A DNA stretch of 64,000 nt from Vermamoeba vermiformis (lineage: Eukaryota): the NCBI GenBank assembly GCA_045837725.1, contig JBEWZL010000084.1, positions 124,001-188,000 of the forward strand, in the 5' to 3' direction. This document shows positions 1 through 64,000 of the stretch, in pieces. The notes beneath the pieces were generated by a model. It was not told where the DNA came from and made no database searches. It saw nothing but the letters and a program-made list of their open reading frames with translations. The translations under genes were made by a program, and so were the position numbers. How positions within the stretch are numbered: the stretch's first letter is position 1; the number at the start of each line of letters is the position of its first letter.

Positions 1-35
1 ATGAACTCTAAGTCTTACTAATGTTGTGTTGTTAG

Positions 36-802
36 ATTGCCCCCTGAGCAACGAAGAAATTACGCAAATGTGTTTTCAGGCTTAGTACGCATTACGAAAG
101 AAGAAAATGTCTTGGCTTTGTGGCGAGGCAGTGGTCCTAATATATTCAGGTACGCGATGAACGGTACTAGTAATAACTCGCCTTAAGAGTACCAGATCTG
201 TTAATTTTCTTCATGATCCGATAACGTTTTAAAAATTAGAATAATTTCTTAGTATTAAAATAAATTAATATTTAGTTGTACATATAGCACTAATAATACG
301 TATTTAGAGCCATGTTGATGTCAGCAGCGCAACTGAGTTCGTACGACCAAATGAAGCAGGTCATGTTGAAGACAAAGTACTTTAAGGACGACTTATTTAC
401 GCACTTCATCGCTTCATTTATGGCCGGATTTATTGCTACTGTTGTTACGAGCCCTATTGACGTGGCTAAGACGAGAATTATGAATCAGAAGCCAGATCCC
501 GTTACTGGACAGTTGCAGTACAAGGGCGTCGCTGATTGTTTAGTAAGAACGATGAAGTCTGAAGGAGTAGTTGGTCTATACAAGGTAAATTCAATTCCGT
601 AAAAATGTACTGGCAGATCAAATCTAACAAAAAAGTAAAATTTCGTCGCGTCAAAGATCGATGTTAATATTATTTATTGTAGGGCTTTGTACCGAATTTC
701 ATGCGTCTAGGTCCACAAACAGTGCTTATGTTCGTGTTTTTGGAACAACTTACTCGAGGTTGGGCTTCGATTAGAAAAAGCATAGGTATGGAAGTAAAGT
801 AA
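36..802 (+). CDS. Mitochondrial carrier (SLC25; dicarboxylate/2-oxoglutarate-malate/UCP group), 5'-truncated, last three exons
   Basis: LPPEQRRNYANVFSGLVRITKEE..LWRGSGPNIFRA..QLSSYDQMKQ; carrier signature PIDVAKTRIMN; GLYKGFVPNFMRLGP; stop TAA 800-802. Confidence 0.9.
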
Positions 803-985
803 AGAAAAAAGAAATAGTTATAAACACTCATGTAAATCATATGCATAATAAATTAATGTACTTCTTTTCATTATCCAATAAACAACCGACATAAAGTTTA
901 TTGTACGAGATCGATGCATTTTCATCCGTACGATGAGACGAGCTTGAATAATGATGCAACAACTATTTTTTTATTGCTAACTTGA

Positions 986-1120
986 TCAAAAAACTGAATC
1001 AGATGCTACACAACGAACTTCCTTTGTGGTGAAGATAGTAGTGCGAGGAGGATCGTAAGCGTTCTTCTCGTCGGAAGGAGGCTTGACGTTGTCGGTGTAT
1101 TGATCGATGTTGAATTCCAT
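986..1120 (-). CDS. Putative 44-aa microprotein MEFNIDQYTDNVKPPSDEKNAYDPPRTTIFTTKEVRCVASDSVF
   Basis: Single ORF below the track cut-off; cacaacaATG start context, C-ending codon bias, AATAAA ~10 nt after the stop; lies in otherwise unexplained intergenic space. Confidence 0.55.
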   Translation of the reverse strand: MEFNIDQYTDNVKPPSDEKNAYDPPRTTIFTTKEVRCVASDSVF

Positions 1121-1467
1121 TGTTGTGTAGTGAAGAGTGGAGTACTTGAAATGATTAACAACAGCTTTGAGATGCCGGCATTACCTACGTTAACGACTAC
1201 CTACCACGTAGGTATTCTGGCTTATTGCACAGCAAACTCGCATTCTAGATTTCATTCGTTATTGCAATATCCTGTCTCATAATGCAGTAATACTACAAGG
1301 CGATGAAGGTCGATTTGAAGATGGTATTCGAAACTATCCAGCCACAACATCGCTTCCATGTTCGAAATTTCCAAGGTTACGTACTTTTGGCTGAACCGCG
1401 TGGAGGCGAGTGTTGTGAATTTTGTATTTATTTTTTGTTCTCTGCAACAGCCCTATTCTTGTTATTA

Positions 1468-4400
1468 TTACTTATGTTTGCGTCGTTTCGGGTTCTTTGT
1501 GTTGACCAGATCGTGCTGAGCAGTGTGAGACTTGTCCATTGTTGCTAAGAACTCAGGGTTCTTCGTATAGTATTTGCCAGACATGCCTAAGATAATAAAT
1601 AACATTAGAACAGCAGATAAGGCAAAAAAGCACATCCGTACAAAAAAAAATGGATGTAGTCTCGGGTATTGATGATTTCATTATATTCAATAGTAGCGAA
1701 TAATACACATAATCCTCATCGACTAACAACTAGTAATATGCATTCCATAAAAGGAAATAAAAGATTTCATATGATGGTACTTCCGCCAATTATTTTCTCG
1801 TAGCGCAGTCAGGCGTCAAAATAATATTATGGGACCAAAATGCCGGTCTTATACTCGATATAATAATACTTACCGATAGGCATGAGCGGTTTTTTCATTA
1901 ATTCTTGCAGTTCTAATTTCATTTTGAAAATTTCAGCTTCGTCTCTGGCAGCAGCCTTTTGTGACACAAAATCATCTTCATCTTCATCGGAGAAGCTAAT
2001 TAAAACGATAGTTAAGGATAATAAGATAGGTTTGTATAATTAAAGCCTATTCTATGAGAGTTTGAAAAGGATACAATTCGTCATCGAGATCGAGATCTGC
2101 TTCTTTAGCTGACTTCTTGAACCAGTCTTTGCGATGCTTGGCCTAATTAAATTAAAATATCAATACCATATTCTATCGTTCGGCGGTCCAATAAAGAGAT
2201 TTAAAACGAAATTTAGACCACATCTGGAATCCGTACCTTGTCCTTAGCATGGAGTTTAGTGTTAATACGAGTAGCTAGACTAACACGCTTCTTAATAGCA
2301 GTGAAGTAACTACGATCAACAGGGAACTCTTTCAAGTCATCTACAAGCAATAAATTAATACCACATCCGCGTACTGACCAAATCTGACAAACTAAACGTA
2401 CCGACTCCCTTGACCTTCTGACAAATGCTCTTATAATAGTTACGTTCAGATGGATCGACGAGGAGTAATGTAAAGCCACCGCTGAAAGCACGAGCTGTAC
2501 GACCGCTACGGTGGATGTAGATCTGGATGCGCGAATTGTTAGCTCAGGTCAACGCCTAATAGTATGATAATGTATAATATACTTACTTCACTGTTTCTGG
2601 GAATTTGATAGTGTACTACGTGATCGACATTAGGAATATCAATACCACGAGCCATCACATCCGTTGCGATCAAAACACATTCCTTTGCATCGCGGAATCT
2701 AACCGTAATAATCATAAATATATGCCCTATTATATTTTTAATATAATTAACGTACCTTTCCAAGTTTTTAAAGCGTTGTTTCTGTTGCATATTCGCGTGC
2801 AACGAACTGACTTGGAAATTCAGCATTTGGAAGATTGGCGTCAATCTGCGAATGCATTCGATGCTGTTCACGAATACGAGTGTTCGGCCAGGGTACTTCC
2901 ATAAGAAATAGTACAAGTAAATGTCCTAAATAAAAACGGATGTCGTTACAAAAACCTGATCGAGCTTGAAAAATATTAAATAGTGCTTATATTAATTACC
3001 TTTTCTTCTTTAATGCAGAATAATCGCGATTCGACCAATTTATCCGCGGTCATTTGACCGGGACCAGTCAGATCAATAATTTCAACTTTTCGTTCAAATT
3101 CAATCATATCCATCAAGATATCTAAATCATAATATTAATATGCGTATCTTTAATAGTATTTCTTAGGTACTTACCAACTCTGTTTTGAACGTCCTTTTGT
3201 TTTTTCTTCTTGTTGCTAAAGTTTCGTTTGCGTGGTTTGCCAATGTTTTTACGACCTTCAACTGACAAGGTCAAGGTGGCTGAGAAGATAAAGTACTGCT
3301 TCTTGTGCATCTCTATAAATAATACCATATTAGTTAACAATAAAATAATATAGAAATGAGAATAAAAGCTCCGAAGTGGCAGATCCACACGTGGATCCGA
3401 ATCCAAAAAATTTCTTATAAAAAGCTTTGTGATGATATAATAATATTATACTAGTATAATACTTACGCTTGTGCTTAATTTCGTTCTTAGTAACGATATT
3501 GGAATTATTAGCAGCCTTGTGGTCCTCTTCAAAGTCTTCAAGTATCGGCATCTCATCCTCGCCTTCATTTTCATCGTCTTCATTCATATCATCGCCTTCA
3601 ATATCTTCATCATCGATATCTTCATCGTCCATATCGACCTCGTTCAATTCATCCTCGTTCACTTCGTCTTCGTTAATTTCATCGTTGATTTCTTCGAAAT
3701 TATTTTCATCGTCATTTTCGTTCAACAACTCCATATCCTCATCGTTAATATCTTCTTCGCCACTGCCTTCATCATCATCGTCGTCTTCATTTTCTTGCGC
3801 GAATTTGGCTTGGAACTTGGCCTTTCTTTCCTTAGCATTTTGTTTCTTAGAATTCATTTCGCGACTAGGCTCGTACACAAACGTCTCATCGTCTTCAATT
3901 TTCAACTGCACCGCGTTCAAGATCGATTCGACCTCAGGATAATGACCAAATTCGACCATTCTGTCGGCTTCGTCCAGTACAACGAATCGAATTCCTTTTG
4001 GCGCCAAATCTTTCAGTGAATTGTCGTACTGATTCAACGTCTCCCACATGCGGCCAGGCGTGCCCACAAGAATATCAGGACGTTTAGACAACAGTCTTTG
4101 TTGTTTGTACGGCGAAACACCACCGACAACAGCCGTGATCTTGATCGAAGTGTATTTGGCCACGCGCGTCAAATGATCCACAATTTGTTTGGCGAGTTCA
4201 CGTGTCGGCGACAAAATCAACGCTTTGAGCTCGTTGGGCTGATCCGATCCTGCATTCTTCGCTTGCAAGTCGAGGATTTGTTGCAAGATTGGGATACCAA
4301 AGGCCAATGTTTTACCAGAGCCCTACATAATAATGTCATTAGCACCAGTGTACTCGAAGGTGTCAAAATGTCAAAAGTGTCACTTTTATGTTGGACATCC

Positions 4401-5788
4401 GTAACGCCTGCGCGCAAAGAGTTTTCTTTTGTTACTTACAGTTTTTGCAGCACCAAGAATGTCCTTACGGTCTCTTAACGAAGCAGTAAGAGCGCGTTCT
4501 TGAATCGGTGTCGGATTCATGAATCCGGCCTTCTTCAAACCTAGCAGATCCAATGTTAATATTAACTGTTATCATATTAATATCTACTGTATACCTCTTA
4601 ATATATCGATGTGCATCTCAGGGTACAACTTGGTCCAATCAGCCATGCTCGTGCGAAGCTCTTCTGGATCTTCATCCAAGATCGGATCGTGCTCTTCTTC
4701 TTGCTTCGAAGACTCCTCTTGTTTAGCGCTATCCTCTTCGCTCACTTCATTTTTTTCTTCTTCGTTGTCATTAACTTCTTCTTCTTCCTCCTCTTGTGGC
4801 GGTTGTTCAAATTTAACTTTTTTCTTTTGATCAGGTTTTTTGTCTTCTTTAGGCTTAGTTTGTTCTTGCTTCTTATTGTTCTTTTCATTTGCAGGTTGTT
4901 GAACTTCGGGTTTATTCTTCTTATTTTCTTTAATTTGTGGCTCGTTTTTCTTTGGCTGTTGTTTTTGCTGCTCGATCTGCTTCTTGGATTCTTTTTGTTT
5001 TTCGGCAGCCTTATCTTGTTTCTTATTCTCATTCATCTTCTTATTCATGGTATTCTTAATAGCTTGTTTATGCAGATCAATAACCTCGCGGCTAGAAGTT
5101 AAACCGTCTTCGCTCTCATCCGCGTCAAATCCAGCAGAATCCGTTGTGTTAACTGAGGCTTCGTGAATTTCATCACTTGTAGGCTCTTCGTGTACCTTAT
5201 TTTTCTTATTATTTTTGGCGTCCTTTTTCTTTTTCTTGTGGTGATCTTCCTCCTCTTCGTGATCCGATTCGAGCAGATCCGCATCTTCATCTTCTAATAA
5301 TAGCTTGGTGTCGCCCGTATTATAGTATAATACTGCAGCGTTGTCATCAAGCTCTTCTAAGCCAAAAAATCCTCCAGCCTCTGTAGATCAGATCGTTAAA
5401 AAAATGCGATCAGAAACCAAATTCATAGTTTATTAATAAAAACTGCCTAATAAATATTAAAAAATATGTATGATATATTACCTTCGTTAAGCAAAAATTT
5501 TGACGCATCTACATCCACTTTTTTCCATTTTGGCTGTTTTGTTGGGCGTGTCTTTTGAGCTTCTAATTCTCGCTTGATAATTTGCGAATTTTTCTTTAAA
5601 TCAGGTCTATATTCAGGCACATCATCCTCTTGCGGCAGAATACTCGAGATCTTCATCTTTTTCAAGTTAGGCTGCTTGGATTGCCTTTTGGACGACGATG
5701 CGATCTGATCGTGTTTTCGCTTCTTTCCGTTGCCATTAGCGCCACCATTAGGCTTAGGAATATTAATCTTCTTGCCTTGTTGACTCAT
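1468..5788 (-). CDS. DDX24: DEAD-box RNA helicase DDX24/Mak5, multi-exon
   Basis: GGFFGLEE N-terminal motif, Q motif PTPIQ, AAKT|GSGKT across an intron, PTRELA, TPGR, DEAD, acidic insert before [19 protein letters not shown]-terminal SGKY exon. Confidence 0.92.
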
Positions 5789-5876
5789 CTTACAACAAAA
5801 AAGATAAATAAGCAGATCCCAAAAAACTGAAAAAATCAATCCAAAATCATATTTAATTATTTATTACGTTAATCAA

Positions 5877-8239
5877 ATGAACAACGAGGAAGGATCTGGC
5901 AAGTTCGTTGAGCTGCAAAGAACAGAGTTCAATAACGATGATTCCGAAGATGATCTTGAAATACCAACTGTAGGCGAAGAGTTAATTGACGGAGAAGAGG
6001 AAAATGAAGAAATATTAATTCAAAGGTGCGTATTAATAATTTTACAGGTTATTTCTCCCTCGGATAAAGCAGATCTATTAATATTAAACAAAAAATTTCA
6101 CTGCATTCCTTTCACTTAAAAACTTATTCTTTTAGCTTTAAATAATTAAAATATTATTTTAAAATTTATTATACTCATATTTCACGCTATGCAGCTCATT
6201 ACAACTTCCGGGTCCCAAACAAAATCCGGTTTGGGCTTACGCACTGTTGACTTTAGCCACACTAATGGTATCATCAGCTGGTGCCGTATTAAAATTAATG
6301 AGTGACGTAAGTATTCCCTCTGAATTCCGCTAAGAACTAAAATCACTTTTGGATCCTCGATCTCACTAACCAAATCTGACTTTAGACACCTCCTATAAAT
6401 AGATCGTCGTGGCGATTACAAGCAACAACTATTACATTAATCCCAGGTACATATTTTGCCTATAAGACGCTACATTAATTGACACTTTAGAAAAAAAACT
6501 AATTGTATTCTTGACAGGCTTTATTTATCAATGGCGCAATTTCGAACAAAAAAGAGATTTATTTACTTGGAAAAAAATAGCAATTATGATGATCAGCGCA
6601 CTCATGTTGGCTCTGCACTTTGGCGTACGTGTTTAAAAATCCAATGCTATTTAATACTCAAAGCCTATTATCGCAATGAATTAGCATAATAAGCCATTAA
6701 ATACTGTACCGCGCTAATTACTTAATTTAGGTGTGGATTGCTAGTTTAGATATGACGACTTTAACGCATAGTCTGTTATTCGTTGTTTGTGCGCCAATTA
6801 TATTCGTCATTGGCATGTGGTATGTTAAATTAAATACACATTTATCAGTATACCATATATAAGCTTAAATGAGCATTATTCAGCAAATTCAATTTTATAA
6901 GCGGATGCAGATCCACTTTTATTGTGCTTATCAAACAATATATACTAGATTGATACTTATATGTTGGATTATTACCGATTATATTATCTCAATATAATCT
7001 TCTAGGGGCTTTGGCAATAAATATTTGACCAAAACTGTCGGATCCAAGTTAGGCTGTCCAACAGTGCCATCTTGGGGCGAGACTATCGGCTCTATTATTG
7101 GATTTATCGGCATGGGCATTACCGTACTCGATGTGTCTTCGGACAAGGACGCCACGTTCTTGGGTGATTTTGTTGCCTTTTTAGGTAAGTCGTTTTCAGA
7201 TCCATCGTAATTATTCGGAGACCTTTAAAACACTATTATAAATAATCCATTATAGTACTATATCAACACAATATATATTACGCATTATCAGTAGAATTAT
7301 AATTGCTTAATATTACGAATTTGGACCAATTTCAGCTTCGCGCAATCGAACTTTTATTTCTTTGCCAATATTCTTTTCTTTCAGTGAATTAATTAATAAT
7401 GACATTACCAAATATAGGAGCGGTGATGTGGGTCGGACACTTGGTCTCAGGCCGAGTATTGAAAGAAATGCCGCTGTTCATTTATTTGTTCCCCGTCACT
7501 TTGTTATGCACTTTGTATCTCATATTGGGCTCGATTATATTTGAAGGCGCATCGGTAAGATTAATGTTATTTAATATTATTCACCTTACTATATTTAGAG
7601 TATCATTTAAAACTCAAACTAATTTCTTAATCTTTAGTTGGTTATTGCCCCAAGTGGTATTTTTGGATATTTTACGTGGCCTACATTCGGGTATGCTTTA
7701 TATTAATTTTATCAATTTTATTGTCTTTCATTAAAATAATTTTGACGAAGTTCTCTGACTAGTGTTTTTTTCCTAATTTAGCTATGTACTCTATTTGGGA
7801 CTGGGCCCTGGTTTGGCAGGTCACGCAGCGATCAATTTGTGTTTGAAGTACCTCAATCCACTCGTAATATCTGTCTTCTTGTTGATGGAGCCAATCATCG
7901 GATCTGTTTTGGGCGTAGTTATTGGTACGTTGCAAAAGCTCAAAAATAAGATCATACGTTATATAATTGGTCAAATTTAGTCAAACATAGTTTAAATTTC
8001 ATTATAGGATAATAAGGACCTTATTTCCATGCATAAAATTTTTTTTGAACTTTTTATTCATTTGAAATTTTATCGGCGAAATTATTATGTCCTATTGATC
8101 TCGTATTATAGGAGTATCAGGTTATCCAGGCATTTGGACGTGGCTCGGCACACCAATCGTGTTAGGTTCGACTGTTTGGGTGACCATTGCCGAATATCAA
8201 CGTACGCAGCACGAAGAACAAGAGAAGTCGTACGCGTAG
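5877..8239 (+). CDS. Drug/metabolite transporter (EamA/DMT) membrane protein, multi-exon
   Basis: Hydrophobic exons with ALHFGVWIASLDMTTLTHSLLF, GDFVAFLG, GPGLAGHAAINLCLKYLNPLVISVFLLMEPIIGSVLG. Confidence 0.8.
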
Positions 8240-8534
8240 GTACGGCATGTTGATGAATAAAATTGATAAAAAATCGTGAAAATAGAGACATTTCTGTATT
8301 AAATTTGGTTGCCCGAGAAATTAGCTGTTAATTATTGACGAAGTAGTAAGGTAGAATTCGTACCAAAAACGTTTTTTTCGTCAATTTATACACCACCGTT
8401 TAATTTTGCAAGAATTTAATTGAGGTTAATAACGAATAAAAAATATTGTACTGGGTTTGGTGGAGAGGGTGCAGATCCGTTTCCTAACAATAAATTTAAT
8501 GTTTATTGGCTGTTACAGACATCTTTCGCTTTGT

Positions 8535-8684
8535 TTAAAAGACAGGCGGCTCCCAATCATCCATTGCGGTAATAAAAACGACCTGGACGGACTTCTCGAA
8601 GGCGGATGCGACGCTACCGGTGCTAATGGAGCTAGGGACTAGGGTCGGAGAAGTAATTGTAGGAACGTTCTTTGTGTTGTCCAT
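8535..8684 (-). CDS. Putative 49-aa microprotein MDNTKNVPTITSPTLVPSSISTGSVASAFEKSVQVVFITAMDDWEPPVF
   Basis: GC-richer ORF within AT-rich intergenic DNA downstream of JMJD4; gcaATGG context; AATAAA ~30 nt downstream. Confidence 0.5.
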   Translation of the reverse strand: MDNTKNVPTITSPTLVPSSISTGSVASAFEKSVQVVFITAMDDWEPPVF

Positions 8685-8854
8685 TGCGATAATTTTAACA
8701 AAACAATCGACTGCGGAAAACTCTTCTACAAAACTAACAAATCGGAATCAGATCAGAAAAAATGTAACGATCTACAGGATCCGTCGACGAGCTATTCTAA
8801 ATCCAAATTATAGAGTATATTACTACATAATTGTAACTACATGTGCGATTATTG

Positions 8855-10984
8855 TTAACTGGGTCCTTTACTATTTAACAAAACAAAATTTTCAAGTCGT
8901 TTAATTGTGCGCGTAATGTTTCGACTGAGCTGATGATATTTCAAAAGATACTTCTCTCTAAGTACTAATCTAAGCACCTGTGTTATCTTACTTAAGTTAT
9001 ATAGGGCAAGCAAGTCAATCTTTGCGCTAATTTTCTTGGATTCGTTAACCCGCGTTAGTTGCGCGGATGCGATCTGCGTCAAAAGCATGATAAACTCTAA
9101 GTAATCTATGCCGGCACTAGCGCGTAACATTACTTGACAATGCTCTATATATTCGTCTTCGCTAAAGGTATCTCTAATGTGCTCAATGTATTTTTCAAGC
9201 AAGGTCAGATCCGCTTTGATGAAGTTCCAGCACAGATCTAAATTGCACGCGTTGAACCAATTATGATTGATAGATATAGTATCTTCGAGATTATGCACTT
9301 GATGAAACCATCCACTAGGCACTATAAATCAAATAAAAAATTGAGTCAGATCCGAAACTTTGCAACAATTTTATTCTTTGTCTATTTATAGCAATATTTG
9401 AAGCTTGACTTACCATAAATAGTCTCGCCTGCTTCTTGAATGACTTTTATCGGTGTACATTTGCCAAAGTTCGGAAATTGTTTTGGATCCACTTTTTGCA
9501 GCACATCGTATACTGTGTTGCCGTGACTAAACATCATAAAATTAATAAATTATTTTACTATATTAGGAATAATATGCTGCGCACCTGTCTTTGAAGAATT
9601 CTTCTTGATTCGGTGGAAAAAAAATCCACAGTTTTCTACCGCAAATGTTCGTTGACCAACTGTAAGAGCGAAGGACGTCTGAATGCAACGGTGTCCAGCT
9701 ATCTATATTAAATACTATATTAGTCATAGCATCGATTCAACTATTTAAGAATGCTCGACAAATCCAGATCTAAATCCGGGATCGAATCCCGAAAATTCTT
9801 GGCGGGCTGTTATTTGGCCCTTACTGATAATTTTTCTTATTTAAATAATGTATCGTACTACTTATACAATTAACTTACGTTTAGGACCCATATAAACAAA
9901 TCTGTAATCGTCGTTCAAATTGAGCTGATCCCAATAGTCGTTGAGCCAATCTTCCGAGAATAGAGCGGGTAATATATACACCTCATGCTGCGGATATTGT
10001 TGAATTAAATGCCAGTCTTTTAAGTACAACAATGACGCGTCTAAATAATCACGTGACTTTGGCGTGTCATCGTCCGTGTCACTTTCAATTTCCTCTTTTG
10101 GCATATTTTTCCGCTGTTCAATTCTTTTCTTCCAATATTCCACGTATTCCGCAAACTAACAATCAATAATAAAGTCAATTAGCAAGATGAAAAATCAATG
10201 CGTGAAAAATTGAATAGATCCGAGCGCCTAACAGCTACTTATCGAAGTCATTTCCTAATTAGGAAATGCAAACATAAAGCTTCGATAATCCGCCAATCAT
10301 TAGTCAATTTTAATTTTAGTTACAGAACGAATTTCGTGACGAATAAAAAATTAATTGAATTATACGTGTAGGATCTTTTTATTAATATTGTAACGATACT
10401 ATGTATATAAATCTCTTGCTTACGTTCATTTGCAGTCGTTTCTGATCGTTGTACTGCTGTTCATTGCATTGTGCGACGTTGACTTGCGACGCGCCAAAAT
10501 TCTTCGTTAAATATTCAAAATTAGGCTTACGAACTTAAAAGTGCTCGTATTAATATCGCATAGGTACTAATAAATTGTATTCATACCGTTGTTATCTACT
10601 GTAGTCCAATTTTGAGTGCATAAAAAATTTACGTGCAGATCTGTGATAATTACGGGCTTATTTGGCACCAAATAATTCGCAAAAAAATCATCGTAGCTTA
10701 ATCCACTTCGTTTTTCTATTGTTGTTATTGACTTAGCCTGGTAAAAAATAGATCTGTTAAAATAAATTCTCTTCCGCAACATACAATGTATTCAATAATA
10801 TTTAGGACGATAATAACTAGTAATATTATTGTAATTATAATTACTCGCAATATTGTCTGAGGCAGGAGAAATTAAATTAAATTGAAATTACCTTATCGCG
10901 AGCCAATCGGACTTGTTCTTCATTAAGCGCATATCTAAATGCCTGTAGCGATATGTTCCTATTAGTAATATCCGCAGGTAACAT
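8855..10984 (-). CDS. JMJD4: JmjC 2-oxoglutarate/Fe(II) oxygenase JMJD4, multi-exon
   Basis: LYLKDWH, DWLN, DDYRFVYMGP, WTPLHSDVLRSYSWSTNICGRK (HxD), VPSGWFHQVHNLEDTISINHNWFN; start MLPAD inferred. Confidence 0.9.
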
Positions 10985-11257
10985 AGCTATCCGATTGCAA
11001 AGCACTCGCGAACCCAAATTTGAAACGCCAGGAGATCCACCAATTAGTCTACTTGTACTTATTTTCGGCGATAAATTAATATATGATGAACAGATGTTTC
11101 TTCGGATAGCACTAATCAAAGAAGCGCAAATTGAAATTTTGTTCTACGAAAAATGAAAATTCCATAATTAACTGTATTTTGTAAATAGAACAACAACTCC
11201 GTATATATTTTATTATATAACACCATGGAAAAATATTAATATCGCAATTGTTATTCA

Positions 11258-13183
11258 ATGAGTCACGATCAAGTGTTACAGAAAGTTGGCGAGATCCAAG
11301 CCTTGCACCCAGACTGGGACCCGAATGATATTTACGAAGCACTATGTGTCACTAATTTTAATAATGCACAAGCTATATTAAAGCTGATGATTCAAGGTAA
11401 TAATTATTTTTTCAATCTCGTAATTTATTTTTTGTAATTTTGATAGGCTTAATTTCGCTGTATTTCTTCGTGCATAATTAATACAAATATTTTCCGCATA
11501 ATATTTTCATGCCTTTGCATTATTTACGAAAATTAGATTTTGAATTTTGGCGGGATCTGTCAGATCTGTTCTCACTTTGTATATCAGATAAATCACGCAA
11601 AGCGACTATAGAGCCTTCACCGCGCAAAAGTGAATCAGAATCGCCATTTGCAGCCGTCGGAATGATTCAACAACAATATTACAAGGAACAGCGGGAAAAA
11701 CGAGAACAAGCTGGCCTGGGCACAATTGTCGATTATTTTGATCGGAATAATAATAGCAGTCATAATAATAGGAGCTTTGATGATAATATTGGGTTTCCTA
11801 GTGACGAAGAAAATAATTATTACGATGATGATTTTCAAACAAACGAAAAAAATAATACGAGTACCATTAGTTCACCGAAAAAGAAATCAAATCCACCGAA
11901 TCTGCAAAGATCACGTGACAATAGGCAACAAAATCACGTGGCGCAAGCTCAGTATGCGTACACTGCAAAAGAAAAGCCCGCCAAAAAATCTTCAGCGACT
12001 CAAAGTCAGATCAGCTCGTACGTCAGATCCAACAATACTGAAGCTGCAAATAAGCCACAAACATCATATAAGAGCCAATATGGCTATTTTGGAAGTGGAT
12101 TCACGTTACGATCGAAATCGAACGTTCATTCAAAAGTTGAAAATTCTTCACGCAAACGAAAACGAAGCAAATTTTTGGACGATTTTTGGAACTCAGATGA
12201 AGAAGAATTATACGATGTATATGCACATAATAGCAGCTATAATAGTGATAGCGATAATAGCTCTATTAATAAGCACCGCAAGAAATCTCCGTCAGAAAAG
12301 ATCCAAACTTTCAAATCAAAATATTTTCAACAGAAATCACACGAGCAGATTGACGATGATAAAATTGATAAAAATAACGATCAAAACGAACAAAATTATC
12401 AAGAAGAAAGAATCCACAATGAACCCGAAGAAAATTATCAGTATGACGAACAATTGATCAATCAACACGCAGCTGTAAATAGACACAATGTGCCACAAGT
12501 CTACGCTGAAAATTATCAAGGAGAACATGATGCTATGGACAATAATAATAATGACGATGATCATTATCAGTATGAAAATGAAGCACAGATCCAAAATCAA
12601 AATTACGACGAAGAAATGCCACAAGAAGAGCAACAGCAATGGTAAGTACTTAATAACCAAATTAAATTAAATTTCCTAATATGGTAATATTATTAGTGGA
12701 AATCACGATGCCCAAAATAACGAAGCGTATCAAGAAGAGGAATACAATGAAGAATATTTCGAGGATCATATCGATAATAATAACAGGAATAATAATGCAA
12801 AGATAAGCAAAGAAATAGATGCAAAGATTGGTGATATTGACGAAGAAGGACCTAGTCTATTTATTCCGACGATCACGATTGATTCTGAAACACCGGATCC
12901 AATCGTCGTTAGTGACAGCGACAGCTCTCAATTGACAGCACCGACTACAAACAGTTCTTTAAATAGCAACAACCCTATTGTTATCGACAGCAGTCCGATC
13001 CGTAACGAATCCAGCGAGCCGAAGAAAAATACTGCCAACAATAAGAACGATGTACGAAATACTAAGAATAGTGGCACTAATAATAATAATATGAACACTA
13101 ATCCGCTAGACGATGAAATGGCCTATTTTCTAAAGATTAAGAATGCTACTGCCAACAAACGACGTAAAATTATTCTTGATTGA
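11258..13183 (+). CDS. Protein with N-terminal CUE/UBA-like helical domain and a long N/Q/D/E-rich disordered region (3 exons)
   Basis: Exon 1 MSHDQVLQKVGEIQALHPDWDPNDIYEALCVTNFNNAQAILKLM splices in frame to ORF 11509..12645 and a final exon; NLS-like RKRKR; SIM-like IVVSDSD and IVIDSS. Confidence 0.65.
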
Positions 13184-13334
13184 AACCTTGTAAATAAACC
13201 TGTTAAAAGTTTCAACCACATGACCATTGAATTGAGAACATGTGCAATAAATATGCTATATTCATTGAGACTATGTACAATAATAAAACAGGTTTTGGTT
13301 GTTGATCGGCAATGGATCAAGCTACTTAAAGCTT

Positions 13335-16300
13335 TCAATCCAACAACGAGTCAATATCAGCACGCAAGTTCTTAGTCGTAGTGTTCAAAAGTGCTGGATT
13401 AGGCTTGTTTTTCACCATCGGCGTCTGTTCAACTGGACCTCGGTAAGAAATTGACGGACGAGTTACACCAGGCTTAGTAGCAACTACGGCAGGTTTCTTA
13501 ACGACGCTAGGCTTGGCAACAGCACTCGTGCTCGATGTAGCATTAGGCTTCTTATTGCCAAGATTTTCTTTCTTAGTGTCAGGCGAGTCTCGTTCAAGCA
13601 CGCGATCGATTTCAAATCTGAGCTCCTTTGACACGACTGACGGACGAGCAGCAGAGACTGACGGCTTAGTGCTCACTGCAGGCTTAGTACCTGGCTTAGT
13701 TGCAGCTGTTGTTGTGGCTGTAGTGGGCTTAGCTGTAGCTAAAGATGGTCGTGACGAAGCAATCGAAGGGCGCGTGGCAGGTGTGATTGAAGGACGCGAT
13801 GACACTGTTGAAGTTTTGGCTGGAGCTGCAGTGCCAGAAGCAACAGACAATCTAGGAGTAGGCTTAGATACTGCTGTTGTCGAAGAAGCTATTGACGGGC
13901 GAGGAGCAGCGGTGGAAGTTGAAGGGCGTGACACGACTGTAGTAGGCTTTTTAATGCCAGAAGGGGCGGCAGAAGCGATGGAAGGACGAGGAGCAGGGAC
14001 CACGGATGGTCTGTTGCTAGTCACAGGCTTAGTAGCAACGCCAGTGCGAGCTGAAGTGGTTGTCGTGCCAGTCGATGTACGTTGAACTTTGCCGGCAGTG
14101 GTGGCCTTGGCTGCAGCGGGTTGAGCAGCAGGTTTGGGAACAGGCTTGGCCTCGCTGGGCGATTGAACAGGCGTGTTAGCAGCACTATCGTCGTTCTCTT
14201 TGTCGCTCTCCTCGACAGCCTTGACAGGTGTCACTTGAGCAGACTTCTCTTCTTCAGCCTCGTCATCAGATTCGATGGCACGCTTCTTCTTGGCAGCAGG
14301 AGCCTTCTTAGCAGGAGCTTTCTTCTTGATGGGTGAGTCCTCGACTTCAGAGTCCTCATCAATCTCGCTAATGTCACTGATATCATCGTCCTCTTCGAAC
14401 TCGTCATCAGCTTCATCTTCATCCTCGCTCAGAGACAAGCTCAAGTCCTCGTCCTCTTCAGAGTCTGAAACAATAGCACGGCTCTTTTTGGCAGTGGCGG
14501 GCTTTGCTGCTGCTGCTGCAGGCTTACGACGAAGAGGTGATTTCTTAGGCGTTGGCTCCTCCTCAATCTCGCTGATCTCGTCATCCTCATCATCAGAATC
14601 TTCGATGATACGCTTGCTGGTCTTAGCCTTAGACTTGGGTGTGTTGATCTTGATCTGTTCGGCCTCGCGTCTGTCGTTCTTTTCTTCGTCATCAGACATC
14701 AAGAGCGAATCAGACTCGCCATCAGATTCAACGAGCTCTTCTTTCTTTTGCTGAGCGCTCTTGACTGAAGCGTTGCTCAAGCGTGGTTGAGCCTTGACAG
14801 GCTTTTGCTCGACCTTTTCTTCTTCGTCATCGCTAAGTTCCAAGTCGCTGTCACTCTCCTCGCTGATAATTTTCCGGGTACGAGGAGGTGCATCTTCGTC
14901 CTTGATGGTCTTAGTGTTCTTAGGCTTGGGTTTGACTATCTCTTCATCGTCTTCGTCTTCGATATCGCTTTCATCGCTCTCTTCTACTGGGCTCTCATCA
15001 TCGCTCTCGAGCTCGATCGATTCATCTTCAACAGAGCTGACACTGAAGAGAAAAGACGTTAGAGCGATGTTGAATACATTAGATGATATCGTCTCTTACC
15101 TGGAGATTTCGCTATCAACCTCTTCGTCGCTCTCTTCTTTCTTCTTTTTGCCGCCTTTGGCGCTCTTAGCGGGTGCCTTTTTAGCTTTAGCAGCTTCTTT
15201 ACGAGCACGTGCCTCTTCAACCTCGACTCTTTCGAGCCATTGAGCCTTATCAGTGCTGTATTCCTCGACCTTCTCGCGAACTTCAGACTTGAGATCTTCG
15301 GAAGGAATTTCATTAGATCCGTCCAAGCTCTTGAGAACATCTTCGAAGGTAGAGACAGCCTTGATAACGACCTTGTCCTTAATCTCAGCGATATCCTAAT
15401 TATTTTAACATTAGTTTTGATAAGGGGAGTAAATCCAATGAAGTGAACGTACCGAAGAAGCCACATCTGCCAAAGCACGAAGTCTGTGGATCAGCTCTTG
15501 GTCGGACTTATCCAACGAAAGAGTAGCTAGGATCTTAGCCAAGAATTTAGCTTCTTTACCAGTAGGATTGGTCATGAACTCCATTAAGAGTTGCTCGGCC
15601 AAGTAATTATGAGCAGTGGTGTATTTTCGCTCAGCTTCGGGTTCTTCGGCAGCATTAGGCTTAGTAGGCTTCTTAACAATGTTATTATGGTCGGTCAAGT
15701 GCACGAGGAACTGCAGAAGAGTTTGCAATTGGACTTTAGCCAATGGTGAGTTCTTCGGAGCATAAGCAACGTCTCTGAAGATATCAATAGCGACATTAGC
15801 CACTAAGAACTGGTTCTTCTCGCTGCCAAAAGCGAAAGTAGGGAAGAAGACGCTCAAGCATTGCTGGAGAATAGATCCGCTGCTTGAATCGCCGTGAACG
15901 AAGAACGCTAATACCAATTCCTTCATTACCTAATAATAAGGTTATTATCGTATATCTTAAAACCAAGCGCTGATCTTTATAGTTTCGAATTGAATCCGGA
16001 TGTGGTACTTACCAATTTAGAAGAAGCGCCCTTAGTAATGAAAATACGAGACAAGCCCTGAGCAGCAATGTCTCTCAAAGAGCTCTCTTCGGAGCGTAAG
16101 TACTTGGCCAAATAGACGGTCGGATCAGCGCCCAGCGCTTCAGTGTAATCTTCAACCTTGTCTTCGACTTCGACTTTGAATGTGCCTCCAAAGACCAATA
16201 TGATGTCGCATAAGGTCTTGAGAGCAGCGCAACGAACGGAGATATCGTCGTTGTCCAAGGCATGACGAAGTAATAAAACGTGCTTGAACGCAACAGTCTG

Positions 16301-18448
16301 GAGTGAATTAAAAATTAATAACCAGTCGATTATATGTTAATATATCCATCTTAAGGCTCGTTACATTGATTAATTTGCAAGATAGGCTTGGATCTTACCT
16401 TGTCCAACAAGCAGTACACGCCCAAACAACCCATGGCAGCTTCTCGAACTTCAGGGTTCTCGTGTTGAATACCACCGGCAAATACGGCCTCCTTAAGCTC
16501 GGCAATACCACCATCCTTCAAAGACTAATAAAACAAGTTAGTTCGAACTTCACTATCAGATGCGATTGTACATAAATAAGATAGAGCCGCTAATTACCTT
16601 AGTGGTGTATCTGAGTAAGTTTTGAGTAAGAGTCAAGCATCTAAGCCAAGCCCACTCTTCAACATCGAGTCTCATGTTTTCTCTTTCCTCGATCTCCTTC
16701 AACTCGGCTTCTTTAGCAGCAAGTTCGGCAGTCAAAGCTTCAATGACCTCCTTTTGTTTAGCTTTCTTTAAGAGTTGCTTTCTCTTGGCGATTTCAGCGT
16801 CTAATTCTTCCATGTACTCGTCGAGCTCCTTCAAAGCTTGTTGAGTCTCCGGATCTTCCAACGACTCTAGAGGCTCGCGCACTTCAGAAATAGACTCGAG
16901 AATAATACGGTTATAATCATCCTCGACAGGGTGAATCTCGCGCAAGACGAGCATCATCTTCTCAATCAATGAATTCTCAACGGATCTCGACAAAAGAAGG
17001 TGTCCTGCAGAGCAAATCAATTAGATACGGGCAACAATAAAATTTAGCAGGTTGCTTACGCAGCAAGCTAGACAAAGCTTTGCGACCGGCTTCATTTTGC
17101 AAGTTCAGGTACGACGAGATCTGCAACAACTGCTTCAAAACGAAGTTGTCGTCTCTGTGGTTAGCCAACAACTCGCAATATTGCATCAACTCGGGCACGG
17201 TGTCTTCAAGCAAATCATCGTTCTAGGACCCAAGGTTAATAACACGACCCCATCGCAAGCTCAACTAAACCTTACCTTGTCTTGCTTGAGGTTCTCGCAG
17301 TACATGCGGAACAACACTGCTAACTCGGGTGAGATGCGCTCAACGTCGAGTGACAAGTGTTCCTTGTCGATTTTGACACGCGGTAAGAGTTGCTTGAGCA
17401 ATAATACGGCATTATCTTCGTACGTTTCGACATCGTAGCACTTCAAGAACTATTACGAGACAATTAGTATAAACGAAAGTAGTACGGTTCCAAGATCTAA
17501 CTTACCTCGATTACGTTGCCACGGCTTTGCAACCACTCCTCCAAAGTCTTCAAGCAAGCCTCTCGTACAGAACTGTCTCTATCATTCAATCCGTTCTTGA
17601 CCATAGTGTTGCGCTGGGCGATGCTCAAGTTCTTGATCTCCAGCCTGGAGAGAGTTGCGAAGGCGTGCTTGCGAACCTCGGGCAAGACGTCACGAGTGCG
17701 CTTGAGAATATCAGGAAGAGTGATCTTTGAGATACCAATATTCGACAACACAGCCTTTCGAACATCCCTGAATGATTCGGATCAGATTTTCGAGCTAAGT
17801 TAAATCGATTCTCTGCTACGTACTTATTGGTGTCGGTGTTCATGAGCTTCAAATACTGGACGAGGATAGGATCTGAAGGGTCTGTAGTCTCTTGTAGGCG
17901 TTGGAGCGCGGCGATCGCTTGAACTCGAACAGCTGGGATCTTGTCCATCGTTCGCTCCAACATAACCTTGCTAAGCTTATCCCAAATATCATCACTAATA
18001 TTATGTAAAAATTAGAATGATATTATTTCGTTAAAAGCTTGATGACTTACTCGATCGGCTCCGTGTCTTCGGGAAGGTTGCTCAAAATACCAGCAATAAT
18101 TTGGCACGAGCGGAATCTGATTGCTTTTGCTATCTCTGCTTGCTTGGCAGGCTTGCCCATATCACAGAGGTCCAACAGGAATTTTACTAAATAAATTGCA
18201 AATGATTCCTCTTTGATCTTGATCTCTGTTTTGCACGCGAATGTAACAACAAGCTGGACGGCACGTTCAATATGTGCATCTCTTTTGAATATCAGCAATA
18301 ATCTCTTCACCATATTGATAAAATTGGTCGCGAAGGTCGCTGGATTCTTCGTGTAATGTTTCTCCAGAGCTTGGACGCATCGCTGATGCGCAGCCAAGGT
18401 CTTTTGAGCTTGGTTAAAAATATTGCCAAGTTCTTGTTCCTTGGACAT
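13335..18448 (-). CDS. NCAPG: Condensin I HEAT subunit CAP-G (Ycg1/Cnd3) with long acidic and basic C-terminal tail
   Basis: IFNQAQKTLAAH, AIRFRSCQII, DKIPAVRVQAIAALQRLQ, RTRDVLPEVR, EAGRKAL, LQQCLSVFFPTFA. Confidence 0.9.
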
Positions 18449-18487
18449 TGTGCTTGTCTCCACCGCTACGAAGTTAAAAGACTTCAA

Positions 18488-18559
18488 TTTCGCGCGAGCA
18501 TGTCGTGTAACGGTCACTTGAAAAATTCAAAATTTGTTCGGCGCCAATTTTGAGCGGGA
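18488..18559 (-). promoter_or_regulatory. Candidate cell-cycle promoter elements upstream of NCAPG
   Basis: TTTCGCGCG (E2F/SCB-like) 18488, AACGG (Myb/MSA) 18509, TTTGAA on minus strand (CHR) 18526-18531, GGCGCCAA 18540 and GCGGGA 18554 in a 117 bp intergenic gap. Confidence 0.35.
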
Positions 18560-18565
18560 GAGCAT

Positions 18566-20923
18566 TTATTGCTTTTTGACGAGCTCAAAATCACCAATAT
18601 GCACTGCGTCGAACACTTTACCACGATAGTAGTCGTCGTCCAAGGAGTCCTCATTCCAAAAGTACTTGTCGAGCGTATCTAAGTCGATCTCGTCGTAGAT
18701 TCTGTTTTCACATACTGACTGCACTCTATTGACGGTAATTACGGACAACACCTGTGCCGAGTTAGAGAAATTATTTCCTGAATTATGGTGCTACATACTG
18801 GTTTTCTAACGCACAGGCAAAAATTCAGATGGCTAAGCGGATGAATATTGTTTGCAAATAGTCTGGCGCCACTGACCTCCAATTTGTTTGGGTGACTAAT
18901 GCACTCGATACCCATTGATTTTTCAATGAGCTCAATGGTCTCAATAGCTTCAGTCTGGTAGAATTGATTAGCTCGATCGCGTGCCTTGCAAGAAGATTTA
19001 CCTTTCTCATCAGTGTAGCGCACAGCTCGAAGGGATAGTTCCAGTCATTGGTACCCTCGGTTCTATCATACTTGAGGATCGTGTTGCCGTCGCTAGATTC
19101 AGCAACAGGCGAGCCAGAAGGAACCTTCGAGTGCGAATCTGCAGGATGGCAGTAAGTCACGTTCGGAGACAGTCTGAAATGGCTGCATAGAATATCAGGG
19201 TGTTCGTTCATATATTCCACATGCGCCTTAAAGTCCACGGGGTTGTAGTAATAGACGTCGTCCACTCCCCACAGGATGTAGTCGTCGGATTTGTTCAGCA
19301 GTTCTTTGAGCTGTGCCGCAAAGTTATGTTCGCGGACAAACTTGACTTGGGGGAACATCTCAGCTAGCTTCTCGTAAGACTTGGTGTAGGGTGGTGTCGT
19401 TAAGTAGAGCACGTAGACAGTCATTTCAATGTTCTTCAGCGCGTACTGCAACAACGTTCGCAAATATTCCTTCAATTGAAAGGCTCTGAAAGGGCGATAT
19501 TAGGCGATACTGAGAGGTATATTATCGATGTTTTAGGTCCGTACCTGTCTTTAGAAAAGCAAATTACTGACAGTCGTGACGTGTTCAGTTTGCTCTTGGG
19601 CTTTTGTTCGCTATTTACAGCCGCCTTATTCGTGGCTAAAGAAGTCATGCCCATGAGCAATGAGAGCTGTTGCGAAGGATTACGCGAGAGCCACTTGCGC
19701 CAGATGGTTGATTCGGATGGATTAGGGAAGTACTTGAGCGACAGTGACGCGAGCTCTCCCATTCTTTTCGTAGCCTCGGCACTGATTTCGGACTTTTCCT
19801 CCGTACTTAGATGGCCCAGCGAAAGAAATTTCTTCTCGAGCTTTTCAATGGCATCGCATGCACGATCGAATTTCTCCCCTGAATCAAGTAGCTTGACGTT
19901 GTAAAGTGCCTCGACAGTGCTCTTGTCAATATCAGCACCGATGAATGACTGCCAGTAATGATGCAGCAAGGTCAATGTGCCTTCGTGTTGAACGGATCTA
20001 AATTTCTTGGACAAGTTGTTGTCGTGTTTTCGAAGTCGAAGGACGTGAGGCTTAGGTAAATTCGAGATCTTGAACTTGTTGGATTGTGTAATGATTCTAA
20101 GCCACAAATCATAATCTTCATTGTGCATGTATGTCGAAGAGTAGCTGAGTTCTTGTAAGACTTCTTTGCGGCAGATAATAGACGGATGTACAATGCAGCA
20201 GTTAAAGAACATTGACCAGTGGACTGTGCCAACGCTAGTAGGATGTTCTACAAGCTGTCGAGTAACAATATTTAGCATTATTAGTATCGAAGTATAACGG
20301 AGAAACGTGCTTACTTTCTTTTTCGTGTCATCACCATGCAGGAACATTTCAACGGCGCCACCAAGCACTGAAATATCGGGATGTGCTTCCAACATTTTAA
20401 CTTGCCGTCTATAATACGAAATGAATAAGGATCACCGCGGAAGGTCTTTGTGAACTTACTCTAGTCGATCGGGACTGGAGATATCATCTGAATCCATTCT
20501 TGCGATATATTTGCCTTGTGCAGCAGTTAAGCCATCTAATAAAGCAGCCACAATACCATTATTTGAAGGTTTGGCAATAATTTTGATTCTGTCAAAAGGT
20601 TAACGTCATTAAAGCCTTCGAGGAATCAAAAATCAATAAAAAATTAAGAAAAAATATCCAACGAGTCAAAATAGGCACTTCATTGTCGTGTGATCAGGAT
20701 CTTACCTCTGGTCAGTTTTAAAATTTGCCAGGACATTTTTTGTTGCCTCGTCAGATCCGTCATCTACAATTATCAGCTCAAAGCTCTTAAAAGTTTGATT
20801 GAGGATGCTGTCTACAGCCTCTTTGACAAACTTATTATCATTATATACAGGAAGAATAACGCTGACGAGTGGTGTTTCCATTTTGGTGGATCTCAAAACT
20901 TTTTTGACCGCTGACGTGTTCAT
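18566..20923 (-). CDS. pgtA: Bifunctional Skp1 glycosyltransferase PgtA/FT85 (GT2 beta-1,3-galactosyltransferase + GT74 alpha-1,2-fucosyltransferase); start at 20923 or 20881
   Basis: GT2 VSVILP..ELIIVDDGS, IARMDSDD, plus motifs recalled from Dictyostelium PgtA: WSMFFNCCIVHPS, MGELASL, WLSRNP, ICFSKDRAFQLKEYLRT, DWNYP, HPNKLE, NRVQ, VHIG. Confidence 0.9.
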
Positions 20924-21009
20924 TATTAATCGGCCCGCCAAAACAAACAACACCCATGCACCGTTATTAATATATAGTAGTATACAAATACACATTAAAT
21001 ATAATAGCG

Positions 21010-23722
21010 ATGAGTAAGCGAAGGGCGTCAGAGTTAAGCAAAGTCAGCACGGAAAAAACTGCTGATCGAAAGCGAGTAAGTGTCCAAGCAATTTATTATA
21101 AATGTTGTTCGTGTAAATCATGAAATTAGAGGTCTGGTGAGGCTTAATACGGCCGGCAAATATTTATTACGATTTTTGTATTTATTTTTTAAATTACGCA
21201 ATTTCCCTTATTTTCATAATACGCATAGAACTTCAATCCTTTACATTCCTAAAACAAATATTAAGCATAGCGGAATGACGTTTGATTAATATTTTTTGTC
21301 CGGCAGAAAGCGCAAGATATCTCATCTGAGGAGAAAACACCCAAAAAGAGCCGTACTTCATTAGCTGAAACGCCTAGAACGAGGATTTATCGAAGCAGAA
21401 GCGTTAAAGACACTGCTAAGACTCCCGAAAAAGACAAGGGAAGTAAATCCGTCGCGAAGACACCCAAGTCAGGCGAGAAGCGAAAACGGACTACCGAGGC
21501 TGAGAATGTGTTCCAAGCAGCTCATTTCGACAGCGAGAGCGAAGTTAGCTTGGCTGAGGAGTCAGATGACGAGGAAGAATTGAGACGAAAGAAAAAGATC
21601 CGAAAAGTACGTAATTTTTTTTAATTTTAACCCAATGAATAGTATCTCCTTATTCCGGTAGCTCATAAAAAAATAGAAAGAAGTTTCTAATTCTCACGGG
21701 AAGATCTACACTTCATGTTCGACAGATCTCTAATTAGCTATTTTACTTTCTAGGTCGAAAAAGAGCAAGATGTTGCTGTTAATCCCGACAAAGAAGAGCC
21801 TATAAGACCAACTAGTGCGAAGAAAACGGGTACCAAGCTGTTCATAGATCCATCACTCTTGGCACCGAAAGACAAGCCTGAAATTAAGAGCAATGACAAT
21901 AGCAGCGCTGTTAGTCCGTTCAAAAATATCGTGCCCGAGGCGAAGAGTCCGGAAGATATTAGAAAGGCTTTGTCGGAGGTCAAAGCTAAAAGAAAAAGTC
22001 TCGGCAAGAGCGAATCTGATCCACATACGAAAACCCCTAAAACTCCGACTGAACGAGAGCCTTTCAGATATATCCCCGAAACGCACTCAAATCATTCCGA
22101 TCCTATGCAAGTCGAAGAAGACAAAGAAGATAATAGTGCACATAGCGGATTCAACGTTGAAACTTCACCCTTCTCTTTTATCCCTACACCAGCTGTCGTC
22201 TTAAAGCGAAGCGGCGAGGACACGATGAATAACAATAATAACACTCTAGTAGAGCGTAGTGAGGTAGTTAACAACACCAATAGAAATCGTCCTCAGCCTG
22301 CAGATCACGTGGACTTCTTCAATAATTACACGACGGCAGATCTGCCGCCCAAATCACCGAAAAATCCGTTCAGAGAATTAGCGGAGATGGAAGCACGTGC
22401 TGGATCGCATACTCCTATTTTTGGAACTGACCAAGATGAGCTCTCGGGGTCCGACAGATCCTCTTTCACGACACAAGCTCCCGCCATCACAACGTCGACC
22501 AATCCGTTTGTACCACGTTTTCAACAGCCAGTGCCGGTCGTTAAACCGATCAACCAATCACAGCCCGCCAAGGTCTTGTGGAACAGTGGCAACACCGCTG
22601 AAACACGAGTAGTTGAGATGCCTTTCGGTCAAAAGCCACTAGTCCCTGCACGCCCTACAATCCAACATAGAAGAATATCGATCATGCCTAGCGCTGATAA
22701 TGTTGTTTCAACGGACTTTGGTATCGAACAAGTGGATCCTACCGAGGAAGATCAGACCGTGAAGATCCACTTGCCAAAGAAACAGCCGCACAATTTCAAA
22801 GCTCTTAAGACTATCTTGGGATTCTTATTATTGGGCTTGGCTGTTGGTGCATTGGCCTATTACATCATTAATTTTGTTGAGGTAAGCCACCAGCTTCGGT
22901 CAACGTTTGGTCAAACCTAATGTAACGCTCGGTCATTTACTTACCAACTCTATTCGTAGGTGAAACAAAATGAAGCAATTTTATCGCGCATGGAAAAGAT
23001 TTTGAAGACACAACACGGGCTCGCTGATTGTGGCGACGCATTTTCATCAATTTTATCAGGAGCGGACATTCTGAAAAAGTATAACGAGATCTACGGTCCT
23101 ATTGACGACGTGAGTAATATAAGACATTTAATTTATACTTGAAGTTGTCGTTTCTAATTCTATTCTTCTAGACTAAAGCAGACGGATATTTGGGACAACT
23201 AGCAGAGTTTACAGAGATCCAAGTGATTCAGCCAGCTAATATCGGCGGAGAAGATGACGTATTGAGCCACCGTCTGTTGCGATTTGAACACGAGCAATCG
23301 TTAAGGCCTTGGGACTGCATTGTAAGTCATTAGTATACATCGATTTAAGGACTAAATGTACCGTTTATTAGATGCGCGAATTTGTTACTGAATATAGAAC
23401 GCCTATTAGTTTGATCGGAGTGGCTATTATCGCTACTTTCAGCGTACTTTTGACGATTAAAAGAAGAAGAGTGGCTAATATGCACGTTCAAGGCTTAGTC
23501 TCGCGCATTCAAGCCGAATTAATTTCGAAGAAAAACAGCAGCAATCCGTACATTGCCAAAGAGCACTTGCGCGAACGATTGGTCAATACGAAGATTAATA
23601 AGGACAGCGCTAGTCATTGGAACAAAGCCGAGAAGATTATTGAAGATGATTCGCGTGTATTAGTAACGCCGCAGCTGATTCATGGACAACAAATGGATTG
23701 CTGGCGGTGGGTTGCTAGTTAA
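21010..23722 (+). CDS. src1: Src1/Heh1/MAN1-family inner nuclear membrane protein
   Basis: Long S/TP-rich nucleoplasmic region with NLS, two TM helices flanking a Cys-containing lumenal loop, C-terminal MSC winged helix (YIAKEHLRERL..WNKAEKIIEDDSRV..HGQQMDCWRW). Confidence 0.8.
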
Positions 23723-23907
23723 GTGTAAAAATAGTTCACAAAATTCAAAATAAAAACGCGGTCTTTTTTCTGAAGTTCATCGTGCGTTAACAATGAAAAT
23801 CTTACACGACCTTTTAGAATACCAAAGCACAGGTTACAGACACGCCTGAACAGCTCTGGCATTTTGAACGGTCTGGATTTGGATTGATTTTCAATCCTTT
23901 ACGAAAA

Positions 23908-26900
23908 ATGGAGCTAATTACATCACCGAGAAAGAGAAAAATTGACAACATTTTAGCCATGGATGATATTTACCAGCCAAATAAGAAAATCAAAATTGAG
24001 TTGGATACCGGATGCCAAATCAACGAGCAATTACCAAAAGAATTAATGGTAGAAATATTCTCAGAATTAAGCACAAAAGATCGCATCAATAGCTCTGAGA
24101 CGTGTAAATATTGGCTTGCCTGCGAATCTGTCACTTTCAAAGGCTGGATTTCGATTGGTGCCGACAAAATAATGTTACCAGAGGAAAATTTTGAAGGTCG
24201 AGGTACATATAAATACATAAATGATTTTAATATTAATTCTAAACTGATTGCAATAGACAAAGACAAGTGGGATGAATTATACGCCTTGAAAGCAGAGTTT
24301 AAATGCGACGCTGTCGTTACGGATAAGGGAAAGGGAGTCAAATCGTGCCAGGTGCGTATCTAATCCCAAGCGCCATTTATATCTAATTTTTTTTCAGATC
24401 TTGATCTCATCCGCATTAGATCCGACGCTAAAGATCTCAGACACATACAAGCTGACCAAAGAAGGAAATATGGTGCATAAAAATGTGATGCGCGCATATT
24501 ATACGGGCAAGATTTTGCCAATCATTATGAACAGCACGAACACTTTAAGTAGTGGCATCGAAACCAAGCAATGGAGAATTAAATTTACTGCAATGCCGAA
24601 ACACGAAGGTATAGTCGAAGGAGACAAGGCATTCTTAATGGAGTATTATTACAACATATTTGAGTAAGTATTTTCCGTTTTTCATCGATGTGTTGACGCT
24701 TGAGTTAATTGCAATTAAAATTCAATTGGTAAATCGTATTCGCGGGGCTATATCAAATCAATTGGCACTTTTTGGATTAATATCTCGTGTCAACTGGACT
24801 TAAAGTATTAACCCTTCAACTTAACAGACTCGAGAACGCCGTCAGAGAAGGAAATCTCGAATGGGAGTCCATTCTCATCAATAGGTTGGTTGAAAAAGAA
24901 GTCGAGCTTTATATGGATGAAGAGGAACTGAAAGAAAAATTCACATTGATCGAAGAGGCCATGATTATGAAGGTAACTGATGACTCGGTACGAAAGGAAT
25001 TGACGGAGTTTTGCAATAGGAGCCGAGAAGAATCGAGTCTCCGATTGGCCTGAAAAAAGAATTCAAATTCCACCAATACCAACTTGACGCAATTAGCTGG
25101 ATGAGCGACGCAGAAAAAAATGTGGATCGAGGTACGTTTTATTGCTTTACCACTCATCAGAATTATAACCCAACGATTACTAGAGTTCAAGTATTGTCCG
25201 TTGGTCCCATGGCGTCGAAGTCGTTCAAATGTGCTTGTAGATCTGCACGAGAAAAAGTTCGTAACACTGGACAAGAAGAATGAATATACTGGTAGCTTCA
25301 AATCTAAGGGTGCAGCGCTTGCTGACATATCAGGACTCGGAAAAACTCTAGAAAGTAAGATCCGACTACAATCCAACCACAAGTATTTAACTGTTAGTCA
25401 TCGGATTGGCGCTTCTCACGCTAAAGCAAGAATTCCCTGAATATGGAGACAATGGTTTATACAATACAAGGGCGACGTTAGGTAAATACTGGTACAAAAT
25501 TAAGTCGATCCGATCATAATGCTTGGTAGTGGTGTGCCCTGAAAAGGTGGTCCAACATTGGGTCGACGAAATTTCAGGCTTCACTGAACTGAAAGTCATT
25601 GCCATCCCGACTATAGAAATACTTAAATCGATAACATACAACGATATTGTAGCATCAGGTAATGCAGAGCATTCGAATACGCAAAGTATCTAAAGTTTTG
25701 CAGAGTTCGTCATCGTTTCGTCTTCAGTGCTTGCAGACACAAAGTATTTTGACCTGTGCTGTGGTAGAAAAAAACTAGCGAGAAATAAGACCGGCTTCAA
25801 AGCTCGAGCGAATCTCCTTCAAACTTCTCTGACTGTAAGTCGTTTGTTTGGCAAACCGAAAAATTTACGATTAACCCCCAATGCCCAGAAAATCAAAGCT
25901 GGCGATGGTTTGCAGGCAAAAGGACCGCTGTTAGAGCACTTCAATTTTGTGCGAGTAGTTGTTGATGAAGCACATCAAGTGTTAGCTAATTCTCCTGTGT
26001 GCAGTAAGAGTAACAACAGAATATCAATCAGGTCACTTATTATTCTATTTAGATTTGATATGTGGCATTACAAAAGAGTTTGGGTGGTATGTGAGTTCAG
26101 AGGCATTTCCAACAGAGTAAGTAGATACTATTCATTTCAATTTGCCTTACGTTAATTCATTAGGGAGGTGCTTGTAGCTGCCAAAAGGTTCTTCGAGATT
26201 CCAACTGACATTGTATCAAAGAGAGGCAGTGTTGGTGATAAGTATGAGAGGTATGGTTTTTTGTGACAGGTCAAAGTGTCATCCTGATTTTTTCATGCTC
26301 AACAGGCAACTCAAAGATGAACTTATTTACAAACATCTGATATGGCGCAATACACTTCAGTCCATTGTTAAGTCAGCCACAATTCCTGAGTACGAAGAAA
26401 TTATCAATCTAGTTGATTTTCATCCAATTGAAACGTTGCTTGACAAAGGTAACCTTGCCATGTGTTAATTTTTAACACTGATGTATTGGATGATAGATTG
26501 TAATGAGAAAATAGAACAGTACAACTTGTGGATGGGTAATCTACCTTTTGATACTCTGGATCAAAGTGTTCATGGATCAATCAAAATTTTGCAGGTCAGT
26601 GTGCAATATGTTCATAGTGAAGAATTGCAAGCTAATGCCTCCTTTAGCAAAAAAGCGCTGAAAGGCAGCAACAAATTGCAAACATCAAATACCCAAGAAA
26701 CAGATATGGTGATACACCTTATGGTGAACTAATGACTAAGCAGAATTGTGAGAAAGATATCAAACTACTTGAGGAAAAGATATCAGAATGGACTGCAGTT
26801 GACACAGTGCTTATGGAAAAACATGTTGATGATGATGAAGTGGCACATCTAACATTGGTGAATAATTATGGCAGCAAAATAGCAGCGATCATTGAGTGGG

Positions 26901-27432
26901 TGAAGCTAACTATTCAAAATGACTGCAAAAGTTGCATCATATTCTTTTCCAAGGTTTGTGATGCCTGGATCTGCAAATCAAATACTGATACTTGATAACT
27001 AGGATACACCCTACCTCACAAAGTTACACAAAATATTTTCTCAACAAAGAGTGCAAGCATCTCTTATTGAAGGGTATGCAAGACAGGGTCTTTTAGACTT
27101 GACTGACTGATTTTACTTACTATATTGTTTTAAGAAGTGCTACACAAAAAGCAACAATAATCAAGCAATGCAAAGAAGAAAATGTCCAGGTGGTGCTTGC
27201 ACAATTAATTGATGCCTCTGACCTTACACCTCTTGAAGTGAGTCACCTTGTACTGCTGGATCCAGTGCTAAGTAGTGCCCAAGAAATACAAGCAGAAGAG
27301 AGACTAGCTGTAAGTCGTGTAAACTCACAGAGAAGAGAGCTGAAAGTGCAACTTGTGCGGTTCATTATTCGTAACAAAGAAGATGAAGTTTACAACCTAA
27401 AAAAACGACTATTGAAATTAATGGAGGACTGA
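23908..27432 (+). CDS. F-box + divergent SNF2-family (Rad5/16-like) ATPase, many exons
   Basis: F-box LPKELMVEIFSEL..TCKYW; FHQYQLDAISWM; LADISGLGKT; ATLVVCP..VQHWVDEI; RVVVDEAH; YGSKI; SHLVLLDP; VRFII. Confidence 0.75.
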
Positions 27433-27515
27433 ACAAATTGTGATTCAGATTGGAGTAGTAAATTTTTGATTCATGTTTATAAATCTGTAATACCCTGCTG
27501 TGTAAAAAAACCTAG

Positions 27516-30500
27516 TTACAGTGTAATTGTTTTCTGCAGCTTATTTTGTTCATCTTTGATGTACTCATTAATGGACTTGTACCCCATTTGAGCAGCAGTT
27601 TCAAACCAACTCTCCTTGTTTAAAGTTATCTCCTTGAAGTTTTCTTGTGAAATAATGATGTGCAGGGCTTGTCCATTATCTGTCACATGAGATACATCCT
27701 CATTTGTTTGTGGCATTCTTATGTCAAAGCGAACTTCTTTCCATTTGGTTGCCAGCTGAATTGTTTTAAAAGCTGTGTGTGCTGATTTGGGGAATGGTGT
27801 TTTAGTTTGAGTGTTCTTTTGATAGTTGGCTGTAAATTTGGTCTTCTGCTTTGGTTGCTTAACAGTAACAGCTCTGAAGTCCTCTTTTGTTTCTGGAGAG
27901 GAGTAGCAATATGCTCCAATGGAATACAGCACATCACCTGGGAGGTAAATTAGTATTTTAATATATTGAAGTTGTCTTTTACCTTTGAAGCCTATCAAAT
28001 CTGGCCCAAAATACTTGCTTGGCTTCACCAAAGCTTTGTCGTACTTTGTCAATAACATAAGTAACTCTGGGGTATACTGTGCATCAGCAGCTTTGATTGC
28101 TTGAAGTGCTTTCAGCTCTACTCTTGCTGTTTCTTCATTTTTGAACAGTTGACCAAGTACAGGTGATCCTTGGAACTGCTTTTTCAAAGTAGCAGTGCCA
28201 GACCTGAGGTTGACTTTTGCAAGCAGTGCAGCTGCATCAGACAGTTCCAAACAATACCTGGCTTCCCCATAGAAAGTCCATGGGCTTGGGAAAGCAGTTG
28301 CATCTGTCCAGTCAGGGAGTTTCGTATCTAGTGAGGCAATGATTGGCAGTTGATTAATTTTCACTAGTGTTTTGGATAAGTTCATCTGTTTTAAGTGTTA
28401 GAAAAGTATTTCTAAAAATAAAGGAGTGCTCACAAATAATGCTCCGATCAAAGACTCAAAAGTGTTCCCCTTAGCATTTACTGAAGGAGAAAAGCTTGGG
28501 TCCACAGCAGAAGCAAGATCTCTTTCAAACTTTGTAACGAATGGGATGAACCAAGTAATTGTGGAAGCCATCCAGAGATGAAATATCGCAAATGAAAGTG
28601 GTTCACAAATGCCAAAGTACTTTACCCCTGAATTTGAGTTAATTGAAGCAGTCCAATTGAACATGGATGTTGCTTTCTTACAGTTTTGTCCATCCAGTTC
28701 AACAGATAACTTTTGCTCTCGCTTAGTTACCAAGGTGAAGCCAAGATCCTCCAAATTTACTCCCAGTTCTTTGCACATAGTTTCTGAGATGCAGTGCTGT
28801 GAGCTTATTGCAGTGTTGACATACAGTTGCTTTAGCAAGTTATTCCCTTTTGAGATAAAGTGTCACTAGATTAGTTACTGAAATTAAGGCTTACATTTTT
28901 CCATCTTTGCTGGGTCTTTCTCAAGCTGTATATGCAAGTGCTGGAGTCTTGTGTGCACATAATTTTTGACATCTTTGTGAAGCTTATCAACTGAAGTCTT
29001 AACTAAATCTTCAAAATCTTTGACTGTGGAATCAATGTCTGAACTACACATTATGTTTAGTAGGGCTGTAATTCGCTGTAATCGTCCTTGGGCAACTTTG
29101 CCAATCAATTTCTGAAGAGCAGGGGCTCTCTTAAGGTCAGGAAAATACGTGGACACAATTTCAATTGCTTTTTCTGCTGTAACAAGTGGAAATTCTAATT
29201 GGCTGTCACTGAAATCTATGTCATTTGCAGGTTTTGATTCACCACTCTTTCCAACACCACCCAAATTTGTCATTTGTGTTCCAGTGACAATCACTGTGCG
29301 CAGTGCTGGCAGGGAATAGTGAACAAGAACAGAAAGGAAGGTCCTACAGGAGATTAGTACTTAACAGAATTTCAATTGCTGTCTTACGTTCTCTCGTTGA
29401 TGGAGTTAACAAACTTGACTTTGTGTGGGACTTCAGGCTCTTCAAAAAGTCCCTGTGCTAATTGGACTTCATCCACCACAAACACAATGTCTTCAGTGAG
29501 TGCTTTCAAGCATGCATTTAACTCTCGTTGCTTTGCATAAACCCAAGTGTCATTGCAGCTGTTGGTTAAATCAGCAATAAATTTGTCTCCAAGAGTCTTC
29601 ATTGTTGTTTCAATATCAGGGTATCCACTGCTGACAAGTGCTAGCCAATTGGCTGGAGAGATACTTGACCGGTATCTGTCAAGGACTAGAGCGTGTGACA
29701 ACCACAGCAGTTGTGTCAAGCAAGTCATGATGTCTGTGGCTAGACTAGGAGAACATTTGTTGGCTGCAATGATTTCTGCCGCTATTTGACCTTGTTTACA
29801 AAAGGTTTGAAAAGCAGAATTGTGATTTTTCTGATCTGCTCCTTGCTTGATTTCAACATACAAGACATAGTGTTGTTGGGCGTATGCAAAGATGGAGCCT
29901 AGTAATTGGAGTTAGAAAGACAACAAAAAAATGTGTACATACCAGTTTTGCCAATTCCAGAAGTCCCATGTAGAGTAACAAGTTTGCTCTGGTTAGGCCT
30001 GACATCTTTTTGAAGAGCATTGATGATGGGGTCGTCAAAGAATGGTTTGTCAAGAAAGTGGAAATCGACTTTGCCATTTGCAACGTTGAATGGAATTTTC
30101 GTGAAGTTCCAATACTTAAAGACGACTTTATCTTTCCAAAGTTCACAAATCTCGTCACGAGTGAGTACCAACTTGGTTTTTGACGGCGCAGGGCATTGTA
30201 ATTTGAGGTTGTCTTGCACGTTGTCATGAACTGTGGTCCAATTTTGCAGCTTCTTTTTAATCGCTTCCGCTTCATTTTCCAGTCCAACACTGCCCCAATC
30301 CATCTCAGGGTCTAACAACTGCGTGCCACTAATATTCTTTTCGGCCAGCTTAGCAATGATGGCTTGCGTACCAGCTTCAGATCCACCGACATCCTGCGAT
30401 ATAAACTCTTGAACTTCGTGGGTGGTCCAGTCGGTAGCTAAAAATTGCTTCGTTAACGATTCATTTGCTATATTAAGTATACGAGAGCACTTACGTCGCT

Positions 30501-30521
30501 TGTGTCGAAAAGATTGCCGAG
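27516..30521 (-). CDS. SAM-like + P-loop NTPase + PD-(D/E)xK-like nuclease protein (Crinkler/CR-effector-type architecture); start codon not resolved
   Basis: PTDWTTHEVQEFI..KNISGTQLL (SAM-like); LHGTSGIGKT Walker A; FVVDEVQ Walker B; GRLQR; KGNTFESLI; KPSKYFGPDLIGF. Confidence 0.65.
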
Positions 30522-31557
30522 CTGGATGCAAAAACGAGTGAGTAAAAACTGTTTCGTAACCGAAAAAAGTCTTATAAGAATATTACCTTGGTTAGCCAAG
30601 CTAATGTGTCTTATATAGTACCTCGGTACCGCTCCGTTTTTGCGCTGAGAAAATAGATTTGCTCTAACCCCAGGCCGGAAAATACTCTTTGGTACTTTTA
30701 GAAATTAATTAAATGGAAATGTTGTTACATAACGTATTTCGGCATCGCCGAATATTAAATTATTTTTTAAAATTGAAAAATGCGTAATTTGTCGGGATTT
30801 GACTCTGAAGTGTACCTGATCTACGAACAGCAAGGCTAACAGCTCGTTCAAACATAGTAAGCATTTAATTAAACCAATTGAAACTATCGTATTTCAGGTT
30901 TTGTCCATCTGCCCGTAGCCACTCTTTTTCGGGACTAGTAATGTTCATACACCATCCTTTCTCGTGCACCAAACCGTTTTGGGCGTCAATAGCGTGATCT
31001 GCATCATGTTTGTTATTAACGATAATAATTAGTTGCAAAAATGTTTTTTTAGGCGGGCTAATTTTACACGGCCTGATCTTAGCCAGTTTGCCGATGGAAC
31101 AACACACGGAGCGTCATTATATTTTTCCAATTAAGCGCTTAAATTTAATGTTTCTCAAGAAAGTGTCATACGGCGTAACGCAGCAAATAGTTCGAGAATT
31201 AACTACAACGAAAATAACCAAAATGTCACCCGATCTGTTAATTTAAAGAAAAAAATGTCGAAGTAATGTAACAAAATATTATTGCTTTAATTTAACATAT
31301 TTTAATAATTTACCTCCTCAGATTACAGTTCGTGATTTTGTAATTGCAACCCGTCAGGCTGTTGGGTGGCACCATGAAAAGCGATATTTACGGGAAGGAG
31401 GTCTCGTCAAAACCGACAAGCGTCTGAAATTGGCCAGCGACAAACCTACATCCGCTTCCAAGAAAAAAAATATCCAAGGCCATAAATAGCGGTTACCAGC
31501 CATTTTTCCAATTCTTTCAACATAAACAACTCCTTAGTCAAAACCAAAAGCATCACT

Positions 31558-34336
31558 ATGTCTTCATCTGGAAAAGGACGTCCCGCATTCAACAGAGACA
31601 ACTCTAGATCACTTTGTATTAAAGAAGGCTTGGCTTTTCTCGCTCAAACGACTGGAAAAACTACAAATAATATTCCCAAGCGAAAAGCTAAGAGAATCGT
31701 CGTTTTTGAAGCAGCTCAACATGTCGCCAAGGTTAATGGACGCAAATCTGCTCGAAAAACTCGCTCTGCCCGCACTCTTCGTGGAAAGCTTGTTAATAGA
31801 CGCCGCCAAGCATTGAACAACAACAATAATAACAACGTTAAAGCTCAACCTGCTGCCGCCGCGCCAAAACCCGCTGTAACTCGATCGACTGCCAAGAAAA
31901 TCCGCAAGGTGATTCCTCCCAAGCCTGCCGCCATGCCCAAACCCGTCGTAAACAACACTACCGTTACCCCAGTCAACAATAACAACGCTGGATTCAATTT
32001 TGGAAATGTTGCTGCAGTAAATCCAGGAAATGCTATGTCAAGTACGTCCAATCTAACTCCTTAGTGACTTTTTAGCTCAAATACTGATCGCAATATTATT
32101 ATAGACCTAAAAGCCTTGCCTACTTCATGGCGTTTCTCTACGCCTGCTCCTGCATTCGGCTTGTACGTGGATGACTCAAATGTTTTCTGCGGTGACAACC
32201 AAGGCAACATTTATCAGTTCTCGCATGACGGCGACCTTAAAAACCATTTGAAATTGCCATACGGTGTTAAATCCATCGTTCGCGATTATCAGTGGCTTTA
32301 TGCCGGATGCGACAACGGAGTTGTGTACGATGTAACCGACAAAGATCAGCCCAGAATTGCTTACGAGATCCCTGAAGACGGTCAATTCGACGAGCATGAA
32401 GTCATGGCTAATATTGACGACTTGTTGCATGATCACGAAGCCACATCCAACAACGAGAAAGGCGCTCGACAAAAACTCACTACCATTCGTCAAACTAAGA
32501 AGAAGCACGTCGTATTTGCGTTGGATACATCTAGTTCCATGAGCTGTAAGTATTTTAAACTCTTACTATCATTTTTTCGTTCAATTTCTAACGGATTCAT
32601 TTGTAATAGCCAACAGACAATTCGAATCTGCTTTACAAAACATGAAAATGATCTTCAACCATCATATGCAAGACCACGACTTGGTGTCTTTCGTTACCTT
32701 CGACAGCACCGTCTCCGTCAAGTTCGAGAACAAGGTCAAATCTGCCGATCGTGCTCAGATCATGACTGGATTCGACTCTGCTCGTCCTTCTGGCGCCACT
32801 GCCTTATGGGACGCTATTCAGCGATCAGTCGAACTCGTCACTAAGCCTCAAGACACCGACGTTGATCGCTGGATCATTTGTTTAACGGATGGTGAGGACA
32901 ACAGATCTGCATCTCGCCCCAACACCTTGATGACTTTGCTGCGCGACAAGCAACAAACAGCACCTTGCAACCTCGTGCTCATCGATGTTATGCACCGTCC
33001 TCGCTCCGAATTGCAACAACTGTGCGAAGCTACCGAGCACGGACTTTACATCCCCGTGCACTCGTACAAGGGCATCGAAGAGGCCTTCAAACTCGTGGCA
33101 CAAGTGCTCAACGCCAAGGTCTTGTGGATGGACGTCAGCGACGGTCTTCTTGCTGTCAGCGACAACCGTGGTTCCGTCACCGTGTGCAACATTGAAGGTG
33201 AAAAGATGTGGTCGCAGAAGTCTTCAGGCAAGGCAGGCTGGATGGTCCGCGCTGATGCCAGTGCTGTCTATCACGGCCATTCAAAGGGTATCGACGCCTA
33301 TTCGCTCCGATCTGGCGATCAACGCTGGCAAGTCAAGTTGCCCGAGGGTCCTGTCATGTCTGGCACGCAAAGCCGCGAGTTCTTGTTTGCAGCCACTGGT
33401 CCGCTCGTGCAATCCTTGGACAAGGAAGGCAAGCTCATCATGCGCACACCCGCTGGCCAGGCCTCAATCACTGCTACTGCCTTGGCGCCAGATCAAGACA
33501 ACGAGGACGGCCTGCTCATCGTGGCCGCTGGCACTGACGGCTCTTTGACTGCCTACGACTCTGTCAAGGGCACTCAAAAGTGGTCGTTCTCGCTTGGTGG
33601 TGGATCTGCCCTCTCTGTCGCGGCTCGTGGCTCACGTGTCTTCATCGTGACAACTGACGGTCAATTGATCTGTGGTGACGTGTCAAATGACACTGTCAAG
33701 AAGGCTCTCGCTGGCACATTCAACGCCGCAGCTCGCAACATTGCCGCGCCTGAAACTACTGCTAACACGATTGTTCCGACCAATCAGGTTGACACCATCA
33801 ACACGCCTTTGCCTGATGGCTCTATCGTCGTTGAGTGCTCTCGTGCTTTGTCCGATGCCGATGTGATGGCCATTCACAACGCTATCCACAGCACCGCTGA
33901 TCACGTGACCATTCAAGGTGTTGACTGGCCAGTCCATGTTGGCAACGCTAACTGCCGCTTCATTCGCTGGGACGACACTTTGACATTCATCGAGCAGAAC
34001 AAGACCAAGACCAGCAAGTACGCCAAGATGTCACGTGACGGCCACAAGATCACGTGGATCATCAAGCAGGGTCGTTGGGGCCTCATCATCGACAACAAGA
34101 TTGAACACAACGGAACCAAGCTCAAAGTTCGTGTGTCAGCCAAGTACGCCCAACAATTCAACCAAAAGTTCGACGTCAATTGGGACGTGCAGTTCCCGAA
34201 CGAGTTGCGTGAAGAAGGCGCCGAGTTTGTGGTCGATGAGCTTGTCCAGGCTGAGAACGGCAATTACTACCGCGTCAAGGGCAACATCAAGCGCGTTGTC
34301 AATGCGAATAACACCAACGCGATGGAAACTAATTAA
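31558..34336 (+). CDS. ~883-aa protein: basic N-terminus, PQQ/WD40-like beta-propeller with inserted VWA domain, conserved C-terminal domain
   Basis: Exons 31558-32041, 32105-32545, 32610-34336 join in frame; complete MIDAS (DTSSS, GATAL, LTDGED); propeller blades with W at blade ends; WDVQFP..LRE.GA.FVVD..YYRVKGNIKR terminus. Confidence 0.85.
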
Positions 34337-34493
34337 TTAAATGTATTTTTTGTAAATAAATTTCAAAACCGAAAAACGCTACTTAAATTTGTGTCTGAGG
34401 GTTGCTTTGAAGACACTCGCGGGAGATTGCGTCGTGATTTGAATAATTTAAAGAAACCGTTATTAATAGACTGAAGGTTCGTACGAGACGCTC

Positions 34494-35057
34494 TTACAAA
34501 AATTTGGTGATGTCTCCTTCGCAGATGTACTTAGCGGTGCCTTGGCTGAGTCTGTCAGCTTCGACACCGACATGGAAGACACCGTCAGTGAATGCCATTT
34601 TGGCTGCCTTTGTGCCTGTTGGACGAACAGTGAAGACGATCTTGCGAGCAGAAGTGGCGTCGAGAAGAGCTTCTTTGACCAGAACATCTTTGCAAGCTTC
34701 GGCGAACCTAATGACAAGTCATTAAAGTCATGTGATTAATTGCGCATCGGTGAAGATTTTTTTTCTGCTGAATTTCAAGGGTACGAATGCAATAAATATG
34801 ATTCAAACTTACTTTTCTACGATGAAATGGAGGTAACCGTCTTTGGCGTAGAAAGTTGCACCAACTTTTTCGTGGTCACGAGCGTAGACGCCGGCCTTGT
34901 GGACCAAGGGGATCAATTCGGCCCAAGCAGGGGTGACTTCGAAAGTGTATTCAAAGCCCGTGATCTCCTTAAGCTTTTTGAGCAATGAGACTCTGTTGGC
35001 TTCGTTGTCGCGAAGGCTCATTCTGTGAATAAGAGAGAATTCTCCGTCAGCTGACAT
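34494..35057 (-). CDS. Uncharacterised ~150-aa protein, tandem paralog A (2 exons)
   Basis: MSADGEFSLIHRMSLRDNEAN..KLKEITGFEYTFE | FAEACKDVLVKEALLDATSARKIVF..KYICEGDITKFL; same intron position as paralog B. Confidence 0.85.
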
Positions 35058-35124
35058 TGTTTGCGTTGTTGTGTTTGTTATTCGATCGATTTGAATGAAC
35101 GAACTGCTTGTCGCCGCGTTGCCA

Positions 35125-35242
35125 ATTTTATATTTGCTCAAATTGTGGCCCACGTGATCGTGTTGCAATGTGATTGGTCGGCCTGTTTTTGATTTCTTCA
35201 ATCATTCTGTCCTGTTGTGATACCCGAGTGACATGTCTTATG
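35125..35242 (-). promoter_or_regulatory. Promoter of paralog A (TATA, CACGTG, CCAAT, conserved 31-mer)
   Basis: Elements shared in order with the paralog B promoter; identical TTTCTTCAATCATTCTGTCCTGTTGTGATAC at 35193-35223. Confidence 0.6.
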
Positions 35243-35907
35243 GCTATATTGTGAAACGGAGCTAATCTCAATGAACCACGTAGAATTGCAGCGATCACCG
35301 CAAAAGCAGCTACAATGAAAGGCAACTTTCAATTCGATCGATTGCTCCGAACAATTTCAGGGATGCTGTTTCAGAACCTGTTATAATGACATGATACGCT
35401 ACCGTTTCAATTGAATCAGATATTGGTCCCATAGTGCTGTACTCTCGTGGCCGACCACCGACACCAGAAAAAAGTCAGAATTCTACCGAGCACAAAGCGC
35501 AAATTTGGTTCACTTTGACATTTGTTAGCTGTCCGTGACTTGGACCGTGCTTTCACTGCAACTAGAGATGAGTCCAGTTAAATGGCTTCGCTTAGCCAGG
35601 GGCACTGTATTCTCATGAATGTCACATTCCTGCTGAATTAATGCAATACGAAAAGGAGGCAGAAACGATCCAATGCTATTGACTATAACTGGGTGTAGCT
35701 TGTTGACGGAAGTGATTTTTGAGCTTCGCTAGATTTGACGATACAAAACTGTCACATATTAATTTCAGTAATCAATGTGATTCCACCACCAACAGCTGAA
35801 TATTTTTTTCAGCGAACGGAGCAGTCACTAACTTAAGGCAGATGACACGATTTATATTTAGGGACGTTTATATATGCGTAACGTGTTACAAAATCAGCGT
35901 GAAAAGT

Positions 35908-36528
35908 TTACTTCAATATCTTGGTAATGTCAGCTTCGCAGATGTATTTGGCGTGACCAGTGCTGAATTGACCAGCCTCCGCGGTGAGTTGGAGAGCGTT
36001 ATCGAAGAATTGCAATTTGCGGACCTTGCTGTTGGGAGGACGGAACGTGAGGACGATCTTGCGGCTAGAAGTGGCGTCGAGAAGTGCTTCTTTGACCATA
36101 TCGTCCTTGGCCGAGTCAGCGAACCTAATAGCACATCCGTCAATATATTGTAGTTTAAAGAATTGCAATGTAAATGGTAAATAAGAAACTAGTAACAGCA
36201 AAACCAATCGCCGAGAAATTTATTAATAATTTGTTTGTTGAATTTAATAGTACTGAAAATGAAACTATATATGAGTAGTATTTATCACTTACTTTTGAAC
36301 GATGAATTGGAGAAAGCCGTCCTTGCCGTACAAAATGTCACCAATCTTTTCGTGGTCTCTGCTACCGCCGCTAGCTAGCATCGGGATAATTTCTTCCAAC
36401 GAAGGAGCAAGCTCGAAAGTGTATTCAAAGCCAGTGATTTCCTTCAACTTGGCGAGCAATGCAGTCTTGTTGGCTTCGTTGTCGCGAAGGTTCTTTTTGT
36501 GCACGAGAGAAAATTTGACTTCGGCCAT
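35908..36528 (-). CDS. Uncharacterised ~150-aa protein, tandem paralog B (2 exons)
   Basis: MAEVKFSLVHKKNLRDNEAN..KLKEITGFEYTFE | FADSAKDDMVKEALLDATSSRKIVL..KYICEADITKILK. Confidence 0.85.
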
Positions 36529-36571
36529 TGTTCGTGTTGTTGTGGTTGTTATTCGATTGCTTTGAATGATA

Positions 36572-36702
36572 AGTTTTATAGTTGCTCGGTTTGTGGTCCA
36601 CGTGATCGCTCACAGCTCATGCTGCATTGTGATTGGTTGGTCAGTTTAGTTTCTTCAATCATTCTGTCCTGTTGTGATACGCTAGAATGACTTGTCTTAT
36701 GG
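36572..36702 (-). promoter_or_regulatory. Promoter of paralog B (TATA, CACGTG, CCAAT, conserved 31-mer)
   Basis: Same ordered motifs; 31-mer at 36650-36680. Confidence 0.6.
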
Positions 36703-37859
36703 TGTTCATATGACCTTGTGGATCGCTTGCTGCATTTCAGTGAGTTATGCTGCGGATAGTACGAGGAGATCTCAAATGACGCCACGTTTCTACATTCTTC
36801 TGCCGAATAGCACATAGGATGCGTTGCTATTATATACGTAACCACATCAATCTATGTGATCGTTTAAGTAAGGTAAATACACCAAGTAGCTGCCGCTTAC
36901 AGATCTGGTCTGAAAATTACGGTTAGAATTGTCAGCGAGAACAGAGATTTTCCGCAGTGCTAGTCTTGAACTTACCAAATCGGGTACAAAGGGACCCAAC
37001 TATCCATATGTGAATTGGTTTTCAAAAGTTGCACCTCTGATCACAACAAAGAATTCTTCGTTTTTTCTGATCACACTATCCGCTCGTTGACTCACAAGCT
37101 CGTTGATGAATATGATATCGAGCTGTGCCTACTATCACATACCAATCACTACTATGATCTTGATGAGTATTGGTCAATTAGTCATTGTTTCGTAGTGATG
37201 CCTGATAGAATTGCTTTGTCAGTCTGGATTGCTACGGATGCACTGCTAGAGCTCATTATTAGAGACATATGACGAAAGTATAAGGTCTATACATAGTACG
37301 ATAGGATTGACTTCATCTTGCTCCGAAGATAGCTCGGTCTCGATTCAGACTCTGAAATCATCCGTTGGCCAACGGATTATCGTCCAACGCGACTTAAAAA
37401 TGGCGGAAAGTTAGCAATTCTATCAAATAACTATGGTTACTATAACATATTACCATATCCGATAGGTCGTATTGTTGTGCTGACAGGAATTCCAGATCTG
37501 CCCCGAATCCTCGTTCTTCATTGTTACAATTCTGGTCATGTTGACTAAGATCTGCATTATGATTTATAATGCTAATCGATTATATGCTGCGATTCTATCA
37601 TCGGCCGTTTGAAGGTTAACATTTTGTAACGGATCATCATCTGAAGTTCAGATCCGTCGTTGCAGTAGCTTAAAGCTCATAGTGATATTGGAATTAAGAA
37701 AGATTGAAAACTTACTTACGTTTTACCCGATTCAGTTGGCACCAATGGCTTGAAGTTTGTATGCCAGATCCAAATGCGGATCTATTGCAGGACGAAACAG
37801 TTCTAATAAAATGTCATTTCATTAGCATTACTTGATATACAATGTAGCCTCTATTATCG

Positions 37860-40416
37860 TTATTCTGAATCCGACAGCGTAATCGCATTATTCGCAGAAC
37901 TGCCCATCCCGTTCAAAAAGTTTTCAGCGCCCATATCATCGTCGCTATCTTCGTCCCTCTTATTGTTTGTATTTGATTTCGATGGACCTTCTGCACAAAA
38001 TATCATTAATAAGTACATAAAAAAATCGGTCTATTTTTGCCAGGAATTTTGTTTTTCAATTTCCCGTTTTGGCAAAATTTTGAATCATTACTGAGGGCCT
38101 TACCTCCATCGCTATCATCGTCTATAACGAGCTCTTGGGCTTTAGGCTTATTCGAGTTGACGCTGGACGTCAGAGATTTCTTCGGCGGGGTCTCTTTTTC
38201 TTTCTTCTCGTTGGACGGCAAGACCCACGAGCCATCGCTTTGAATTTCGATTTCTCCGATGTCTTGATTTGCCAGCGCAGTTAATACTTCTCGGAAATAC
38301 TCGTCGAGGATCAAATCATCGAACGGTGCAGGTCTATTGCAAATCGGACACGTCCAAGTTCGTATCCGCTCGTTCATTTTTAAATAGCTGAAAAGATCAA
38401 AGCACTATATAAGAGGATATTAGAGACATATATGATAAAGATGATAAATCATTCGGATCCGTTTGAAAGTCAAGTTGAATAAATTTGAATTGCCTAATTT
38501 GGAAATGTACCTGAAAATGGCCGCAGGTGCGTGCCCTGACCGGAGTTTTGATTCGAGTAAGTAGTAGCGGATCTGTTAAGGCTAATTTCGTCTTAGTGGC
38601 CAATACTTCGTTGTCTTCCGCGAACAAAGCTTTGACTTTCTTAAGACCTTCATCGCGATCTAGTTTGTTCTGCGAGACTCGCGTCATTAGCGCTTCAATA
38701 GGCTGCCTCTGCATCATTTGTACGACTACTACGCACGGCTATTATATGACGCCATTAGTACGTGTTACAAAATTAACAGCATTATTCGAAACGTACCATC
38801 ATACTCGCGGTGATTATTTGGATGGAGTTCATGCCCACTCGAACAAACGGTGATATATCGGCTGGCAATTCTGTTACATTTTTGTTGTTCATATCGTTCT
38901 AGAGTATTATGGTTAATCATTCGCTATCGTTTTTGACATCCGTTTTTCGGATCCGAAATTTCTTACCTTAACGATCGGAACAAGTTGGCTATTTACATAT
39001 AAGGTACAATCTGCGAGGTATAAGTTAATATTGCTATAATAGAGGTTGAAGGAGACGTACTTAAAGGCCAAATGTGTCTTGGTGGCCCGGGTTCAAAAGT
39101 TTTGTTCTTTTTCGTGTACGTAAAACATCGTAAGTGCATTCGCAACCCTTTGACTATTTTCATTTGAATAACATCTGATATGACGAACTGTTTGTGAATT
39201 GGATCATAGAAACTACGAGAAAAAAAACGTTAGTGACACGTGACATTTTAACGATGAGCTCGCGCTTGTGCCACTTACTTCTTTTTCATATCCTTATCGA
39301 GTGTGAAGTAGGTCACGGGCTCGACTGTTTCAACGCTGAAGAACGGATCGTCCGACAGATCCACTCGGACATTGGTGCCTGGAATACACACACCATCGAA
39401 TGTCGTTGATGGCCGTCCTACTAGTGGCTGTGGTTGTAAATTTGTGTTTGCTGATGGTGCCGATACTCTGGCTCTATATTTAAAGTATTATAAGTTATTT
39501 TAAAATCCTAAGTACGAGGTCAAAAATTTTCTCTGAGTAGTGTGAAAGCCATAAATTTTGACAGGTTATAATTGATTATTGATGTATTTGGTAGGCTTAT
39601 TATGTCATTTGCAGGCATCTCTTAACGATATTTGCACGTACTTTTTGGCTGGCGTGTCTTCCTCCGCTTCACGCGGTCGCTTTTGAGCGCCGTTTGTAAT
39701 GCCTGTGTCTTCGATAAGGCCTCGTAGAATATTATTGGCCATTCGTTCATTGCCAGTATTTGTTGAGTTGGTATTTGCAGTTGATTTATTTGCACCTGGA
39801 ACTTCATAGCTATTCAACCAATATGAGATACAGAAAAATACTGAATTATTCCGGATCTGCACGTACCCTTCGCAGTATTTCGAGACAAAGCTGAATTTCT
39901 CTATTAATTGATTATGTGTAATTGTATGGTTCTTGTAATTCTCCACTAAATTCGTGTAGGTGTCGATAACACGGTCGATCAGATCAGCTTTTCGCCCTGT
40001 CTTTCGCTGTTTGAGATCGCTCAGCAATTCACTCAGGTCAACGACCCTCATGCTATTTATATATTTCTGTAGTAAATAAAAATGCAAAAATTAGCTGTTA
40101 GTCGTAAAATGGCGCGTAACATTAAAAATTAAAGCTGATCGAATAAAATAAATTCCAAAAAAATTGCGTTGCTCAATTTAAGATATAATATGTGCTGTAA
40201 TGAATATTGCAAACGCAAGAATATAGTTGAATTTTTTTGACGCATTTGTTTGACGCTACCGCCAAAACTTGAATCCATCTGACAATTCTCAATCATAAAA
40301 AAGAATATTCTAATGTTTACCTTAAATTCTTCATCAACTTCGAGAGTCATTTCATCAGTACGCTTTATTTCATCGTTTGAGGTCTTCGTATTTGCACCAG
40401 AAAACAAACTGCCCAT
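37860..40416 (-). CDS. SIZ1: SIZ/PIAS-family SUMO E3 ligase (SAP + SP-RING/MIZ + SIM)
   Basis: SAP MRVVDLSELL..KTGRKADLIDRV; SP-RING LTDPLLLTRIKTPVRARTCGHFQCFD..WTCPIC; SIM-like LVIDDDSD and C-terminal AITLSDSE. Confidence 0.85.
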
Positions 40417-40834
40417 CCAAGAGACCGCACTTGTCGCGAAAGCCTCGAATCAGGCAATAAAATATTAAAAGCAATAATACAACCTGCTCGGTGGTCAGCA
40501 GCTGAAGTGTTTAATCAGATGAGCTGAAAAAACCCAAGAATTGAAGTTCATAACTGTCATTGTGATTCTTGACTCATTAGAGTCAGTTGGTACGTTTTTG
40601 ACTATATTTCTATCATGATGGCTCAGCGGTATAGACAAAAAAGGAATTGGAGCATGATCTGCGGATTTGTACAGGGTTATGGAGCGGTCAAACTTTGCTC
40701 GATAAAGGCAACGTTTAGTGCCTTTTTCAAATTCATTAAGGTAAATGCTTTATTTTACAAATGTACAAACGTGCACGGTGGTTGTAATTAAATTCGCTTG
40801 TTTGAGTGGGGTAATGGTAAAATTGAGGTTAAAA

Positions 40835-43531
40835 TTAATCGTCCTTGCTCAAGACGTAGTTTTTGAGGTTCTTAGCGAGCTCTGCGCTTGGAGACCGAGA
40901 CAAAAGCACTTCAATAACCAACTGTTCCAAAATTTGATTAACTTTTGCCCCGTAAATGAAGTCGCCGATAGTTTTGTACGCGTAGGGAGCATCGATGCTT
41001 AAATCAGCGAGATTATCGATCAAGGCAAGCAATCTAACGTAAGGTAAATTAATTAGTCATAATTTATGAAAGCTATTTTTAGGTGTTGCTTACTCTTGTT
41101 CTGCTTGCAAGGAAGTAATGAATCCAATGCTATTCAAGTGCAAGAAGAGCTTGACGTATGGCGCAGAATCATGCTGATCGAACGCAAAATTGATAATTTC
41201 GGTCAAACAAGACGAGACATTGCTCGTACTCGTCATTGCTTGCGTTGTTTCTTCGAGATCGTCATCAACGGCGTACTCTTCGAGTATCTTTCGAATACGC
41301 TCTTCATAGCTCGTTTTTACGTCAGAAGTTGCTACCGGATCGAGATCAGTTTTTCGGATCATGACCATTGGTTGAGGAGGCAAGACGTAAGGGTCTTCTT
41401 CTTTAGGAGCAGCAATAGTGGCTGTTTTAGGTGCAGGAGTTACAGCAGGTTGGTTCAAAGCCAGTTCTTGGTCCATATCTTCTAACGCAGCTTCTAAGTG
41501 GATCTCGCCAATTGTCTTCGGACCCGAAACTTTTCTTCGCGGCACCCAATTGTTCTTACGCTGCTCGACAAGGTCTTTGAGCATAAACCGAAGTCTTGAA
41601 GCCAACAGCTTGTTCTTGCTCGCTTGTTCAATCTTGGTCCAGTAATCGTCCATGATCTTCTTTTGTTGGGCTGTTTTGTCCAATCGTCCTTCGACCGTAA
41701 CCAACAATTTGCAGAGCTGTTGCACAGCGAGCTCAGCGTCGGCAAGCTAAAGAAGTATCACTATTAGTTAATGCTCGGAACTACTATATAATCGTGCTAA
41801 AGCTACCTGTTGTGGACCTTCAGCAGCTGTGCCAATCTTGTCCAACAAGACGGACATGCAACGCTGAATAATCTTCTCGGGGAACAACTTGATCTTGAAC
41901 AGCTCGCCAATGAACACGACATTGCCCAGAATTCTTCGACGAAGCTTGGTCTCTTGTTCTTCGTCAACACCATTCGGAATCTTTTCTTCGAACACGATCT
42001 AGTGATGAAAATAAGATTAGCATTACACGTGTGAGCAGGCGTGTTAGATGAACTACATACTTGGCATTGGTTCAACAGAACGCTTCTAAAGGTCGATTTG
42101 CCATCACCGAGGGTCGGACAGTTGTCGTTCAAACGCTTGCAGAGGTCGCTGTACATGGCGCTGAAGTGAGGCTCGGACAAAGCCTTGTTGTGCACGAGTT
42201 CGATTGAAGCTTGCAGCGATTCTTGCGAGTCAATGGACTTGAACAAATTCACCATCTTTTCAGCGAGTTGATCGAACTTTTCGACGGTCAATTTGTTCAA
42301 TAGACTGCGCATCTTGCCAAAGAACAAATCCACTTCTTCTTTTTTCTTAGTAGGTCTCTTTTGCTTGTCATCCTGCTACGACCGGAGTTAAAAGAGTTTT
42401 GTAACGGAATTTTCGTAGAATTTTTTGGCGAATTAGAATATTAATATTACGTACTGTTTGAGGCTTATCATTCGTTCGTCCAGTGCCGCCGGTTTGTTGC
42501 TGTCCGCCTCGACCGCCACGGCCACCACGTCCGTTTCCTCGTCCACCGCGAGATCCAGAGTCTCTTTGATTACTGTAACCGCCTTGCTGATTTTTATCTT
42601 GATTTTGGAATCCACTCGATAAATTCTGGTTGCTTTCGCGTGATATAGGCGCTTGAGTATAGCCATCGGTCCATAAACTATTTTCCTTTAAGTTGGTTGC
42701 CGTCTCGTCGTCTGGCAAAACTTCATTTGGCTAAGAATATTCCAAATTTAGTAATTTGCTAAATATATTAAAATAGCTGATTTTTTTAAGTCATACCGTT
42801 CTTAAAGCGAATAAAAAGTTTCTAGTATAAATAAAGTTCTGCAGATCCGTCGGAATTTCTTTCATCTCCGGACGCTCACTCTGTCCGGTTGTATTTGTCG
42901 AATATGAAGACCTATCGTCTTGTTGATATGACTTTTGGCCCGAGGAATAATTGTTTTGCTAAAAATAGCAAGTATTAGTCAAAGGGCAATTTAATCTTGA
43001 TAGCGCCATTTCGTAGGCCTCCCAAATAATTAATTAATTTATAAAATCACCTAAATTATTTATTCGATATTTTTGTTAATAAAAAATTGGCGGTTGGAAG
43101 TGAAGGAATAATTTAGATCGAATTAAATTCGGTTCTTACCTTGTTAGAGCCTTGTTGATTTTGAAATATATTCGTTTGAGTAGACTGTTGCGCATTTTGT
43201 GCCTTATTAGCATCGTTTGAGCTCGCATCTGTTGTGGGTGTCTCTACTTTTTTGGGCTCGGACTTTTTGCGCATCCAAGCAGGCATAAACTGAATATAAT
43301 ATTAGAAACGCACATTCACATTATTTATAAATAATTAATAATTATAGGTTTAATTTTAAAATTCGGCCAGATCAAATTTCAGATCTGAAAAATTTTAAAT
43401 TTTGTGTCTCGACGATCTATTAGCTCTTAACATGGAATTTAGAATTTAATAAATATGTGGAGCACCGATGATGCGATGTAAAGCAATAAATAGCTTACCT
43501 TATTCTCTGTGGCTGATTTAGTTTCTGACAT
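40835..43531 (-). CDS. EIF4G: Compact eIF4G-family translation initiation factor
   Basis: 4E-binding YTRNFLF (YxxxxL-phi); RGG box; MIF4G RSLLNKLT.EKF, KALSEPHFSAMY, LGNVVFIGELFK, SRLRFMLKDL..W, GPKTIGEIH; MA3-like C-terminus. Confidence 0.9.
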
Positions 43532-44004
43532 CTGTAAAAAAAATATATGGAATCAGTCCAAAGCACCACTAGTAAATTCTAGCGTAAATAGCCAGCATAT
43601 GGCACGATGAAATCAATTTCTTAAATTTTTTGGGTATTATTAAGCGCAAAATTTTCTCATCGGCAATGAAAAGCTATGCTATCACATTCTACAGTAGCCT
43701 ATGGCTATATTGCGCAAAAACTGTACCTTTGGTTGTGTTTATAAAATATGTTGGGCTGAATGAAGAACTCTGAGCGAATTAAATTGCACCAAAAATTCTG
43801 ACCAATCAAAAGCTACCTCCAGAAAACTCGAACTGGCACTAACTGGCACCACAAATGACATAAAGCGTAGTAATAACCAACATATTCAACATGTTTGAAA
43901 GTAAATTCGAAGTGTAATCGTTGTTGGTGTTTGGAGTTCTGTATTGTTTCAACCAATTTTCCTAAATTATACCCGGCTAAATCAGATCACCACAGTACAT
44001 AAAT

Positions 44005-46223
44005 ATGTTGACATTAGAAACGTTCCCCTATTTTGAGTTCAGTGTTGGTAAGTTTAATGGCAAATACGGATCTTGCGAAGCCTTCCTTCTTACCGAACTT
44101 TTGATGTATTATAGCCTTCATATTATTCGCATACGTATTGGAGAATTATTTGGCGCTGCGCCAGCATTCCCGCTACAAGCTGAAACAAGTTCCAACTGAA
44201 TTGAAGACAATTATTGATGACGAAAAATTCATTAAATCTCAAAACTACCATCTCGATAAGAGGTAAGATCGATATCATATAGAGTATTATTCTATAATAT
44301 TTCTAAATTTATTGGTGCACACCAACATTATTTTTGGTTGTGGATGTCACTTCTCACGTCTAGAATCACCGTAAAAGCGCTCATTTTACTTTAAATACTG
44401 ATACAATATGCTTGAATATTAATTTTAATACTTTTTAGTCGCTTTGGATTTATTTCTGGCTTTATCGATCTGATCTTGAACTTCGTCATCATTTACTACT
44501 TGCCTCTGATTTGGGACTATTCTTTCAAGGTTTTAGAATTTATTTCTCACCATGCTAATCGCGTAGTAACAGAAGACAACGAGGTAAGCGCCTTACAAGC
44601 ATTTTTGAATATTTTTCTAATTTTAACCTCGCAGATTCAACACTCTGTTGCCTTTTTCTTGGCCTACTTCTTCATCAGTAACATTATCAAGCTTCCATTT
44701 TCATTATATTCGACTTTCGTCATTGAAGAACGACACGGCTTCAATAAGCAAACTCTTAAGGTACCTCGATCCACAACCATTTTTCATTCAATAATATTAT
44801 CACAACGCATCATATTATAGACTCATATATTATAGCCGGCGTCTACGATACATTGCACGAACTAACGATCGTTTAGCTGTTCTTCATTGATGAGCTCAAG
44901 ACCATCTTTTTGACGATTGTGATTGGTTCGCCGGTAGTTGCAGGACTCGTTGCAATTATTCAAATGGGCGGAGAATATTTTTATATTTGTATCCTTAATA
45001 TATAGTCTATATGATCTATGGATCGGGTACCTTCCTTACCCGACTATTTTTCTTAACCAAAAATTTTCTTGACAGATGTGTGGTTGTTTGTTACTTTGAT
45101 TGGCCTTATCTTTATGATCGTAAGTATAGAATAAGAGAATATTATAAAAAGCACTTAATATTTCTTTTATTCAATTTAAAGGATGAGATACTAATTAACC
45201 GGATCTAACTTTTTTCTTAGTTGTATCCCAATGTGATAGCACCATGGTTCAACAAATTCACGCCAGTCCCCGAAGGCGAATTGCGCGACAAAATCTTCGC
45301 GCTGGCACAACGCGTTGACTTTCCGTTGACCCAATTGTTCATCGTTGACGGCAGTACGCGCAGTGCCCACAGCAACGCCTACTTCTACGGATTTTTCAAG
45401 AACAAACGCATTGTAGTCTACGACACGTTAATTAATCAAGTCTCGACTGACGAGATTATTCCTATAATTGGTAAGTCTGATAAATTGTTGCAAAGTCACG
45501 TACTCACACCGACTTATTTTTTTTGACAGCACACGAACTCGGACACTACAAGTATGTTATTATATTATTACTATATAGTTTCGTAAGGTGTATATTAATG
45601 ATTTTGTATTAATAGGAAGAGCCACAACTTGAAGAGAATTATTATCAGTCAAATCGAAATTTTGGCTTTCTTTTTCTTGTTCGGTCAAATGATCTACAAC
45701 CAAGTAAGTATAGCAAAATTATTATATACCAATTATTATATATTGATACTAACAATCACCCTAGCATATGTATCACGCATTTGGATTTGCAGCGCCACGA
45801 GTGTTTATTGGTCTAATTTTGTTCTCCATGTTGTATCAGCCTGTTGAACACGTGTTGGGCTTTTTAGGCAACATTTGGAGTCGCAGCATGGAATTTGAAG
45901 GTAGAATAGTTAGCCTTAATAGTGACATTTGCAAATGATACTAACAACGGTAATTTTTTAGCGGATCAATTTGCCGTTGACATGGGCTATGATTTGAGGT
46001 CAGTTTTGTTAACATTATTGTATTTGCAAATATGCGTTATATTATGTATGCATATTAATTATGTGTTTGTAGACCTGGCTTGTTGAAGCTTCATTTGGAA
46101 AATTTGAGCAATTTGAATCCAGATCCGTGGTACAGCGCTTATCATTACACGCATCCACCACTCTTGGAGCGACAACGAGCCATTAAGCGCGCCCTCGATG
46201 TCAGAGAACGCAAGGCTCATTAA
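44005..46223 (+). CDS. STE24: CAAX prenyl protease STE24/ZMPSTE24 (peptidase M48A)
   Basis: [46 protein letters not shown] zinc motif, [15 protein letters not shown]. Confidence 0.95.
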
Positions 46224-46622
46224 CGTACTGTACCAGTGCATAATAAAAGAACTAATGTTGGTAGATCCACGGAGTTTTTATGTTTGCAGTTCTTTATGAA
46301 GAACATTTATGACTAGCATCGACATAAATATGATTAATCGGTAGTATTGTAACATAGTCCATTAAGATCACCTTTGTAAGATGGAATCCAGATCCACGAT
46401 TTCTAACACAAACAAACTAACGGAAACGGATAAAATAAGAGAACATGGTATAATATTTGTAATGACTAATAGATAACATTGCCGTATTATACAGTAGATA
46501 TGAAACGCGGAATTACAAAAAAAACGCGTGCGGAAATTTGGAACTTTGGCAGCTCTAAGTGTCAATAAAAATAGCTAATTGAATATCATCACAATATAAA
46601 ATACATATGTAGATGTATTAAT

Positions 46623-47834
46623 ATGAAGGTTTCGAGAAGAGAGCATTTTAACGAAGAGGAACAATTCGGGCTCGAGATCGGTGTTGATTCCACGCGAGCC
46701 AAAAAGAAACAAATTGCCAGCGAGAATGATAGAAAATATTTGCTAATATTTTTAGGCACGATTATTGCTGTTTTTTCGATGCTGGTAATGACAGGATTGG
46801 TAAATTATTTTGATTCTGCTTCTTGGGCAGATCAGGAAGGAGCCTGGCGTGTAGAGAAGGTGAATTTCGCCCTAAACCTTTTATTTAAATACCTATTTAA
46901 TTATATTACCTCAGGAGAGCTGCAGTTGCAATTGTTGGGACCGAAGAATTAAAGGAAAAACGCCGCCCTTCCCAAAAGGACGTTACAAATCTATTTATAT
47001 CAACTCCGATGCTACTACTATATGGATTATCTTAATAACAGTCGTGTACGTAACTTCAGCCGTCAAACTGATAGAAAAGACATTGAATCTCGTGGTCAAC
47101 GAACAAGATCGAATCCGCTACGAGCTTCTGGCAGTTCTGCCGTTGACCATTTACGCTAATATCTATTCCTGGTGGCTTATTATAACGTATTTGAATGATC
47201 AATGGTTTGAAATGATCTGGCACCAGGTAAGAATTAAACCTTTCGGTTTTGCCCATTCAGCGAACATTAAAACAAGTCTAGCTGGGTCGATATGCTGAAA
47301 TCTGTCATTGAATAATTAATTTTGCTAATTAATGTATTATAGAGCTACTTTGCGGTGACGGAATGGTTAGTTACACTCGCGATCTACAAACTGATCGACA
47401 AAAAAGAACTGCCCGTGCATTTGTTATCTTGTTGGACAGTATTTACTATTACAACGACTCATACCATTCAAAATTTTATCAACGGATCATTATTTGGAGA
47501 AACTAGTAGTGCGCGTAAGTTAAAATTGAATCCGTTTAAGCCTACAACCCGTCTCGAACGAAAATCACTCACGATAGTTAAATTTTGCTTGCATATGATA
47601 CAAATAGTGATTTAGTGCTAAATATATGTCAATACAGCTCTGCGAGACTTCGTACTAATGGCATCTGATCTGGCTCTGCTGATAATCTCCGCACGATATC
47701 TAAAATTATATCAAAAGCTTGTTAAAAATGATAATTATTCGTCTTTAGTAACGAATAGACACCTAGCTATCGCAATAGGTGTTATTCTAAGCTCAGTTTT
47801 GTTACTGACTTTTGTAATTCCCACTCCATGGTAA
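46623..47834 (+). CDS. Uncharacterised multi-pass membrane protein (4 exons)
   Basis: In-frame exons with TM segments; CSCNCWD..KG..YKSIYIN motif; YSWW..TYLND.WFEMIWHQ. Confidence 0.7.
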
Positions 47835-47957
47835 TCAAATTGCCCAATGTACAGCATAAAATAATGAACGGATTAGTGGGTTTAAAAATACGTAATTTGA
47901 CTTTGTTTGACCGATGACACACTTTAAAATCAAAATTAGCTCGCCTAGATTTTTTTT

Positions 47958-49808
47958 ATGCAAACCAACACCAGCACCATGGCTGTACAAAATCAAAATT
48001 TAAATTTCTTAGAACTTCCAAAAGATATAATTGGCCTCATATTCAACAAACTAGACGCTGTAGATGAGATCAGGTAAGCCTTTTTTAAAAGTGCACTACA
48101 AGCATGCGTTAAAATTAAATAACAGGAATAATATCCTACTATATTATTTTAAATTAAATTGACTGGTAAATAATTTATTTGAACCATCGGGTAAATCGAA
48201 TTAATTTTTTCACTCTCAGATCTCACCGCTGTATAGCTAAGGCTTGGAACGAAGCATATTGGTCATCTGTAACAAGGATATATATTAATTCACAGGCATT
48301 ATCAGTACTTGAAGACCATCACTTGATCTACCTTCTGAGTCGAGTGAATCCGCTCAGATTGTATTCATTAGACATATTCAAACAAGCTCCAAAATTAACT
48401 TTCAACTCACTGTCATTATTGTCACAATTTATCAACTTGAAGGCCCTCCAATTAAGTGGATTGCCGTCAGATCTGATCCGTCAAACAGTGACGGGCTTAG
48501 TCTCATTAAGAGAATTACATTTACGATCGAAACATGTTACCGAAGATTGTATGAATGATATTGCAGACAATTTAACAAAATTAACCCGAGTTTTCTGCGC
48601 CACATCCGAACAACTACTTCGTAAGTCAAAAATAGATCTGAAAGAACGAATTCTTAAAAGATAATAGTCATATTAATATTTTACTATTAATAGGGTGGCG
48701 CAATGCGTATAAATTAACTCAACTAAAAGAGCTGACATTAGCCTTAACAAAAAAGTTCACTCCAGAAGGCTATGCAGATCTAGCCAAATTAAGCAACTTG
48801 ACATTTTTGAACGTGAATGCAAATGATAATATTAATAATGAAAGTCTAGGCCATATTTTCAGCATGACAAATTTAGAAACGTTGTTTTTTATAGACGCGA
48901 AGGCAACACTTCCACGAGTTTATTCTGGCCTGGTTAAAATGACAAAACTGCAAAAATTGCACGGAATGATTCTAACCGACGAGGAGGCCCTATCATGTTT
49001 ATCTCAAGCATATTCGTTGACATCACTCGGAGTTGAAGTTCGGAGTAGTGGCCCTATAAGTGCTGCTTCCGAAATTTCATCGAAGTTTATTTCAACGTTA
49101 ACCAACTTGAAACATCTTATGGGAAGTGTTAAAATACAAGACACGCAGTTATTAACACCATTAACAAATTTGGAAAAAATCAGCGCTTACAATCTAAGCA
49201 TGGGTGAAGAATTTCCGCTGCACGTAATGACGAATTTAATGGAAATTTCCTTCGAAGCAATTGACGGCAAAGCACTGCAAAAAATATCAAATTTAGTTAA
49301 ATTAAAGTCAATTCGGTTCCGCAAGATCAATAACTCGCAAGAGAATGATTTCGCTGGCATCCAATACTGTCAAAATTTGCGAACTTTGGGTTATACCGGC
49401 CCGCAAATTACACCAATGCGTAAGCAGAATAGATAGATTTTTTTTTCATATAAATCAGAAATTAATCTTAAATTTTACATACTGGATTATTGGTTTTAAA
49501 TTTAATATTAACTTTTTAATCCAGAATTTGGATACATCGCACAATGCCCGCAATTAGCAGAATTGTTCATAAATGTCCCATCCAAATGCGCCAATGACTT
49601 TTACAAATTGACACAATTAACATCGCTCGAACTGCGCTTCGTCGATTGGGAGATGGAGCACGTAAAGAAATTGACAACATTGACTAAGCTAAGAAATCTG
49701 CAAATTAACAACGGCAAATTTATTGATCAGGTTCATCAGACAGTAATTCAAAATTTGTTCAGTCCTGATGTTAGAACGGCATTGACGGTTACTGTGTGGA
49801 CTGTATAG
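47958..49808 (+). CDS. F-box/leucine-rich repeat protein (start at 47958 or 47979)
   Basis: FLELPKDIIGLIFNKL..RCIAKAW F-box; repeated LTNLxxLxL LRRs. Confidence 0.85.
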
Positions 49809-49930
49809 TCAATTATAATGCTATTTTAAACCTTTGGTCAATAATTTTTACAAACCGTTGTAACGGACGAAATTTCGTTCAATAAATAAAAATCTTTACA
49901 GAAAGATCTATCTCAAAAGAACAAACCTAT

Positions 49931-52900
49931 TTACTTATAATACATTCCACCGTAAGCGTTCGGCCAATTAGATCCGGGTTGGATCTGGACTTGCACGGCG
50001 GGTCCAGGTGGCAAAACAGCCGCCTGTGGATAACCAACAGCTTGCGGTATCACTTGCGGTGGTTGTTGCACGTAATATTGAACAGGCGCGCCTTGTGGGA
50101 CATTGACTTGGTACTGCGGATAACTCTGCGGCACACCGTGTTGAATGACGGGCTGTGCATTGGGATAATAATTGTTGTTGTTATTATTGTACCCGCTTTG
50201 TTGCTGTTGATCTGAGCTCGAATTAGAATTGACAGGTGACGTCACGACATTAGACCAGCCTTGTTGTTGTTGCGGCTGATGTTGATTTTGATACTCATTA
50301 TGACTGTAGCCGTAGTTGTTATTATATACATTTTGTGGCTGTTGTTGAGGCTGGCTATAATTATTATTGTTCATTTGTTGATTGTAATTATTGTTGCCGT
50401 TGAGGTTCATCTGTTGCTGCTGTTGTCCGTTGTTATAATACGGCTGATTTTGATTGCCCGAGTTATCCAAGTGCGCTACAGGACTCATCGGACCAGACAC
50501 GTACTGACCGCTATTATTGATCTGTTGCTGCGGCCCATTGTTGTAAGATTGAGGTGAGGCGACATTTGGGCTCGCGTAGTTCATGTTGCCACTACCAGGG
50601 CCATTCTGATGGAGGTACGCGCTGTTGGGATGCACTTGTGACAGTTGTGGCGTGACGAACATGACGTCTTCGTTATTTACATGAATCAAGTCGTTGTTCT
50701 GCGGCGACGAGTTTGACCGATAGACTTGAGGCTGGACAGGGATTGGTGCGTTGTGAATGACGTTGTGGTCCGGAATGGCTGTTGGGACATGTGACGGACT
50801 TGTCGGGGTACGCAAGGCAGTGGGATGAGAACTCGATGGAATTTCACTGGGCGAAGAAAAGTACGAGGGAGCTGATGCCGTGTGAGGAACGTACGGCGAT
50901 GATTGGCCCGAGATCGGCGTGTTGTAGCCCTGGTTGATGGGTGTCACGGGTGTGGGCGGTGTGTCGTAGCCTGGTGAAGTTGGTGCCATGAGCGGCGTTG
51001 GTGTTGATTGAGGACTTTGCATGACTTCACGCGGTTGACTGAGCGGTGCACTGTTAGGACCTGAATTGTTCAGTGCATTGGGAGCAGCACTCGGTTGACT
51101 CGTGGGCTGTTTAGGACCTGCACTCAACGCGTGATGCAACTGATTCTTGAACTGTTCCTTGTCGCGCAGACTTGACTGCATTTGTCCAAAGTCACTGCTC
51201 TTGCTCGCTCCTTTCGGCGGGTTAGGCGCCATTTGTTTTGGGATTGGTCGTGATGGCTGTTTCTTTTCTTGACCGCTTGGTGGCACTTCACGAATGGGCG
51301 GTGGTGCGTCAGACTTCCTCTTGGCACGCGTGTCATTATTAGCCTTGACAGGTGCTGGGCCCAATCCCATTGGTGCTCGTTTGGGCACGCCTGCTTCATC
51401 TCTTGGCGCTGCTGGAATGCTATTGGACCGTGTGCGACCAATAGAATCACTTCTGGGAATGGGTGGTGGTGACGGGTTCGGAGTATTTTGTTCACTGTTT
51501 GATGGTGACAATTGTCCCGGTGAGAGTTGTTGTCCTGCTTGAGGCCCTTGTCCACTCGCACGAAGACCTCCCTTAGGCAATTGTGGAAGTGGTTTTGGTG
51601 GTTTAGATCCGGATCTGTTCAATGACATTTCTTCAACTTTTGCCTCTATAGCTGCTGGTGCTGCTTGTGGCTGTGGCTGAGCTTGAGAGCCCCCACTGCG
51701 AGGACTAACTACAGCACCTGACTGCTCGCCTACGACTTTTGGTAGTGCCATTTTAGGGTTGCTAACAGCTGCGAGTCCAACTGCATAAAATTGTTAGCAC
51801 GCCGGGAGAACGAAATAAAATTGATAAAATTTTACCTGAACCATCTCTACGTATCAGGGCCGATCCTTTCTTACTATGCACGCCATAAAATTATTAGGAC
51901 TACGTTCGAACTGGTTGGATGTGATCCGGATGTACTTACAGATTCTTTTCTAGCTTATCTATAATGAGTGCTCCTTTCGCCTTATCATTTTTTACTACGG
52001 GCATTGACATTCCTTGCTTCAAATTATCTATAGTGCTCTGTCATACAAATTTATAAGTTTCTTTCCAAATTAGGAAGTCCATTCAACTTACGCAAATTTT
52101 AGCCAGGTGATATTCCCTGCCTAAAGGATAGACTATACTACGTTTTAACTTATACAAGTCAAACTCGAGTACGTCGTCTGATTTCAGTACACTGTCAATG
52201 ATCGGAATTTCATTCCATCTGAGTGTCATGGAGGCGTGGTCTACGGTCTTTTTTTCAGTCTCCAAAATCTTTTCTGTCTTGTCGTCGTTGATCACTTTGT
52301 AAATTTTCACGAACAAAGTATTACGCTCCATCTTTTGTGCCAGACCTACACAACAAAAGTGTTAGTTCAATTCGTATAAAACTGATTATATTTGATATGA
52401 CGTACCAGTGGCTAGTTTAATAGGGTGATAAGAAAGAACCATCTTAATCATGCCTTCACGGACTTGATCTGCAGAAAAAATTAGCGTCAAAAGTTTCGAA
52501 TTTTGCTTTCTTACCATTACTATTGGAGTTATTTTCAGCTTGTGGATGACTTGCAATCTCCCGTTGCGGAGATTTAGCGGGTGCAGGATGAGCGGGCGGG
52601 ACATTCATGTGGCCGTTACTGAGCGGCTTTGGCATGCTGTGACTGCTCTCACTGTCACTGAGACTGTTGTTCAAATTGTTGTTATTTACAATGTTATTGT
52701 TCGGCAGTGGGGCCTTGTAGTCCTTGAAATAATCTGAGCTCAATATCTCATCCGCTGAAGGTCGCTGATTGCTCTCCATGGCCATCATCTTCAACAGCAG
52801 ATCCACATACCCTTCGCTATATTTTCGGTCCTGTACATGCAGGGCACTATTAGTCGTGCTTATTATGCAAGGACATTAGTAATAGACTTACGGCTGCAAG

Positions 52901-54531
52901 TTGCCTAATGTCTTCGTAAAATGTCTTGGCTTTATCGGGATTACTTTTCAGTGAAAAGCTAAACACACCATCAGGGCACAGATACCTATATTTCTATACA
53001 TGGGAATCGTATCAGTACATCGCTGTGTGAAAACTCCGAAAAAAAATAAATTCGAAGAATGATAAAATCAGCGTGCCAACGTGACGCGATGATAAATTTT
53101 CCTTATTTGGAATAATCACGATATTATCGATGCCGGAGTTATTATATTGCACGTCACTTACGCTTTCCATGTCCTCTTCTAAGGCCATTTGATAGCCCAG
53201 TACACCGAGGGACCAAATGTCAACTTTCTCGTCGTAATTGTGCTTCAAAAAGTGACTTTCAACGATCTCAGGGGCCATGTAGAACGGTGTGCCCCACATT
53301 GTTTGCGCACCTGCCTCGTTGTACCGCGCAATGCCAAAGTCACCCAGGACCGCATCTGAGTTGTCTCGTTGTTTCGATGTCAAGAATACGTTCTTAGGCC
53401 TACATAATAAATTGTTATAAGCGATCAAGTTTTGCAGTTTTGCATATTACGTCGTGATTTTTTTGGTTATTTTTTGCAGATCAGATCACGTACTTTATGT
53501 CTCTATGTAAGATACCGTGATGATGCAAGTGTTGCACTGCTAGCGTAATTTGATAAAGCCACTTCTTGCATTGCTATATAAACGAGATTAGTATTAAACA
53601 CGAAACTAGGTACGAACAGTAATGATTGACAATGACCGGATCCAAAAATGGAAGCGCGAACACAATCTAGACTATTAAAGCAGCCCGCTAATATTAAATA
53701 ACGTACCTCTTCAGGAATAGGCCTATCTATCGTACTCAAGTCACCTCCAGCATAATAATCCATAATAATTTCGCCGATCAGTTTGTTCGTAATGAAGTCT
53801 GAGCTCATTGAAACATCTTCTGCTCGCGCCAAGCAAGGGTGCCGAAAGTCTTCTTTAATTAATATAGCGAACTGCATTGAATTGATGTGTTAATCGATGT
53901 ATTGCTAGCCGAAAAAGATTCGCAATTAATTTGTTGCGGAAAACGACATCCAATCGTAGCGATTTGCTAAACAACGATTTTAGACGTTATTTGGATTCAA
54001 TTAAGTAAATTTGCGTAATTTTATAGGAAATTCGCGATCTATATTTACTACGATTGAAAGAAAAAACAATTCCATTTGAGATCTACTAACATAGCAATTT
54101 GTTTAAGGCTGAGTAAAACTGGAATTCTACTTACCTCAGTACGAACATTTCTAACGTCTTTTGCGTGTCCGAGACTAATAACTAATTTCTTATAGACCTT
54201 CTTGTTGCCGATCGGATCCTCGACTAAACAGGCAAGGCCTTGGCCACCGCGTCCAAATAATTTAATCACCTTCAAAAATATTAATAACAGTATTAGAGTG
54301 TATTAATAGGCTCGATTATGAAATTAAGCACTTTGATTTTCTTTTATTTTCCCTTGTTTTTTCAATCTGCGATAGTAGTTGATAAAAAGTTTAATTATCA
54401 TCGATTATATTGTATGCATATTAATAATAATTTAATGATCGAGAAATAAGCTCTATCGCGATTGGTTAAGCAAAAAAGAATTTCAGGATGTTGTCGAGTC
54501 CCCAAAACAAATCGCCTACCTTGTACTGCAT
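49931..54531 (-). CDS. Ser/Thr protein kinase (NEK-like) with C2-like domain and long P/Q/N/S-rich tail
   Basis: MQYK|VIKLFGRGGQG, IIMDYYAGGDL, HRDIK|PKN, DFG, GTPFYMAPE, DIWSLG, RPSADEIL; beta-rich C2-like exon 52083-52345. Confidence 0.85.
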
Positions 54532-54992
54532 GTTCTTAAATGTTATAACACTTCCTACTTGAATAGGCACATTCGATGGTTGCCTAATTGTGCAAATTAA
54601 TCGAGGACATTTGCTCCTAAATCCCGAATTCGACTTACGACATCCTCTTTTCTCTGATTATTCTGTTAATATTCTATATATACTCGAGTTAATTCATTAT
54701 TATCATATTCAAACGTTGATGTTGTAAATACACAGGAATACTGAAAAAAATGAGCGATTGATTTTTTTCCATTGTTGTTTCAGTTCAAAAAGCGCAACAC
54801 GATCCTATTTATCATTAAATACAACACAACATGAATAATAGTAGCCAACAAAAATAAGTTTTTGCTTGTGATCAGAAAGGTCGCAGATGCAGGCGAACAG
54901 AAATTTAATAATTATTATACAATCGATGCAAATATTATTATGCCCTTTTTTGATAATATTATTTGCACGATCAAAATTTAGTAAACCAACTT
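54369..54992. repeat. Direct repeat copy 1 (kinase/NOP53 bidirectional promoter; keeps kinase exon 1, NOP53 exon 1 mostly deleted)
   Basis: 54584-54841 nearly identical to 57738-57995; flanks also align. Confidence 0.95.
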
Positions 54993-55235
54993 ATCTACTT
55001 AACTAGATTGCGTACTATCAATAATCTTTACGATAACACATCAAGCTCGTCTAAACCGAAGCATAAGCGACCTTGCCGTTCTCAATCTTATCGACGCTGC
55101 GCATCATCGATGTGCCGCCCTTGATACCTTCCATGGCACCAGACGTCACGACAATGTCAAAGTTATACTATTTTGATTAATGAACACCACCGTTTATGAT
55201 TATATTAACATGCTTATTGGCAAACATAGTTTAGT

Positions 55236-55888
55236 CTAAAGAGCGAGGTGGATCACCGCCCAAGAAATGGCAACCAAAGTGGCGAATTCAGCGTTGCTTG
55301 ATGCAGACGATACAACACTTTGTTTAGTAGTAGGAGGGCAAGTGACTGGAGTGAATTGAGGAGAGCCGGTATAGTCCGACGGCATCAGAACTTGAGTGCG
55401 TTGACCAGTGAAGGCAGGAAGGATGAAGAAACTTACCAAAACTTCTGAAGGCGAATAATTTTGTAGCGTTACCGTAGTATTGGTACCTTTAATATTAATG
55501 AGTTTCGTTAATTACTATGATACCAGAGTGTCATCTTACTTCTCTGCAAAATCACTGCTCCGTTGCTGGACGACGAAATGGAAAAATCTCCTTCTGAAGC
55601 AACAGTACCCCAGGATGGCAATGCGGAGGCGTCTAAGGAGTCTTCGTTGTCAGAGAAGTCTGCAATCCATACAGCTTGATTAGAGCCAAGCACAACTCGA
55701 TCTGATCCACGTCCTGCGTAGATTTGGACTGTGTTTCCATTACCAGTGATGAACACGTCATCACATTCTGTGCCTTCTAAAAAAGCCGGACTTGAGGTGG
55801 CAGTCAATATTGAACCTTGACATTGGTAGGAAGAAGCAACGAAACAAGCAAAAATCAAAAATAATTGAATAGTCAAATACGAAGCCAT
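55236..55888 (-). CDS. 199-aa secreted, probably GPI-anchored protein with RTX/haemolysin-type Ca-binding and T1SS-tail-like domain (2 exons; intron 55487-55539)
   Basis: Signal peptide; LEGTECDDVF..IYAGRGSDRVVL..IADFSDNEDSLDAS..VTLQNYSPSEV..FIL; SSA + hydrophobic C-terminus; exons sum to 600 nt. Confidence 0.75.
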
Positions 55889-56141
55889 TTTATGTATTCG
55901 ATGGTATTGTAGTACTTGACAATGATAGAGGTGATTAGTAAGGCAAATTAAAAAAAGGGAACTAATTTCTCGTTCCGGAACTGTGAGCTCCGTCGGACGT
56001 TTAGCCTTTTTGAGTAGCGGAAACGGATCGCAAACCCCCGTTAGTGGCACGTTCTAGAATGTTTGCAAATATTTCGGGCACTGTTAAATAGATTTAAATC
56101 TGGTTTTGATTCATTAATCATAACTTTTTTGAAGACTCCAC

Positions 56142-57624
56142 ATGACTCATTTCGTAATAACTTTGCTAGCTTGCGTTGCCTTATGGCAAACGATTGCTGC
56201 GCTTGAAGTTCAACCGGCTCCTGCTTCTATCGGCGCGGATGTACCTGCAACTTACTTCGGTCCTCCACCCTCTTCCGTTCAGAAAGAATTGATCGGTCCC
56301 TATCAGCTGCTTAAGTCCGGTACCGTAGACACGGAGCAAGGTAATGTCCAACATCCAAAACCAAAAAATAAATTATTAACGGTATAGCACAGGCACCGTT
56401 ACGCTGCCAATGTATCGCGGTGCACTCGAAAGCGATCCTACCTACTCCATTTGGTACGTCGTGACAGACACTTCAGACAAAGAAAATGCAGCTGCCCTTG
56501 GTATCAACTTTTCTGGCAAATTGAAGTTCGCCGCTGTCGGTCGAGGAGCACGCACTGCACGACTCGCCGCCGATTTCTCGTTGTCGTTCAGCAGTGGAAA
56601 AGTCGATTTCAGTACGTTAGTTAGAAGATGATGGGATTTGTTTTTTCTTACCTGCTGTAATCTCGTAGGCCCTGTTCACTCTCTTACTGCTGGTACCGCT
56701 CCGAACTATTTCCCTCCTTCCGCTTATCAACCCGGATCAGTCGGAGATGCTGACTACTCTCCTCTCGTTCGTCTTCGTAACGTCGAGGGAACGATTTGGA
56801 ATGCTCCTACTATTGCAGGCAACGTCACTGCAGAGCAATTATCTGCCTATTGCACTAATGACGTCGATGCTACTGGCCGTACTTTCATTCACGACAAGGT
56901 TGTGCGCATCTGTCCGAACGCAGAGGGGCAAGGTGGCACAGTTACTCTTTCTCTCACTCAAGGATTTAGCTTTGCTCGTCCTGTGTTATACTTGAGCTTG
57001 GACGCAAGTCATGAGCTACCAGCAACCCTTGAACAAGTAACTGTGGCTCCTGGACTTCAAGACTTAACAGTCGGAGGCGATGACGGCTTGTTTTCTCCTG
57101 TAGAACGAATCTTCTCCGTGATTAACGGATATACCAACGCAGACATCAATCCAAGCGGAGGAAGTGGTCCTAATGAGACTAACCACCCCTCTCGTTCAGG
57201 CCTAAACAGGTAAGTTCAATATTCACCACGTTGAATCCGATCTAACATTCATCTTAGCGCTATTCGTGGTGACGGAGGACCATTGAACGTGTTGGGAGGT
57301 ATTCCGACCATCGCTACTGACTACAGGTAAGAATAAACGCTACAAAATTTTAGTAACAATTCTTACCAAAATTAAATTTCTAGCCCTTTGTGGGATCTGA
57401 ACGTCGGTGAATGGACACAGTACGCCGTTAATAATGGTTACCGTGTTCGGTGGTTGGAAGAGTTCCAAATCCTCGGCTTCGCTCTCCGAGGTTTCGTAAC
57501 TGGTCCTGGAGGTCAACCATTTGGCTCATCTGGCTTCATTGTTAACTGCCCTATTGGTAAATAATAATATAACTTGTTAAATACGTATCTAATGAATCTT
57601 CATTTAGTCCAACGATTTTTGTAA
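56142..57624 (+). CDS. Secreted uncharacterised protein of a bacterial-type family (YSPLW..VNCP C-terminus), 6 exons
   Basis: Signal peptide; PAPASIGADVPATYFGPPPS, WYVVTDTSD, GSVGDADYSPLV, GFSFARPVLYLS, PLNVLGGIPTIATDYSPLWD, GFIVNCPIV; introns splice in frame. Confidence 0.85.
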
Positions 57625-57666
57625 AGCCTGTAAAAATCGAAGTTTTTTACTTGCACAGAAAATAAA

Positions 57667-58307
57667 GCGATAGAAGTTTAATTATCGTCGACTACATTGT
57701 ATATATATTAAAAATAATTTAATGAGAGAAATGAGCTCTAATTGTGCAAATTAATCGAGGACATTTGATCCAAATCCCAAATTCGACTTACGACATCCTC
57801 TTTTCTCTGATTATTCTGCTAATATTCTATATATACTTGAGTTAATTCATTATTATCATATTCAAACGTTGATGTTGTAAATACACAGGAATACTGAAAA
57901 AAATGAGCAATTGATTTTTTTTCCATTGTTGTTTCAGTTCAAAAAGCGCAACACGATCCTATTTATCATTAAATACAACACAACATGAATAATAGAACCA
58001 CGAAGAGAGCTTTAACGAAGAACAAGAAGTGGAGAAAGATCGATAATGAATCCATCGATCGGATGACCATTGAAAAGACCCAAGAAGTCCTTGAAGGCGA
58101 TGTTACTATGAAATCAGACGATCAACTGTTCGTTATTGATACAGTAGTCAACAAAAGTAAGTTTTTGCTCGTGATCAGAAAAACCGCATCGTAGATCGCA
58201 GATGCAGGTGAACAGAAATTTAATCTAATTATTACACAATCGATGCAAATATTATTATAATCGTTTATGATTATATTTATCACGATCAAAATTTAGTAAA
58301 CCAACTT
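57667..58307. repeat. Direct repeat copy 2 (keeps NOP53 exon 1, kinase exon 1 deleted)
   Basis: Aligns to 54369-54992. Confidence 0.95.
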
Positions 58308-60244
58308 CTGAATCAGATCGCACCAAATTTTTATTCTCGTTAACGACCCTTAACTTGGCAATATTACACGCGCAAAATTCATAATATTCGTGTGCAAATT
58401 AAGTACCAGTTTACCTTTGATTCTTCGTTGACAGATCGTGATCGACGAATCCAACGAGTCGTTACGAACCTTGTATTAATCTGTTATTATACAGAACCTT
58501 CATTGACAAACAAAAAAGACAAATGGCAAAGCCATCAGCTCTCTTGGGAGAAGCGTATTCAACCTAACGAAAACACAGTTGTAAGTGATCAGATCTACCT
58601 TTTGCGGCGCTAGCACGAGGGCAATATTATCGTATTCTAATATTCATTTCATATTTAGGGTCTTAAACGAGCAACACCGCCAGATCTTCAACGAAGAAAG
58701 CAACAAAAAGTTAAAGAAATCAAGAAAAAAGTTGAATTACAACAGAAAAAACCCAAAGCACCAGGTAAATACTAAAACAATATTATTAACACGAGGGTAT
58801 CTATTTATTCCCAAATATTAACACTTCTATCAGCCGAGCCTATCGCCTATGATACAAAGGGCAATCCATTGCAAGTACCTAGCGATCAGAACGGTCTGTT
58901 TGATATTTGGGACACCGCCGATGACAGACAAGTCGCCGTGCAAAAATTAAAACGAAAAAATCCTTCTGGCAATACCGAGTACTTGGAACCTGTCGTAAGT
59001 GCGATCTAAAAATACTCCTTCCGTTTATCATAGCGCATTCTGGTCATAATATTACCGCATGCAATGTATTATAATATATAACCATAATTATCATGTTACT
59101 CGCGAGATCTGGATAAATATTGATTACAATCTTTTTTTTCATTACAGCTCTTGCCTCCTCCTTCAAAGAAGCGTAAAATCGAAGCACCTAGCAAGCTGCC
59201 AGCTGTCGAGACTGGTCCTGGTGGTGCATCGTACAGACCTGTCTACGAAGATCATCAAGAATTGTTAGGTACGTTACTCCATCCGGGATGAAACCAACAG
59301 CAATTCAAACGATTGGATTTATTACTTATATCGTTAAGACATTACATGAATGCACTATTTGCTAAAGTTCCATTTTTTTCGCAGCTGAGGCCGTCGCTGA
59401 AGTTATTAAACAACGCGAGGAAGAAAAACGTGTGAACAACATTTTGAAGAGCAAACAAAAGGTAGGCTAGCTTTTATACTCGGTATAATATTATGTACTA
59501 ATATTGCTATGCCTTTAGTATCGTAAGAGCGAAATTTGGGTAGATGGCGAACGAGATGTTGAAGAGGAAGAAGCACAAGAAGTTGAAGAAAATGGAGAAG
59601 AATCGAAGGAACATGTTGCCCAACCATTCGTTGAACGTAAGAGCAGAGCAGAGCGAAATAAGGAGATGCGCAAGAAGGAATTGAAAAAGATCCAGATTCG
59701 CAAAGAAGAGTTGGAAAAACAACGCAAAGAGTTTGAAGAGTTGCCTAAAATTTTGGATGAAATTAAGGAACAAGAAGAATCAAGAAAGGAGCGCGAGAAG
59801 TATAAGGCTAAAATTAAGGAGAACGCTGATTTTAAGACTAAGAAATTGGGTCCTATTCCGTAAGTACCATTAGATCCGCTTTAAATTTTAGAAAGATGGC
59901 TCTTCTATCACTATCATAATACCACAACTACTTACCAGTTGTCTAATTGTTTTGACACAGATTCGTTGCGGATCCAACTCCAGTTGTTTTGACCGAAGAG
60001 TTGCCAAGCAAGCTGCGTCAAGTTCAGCCTAAAGTTGATTTATTACGCGATCGATATTTGAGCTTGCAAAAGAGAAATATTATCGAGCCTCGTATTAAGC
60101 GATTGTAAGTACACGATAACCGCGAAAAACAGATCTAAAGCTGAATGTGCGATTTTCTGAAGATCATTGTCTAATATTCCTATCTATAGCAAAAATCGTC
60201 GTTATCCCGTTCAGATTGTCGAGAAGTGGTCTGCAAACAAATAA
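57985..60244 (+). CDS. NOP53: Ribosome biogenesis protein NOP53 (GLTSCR2/PICT1)
   Basis: KKWRKID, AIM motif LFVID, GASYRPVYEDHQELL, LTEELPSKLRQV, LLRDRYLSLQKRNIIEPR. Confidence 0.92.
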
Positions 60245-60520
60245 GCGGATGTCGAAAAAACAATAAAATTATGCGATTAAACAATTCACTATCGACACTA
60301 CTTTAGCTCGCGCGAGGTCTGTGTCATCAATTAATACTGTATTGTTCACCTTCTGATTACAGTTGGTCCAAATATGGCAATTATTATTCCGGAGTGGATC
60401 CCTCGCGCGACTTTACCTATTTGAGCGTTGTTTTCGGTTCAAATTCACAACAAAGATTTGAGCATAAACCAAACTCATCGTAAGGAGCAACACGCAGCTG
60501 GTCGGAGTTTATCAGATCAG

Positions 60521-61767
60521 ATGCAGAAAGAGGAGAAACGACCTGAAATAGGGCTGCAACGACAGCTCTCAGATCTCAGCATTTCGCTGAGTAGCACCGA
60601 TAAATCTGGAGTGAGCACAAATCGAACTGAATATGAGGAAGGTTATCAGCTGCCTGAAGAGATTGCCGAACGAGAGTTGAAGGATTTGGAAGGAAACGTT
60701 ACAACATTCGGTAAATTGGTGGAAAATAGAAAGATTGTATTTGCCCTATTGAGACACTTTGGGTGGTAAGCAATCAAGTCATTTTGACGCATAAATTTAT
60801 AATTTAATTTTTCGATCTCATCACTAAACAATTCTAATTTAATTTTAGAATGTTGTGCCACAAGTCAGCATCGGAACTGACTCAAATCAAGCCGGTATTA
60901 GACCAATTGTAAGTAACAACAAAAGTTTTTTCCATCCGTACAAAACACTCAAGCTTTTTTTAGAGGGGTGAGATTGGTCGCAATTGGTAGTGGTACGCCA
61001 GCAATGGCAAAGAACTTCGTCGATGAATTTAGATTCGGCGGTAAGTCCTCACGTAAATCACGGAGATTTATCTTAAAATTGAAATTGTCCGACAATGTGC
61101 TAACGGATTAATCCCAGGCGAGATTTACACCGATGAAAGTAGAAAAATTTACAACGATTTTCAATGTAAACGAGGATGGAGCAAAGCGTTGTTCAATATG
61201 AAAACTTTGAAATTTGTCAAATCCGCTTTTAGCGAAGGTTACGCGCAAGGCAAAACTCAAGGAGATATGACGTAAGTGCTTTTAAAATCCCTTATTATAC
61301 GTCAATAATACTTACGATGTATTAGACAACTCGGTGGCACTTTCGTTCTGGATGGGATGCGCGTGGTTTTCGAGTACTTGGAGAAGTTTGCTGGCGATCA
61401 CGTGAGCCCAGGCACATTGCTTGAGTATCTCGGCGCCACGGACGAGATGTACGCTAGCTTGAAGCTGGAAACACCAAAGGCCAAGAAGAAAATTGCCAAA
61501 CTGGACGACAAGATCAACAAGCTAAAATCGGTCATCAAATTATTGAGCACTGATAGCAATGCGAGTGTTACGGATAGTCTTACTGAAGAAGAGAATGCCC
61601 CAAGAGCCAATAACACCGAGAAAGACGGAAAGTTGTCTGCCTACAAAAAGACCAAGTTAGATCGCTACAAAAGACGACTTGATATTTACTTACAAAAGCG
61701 CGAAGAGGTCATGAAGAAGAGTCAAGCTGCTGTCCTCGGCCTTAATAACAATAATAACAACAAATAA
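60521..61767 (+). CDS. Selenoprotein, AhpC-TSA_2/PRXL2 (SelenoU/AAED1-like) thioredoxin fold with RHFG-U-ML-C and C-terminal coiled coil
   Basis: Splicing 60766-60848 gives TG|A at the first redox Cys position; downstream exons in frame (GVRLVAIGSG, EIYTD..RKIY, QGDMTQLGGTFV, AGDH); SECIS in 3' UTR. Confidence 0.88.
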
Positions 61768-61909
61768 CATCCTCATGTAATATATAATAGTAGAGGAATT
61801 TGCGAGAATCGGATGTTGGGGAGTCATACCAAAAAAGGCAAGTGTTCTCACTATCATCACCCCACTACCAAATCGAGACATTTGCCGTTTTTGCGTGACT
61901 CTTAACGAT

Positions 61910-62013
61910 GGCTTTGACTTCTTTTCGGTGCGTGACATCTCACGGAACAACTCTCGAATAACTTCGGCAAAGAGCTCCGTAGAGATTGATTTTTTCGAAA
62001 AGATTTCAAAGCC
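61910..62013 (+). promoter_or_regulatory. Eukaryotic SECIS element (type II-like)
   Basis: Helix I GGCTTTGA..TCTTTTCGG / TCGAAAAGA..TCAAAGCC; core GTGAC (61932) / TGAT (61987); helix II ATCTC-ACGG / CCGT-A-GAGAT; unpaired AA at 61946; apical mini-stem CTCT/AGAG. Confidence 0.85.
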
Positions 62014-62109
62014 GCGTACTGACACGATTATTTGTAATAAACTCCTAATTTCGCTTTGAATTTGAGAGTGATTTAATATGAAATTACAAAAACAACGTTC
62101 GCGAGTACC

Positions 62110-64000
62110 TTATTCACATCGAACAACTTGATACATGTTAGTCTCTCGTGAAGAGTCAGCATCGATTCCTAAATACAAATGTTATTATAAGGACGGCAAG
62201 TACTCGAATAGCACAGCTTAGCTTACCGGAAATAGCAATTACATATTCACCATCAGCGACCAAATGAGCTTCCTTAGCCTTCTTAATGGCGGCTTGAACA
62301 ATGGGCAAAACATCACCAGTCTGCATTCAATGGCACGTTAGCTCAGTTCTCAGCGTTGGTTTACAGATATTGATACTTACAGGGATGCTGTCAGTCAAGT
62401 AAGGTACGGCACCACGTGACAACAAAACTTGACGAGCGACTTGAGGGTTGGAAGTGACGCAGTAAATAGGAGTGTGAGGTCTGTACTTGGAAACAAATCG
62501 CAAAGCATCACCGTTCTCCGAGAGCACAATGATGAAAGTGGCGTCAAGATCCCACGCGGTCTTGACAGCACTGCTCGTGACTGACTCTGCAAGTGTAACG
62601 TGTTCGGGCTCTTCGTACAACATGTAGTCACGAATAGCAGCGTAGAGTTCTCTGTACTTGATCAGCTTAGTTTCAACTTCGTAGCACTGTTGACGCAGAA
62701 CTTTGATGCTCTTGACAGGGTAAGCACCTATCAATGGATATTAACCTCTGTTCTATGGCATTATATACCCTCAAATATGACTTACAGTTAGGCTGGCCAG
62801 TAGTGTTAGTCAAAATAATAGTATCAGCGCCTTCGAAAACGGCGTTAGCAATGTCAGTGCACTCGGCACGAGTGGGACGAGGGTTCTTTTCCATTGAGTT
62901 CAAAATTTGGTTAGCAACGAGGACGGGTTTGCCAGCCAAGTTGCATTTTCGAATCAAAGTTTTTTGCACGTAAGCGACCTGTGCACGGGTCAGATCGAGA
63001 TCAAAAAAGCGGAGAAGAGACACGTACCTTTTCAACAGGGATTTCGTTAGCAATTGATGAACGAGAGATCTGAACACCATCGGCAACAGCCAAAAGATTG
63101 TCAAAGTTGTCAATAGCTTCTTTGTTTTGAACCTTGGCGTAAATTTTGATACCACACTCGGCGACTCCAGGAAGAGCTCTATGAGGCAAGAGTAAGAATT
63201 TGAGTAGCATATAATAATATCATGTAATAGGTCCTTAGTAGTATTGACTTACCTAATCTCTTCAATATCAGCTGCCTTGGCGGCGTAACTGACAGTGATG
63301 AAGTCGAGACCGTGAGTGACTGCGAAATCAACGTCAAGTGTATCTTGGTAGGTCAAGAACGGGTTGTCCAAGTTAGATCTCATGCCGTGCACGGTGGCTG
63401 AATTGAAATTAAGCGTTAATAAAGCAGTCAAGACGAATTCAGACCCAGATCGATCCCGCGCCGGTTAATCAAAATCAAGAAAACTCGTTATTATAACGCT
63501 TACCAATTTTGTTTTCGCCCAAAGTAGCATCATTATCGACTGTAGTAATAATAGCTTTGTCTTTCACTTCTACAACAGTAAAGCTAATCAAACCATAATC
63601 AACGTAAATTTTCTCGCCAGGCTGAAAAATACCGTTAGTGGCTTGGAGAATAACAAAAAAATACAAATTATACGTATAATTGTAAGCAAGGAATAATGGT
63701 GCATAAATTATAAACCTGAAGATTTTTCTAAAAAATTTGGAAATTTTTTCTGGCATACCTTGACAAGCTTGGGCAAGTTCCAATATTTAATTGAGACTCC
63801 ATTTTCATCTCCTCGAATGAAGTTGACGTAAAATGTAAATCTCTGGCCAGCATTCAATCGGACAGACTTGACGCCCTCCTTAAAACCTCCAGTGCGGATT
63901 TCAGGACCTTTCAAGTCAGCTAAAATGCCGCAAATTCGGCCAGTCTCTTTGCTGACCTCTCTGATTTTTTGTACAACCTCGGCGTGGAACTAGATGCATA
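62110..64000 (-). CDS. pyk: Pyruvate-kinase-family protein, 5'-truncated, with degenerate catalytic motifs
   Basis: DLKGPEIRTG, IYVDYG, EIPVEKV..QK..I.KCNLAGKPV, NPRPTRAECTDIANAV, SKYRP, RQVLLSRG. Confidence 0.85.

What the first reader, a model, noticed from the sequence alone, without database searches (positions are those of the whole stretch)
25960..30030. Sharply bounded ~4-kb CpG-depleted island in a CpG-rich genome
Seen: by manual count 27481-28380 has 3 CpG in 900 bp, versus about 19 in 300 bp at 19501-19800; TG and CA are abundant. Depletion covers exons, introns and the intergenic gap of two convergent genes but stops inside each gene, leaving their 5' ends CpG-normal. Known: 5mCpG deamination produces this signature. 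Inference: long-term targeted cytosine methylation of these two accessory or selfish-looking genes while housekeeping neighbours are unmethylated, i.e. a locus-specific silencing or gene-body methylation system.
Basis: partly seen in the sequence, partly recalled or inferred. Interest (0 to 1): 0.75.

Follow-up and report, generated by a model that had tools for sequence, protein, structure and literature searches.

The report
CpG-depleted island over convergent genes
A 4-kb stretch of this microbial eukaryote's genome has lost about 85% of its CG dinucleotides to TG/CA, the classic scar of long-term cytosine methylation, over the downstream parts of two intact tail-to-tail genes, while the rest of the 64 kb looks unmethylated.

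Summary
An unsupervised change-point fit returns 25961-30030: 29 CpG in 4070 bp (7.1/kb) against 47.7/kb outside. Both edges are step-like, going from 10 to 1 CpG per 200 bp.

About 165-186 CpG are missing. About 154-185 extra TpG+CpA and a 4-point GC drop balance this loss. Simulated CpG-to-TpG/CpA decay of native windows reproduces the island's composition. Synonymous sites, codon junctions, introns and the intergenic gap are all depleted.

The island covers the 3' 42% of an F-box/SNF2-like gene and the 3' 82% or more of a convergent orphan P-loop gene. Both genes are intact and carry native-type 43-64-nt introns inside the island. Their stop codons lie 83 nt apart.

Best reading (about 0.6): in-situ decay under a long-lived, locus-specific 5mC domain that spares both promoter-proximal ends. 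Methylation itself, DNMT genes and expression could not be tested, because no genome is held.

I found no transposon or viral hallmarks, so "selfish-looking" is unsupported. Both genes are lineage-restricted.

Rivals are a tract imported from a CpG-poor copy and a repeat-triggered CpG mutation process. This is a new example of a known signature.

The parts
25961..30030 (.). CpG-depleted island: 29 CpG in 4070 bp, CpG o/e 0.19, TpG o/e 1.42, CpA o/e 1.47, GC 38.6% against 42.8% in the 6-kb flanks
   Evidence: Change-point fit; sliding windows; dinucleotide null distribution and balance; decay simulation
23908..27432 (+). Gene 1: F-box plus divergent SNF2-like ATPase. My model has 16 exons, 15 introns and 884 codons, with no internal stop. 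Only its 3' part (25961-27432, about 42% of the gene span) is CpG-depleted. The model is unverified by RNA and its first two introns are the least certain.
   Evidence: Model translated. F-box-like Pfam hit E 4.2e-8 on ORF 23818-24363. SNF2-rel_dom hit only E 0.0099, below cut-off, on 25520-25693. The GLGKT, VVCP and DEAH motifs are read by eye and recalled from memory.
25964..25975 (+). DEAH codons (helicase motif II by my reading), 3 nt inside the left edge. The ATPase core therefore runs continuously across the edge.
   Evidence: The motif name is recalled, not returned by a tool.
27433..27515 (.). The 83-nt gap between the two convergent stop codons, with 0 CpG. It is too short for two separate 3' UTRs, so overlapping transcripts are inferred.
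   Evidence: Stop positions; CpG count over 27433-27518. The overlap is inference only.
27516..30582 (-). Gene 2: orphan protein with a Walker-A P-loop. It has 6 exons and 5 introns (29942-29899, 29387-29344, 28894-28847, 28433-28386, 27981-27937; 44-48 nt). The frame is 944 codons from the upstream stop, and the first in-frame ATG is at 30303. There is no internal stop. The part from 30030 down to the stop is CpG-depleted; 30031-30582 is CpG-normal.
   Evidence: Model. No Pfam family at E of 0.01 or better for any exon piece. No homologue of exon 2. Atlas gave no usable hit. Exon 1 has 2 relatives only.
29944..29967 (-). Walker-A-like GTSGIGKT codons of gene 2, 64 nt inside the right edge and directly before intron 1. 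The two relatives' ORFs read into an intron at the same point.
   Evidence: The motif name is recalled.
30031..30750 (-). CpG-normal 5' part of gene 2 plus its presumed promoter region, shared back-to-back with the expressed gene at 31.5-34.3 kb. The true start codon and any upstream exon are unresolved.
   Evidence: CpG positions; ATG scan; sequence

Best explanation
The island is the mutational footprint of a long-lived, heritable CpG-methylation domain that formed in place. For a long evolutionary time, cytosines in CpG between about 25.96 and 30.03 kb were methylated in the cell lineage that passes on the genome. Deamination of 5mC turned about 85% of them into TpG/CpA. The domain covers the bodies and 3' ends of two convergent, lineage-restricted but still intact genes and the 83-nt gap between them. 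It ends abruptly about 2 kb (gene 1) and about 0.3-0.7 kb (gene 2) downstream of their starts, so both promoter-proximal regions stayed unmethylated. Shown: the specific, balanced CpG-to-TpG/CpA conversion, its edges, its independence of coding status, the native composition apart from CpG, and the intact genes. Inferred: that 5mC was the cause, that the domain was stable to about one nucleosome, and what targets it. My preferred trigger is overlapping convergent transcription or 3'-biased, transcription-coupled chromatin marks, with spreading stopped by the active 5' ends. That step is the least secure.
For: (1) Specificity and balance. The CpG deficit is 165 (against the rest) to 186 (against the flanks), and the TG+CA excess is +185 to +154. 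GC is 38.6% against 42.8% in the flanks, a loss of about 171 G:C pairs. GpC is unchanged. (2) Random CpG-to-TpG/CpA decay of 103 native windows to the same residual level gives CA 1.47 and TG 1.43 against observed 1.47 and 1.42. Thirteen of 16 dinucleotides fall within |z| of 1.2 or less. The three outliers (AT, GT, AA) lie within the range of coding ORFs of the window. For AT and GT the values resemble gene 2's own CpG-normal 5' part. (3) All classes of site are hit. NCG among four-fold S/P/T/A codons is 5/192 inside against 11/39 outside in gene 2, and 2/61 against 24/94 in gene 1. Introns and the gap are also depleted. All eight NCG/CGN contexts are reduced to 6-24% of the outside rate, so this is not avoidance of one restriction-type site. 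(4) The tract looks native. The ATPase core of gene 1 and exon 1 of gene 2 run uninterrupted across the edges. Intron size and splice signals are the same inside and outside. Two-fold codon choices at positions untouched by CpG are close to the genes' 5' parts and to other ORFs for K, E, F and Q. (5) There are no element hallmarks at the edges and no second copy in the window. K-mer depth is flat across the island and flanks at 571/546/517/460. (6) The ORFs are open through 760 (gene 2) and 366 (gene 1) island codons. Together with the CpG-normal 5' ends, this fits a body-type domain compatible with gene function. (7) A close relative in an independent water metagenome carries island sequence at about 91-94% identity, on contigs at 25823-26123 and 28659-29016.
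Against: No methylation data, no DNMT gene and no genome-wide CpG survey could be obtained, so the cause is inferred from the scar alone. Step-like edges inside exons are also what a recombination, conversion or duplication tract would leave. Gene-body methylation as known in animals and plants prefers conserved housekeeping genes, and here those are CpG-normal. Repressive protist 5mC is reported on silent, often virus-derived genes and young TEs (PMC12344493, abstract), and I found no viral or TE signal. N, Y and D codon third-base choices differ somewhat from the reference sets. Two RNA-seq runs gave zero reads over 24.4-31.2 kb. They come from a strain only 90-95% identical (131 of 135 and 411 of 420 laid reads), so neither expression nor silence is shown. 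Whether the relative in the metagenome is also CpG-poor could not be read from the output.
Confidence: 0.6

Rival explanations
1. Imported tract. The 4.07-kb segment was copied into this locus by gene conversion, recombination or introgression from a homologous gene pair (a paralogue, a diverged allele or another lineage). That pair was CpG-poor because it was methylated or came from a CpG-avoiding genome. The edges are then the ends of the conversion tract and this locus need never have been methylated.
For: The edges are steps of 200 bp or less in the middle of exons, as expected for a conversion tract. Gene 2 belongs to a small family, with a 46%-identical relative sharing the same intron site. 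Island N, Y and D codon endings differ somewhat from the 5' parts.
Against: There is no second copy in the window, and 31-mer depth in the island equals the flanks (546 against 571/517), so no near-identical donor exists in that sample. Composition apart from CG/TG/CA matches native sequence, and for AT and GT it resembles gene 2's own 5' part. K, E, F and Q codon choices match. Introns inside are host-type. The donor would still need the same 5mC decay somewhere, so this moves the cause rather than replacing it.
Confidence: 0.17
2. Repeat-triggered mutation or methylation of RIP/MIP type with CpG preference. The tract was once duplicated, a premeiotic repeat-scanning process methylated or mutated exactly the duplicated length, and the partner copy was later lost or diverged.
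For: Such processes act exactly over the duplicated length, which would explain step edges inside genes (recalled knowledge of RIP and MIP, not from a call). C-to-T transitions are the outcome in both cases.
Against: Classical RIP indices are not met: TpA/ApT is 0.76 and (CpA+TpG)/(ApC+GpT) is 1.47 (the thresholds of >0.89 and <1.03 are recalled). There is no partner copy in the window and no extra depth. Both genes kept open reading frames through more than 1100 island codons, which is unusual after RIP. It is unknown whether the organism is a fungus or has meiosis.
Confidence: 0.1
3. The pattern has a non-methylation cause: selection against CpG (for example to escape a CpG-sensing factor or a restriction system), a context-specific deaminase, or an assembly or sequencing artefact.
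For: None specific.
Against: Introns, the intergenic gap and synonymous sites are hit equally, so selection on the protein or the codons is unlikely. All flanking contexts are hit, and the GC loss equals the CpG loss, leaving no room for general C deamination. Short-read contigs bridge both edges with 0 differences, and an independent metagenome holds the sequence.
Confidence: 0.05

Closest known systems
CpG o/e footprints of historical gene-body methylation in invertebrates (honeybee, PMC2975444; Cnidaria, PMC8857923; only the search listing and start of each abstract seen)
   Same: CpG loss is used as the scar of germline 5mC. It is confined to transcription units of a subset of genes, in a genome whose other genes are CpG-normal or CpG-rich.
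   Different: In those animals the depleted genes are typically conserved and broadly expressed (recalled). Here the recognisable housekeeping ORFs are CpG-normal and the two depleted genes are lineage-restricted. Here one continuous domain crosses the gap between two genes and ends as steps inside exons.
Repressive 5mC on silent genes and young TEs in Acanthamoeba, Cyanophora and Naegleria (PMC12344493; abstract and three passages read), and 5mC on endogenised giant viruses in Amoebidium (PMC11244446; listing only)
   Same: Sparse, locus-specific methylation in a microbial eukaryote, on non-housekeeping genes within an otherwise largely unmethylated gene-rich genome.
   Different: Those targets are reported as silent, heterochromatic and often of viral origin, without transcription-linked gene-body methylation. 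Here I found no viral or TE affinity. The genes are intact with host-type introns, and their 5' ends are spared. That paper's text has no passage on 'depletion' of CpG, so CpG decay there was not compared. Its supplements were not seen.
Convergent-transcription-induced DNA methylation at disiRNA loci in Neurospora (DLDM; PMC3764098, abstract read)
   Same: DNA methylation in a gene-rich, non-repeat region, triggered by convergent transcription. Here the two genes converge with 83 nt between their stops.
   Different: DLDM is described as highly dynamic (on/off) and enriched in promoter regions. Here the promoter-proximal ends are the parts spared, and the decay implies stable, long-term methylation. 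Overlapping transcripts are not shown here.
RIP and MIP of duplicated DNA in fungi (recalled, no paper read)
   Same: C-to-T changes or methylation confined to a tract with sharp ends.
   Different: The dinucleotide target is CpG, not CpA. RIP indices are not met. No duplicate is seen and the ORFs are intact.

Membership tests
5mC-deamination (CpG-decay) footprint of a methylated domain | Local CpG o/e far below the surrounding genome | tested here: met
   o/e 0.19 against a null of 1.19 +/- 0.11 (z=-9.3). All 15 of 15 inside windows are 0.31 or less; all 236 of 236 outside are 0.58 or more.
5mC-deamination (CpG-decay) footprint of a methylated domain | Matching excess of TpG and CpA, with GpC and other dinucleotides unaffected | tested here: met
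   Deficit 165-186 against excess 154-185. GC has z=-0.4. Simulated decay reproduces CA, TG and CG. Residual AT/GT/AA deviations lie within the ORF range.
5mC-deamination (CpG-decay) footprint of a methylated domain | Depletion independent of coding constraint (synonymous sites, introns, intergenic) | tested here: met
5mC-deamination (CpG-decay) footprint of a methylated domain | 5mC actually present on the residual CpGs, and a DNMT in the genome | not testable with these tools
   No genome is held. Only contigs or RNA reads of public runs were available. No DNA-methylase Pfam hit among the window ORF pieces scanned.
Transcription-linked gene-body methylation (animal/plant type) | Methylation inside transcription units with the TSS-proximal part spared | tested here: met
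   By proxy only: both 5' parts are CpG-normal (23908-25960; 30031-30582).
Transcription-linked gene-body methylation (animal/plant type) | Preferential targeting of conserved, broadly expressed genes | tested here: not met
   DEAD-box, Cnd3, MIF4G, PK and MAN1-like ORFs have o/e 0.86-1.54. The depleted genes are an orphan and a divergent F-box/SNF2-like gene.
Transcription-linked gene-body methylation (animal/plant type) | Target genes are transcribed | tested here: inconclusive
   0 reads over 24.4-31.2 kb in two RNA runs, but the reads are from a strain only 90-95% identical.
Repressive 5mC on TE or virus-derived silent genes (protist type) | Target is a transposon, a viral insertion or a gene with viral closest relatives | tested here: not met
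   No hit in viral contigs with the 293-aa exon or with the exon-1 alignment. No terminal repeats, no extra copies. Host-type introns. This is limited to single exons as queries.
Repressive 5mC on TE or virus-derived silent genes (protist type) | Whole gene including the promoter lies in the methylated, heterochromatic region | tested here: not met
   By proxy: the 5' ends and the upstream region are CpG-normal.
RIP (Neurospora type) | TpA/ApT raised and (CpA+TpG)/(ApC+GpT) lowered; duplicated partner | tested here: not met
   Indices are 0.76 and 1.47 (thresholds recalled). No partner in the window and flat depth. The whole genome is not testable.
Convergent-transcription-induced methylation (DLDM) | Convergent, overlapping transcription across the methylated region | tested here: inconclusive
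   Convergent arrangement with 83 nt between stops is shown. Overlap of transcripts is not testable, because no usable RNA reads lay there.
Convergent-transcription-induced methylation (DLDM) | Methylation enriched in promoter regions and dynamic (abstract of PMC3764098) | tested here: not met
   By proxy: the promoter-proximal ends are the spared parts, and decay to o/e 0.19 implies stable methylation.

The most novel reading that the evidence does not exclude
In a little-known microbial eukaryote with an otherwise unmethylated, CpG-rich genome, overlapping convergent transcription of two intact genes nucleates a heritable 5mC domain. The domain would be 4 kb long, with edges sharp to about one nucleosome, and would have kept the same edges long enough to erase 85% of its CpGs. 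This would be antisense or dsRNA-directed, body-type DNA methylation of functional genes, acting over evolutionary time outside plants, animals and Neurospora. It would be neither housekeeping gene-body methylation nor TE or virus silencing.
Probability: 0.12. Interest if true: 0.75.

Novelty: new member of a known kind. Interest (0 to 1): 0.45.

Why it matters
CpG decay is a free, sequence-only readout of where a lineage has kept DNA methylated for a very long time. This island implies that an unidentified, poorly sampled microbial eukaryote has, or recently had, a CpG methyltransferase system that is used very sparingly. It touches one 4-kb domain in 64 kb. It does not target housekeeping genes, as animals and plants do, and it does not target obvious transposons or viral inserts, as reported for other protists. 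Instead it marks two intact, lineage-restricted convergent genes and spares their promoters. If the genome holds more such islands, their gene content and edges would show what the system recognises. This locus has step-like edges and 29 residual CpGs, so it would make a compact test site for methylation calling and for the stability of epigenetic boundaries. If no methylation is found, the island would instead date and delimit a recombination event between diverged copies.

Tried and rejected
- Whole genome: none is held, so DNMT genes, other islands and paralogues could not be searched.
- Earlier scan notes: nothing on this genome or on look-alike sequence. 'CpG depleted' returned 8 notes on phages, bacteria and a primate satellite; only the imported-cassette idea was useful.
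- Rfam: 0 matches in the window.
- Function of gene 2:
  - No Pfam family at E of 0.01 or better on any exon piece.
  - No homologue of exon 2 among longer proteins.
  - Atlas gave no usable hit for the 293-aa C-terminal ORF.
  - AlphaFold of that ORF without an alignment gave mean pLDDT 32.6, which is unusable, so no fold search was run.
- Orthologous DNA:
  - The metagenome scan with the 293-aa exon found nothing.
  - The second scan, with the neighbouring vWA/beta-propeller protein, gave 3 loci. They share only that gene, at 75-83% nt identity.
  - L001 carries a CHD-type SNF2 gene upstream instead of genes 1 and 2. It has CpG o/e 1.28 and no depleted stretch in 15 kb.
  - So the island's state in relatives stays open.
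- Organism: a DDX24-like piece hits plants, Glomeromycota and animals alike at about 50-56%. The neighbour's close relatives are unnamed metagenome proteins. The organism is therefore not placed.
- Public runs: no RNA holder was listed by the index.
- RNA raw reads of the same species label: zero depth over 24.4-31.2 kb. The reads are only 90-95% identical where they do map, so I draw no conclusion on expression.
- Bacterial-type promoter and terminator scan of the gap: 0 sites, and not meaningful for a eukaryote.
- Gene 1 model: the automatic models were unsatisfactory, and one search found no path. The hand-curated model is used and remains unverified.
- Literature: a search for CpG-depleted, hypermethylated regions in unicellular eukaryotes with lineage-specific genes found 0 papers. 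That is one narrow query and does not show absence in print.

Full report
**Observation**

The window is 40.1% GC and CpG-rich overall, with CpG o/e 1.12. Between about 25.96 and 30.03 kb the CpG o/e of 500-bp windows falls to 0.05-0.31, while TG+CA o/e rises to 1.26-1.66 and GpC stays normal.

That is 29 CpG in 4070 bp (7.1/kb) against 47.7/kb elsewhere, about 109 log-likelihood units better than a single rate.

- All 15 of 15 windows lying wholly inside have o/e of 0.31 or less.
- All 236 of 236 windows lying wholly outside have 0.58 or more.
- Of 22 long ORFs, the 2 that lie inside have o/e 0.09 and 0.30. The other 20 have 0.86-1.54.
- The edges are steps: 10 then 1 CpG per 200 bp on the left, and 1 then 10 on the right.

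The stretch is not an assembly join. Contigs of a short-read run bridge 22001-26962, 26933-29491 and 29462-30773 with 0 differences and flat depth of 571/546/517. That run may be the assembly's own source. An independent water metagenome holds island pieces at about 91-94% identity.

**What lies there**

Gene 1 (+ strand, 23908-27432) can be read as 16 exons and 884 codons without an internal stop. Its introns are 43-64 nt, apart from one of 164 nt.
- Its N-terminus has an F-box (Pfam E 4.2e-8).
- The rest carries helicase-like motifs that I read as SNF2 type. Pfam supports this only weakly (SNF2-rel_dom E 0.0099, below cut-off).
- The left edge falls 3 nt before the DEAH codons (25964-25975), in the middle of an exon and of the ATPase core.

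Gene 2 (- strand, 30582-27516) has 6 exons, 5 introns of 44-48 nt, and 944 codons from the upstream stop, with no internal stop.
- It has a Walker-A-like GTSGIGKT but no Pfam family.
- No homologues were found for exon 2.
- An exhaustive HMMER search with exon 1 gave only 2 hits in 1.84 billion representatives. One is an 87%-identical metagenome ORF and one a 46%-identical protein. Both read into an intron at the same site.
- The right edge lies in exon 1, 88 nt upstream of intron 1.

The two stop codons are 83 nt apart.

Neighbouring ORFs include a DEAD-box helicase, condensin Cnd3, MIF4G, pyruvate kinase, a MAN1-type domain and an LRR protein. All are CpG-normal.

**What kind of change it is**

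- The island lacks 165-186 CpG relative to the rest or to the flanks, and has 154-185 extra TG+CA.
- Its GC content is 4.2 points below the flanks, about 171 base pairs, which is the number of G:C pairs that CpG-to-TpG/CpA decay would remove.
- Among 16 dinucleotides, only CG (z=-9.3), CA (+7.2) and TG (+3.6) depart strongly from 103 native windows of island size.
- I applied random CpG-to-TpG/CpA decay to those native windows down to the island's residual level. This gave CA 1.47 and TG 1.43 against observed 1.47 and 1.42, with 13 of 16 dinucleotides within |z| of 1.2 or less.
- The three remaining deviations (AT, GT, AA) lie inside the range of ordinary coding ORFs. For AT and GT they resemble gene 2's own CpG-normal 5' part.
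- Depletion hits silent third positions: NCG codons 5/192 against 11/39 in gene 2, and 2/61 against 24/94 in gene 1.
- It hits codon junctions: 6/760 against 12/184 in gene 2, and 3/366 against 34/518 in gene 1.
- It hits introns: 0 in 229 nt (gene 2) and 1 in 378 nt (gene 1) inside, against 22 in 507 nt outside. It also hits the gap between the genes.
- All flanking-base contexts are reduced to 6-24% of the outside rate.
- Classical RIP indices are not met (thresholds recalled).

This is therefore a mutational, CpG-specific C-to-T process acting on otherwise native sequence. It is not selection on the proteins, avoidance of one restriction site, or general deamination.

**In place or imported?**

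Evidence for decay in place:
- Both genes run uninterrupted across the edges.
- Intron style is the same inside and outside.
- Codon choices unaffected by CpG are close to the genes' 5' parts and to other ORFs for K, E, F and Q, and less so for N, Y and D.
- There are no terminal repeats at the edges, no second copy in the window, and no extra depth.

The step-like edges remain the best argument for a tract-defined event, either gene conversion from a CpG-poor copy or a repeat-triggered process on a former duplication. Without the genome, a diverged partner copy cannot be excluded.

**Mechanism**

The known cause of such a signature is deamination of 5-methylcytosine (established knowledge; CpG o/e is used this way in the papers listed).

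Decay to o/e 0.19 requires long-term methylation in the lineage that transmits the genome. By my rough estimate it needs more time than separates this strain from the relatives seen at 1-9% divergence.

More than 1100 island codons stayed open, and both 5' ends are CpG-normal. The domain therefore looks like a body and 3'-end domain compatible with function, not promoter silencing of dead genes.

What targets it is open. The 83-nt gap makes overlapping convergent transcripts likely, which suggests an antisense or dsRNA trigger or 3'-biased transcription-coupled marks. In that case active 5' ends would act as barriers. This step is inference.

**Comparison with known systems**

- Animal/plant gene-body methylation shares the spared 5' ends but prefers housekeeping genes, which are unaffected here.
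- Repressive 5mC in Acanthamoeba, Cyanophora and Naegleria marks silent genes, often virus-derived, and young TEs, and those species are said to lack gene-body methylation (PMC12344493, abstract and passages). I found no viral or TE affinity here.

The island is thus a new example of a known signature, with an unusual choice of target and unusual edges.

**What could not be settled**

- No genome is held, so DNMTs, other islands and paralogues are untested.
- RNA-seq reads of the same species label map only at 90-95% identity and give zero depth over 24.4-31.2 kb. This could mean silence, absence or divergence.
- A 15-kb metagenome contig of a more distant relative shares only the neighbouring gene and has no depleted stretch.
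- The organism could not be placed.
- A structure prediction of gene 2's C-terminal ORF was unusable.

**Verdict**

'Selfish-looking' is not supported, while 'lineage-restricted' is. Confidence in in-situ 5mC decay is about 0.6. Interest is moderate at 0.45: the footprint is clean, sharply bounded and testable, in a poorly known eukaryote, and belongs to a known kind.

Noticed in passing
window 31486-34336 (+): The right-hand neighbour encodes a vWA / PQQ-type beta-propeller protein and sits in a 52-58% GC block in a 40% GC window. Its only close relatives are unnamed metagenome proteins (92, 88 and 81% identity). The next hits are bacterial WGR-domain proteins, mostly Streptomyces, at 30-40% identity over about 40-50% of the query. 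It carries a spliceosomal intron (32546-32609) confirmed by RNA-seq joints. It is a candidate old bacterial gene transfer that has since been domesticated.
   Followed up: partly
window 22001-34000 against runs X9 and X11: RNA-seq runs filed under the same species label as the DNA map at only 90-95% identity (131 of 135 and 411 of 420 laid reads). The differences are mostly at sites spaced in multiples of 3 nt. The label therefore covers clearly diverged strains or cryptic species.
   Followed up: no
window 32007-32110: In the RNA strain, reads replace 102 nt with 39 other letters (10 reads in X11, 2 in X9; ends GT..TA). This looks like a length difference in a low-complexity coding stretch between strains, not an intron.
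   Followed up: no
L001 1000-5900 against window 23-31 kb: In a related metagenome contig (78% nt identity in the shared gene), the gene upstream of the vWA/propeller gene is a CHD-type SNF2 remodeller, not genes 1 and 2. Local gene order therefore differs, and the two CpG-depleted genes are not conserved neighbours.
   Followed up: partly
window 24121-24158: RNA reads of X9 match only a stretch of about 38 nt here, with unrelated sequence on both sides (7 and 9 reads). This suggests a short conserved segment shared with transcripts of another locus, just downstream of the F-box-coding stretch of gene 1.
   Followed up: no
window 51251-51750, 52501-53000 and 43501-44000: These are the mildest CpG dips outside the island, with o/e 0.58, 0.66 and 0.70. 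The first lies in a GC-rich, P/Q/S-rich low-complexity ORF. None approaches the island's values.
   Followed up: partly
window 23908-27432 (+): An N-terminal F-box fused to a divergent SNF2-like ATPase is an unusual architecture. By my reading of the model, helicase motif III and the C-terminal lobe motifs look degenerate. No tool confirmed the C-terminal helicase domain.
   Followed up: partly

Follow-up and report, generated by a model that had tools for sequence, protein, structure and literature searches.

Known SelenoU-type selenoproteins and selenium use in amoebae

Selenocysteine (Sec) forms of SelenoU have been reported in fish, birds, invertebrates (including SelU3), algae, a diatom, and early-branching fungi, as far as the available parts of the sources extend (PMC13134290, PMC3473315, PMC2375036, 10.1101/314781, and PMC3316567). 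AhpC selenoproteins are described from protists, sponges, and bacteria (PMC3753652), and the accessible text of a fungal study placed AhpC and SelenoU together in a single tree because they are similar (10.1101/314781). Vertebrate SelL carries two Sec residues two positions apart (excerpts of PMC3316567). Sec use is patchy in Amoebozoa (10.1101/014928, available sections), and both Dictyostelium and Acanthamoeba use Sec (PMC2375036 and PMC8038987, in the portions accessible). The available part of PMC5330540 holds nothing on amoebae, and our literature search returned no report combining 'selenoprotein' and 'Vermamoeba'.

Here we describe a gene in a 64-kb stretch of Vermamoeba vermiformis DNA (the window) that very probably encodes a 325-residue UxxC selenoprotein of the SelenoU/PRXL2 (AhpC-TSA_2) superfamily. 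Comparison with the described systems revealed several shared features: (i) the Pfam domain, the fold, and the place of the U/CxxC motif are those of SelenoU/PRXL2 (SELENOU1/PRXL2A, SELENOU2/PRXL2C, and SELENOU3/PRXL2B), human PRXL2B being the best solved match, (ii) the UxxC redox box and thioredoxin-like fold are also those of the AhpC selenoproteins, and (iii) the RHFG-type motif resembles that of the bacterial SelL-related redox protein NF040769, which matches residues 47-212 of the sister-species protein P0010 with 90.4 bits (E 1e-25), yet under the curated cutoff of 120 bits. RHFG-U and similar motifs did not occur in supplement file 2 of PMC3753652, where alignment gaps could hide them.

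The gene also differs from each of its counterparts. Structural identity to PRXL2B is only 26-32%, and the amoeba gene adds a polar N-terminal extension and a Lys-rich helical hairpin of about 100 residues. In place of the UxxU of vertebrate SelL, it has Cys (TGC, codon 85) at the second position. The gene comes from an amoeba, whereas the five selenoproteins listed for Dictyostelium in the accessible part of PMC2375036 include no SelU. It is thus a probable addition to the known SelenoU/PRXL2-type UxxC selenoproteins; neither its family nor its mechanism is new, barring a real tandem-donor switch as considered below.

Gene structure and the intron-split TGA codon

The gene comprises five exons at 60521-61767 on the forward strand (Table 1), which are spliced to 978 nt, corresponding to 325 codons and a TAA stop. 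The only in-frame stops in the spliced open reading frame are TGA at codon 82 and TAA at codon 326, and 243 codons of open frame continue beyond the TGA. The later exons stay in frame and complete the AhpC-TSA_2 domain, as the preliminary description of this locus had proposed. Codon 82 is split TG/A by the 83-nt GT..AG intron 1; if this intron were retained, translation would run into Trp and then a TAA stop. The gene is real and easily missed, as the codon forms only once the intron is spliced out.

Table 1. Features of the candidate selenoprotein gene and its 3' region (window coordinates)
Feature	Position	Strand	Description	Basis
Exon 1	60521..60765	+	ATG start; polar low-confidence N-terminus, first thioredoxin-type strands, RHFG, TG of codon 82	
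Tandem possible donor	60763..60768	+	3 nt 5' of the used donor; non-consensus	splice enumeration
Split codon, predicted Sec	60764..60849	+	TG 60764-60765, A 60849	spliced contigs
Intron 1	60766..60848	+	83 nt, GT..AG, phase 2; donor TG/GTAAGC, acceptor TTTTAG/A	
Exon 2	60849..60908	+	final base of predicted Sec codon, M-L-C85 (putative resolving Cys of UxxC), subsequent helix	
Exon 3	60964..61040	+	within AhpC-TSA_2	
Exon 4	61118..61271	+	within AhpC-TSA_2	
Exon 5	61326..61767	+	domain end, Lys-rich helical hairpin tail of ~100 residues, TAA stop	
SECIS-like element	61910..62013	+	type II, long apical mini-stem	pattern match, folding
Helix I	61910-61927 with 61996-62013	+		folding
Core (GUGAC/UGAU)	5' core from 61932; 3' core 61987-61990	+		folding
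Helix II	61937-61946 with 61976-61986	+	10 pairs	folding
Unpaired AA	61949-61950	+		folding
AATAAA	62036..62041	+	possible polyadenylation signal, just 3' of the hairpin	X11 contig 61715-62054 (unstranded, weak)

Splicing of intron 1

Four of 23 listed sequencing runs, X1 (study P1), X4 (study P2), X11, and X21, the last consisting of raw reads from a more distant relative, were compared with positions 58400-62400. The intron 1 junction was informative in two of the four runs, X11 and X21 having no coverage there. The X1 and X4 contigs cover exon 1 from 60484 and 60487, respectively, to 60765. The X4 contig skips exactly the 83 nt of intron 1; the X1 contig stops at 60765, and the 21 letters that overhang there correspond to the first part of exon 2. 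The junction 60765/60849 (TG/gtaag, ttttag/A) given in the preliminary description is thus matched by contigs from two studies. X1 supports introns 2-4, and X4 supports introns 2 and 4, so that all four introns have support overall. This evidence consists of assembled contigs at a depth of about 5, from runs presumed to be RNA (X1 and X4); as both show spliced joints, their sequences derive from transcripts. The gene is expressed and nuclear.

A different junction replacing the TGA by Cys or Trp, which would have contradicted the initial interpretation, was not seen in these contigs. Splice-site enumeration nevertheless shows how the main transcript might use another site and, with UGA removed, yield a one-Cys protein: 9 of the 15 frame-keeping GT/GC-AG combinations for intron 1 lack an internal stop, and the tandem donor 3 nt upstream, joined to the same acceptor, would delete exactly codon 82 and keep the frame. 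However, the 83-nt intron is present in both informative runs, and the used donor, unlike the upstream one, is of the GTA type found in each of the 11 listed introns with read support. We therefore regard another main splice form as exceedingly improbable. The 86-nt junction of the upstream donor is absent from the contig joints of X1 and X4, in an assembly format that loses rare splice forms.

The position of the intron appears to be inherited. One relative (P0019) has Trp as its last residue, at the site, just as would result from reading exon 1 into intron 1; two others (P0168 and the distant P0139) have Arg before xxC, the letter expected from the acceptor AG read with a following A or G. 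From these traces we infer that the intron position is common to the clade. In P0139 itself, a very short intron at this codon seems to be in frame and to have been translated. A phase-2 intron within a codon requires no special mechanism, and the intron in the Sec codon would most likely be an inherited position without special function. The split codon had been presented as something special; it is real and yet less unusual than implied, relatives showing the same intron position. A literature search found no printed example of an intron-split Sec codon, a weak result given that most subscription literature lay outside its reach; searches for selenoproteins routinely employ spliced aligners (PMC2958745, available part).

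Correspondence of the UGA site to Cys and coding constraint

Homologs were collected by a phmmer scan with P0010, which is 84% identical to the window product; the scan gave 1369 proteins at E<=0.001, of which the best 150 were listed. The UGA site corresponds to the first Cys of the family's CxxC. Among 159 relatives compared, 115 have Cys at the site, 8 have Trp, and 2 have other letters; a further 13 begin just after the site, and 21 could not be anchored. The Sec/Cys pairing looked for in the preliminary description is thus found, and marks of a recoded stop (Trp or a start just past the site) are carried by 21 of the 159. In the sister species, P0002 and P0006 begin at the Met right past the site, whereas P0010 has Trp there. 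Since all 235 residues compared between P0010 and P0006 agree, the pattern looks like one TGA read under two codes, the codon of P0010 being deduced from this agreement.

Could the UGA be a true stop, leaving either a young pseudogene or an 81-residue peptide followed by a 243-residue product re-initiated at the adjoining AUG? An AUG does directly follow the UGA, and gene callers begin at that Met (P0002 and P0006). Yet Met at this place is common in the family (14 Cys-forms among 148 scanned), the stop falls exactly at the catalytic position, and the part upstream of it provides the central strand of the modelled fold (E71-76). Selection also speaks against a true stop. In the coding region, 15 of 18 strain differences are silent against 21% expected (P about 3e-8), in a partial count of 17 displayed differences and one from a loose end that leaves 22 further differences outside it; in exon 1, upstream of the TGA, all 7 listed differences are silent. 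The predominance of silent differences on both sides of the TGA indicates purifying selection on both halves. In addition, two or more further species have retained the gene, with identities of 84% and about 71%. We give the true-stop explanation only a slight chance.

The same Trp records (P0010 and 7 other relatives) raise another explanation, namely that a changed code or leaky read-through inserts Cys or Trp at the UGA, no selenium being involved. Several observations oppose it. In the pyruvate kinase gene of the window, all 9 Cys/Trp positions shared with the close relative P0207 are TGY/TGG, a small sample, and the 3 other Cys/Trp codons of the candidate gene are also TGY/TGG. The 17 ORFs of at least 200 codons contain 54 TGG codons, these ORFs being TGA-free by construction, and permitting TGA failed to lengthen most ORFs that resemble real exons. 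On this codon usage, general reassignment of TGA is unlikely. Moreover, Trp would kill the redox site, and the SECIS-like hairpin described below would be left unexplained. Reading of the UGA as an ordinary amino acid is therefore highly improbable in our estimate, and Sec at codon 82 is the reading retained here.

Several other relatives in the databases show Trp at the site or a start just past it and are likely further mis-annotated Sec forms (P0057, P0139, P0041, P0067, P0113, P0015, P0025, P0040, P0044, and P0016). Four further entries (P0035, P0018, P0173, and P0174) are apparently pieces of one gene from another organism, with a probable unsplit in-frame UGA at the site and a Lys-rich tail, a second candidate selenoprotein; P0035 and P0018/P0173 agree at 33 of 33 overlapping residues. 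A gene of this kind is thus mis-recorded in databases in three ways: cut at the intron, started past the UGA, or read with Trp.

Family, fold, and the Lys-rich tail

P0010 matches PF13911 (AhpC-TSA_2) with 77.4 bits against a cutoff of 27 and is modelled with a peroxiredoxin-like thioredoxin fold, in agreement with the family first assigned to the locus. Its structure was modelled from an 80-row alignment (pLDDT 88.7); this model replaced a poor single-sequence AlphaFold model (pLDDT 47.6). In the alignment-based model, the site lies between strand 71-76 and helix 83-94, that is, at the start of the active-site helix. The best solved relative is 9us9, the human prostamide/PGF synthase (SELENOU3/PRXL2B), whose first catalytic Cys aligns with the site; the model matches this structure at Z 18.7, rmsd 1.9 over 140 residues. 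A peroxiredoxin is nearly tied in this comparison (Z 18.3); Foldseek separates the two more clearly, with E 7e-13 for the synthase 9usa versus 7e-8 for the peroxiredoxin. The Atlas search returned the same family, and a quick tree, which included no named vertebrate references, placed the protein loosely among protist sequences. We place the protein at the superfamily level, where the modelled fold and the best solved match set it beside PRXL2B.

Named relatives of the redox domain come from Soliformovum and Cavostelium. In seven relatives (P0020, P0026, P0029, P0037, P0028, P0047, and P0101), from protists and including three named amoebozoans, Soliformovum and Cavostelium among them, the domain, mostly as CxxC, occurs in fusions. 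The partners are Rap-GAP (6 of 12 relatives scanned), RhoGAP, PH, DEP/RGS, and kinase domains, which suggests a redox module in small-GTPase signalling.

The C-terminal tail had been called an unusual Lys-rich coiled coil. It is indeed Lys-rich (19% of the last 100 residues) and helical, being modelled as two long helices in P0010; it is less unusual than stated, as the relatives P0015, P0018, and P0060 have shorter tails with 26-28% Lys. For the tail, the Atlas gave no usable match, and the Pfam coiled-coil matches were weak and under cutoff. The fold searches spanned residues 39-218 only, and so barely covered the tail and show no novelty of it.

A SECIS-like hairpin downstream of the stop codon

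The two-helix GUGA..AA..UGA structure noted earlier at about 150 nt past the stop codon is present and starts about 142 nt past it, with the core 897 nt past the UGA in the spliced RNA. In addition to the elements in Table 1, the hairpin has an internal loop between helix I and the core. Its fold has a z-score of -5.4, and none of 200 shuffles was as stable.

We re-implemented four SECISearch patterns from the supplement of PMC3753652. Only Loose+, the loosest of them, matches the hairpin, as the G that precedes the core and an apical part of 23 nt do not fit the Strict, Default, and Loose patterns. Loose+ alone is permissive: it gives 188 matches on both strands of the window. Both helices form in 5 of these, and the hairpin exceeds all the other matches in stability. 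Among 400 shuffles of the 3'UTR, 145 had some Loose+ match, 7 had one with both helices, and none was as stable. The second most stable match in the window, at 42161 on the forward strand (-37.9 kcal/mol), has C before the core, lies antisense to a MIF4G-domain exon, and is probably due to chance.

Rfam includes SECIS families. The preliminary description had counted failure against covariance models as evidence against the element, and formally such a failure occurred: the Rfam scans, run without a positive control, gave no SECIS match at E<=10 or at the gathering score, and only chance-level matches to sRNA and lncRNA families. This result favours a true stop at codon 82. We do not take it as refuting the element, because SECIS elements with a G before the core and long mini-stems have been described in Ostreococcus, as has one with an extremely long mini-stem in Dictyostelium (PMC2375036, in its available sections). 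The hairpin resembles these type II elements (the Dictyostelium one being DI-like) in the G before the quartet, the unpaired AA, and the long apical stem, and it resembles sponge elements in its GUGA_AA, which is common there according to the accessible part of PMC3473315. Unlike the Dictyostelium elements, it lacks the Dictyostelium-specific UGUA before the core. Lineage-specific SECIS forms were omitted from one of the SECISearch3 models, and a SECIS was detectable in only 5 of 16 fungal candidates (10.1101/314781, available part). The hairpin is a useful test case for SECIS models beyond animals.

Metagenome and viral scans for related DNA suited to a covariation analysis of the SECIS yielded none. 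In prokaryote genomes, a motif scan matched 25 loci; none was related by tblastn or blastn, and they were rejected as chance matches.

Proposed mechanism and function

The UxxC selenoenzyme interpretation, already put forward in the preliminary description, draws support from the junction in the spliced contigs, from the match of the site to Cys in relatives, from selection on both sides of the TGA, and from the fold and the SECIS-like hairpin. Splicing of intron 1 fuses TG with A, which places an in-frame UGA where the family has its first redox Cys. By analogy with the established eukaryotic pathway, SBP2 would bind the hairpin core and eEFSec would deliver Sec-tRNA, so that the UGA would be read as Sec. 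No tRNA gene is present in the 64-kb window. Judging from the fold, Sec82 at the start of the active-site helix would attack a peroxide or disulfide and would form a selenenyl-sulfide with Cys85, to be re-reduced by a thioredoxin- or glutathione-type donor. In our view, the enzyme is most likely a cytosolic peroxide or lipid-endoperoxide reductase, the substrate being a guess; that the basic helical tail might dock it on a partner or membrane is likewise a guess. With this gene, a SelenoU-type selenoprotein, and hence the use of selenium, becomes probable in an amoeba lineage for which our search returned no selenoprotein report.

In mammals, a UGA upstream of introns can expose the mRNA to nonsense-mediated decay (PMC4105750, in the part available). 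As three introns lie downstream of the UGA, failed Sec insertion could expose this mRNA to the same decay if the mammalian rule holds in amoebae. The intron in the Sec codon might act as a switch, the alternative donor yielding a selenium-free one-Cys isoform when selenium is scarce; we consider this very unlikely. Such an isoform would avoid termination and decay under selenium scarcity, and the free Sec form might use its helical tail to relay redox changes to small-GTPase signalling, a role proposed because Cys forms of the domain are joined to Rap-GAP, RhoGAP, PH, DEP/RGS, and kinase domains in other protists.

Genomic context and other observations in the window

The window is gene-dense, with about 40% GC and short introns. 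The candidate gene sits between a Nop53 (ribosome biogenesis) gene upstream (about 57970-60245, forward strand), 7 introns of which are contig-supported, and a convergent pyruvate kinase gene (62113-63989, reverse strand), whose end is about 100 nt from the SECIS-like hairpin. The nearest named relative of the pyruvate kinase is from Echinamoeba exundans (Echinamoebida), at 51% over the queried exon. An amoebozoan host, probably of Tubulinea (Echinamoebida), is likely from such relatives, and Vermamoeba belongs to the same class. A contig of 4105 nt is the longest listed for both P0207, the pyruvate kinase relative, and P0002, a hint that related strains or species share this gene order.

Further TG/GT..AG/A splits were sought across the window; the several candidates were crude, and most had stops close by. 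A divergent gene pair (56133-57564, forward strand; 55508-56053, reverse strand) apparently encodes secreted products; the one exon scanned had no Pfam match. Finally, a GC-richer ORF of 597 codons (32543-34336, forward strand) combines beta-propeller (PQQ_2) matches with a stretch that looks von Willebrand-like by eye, an unusual architecture.
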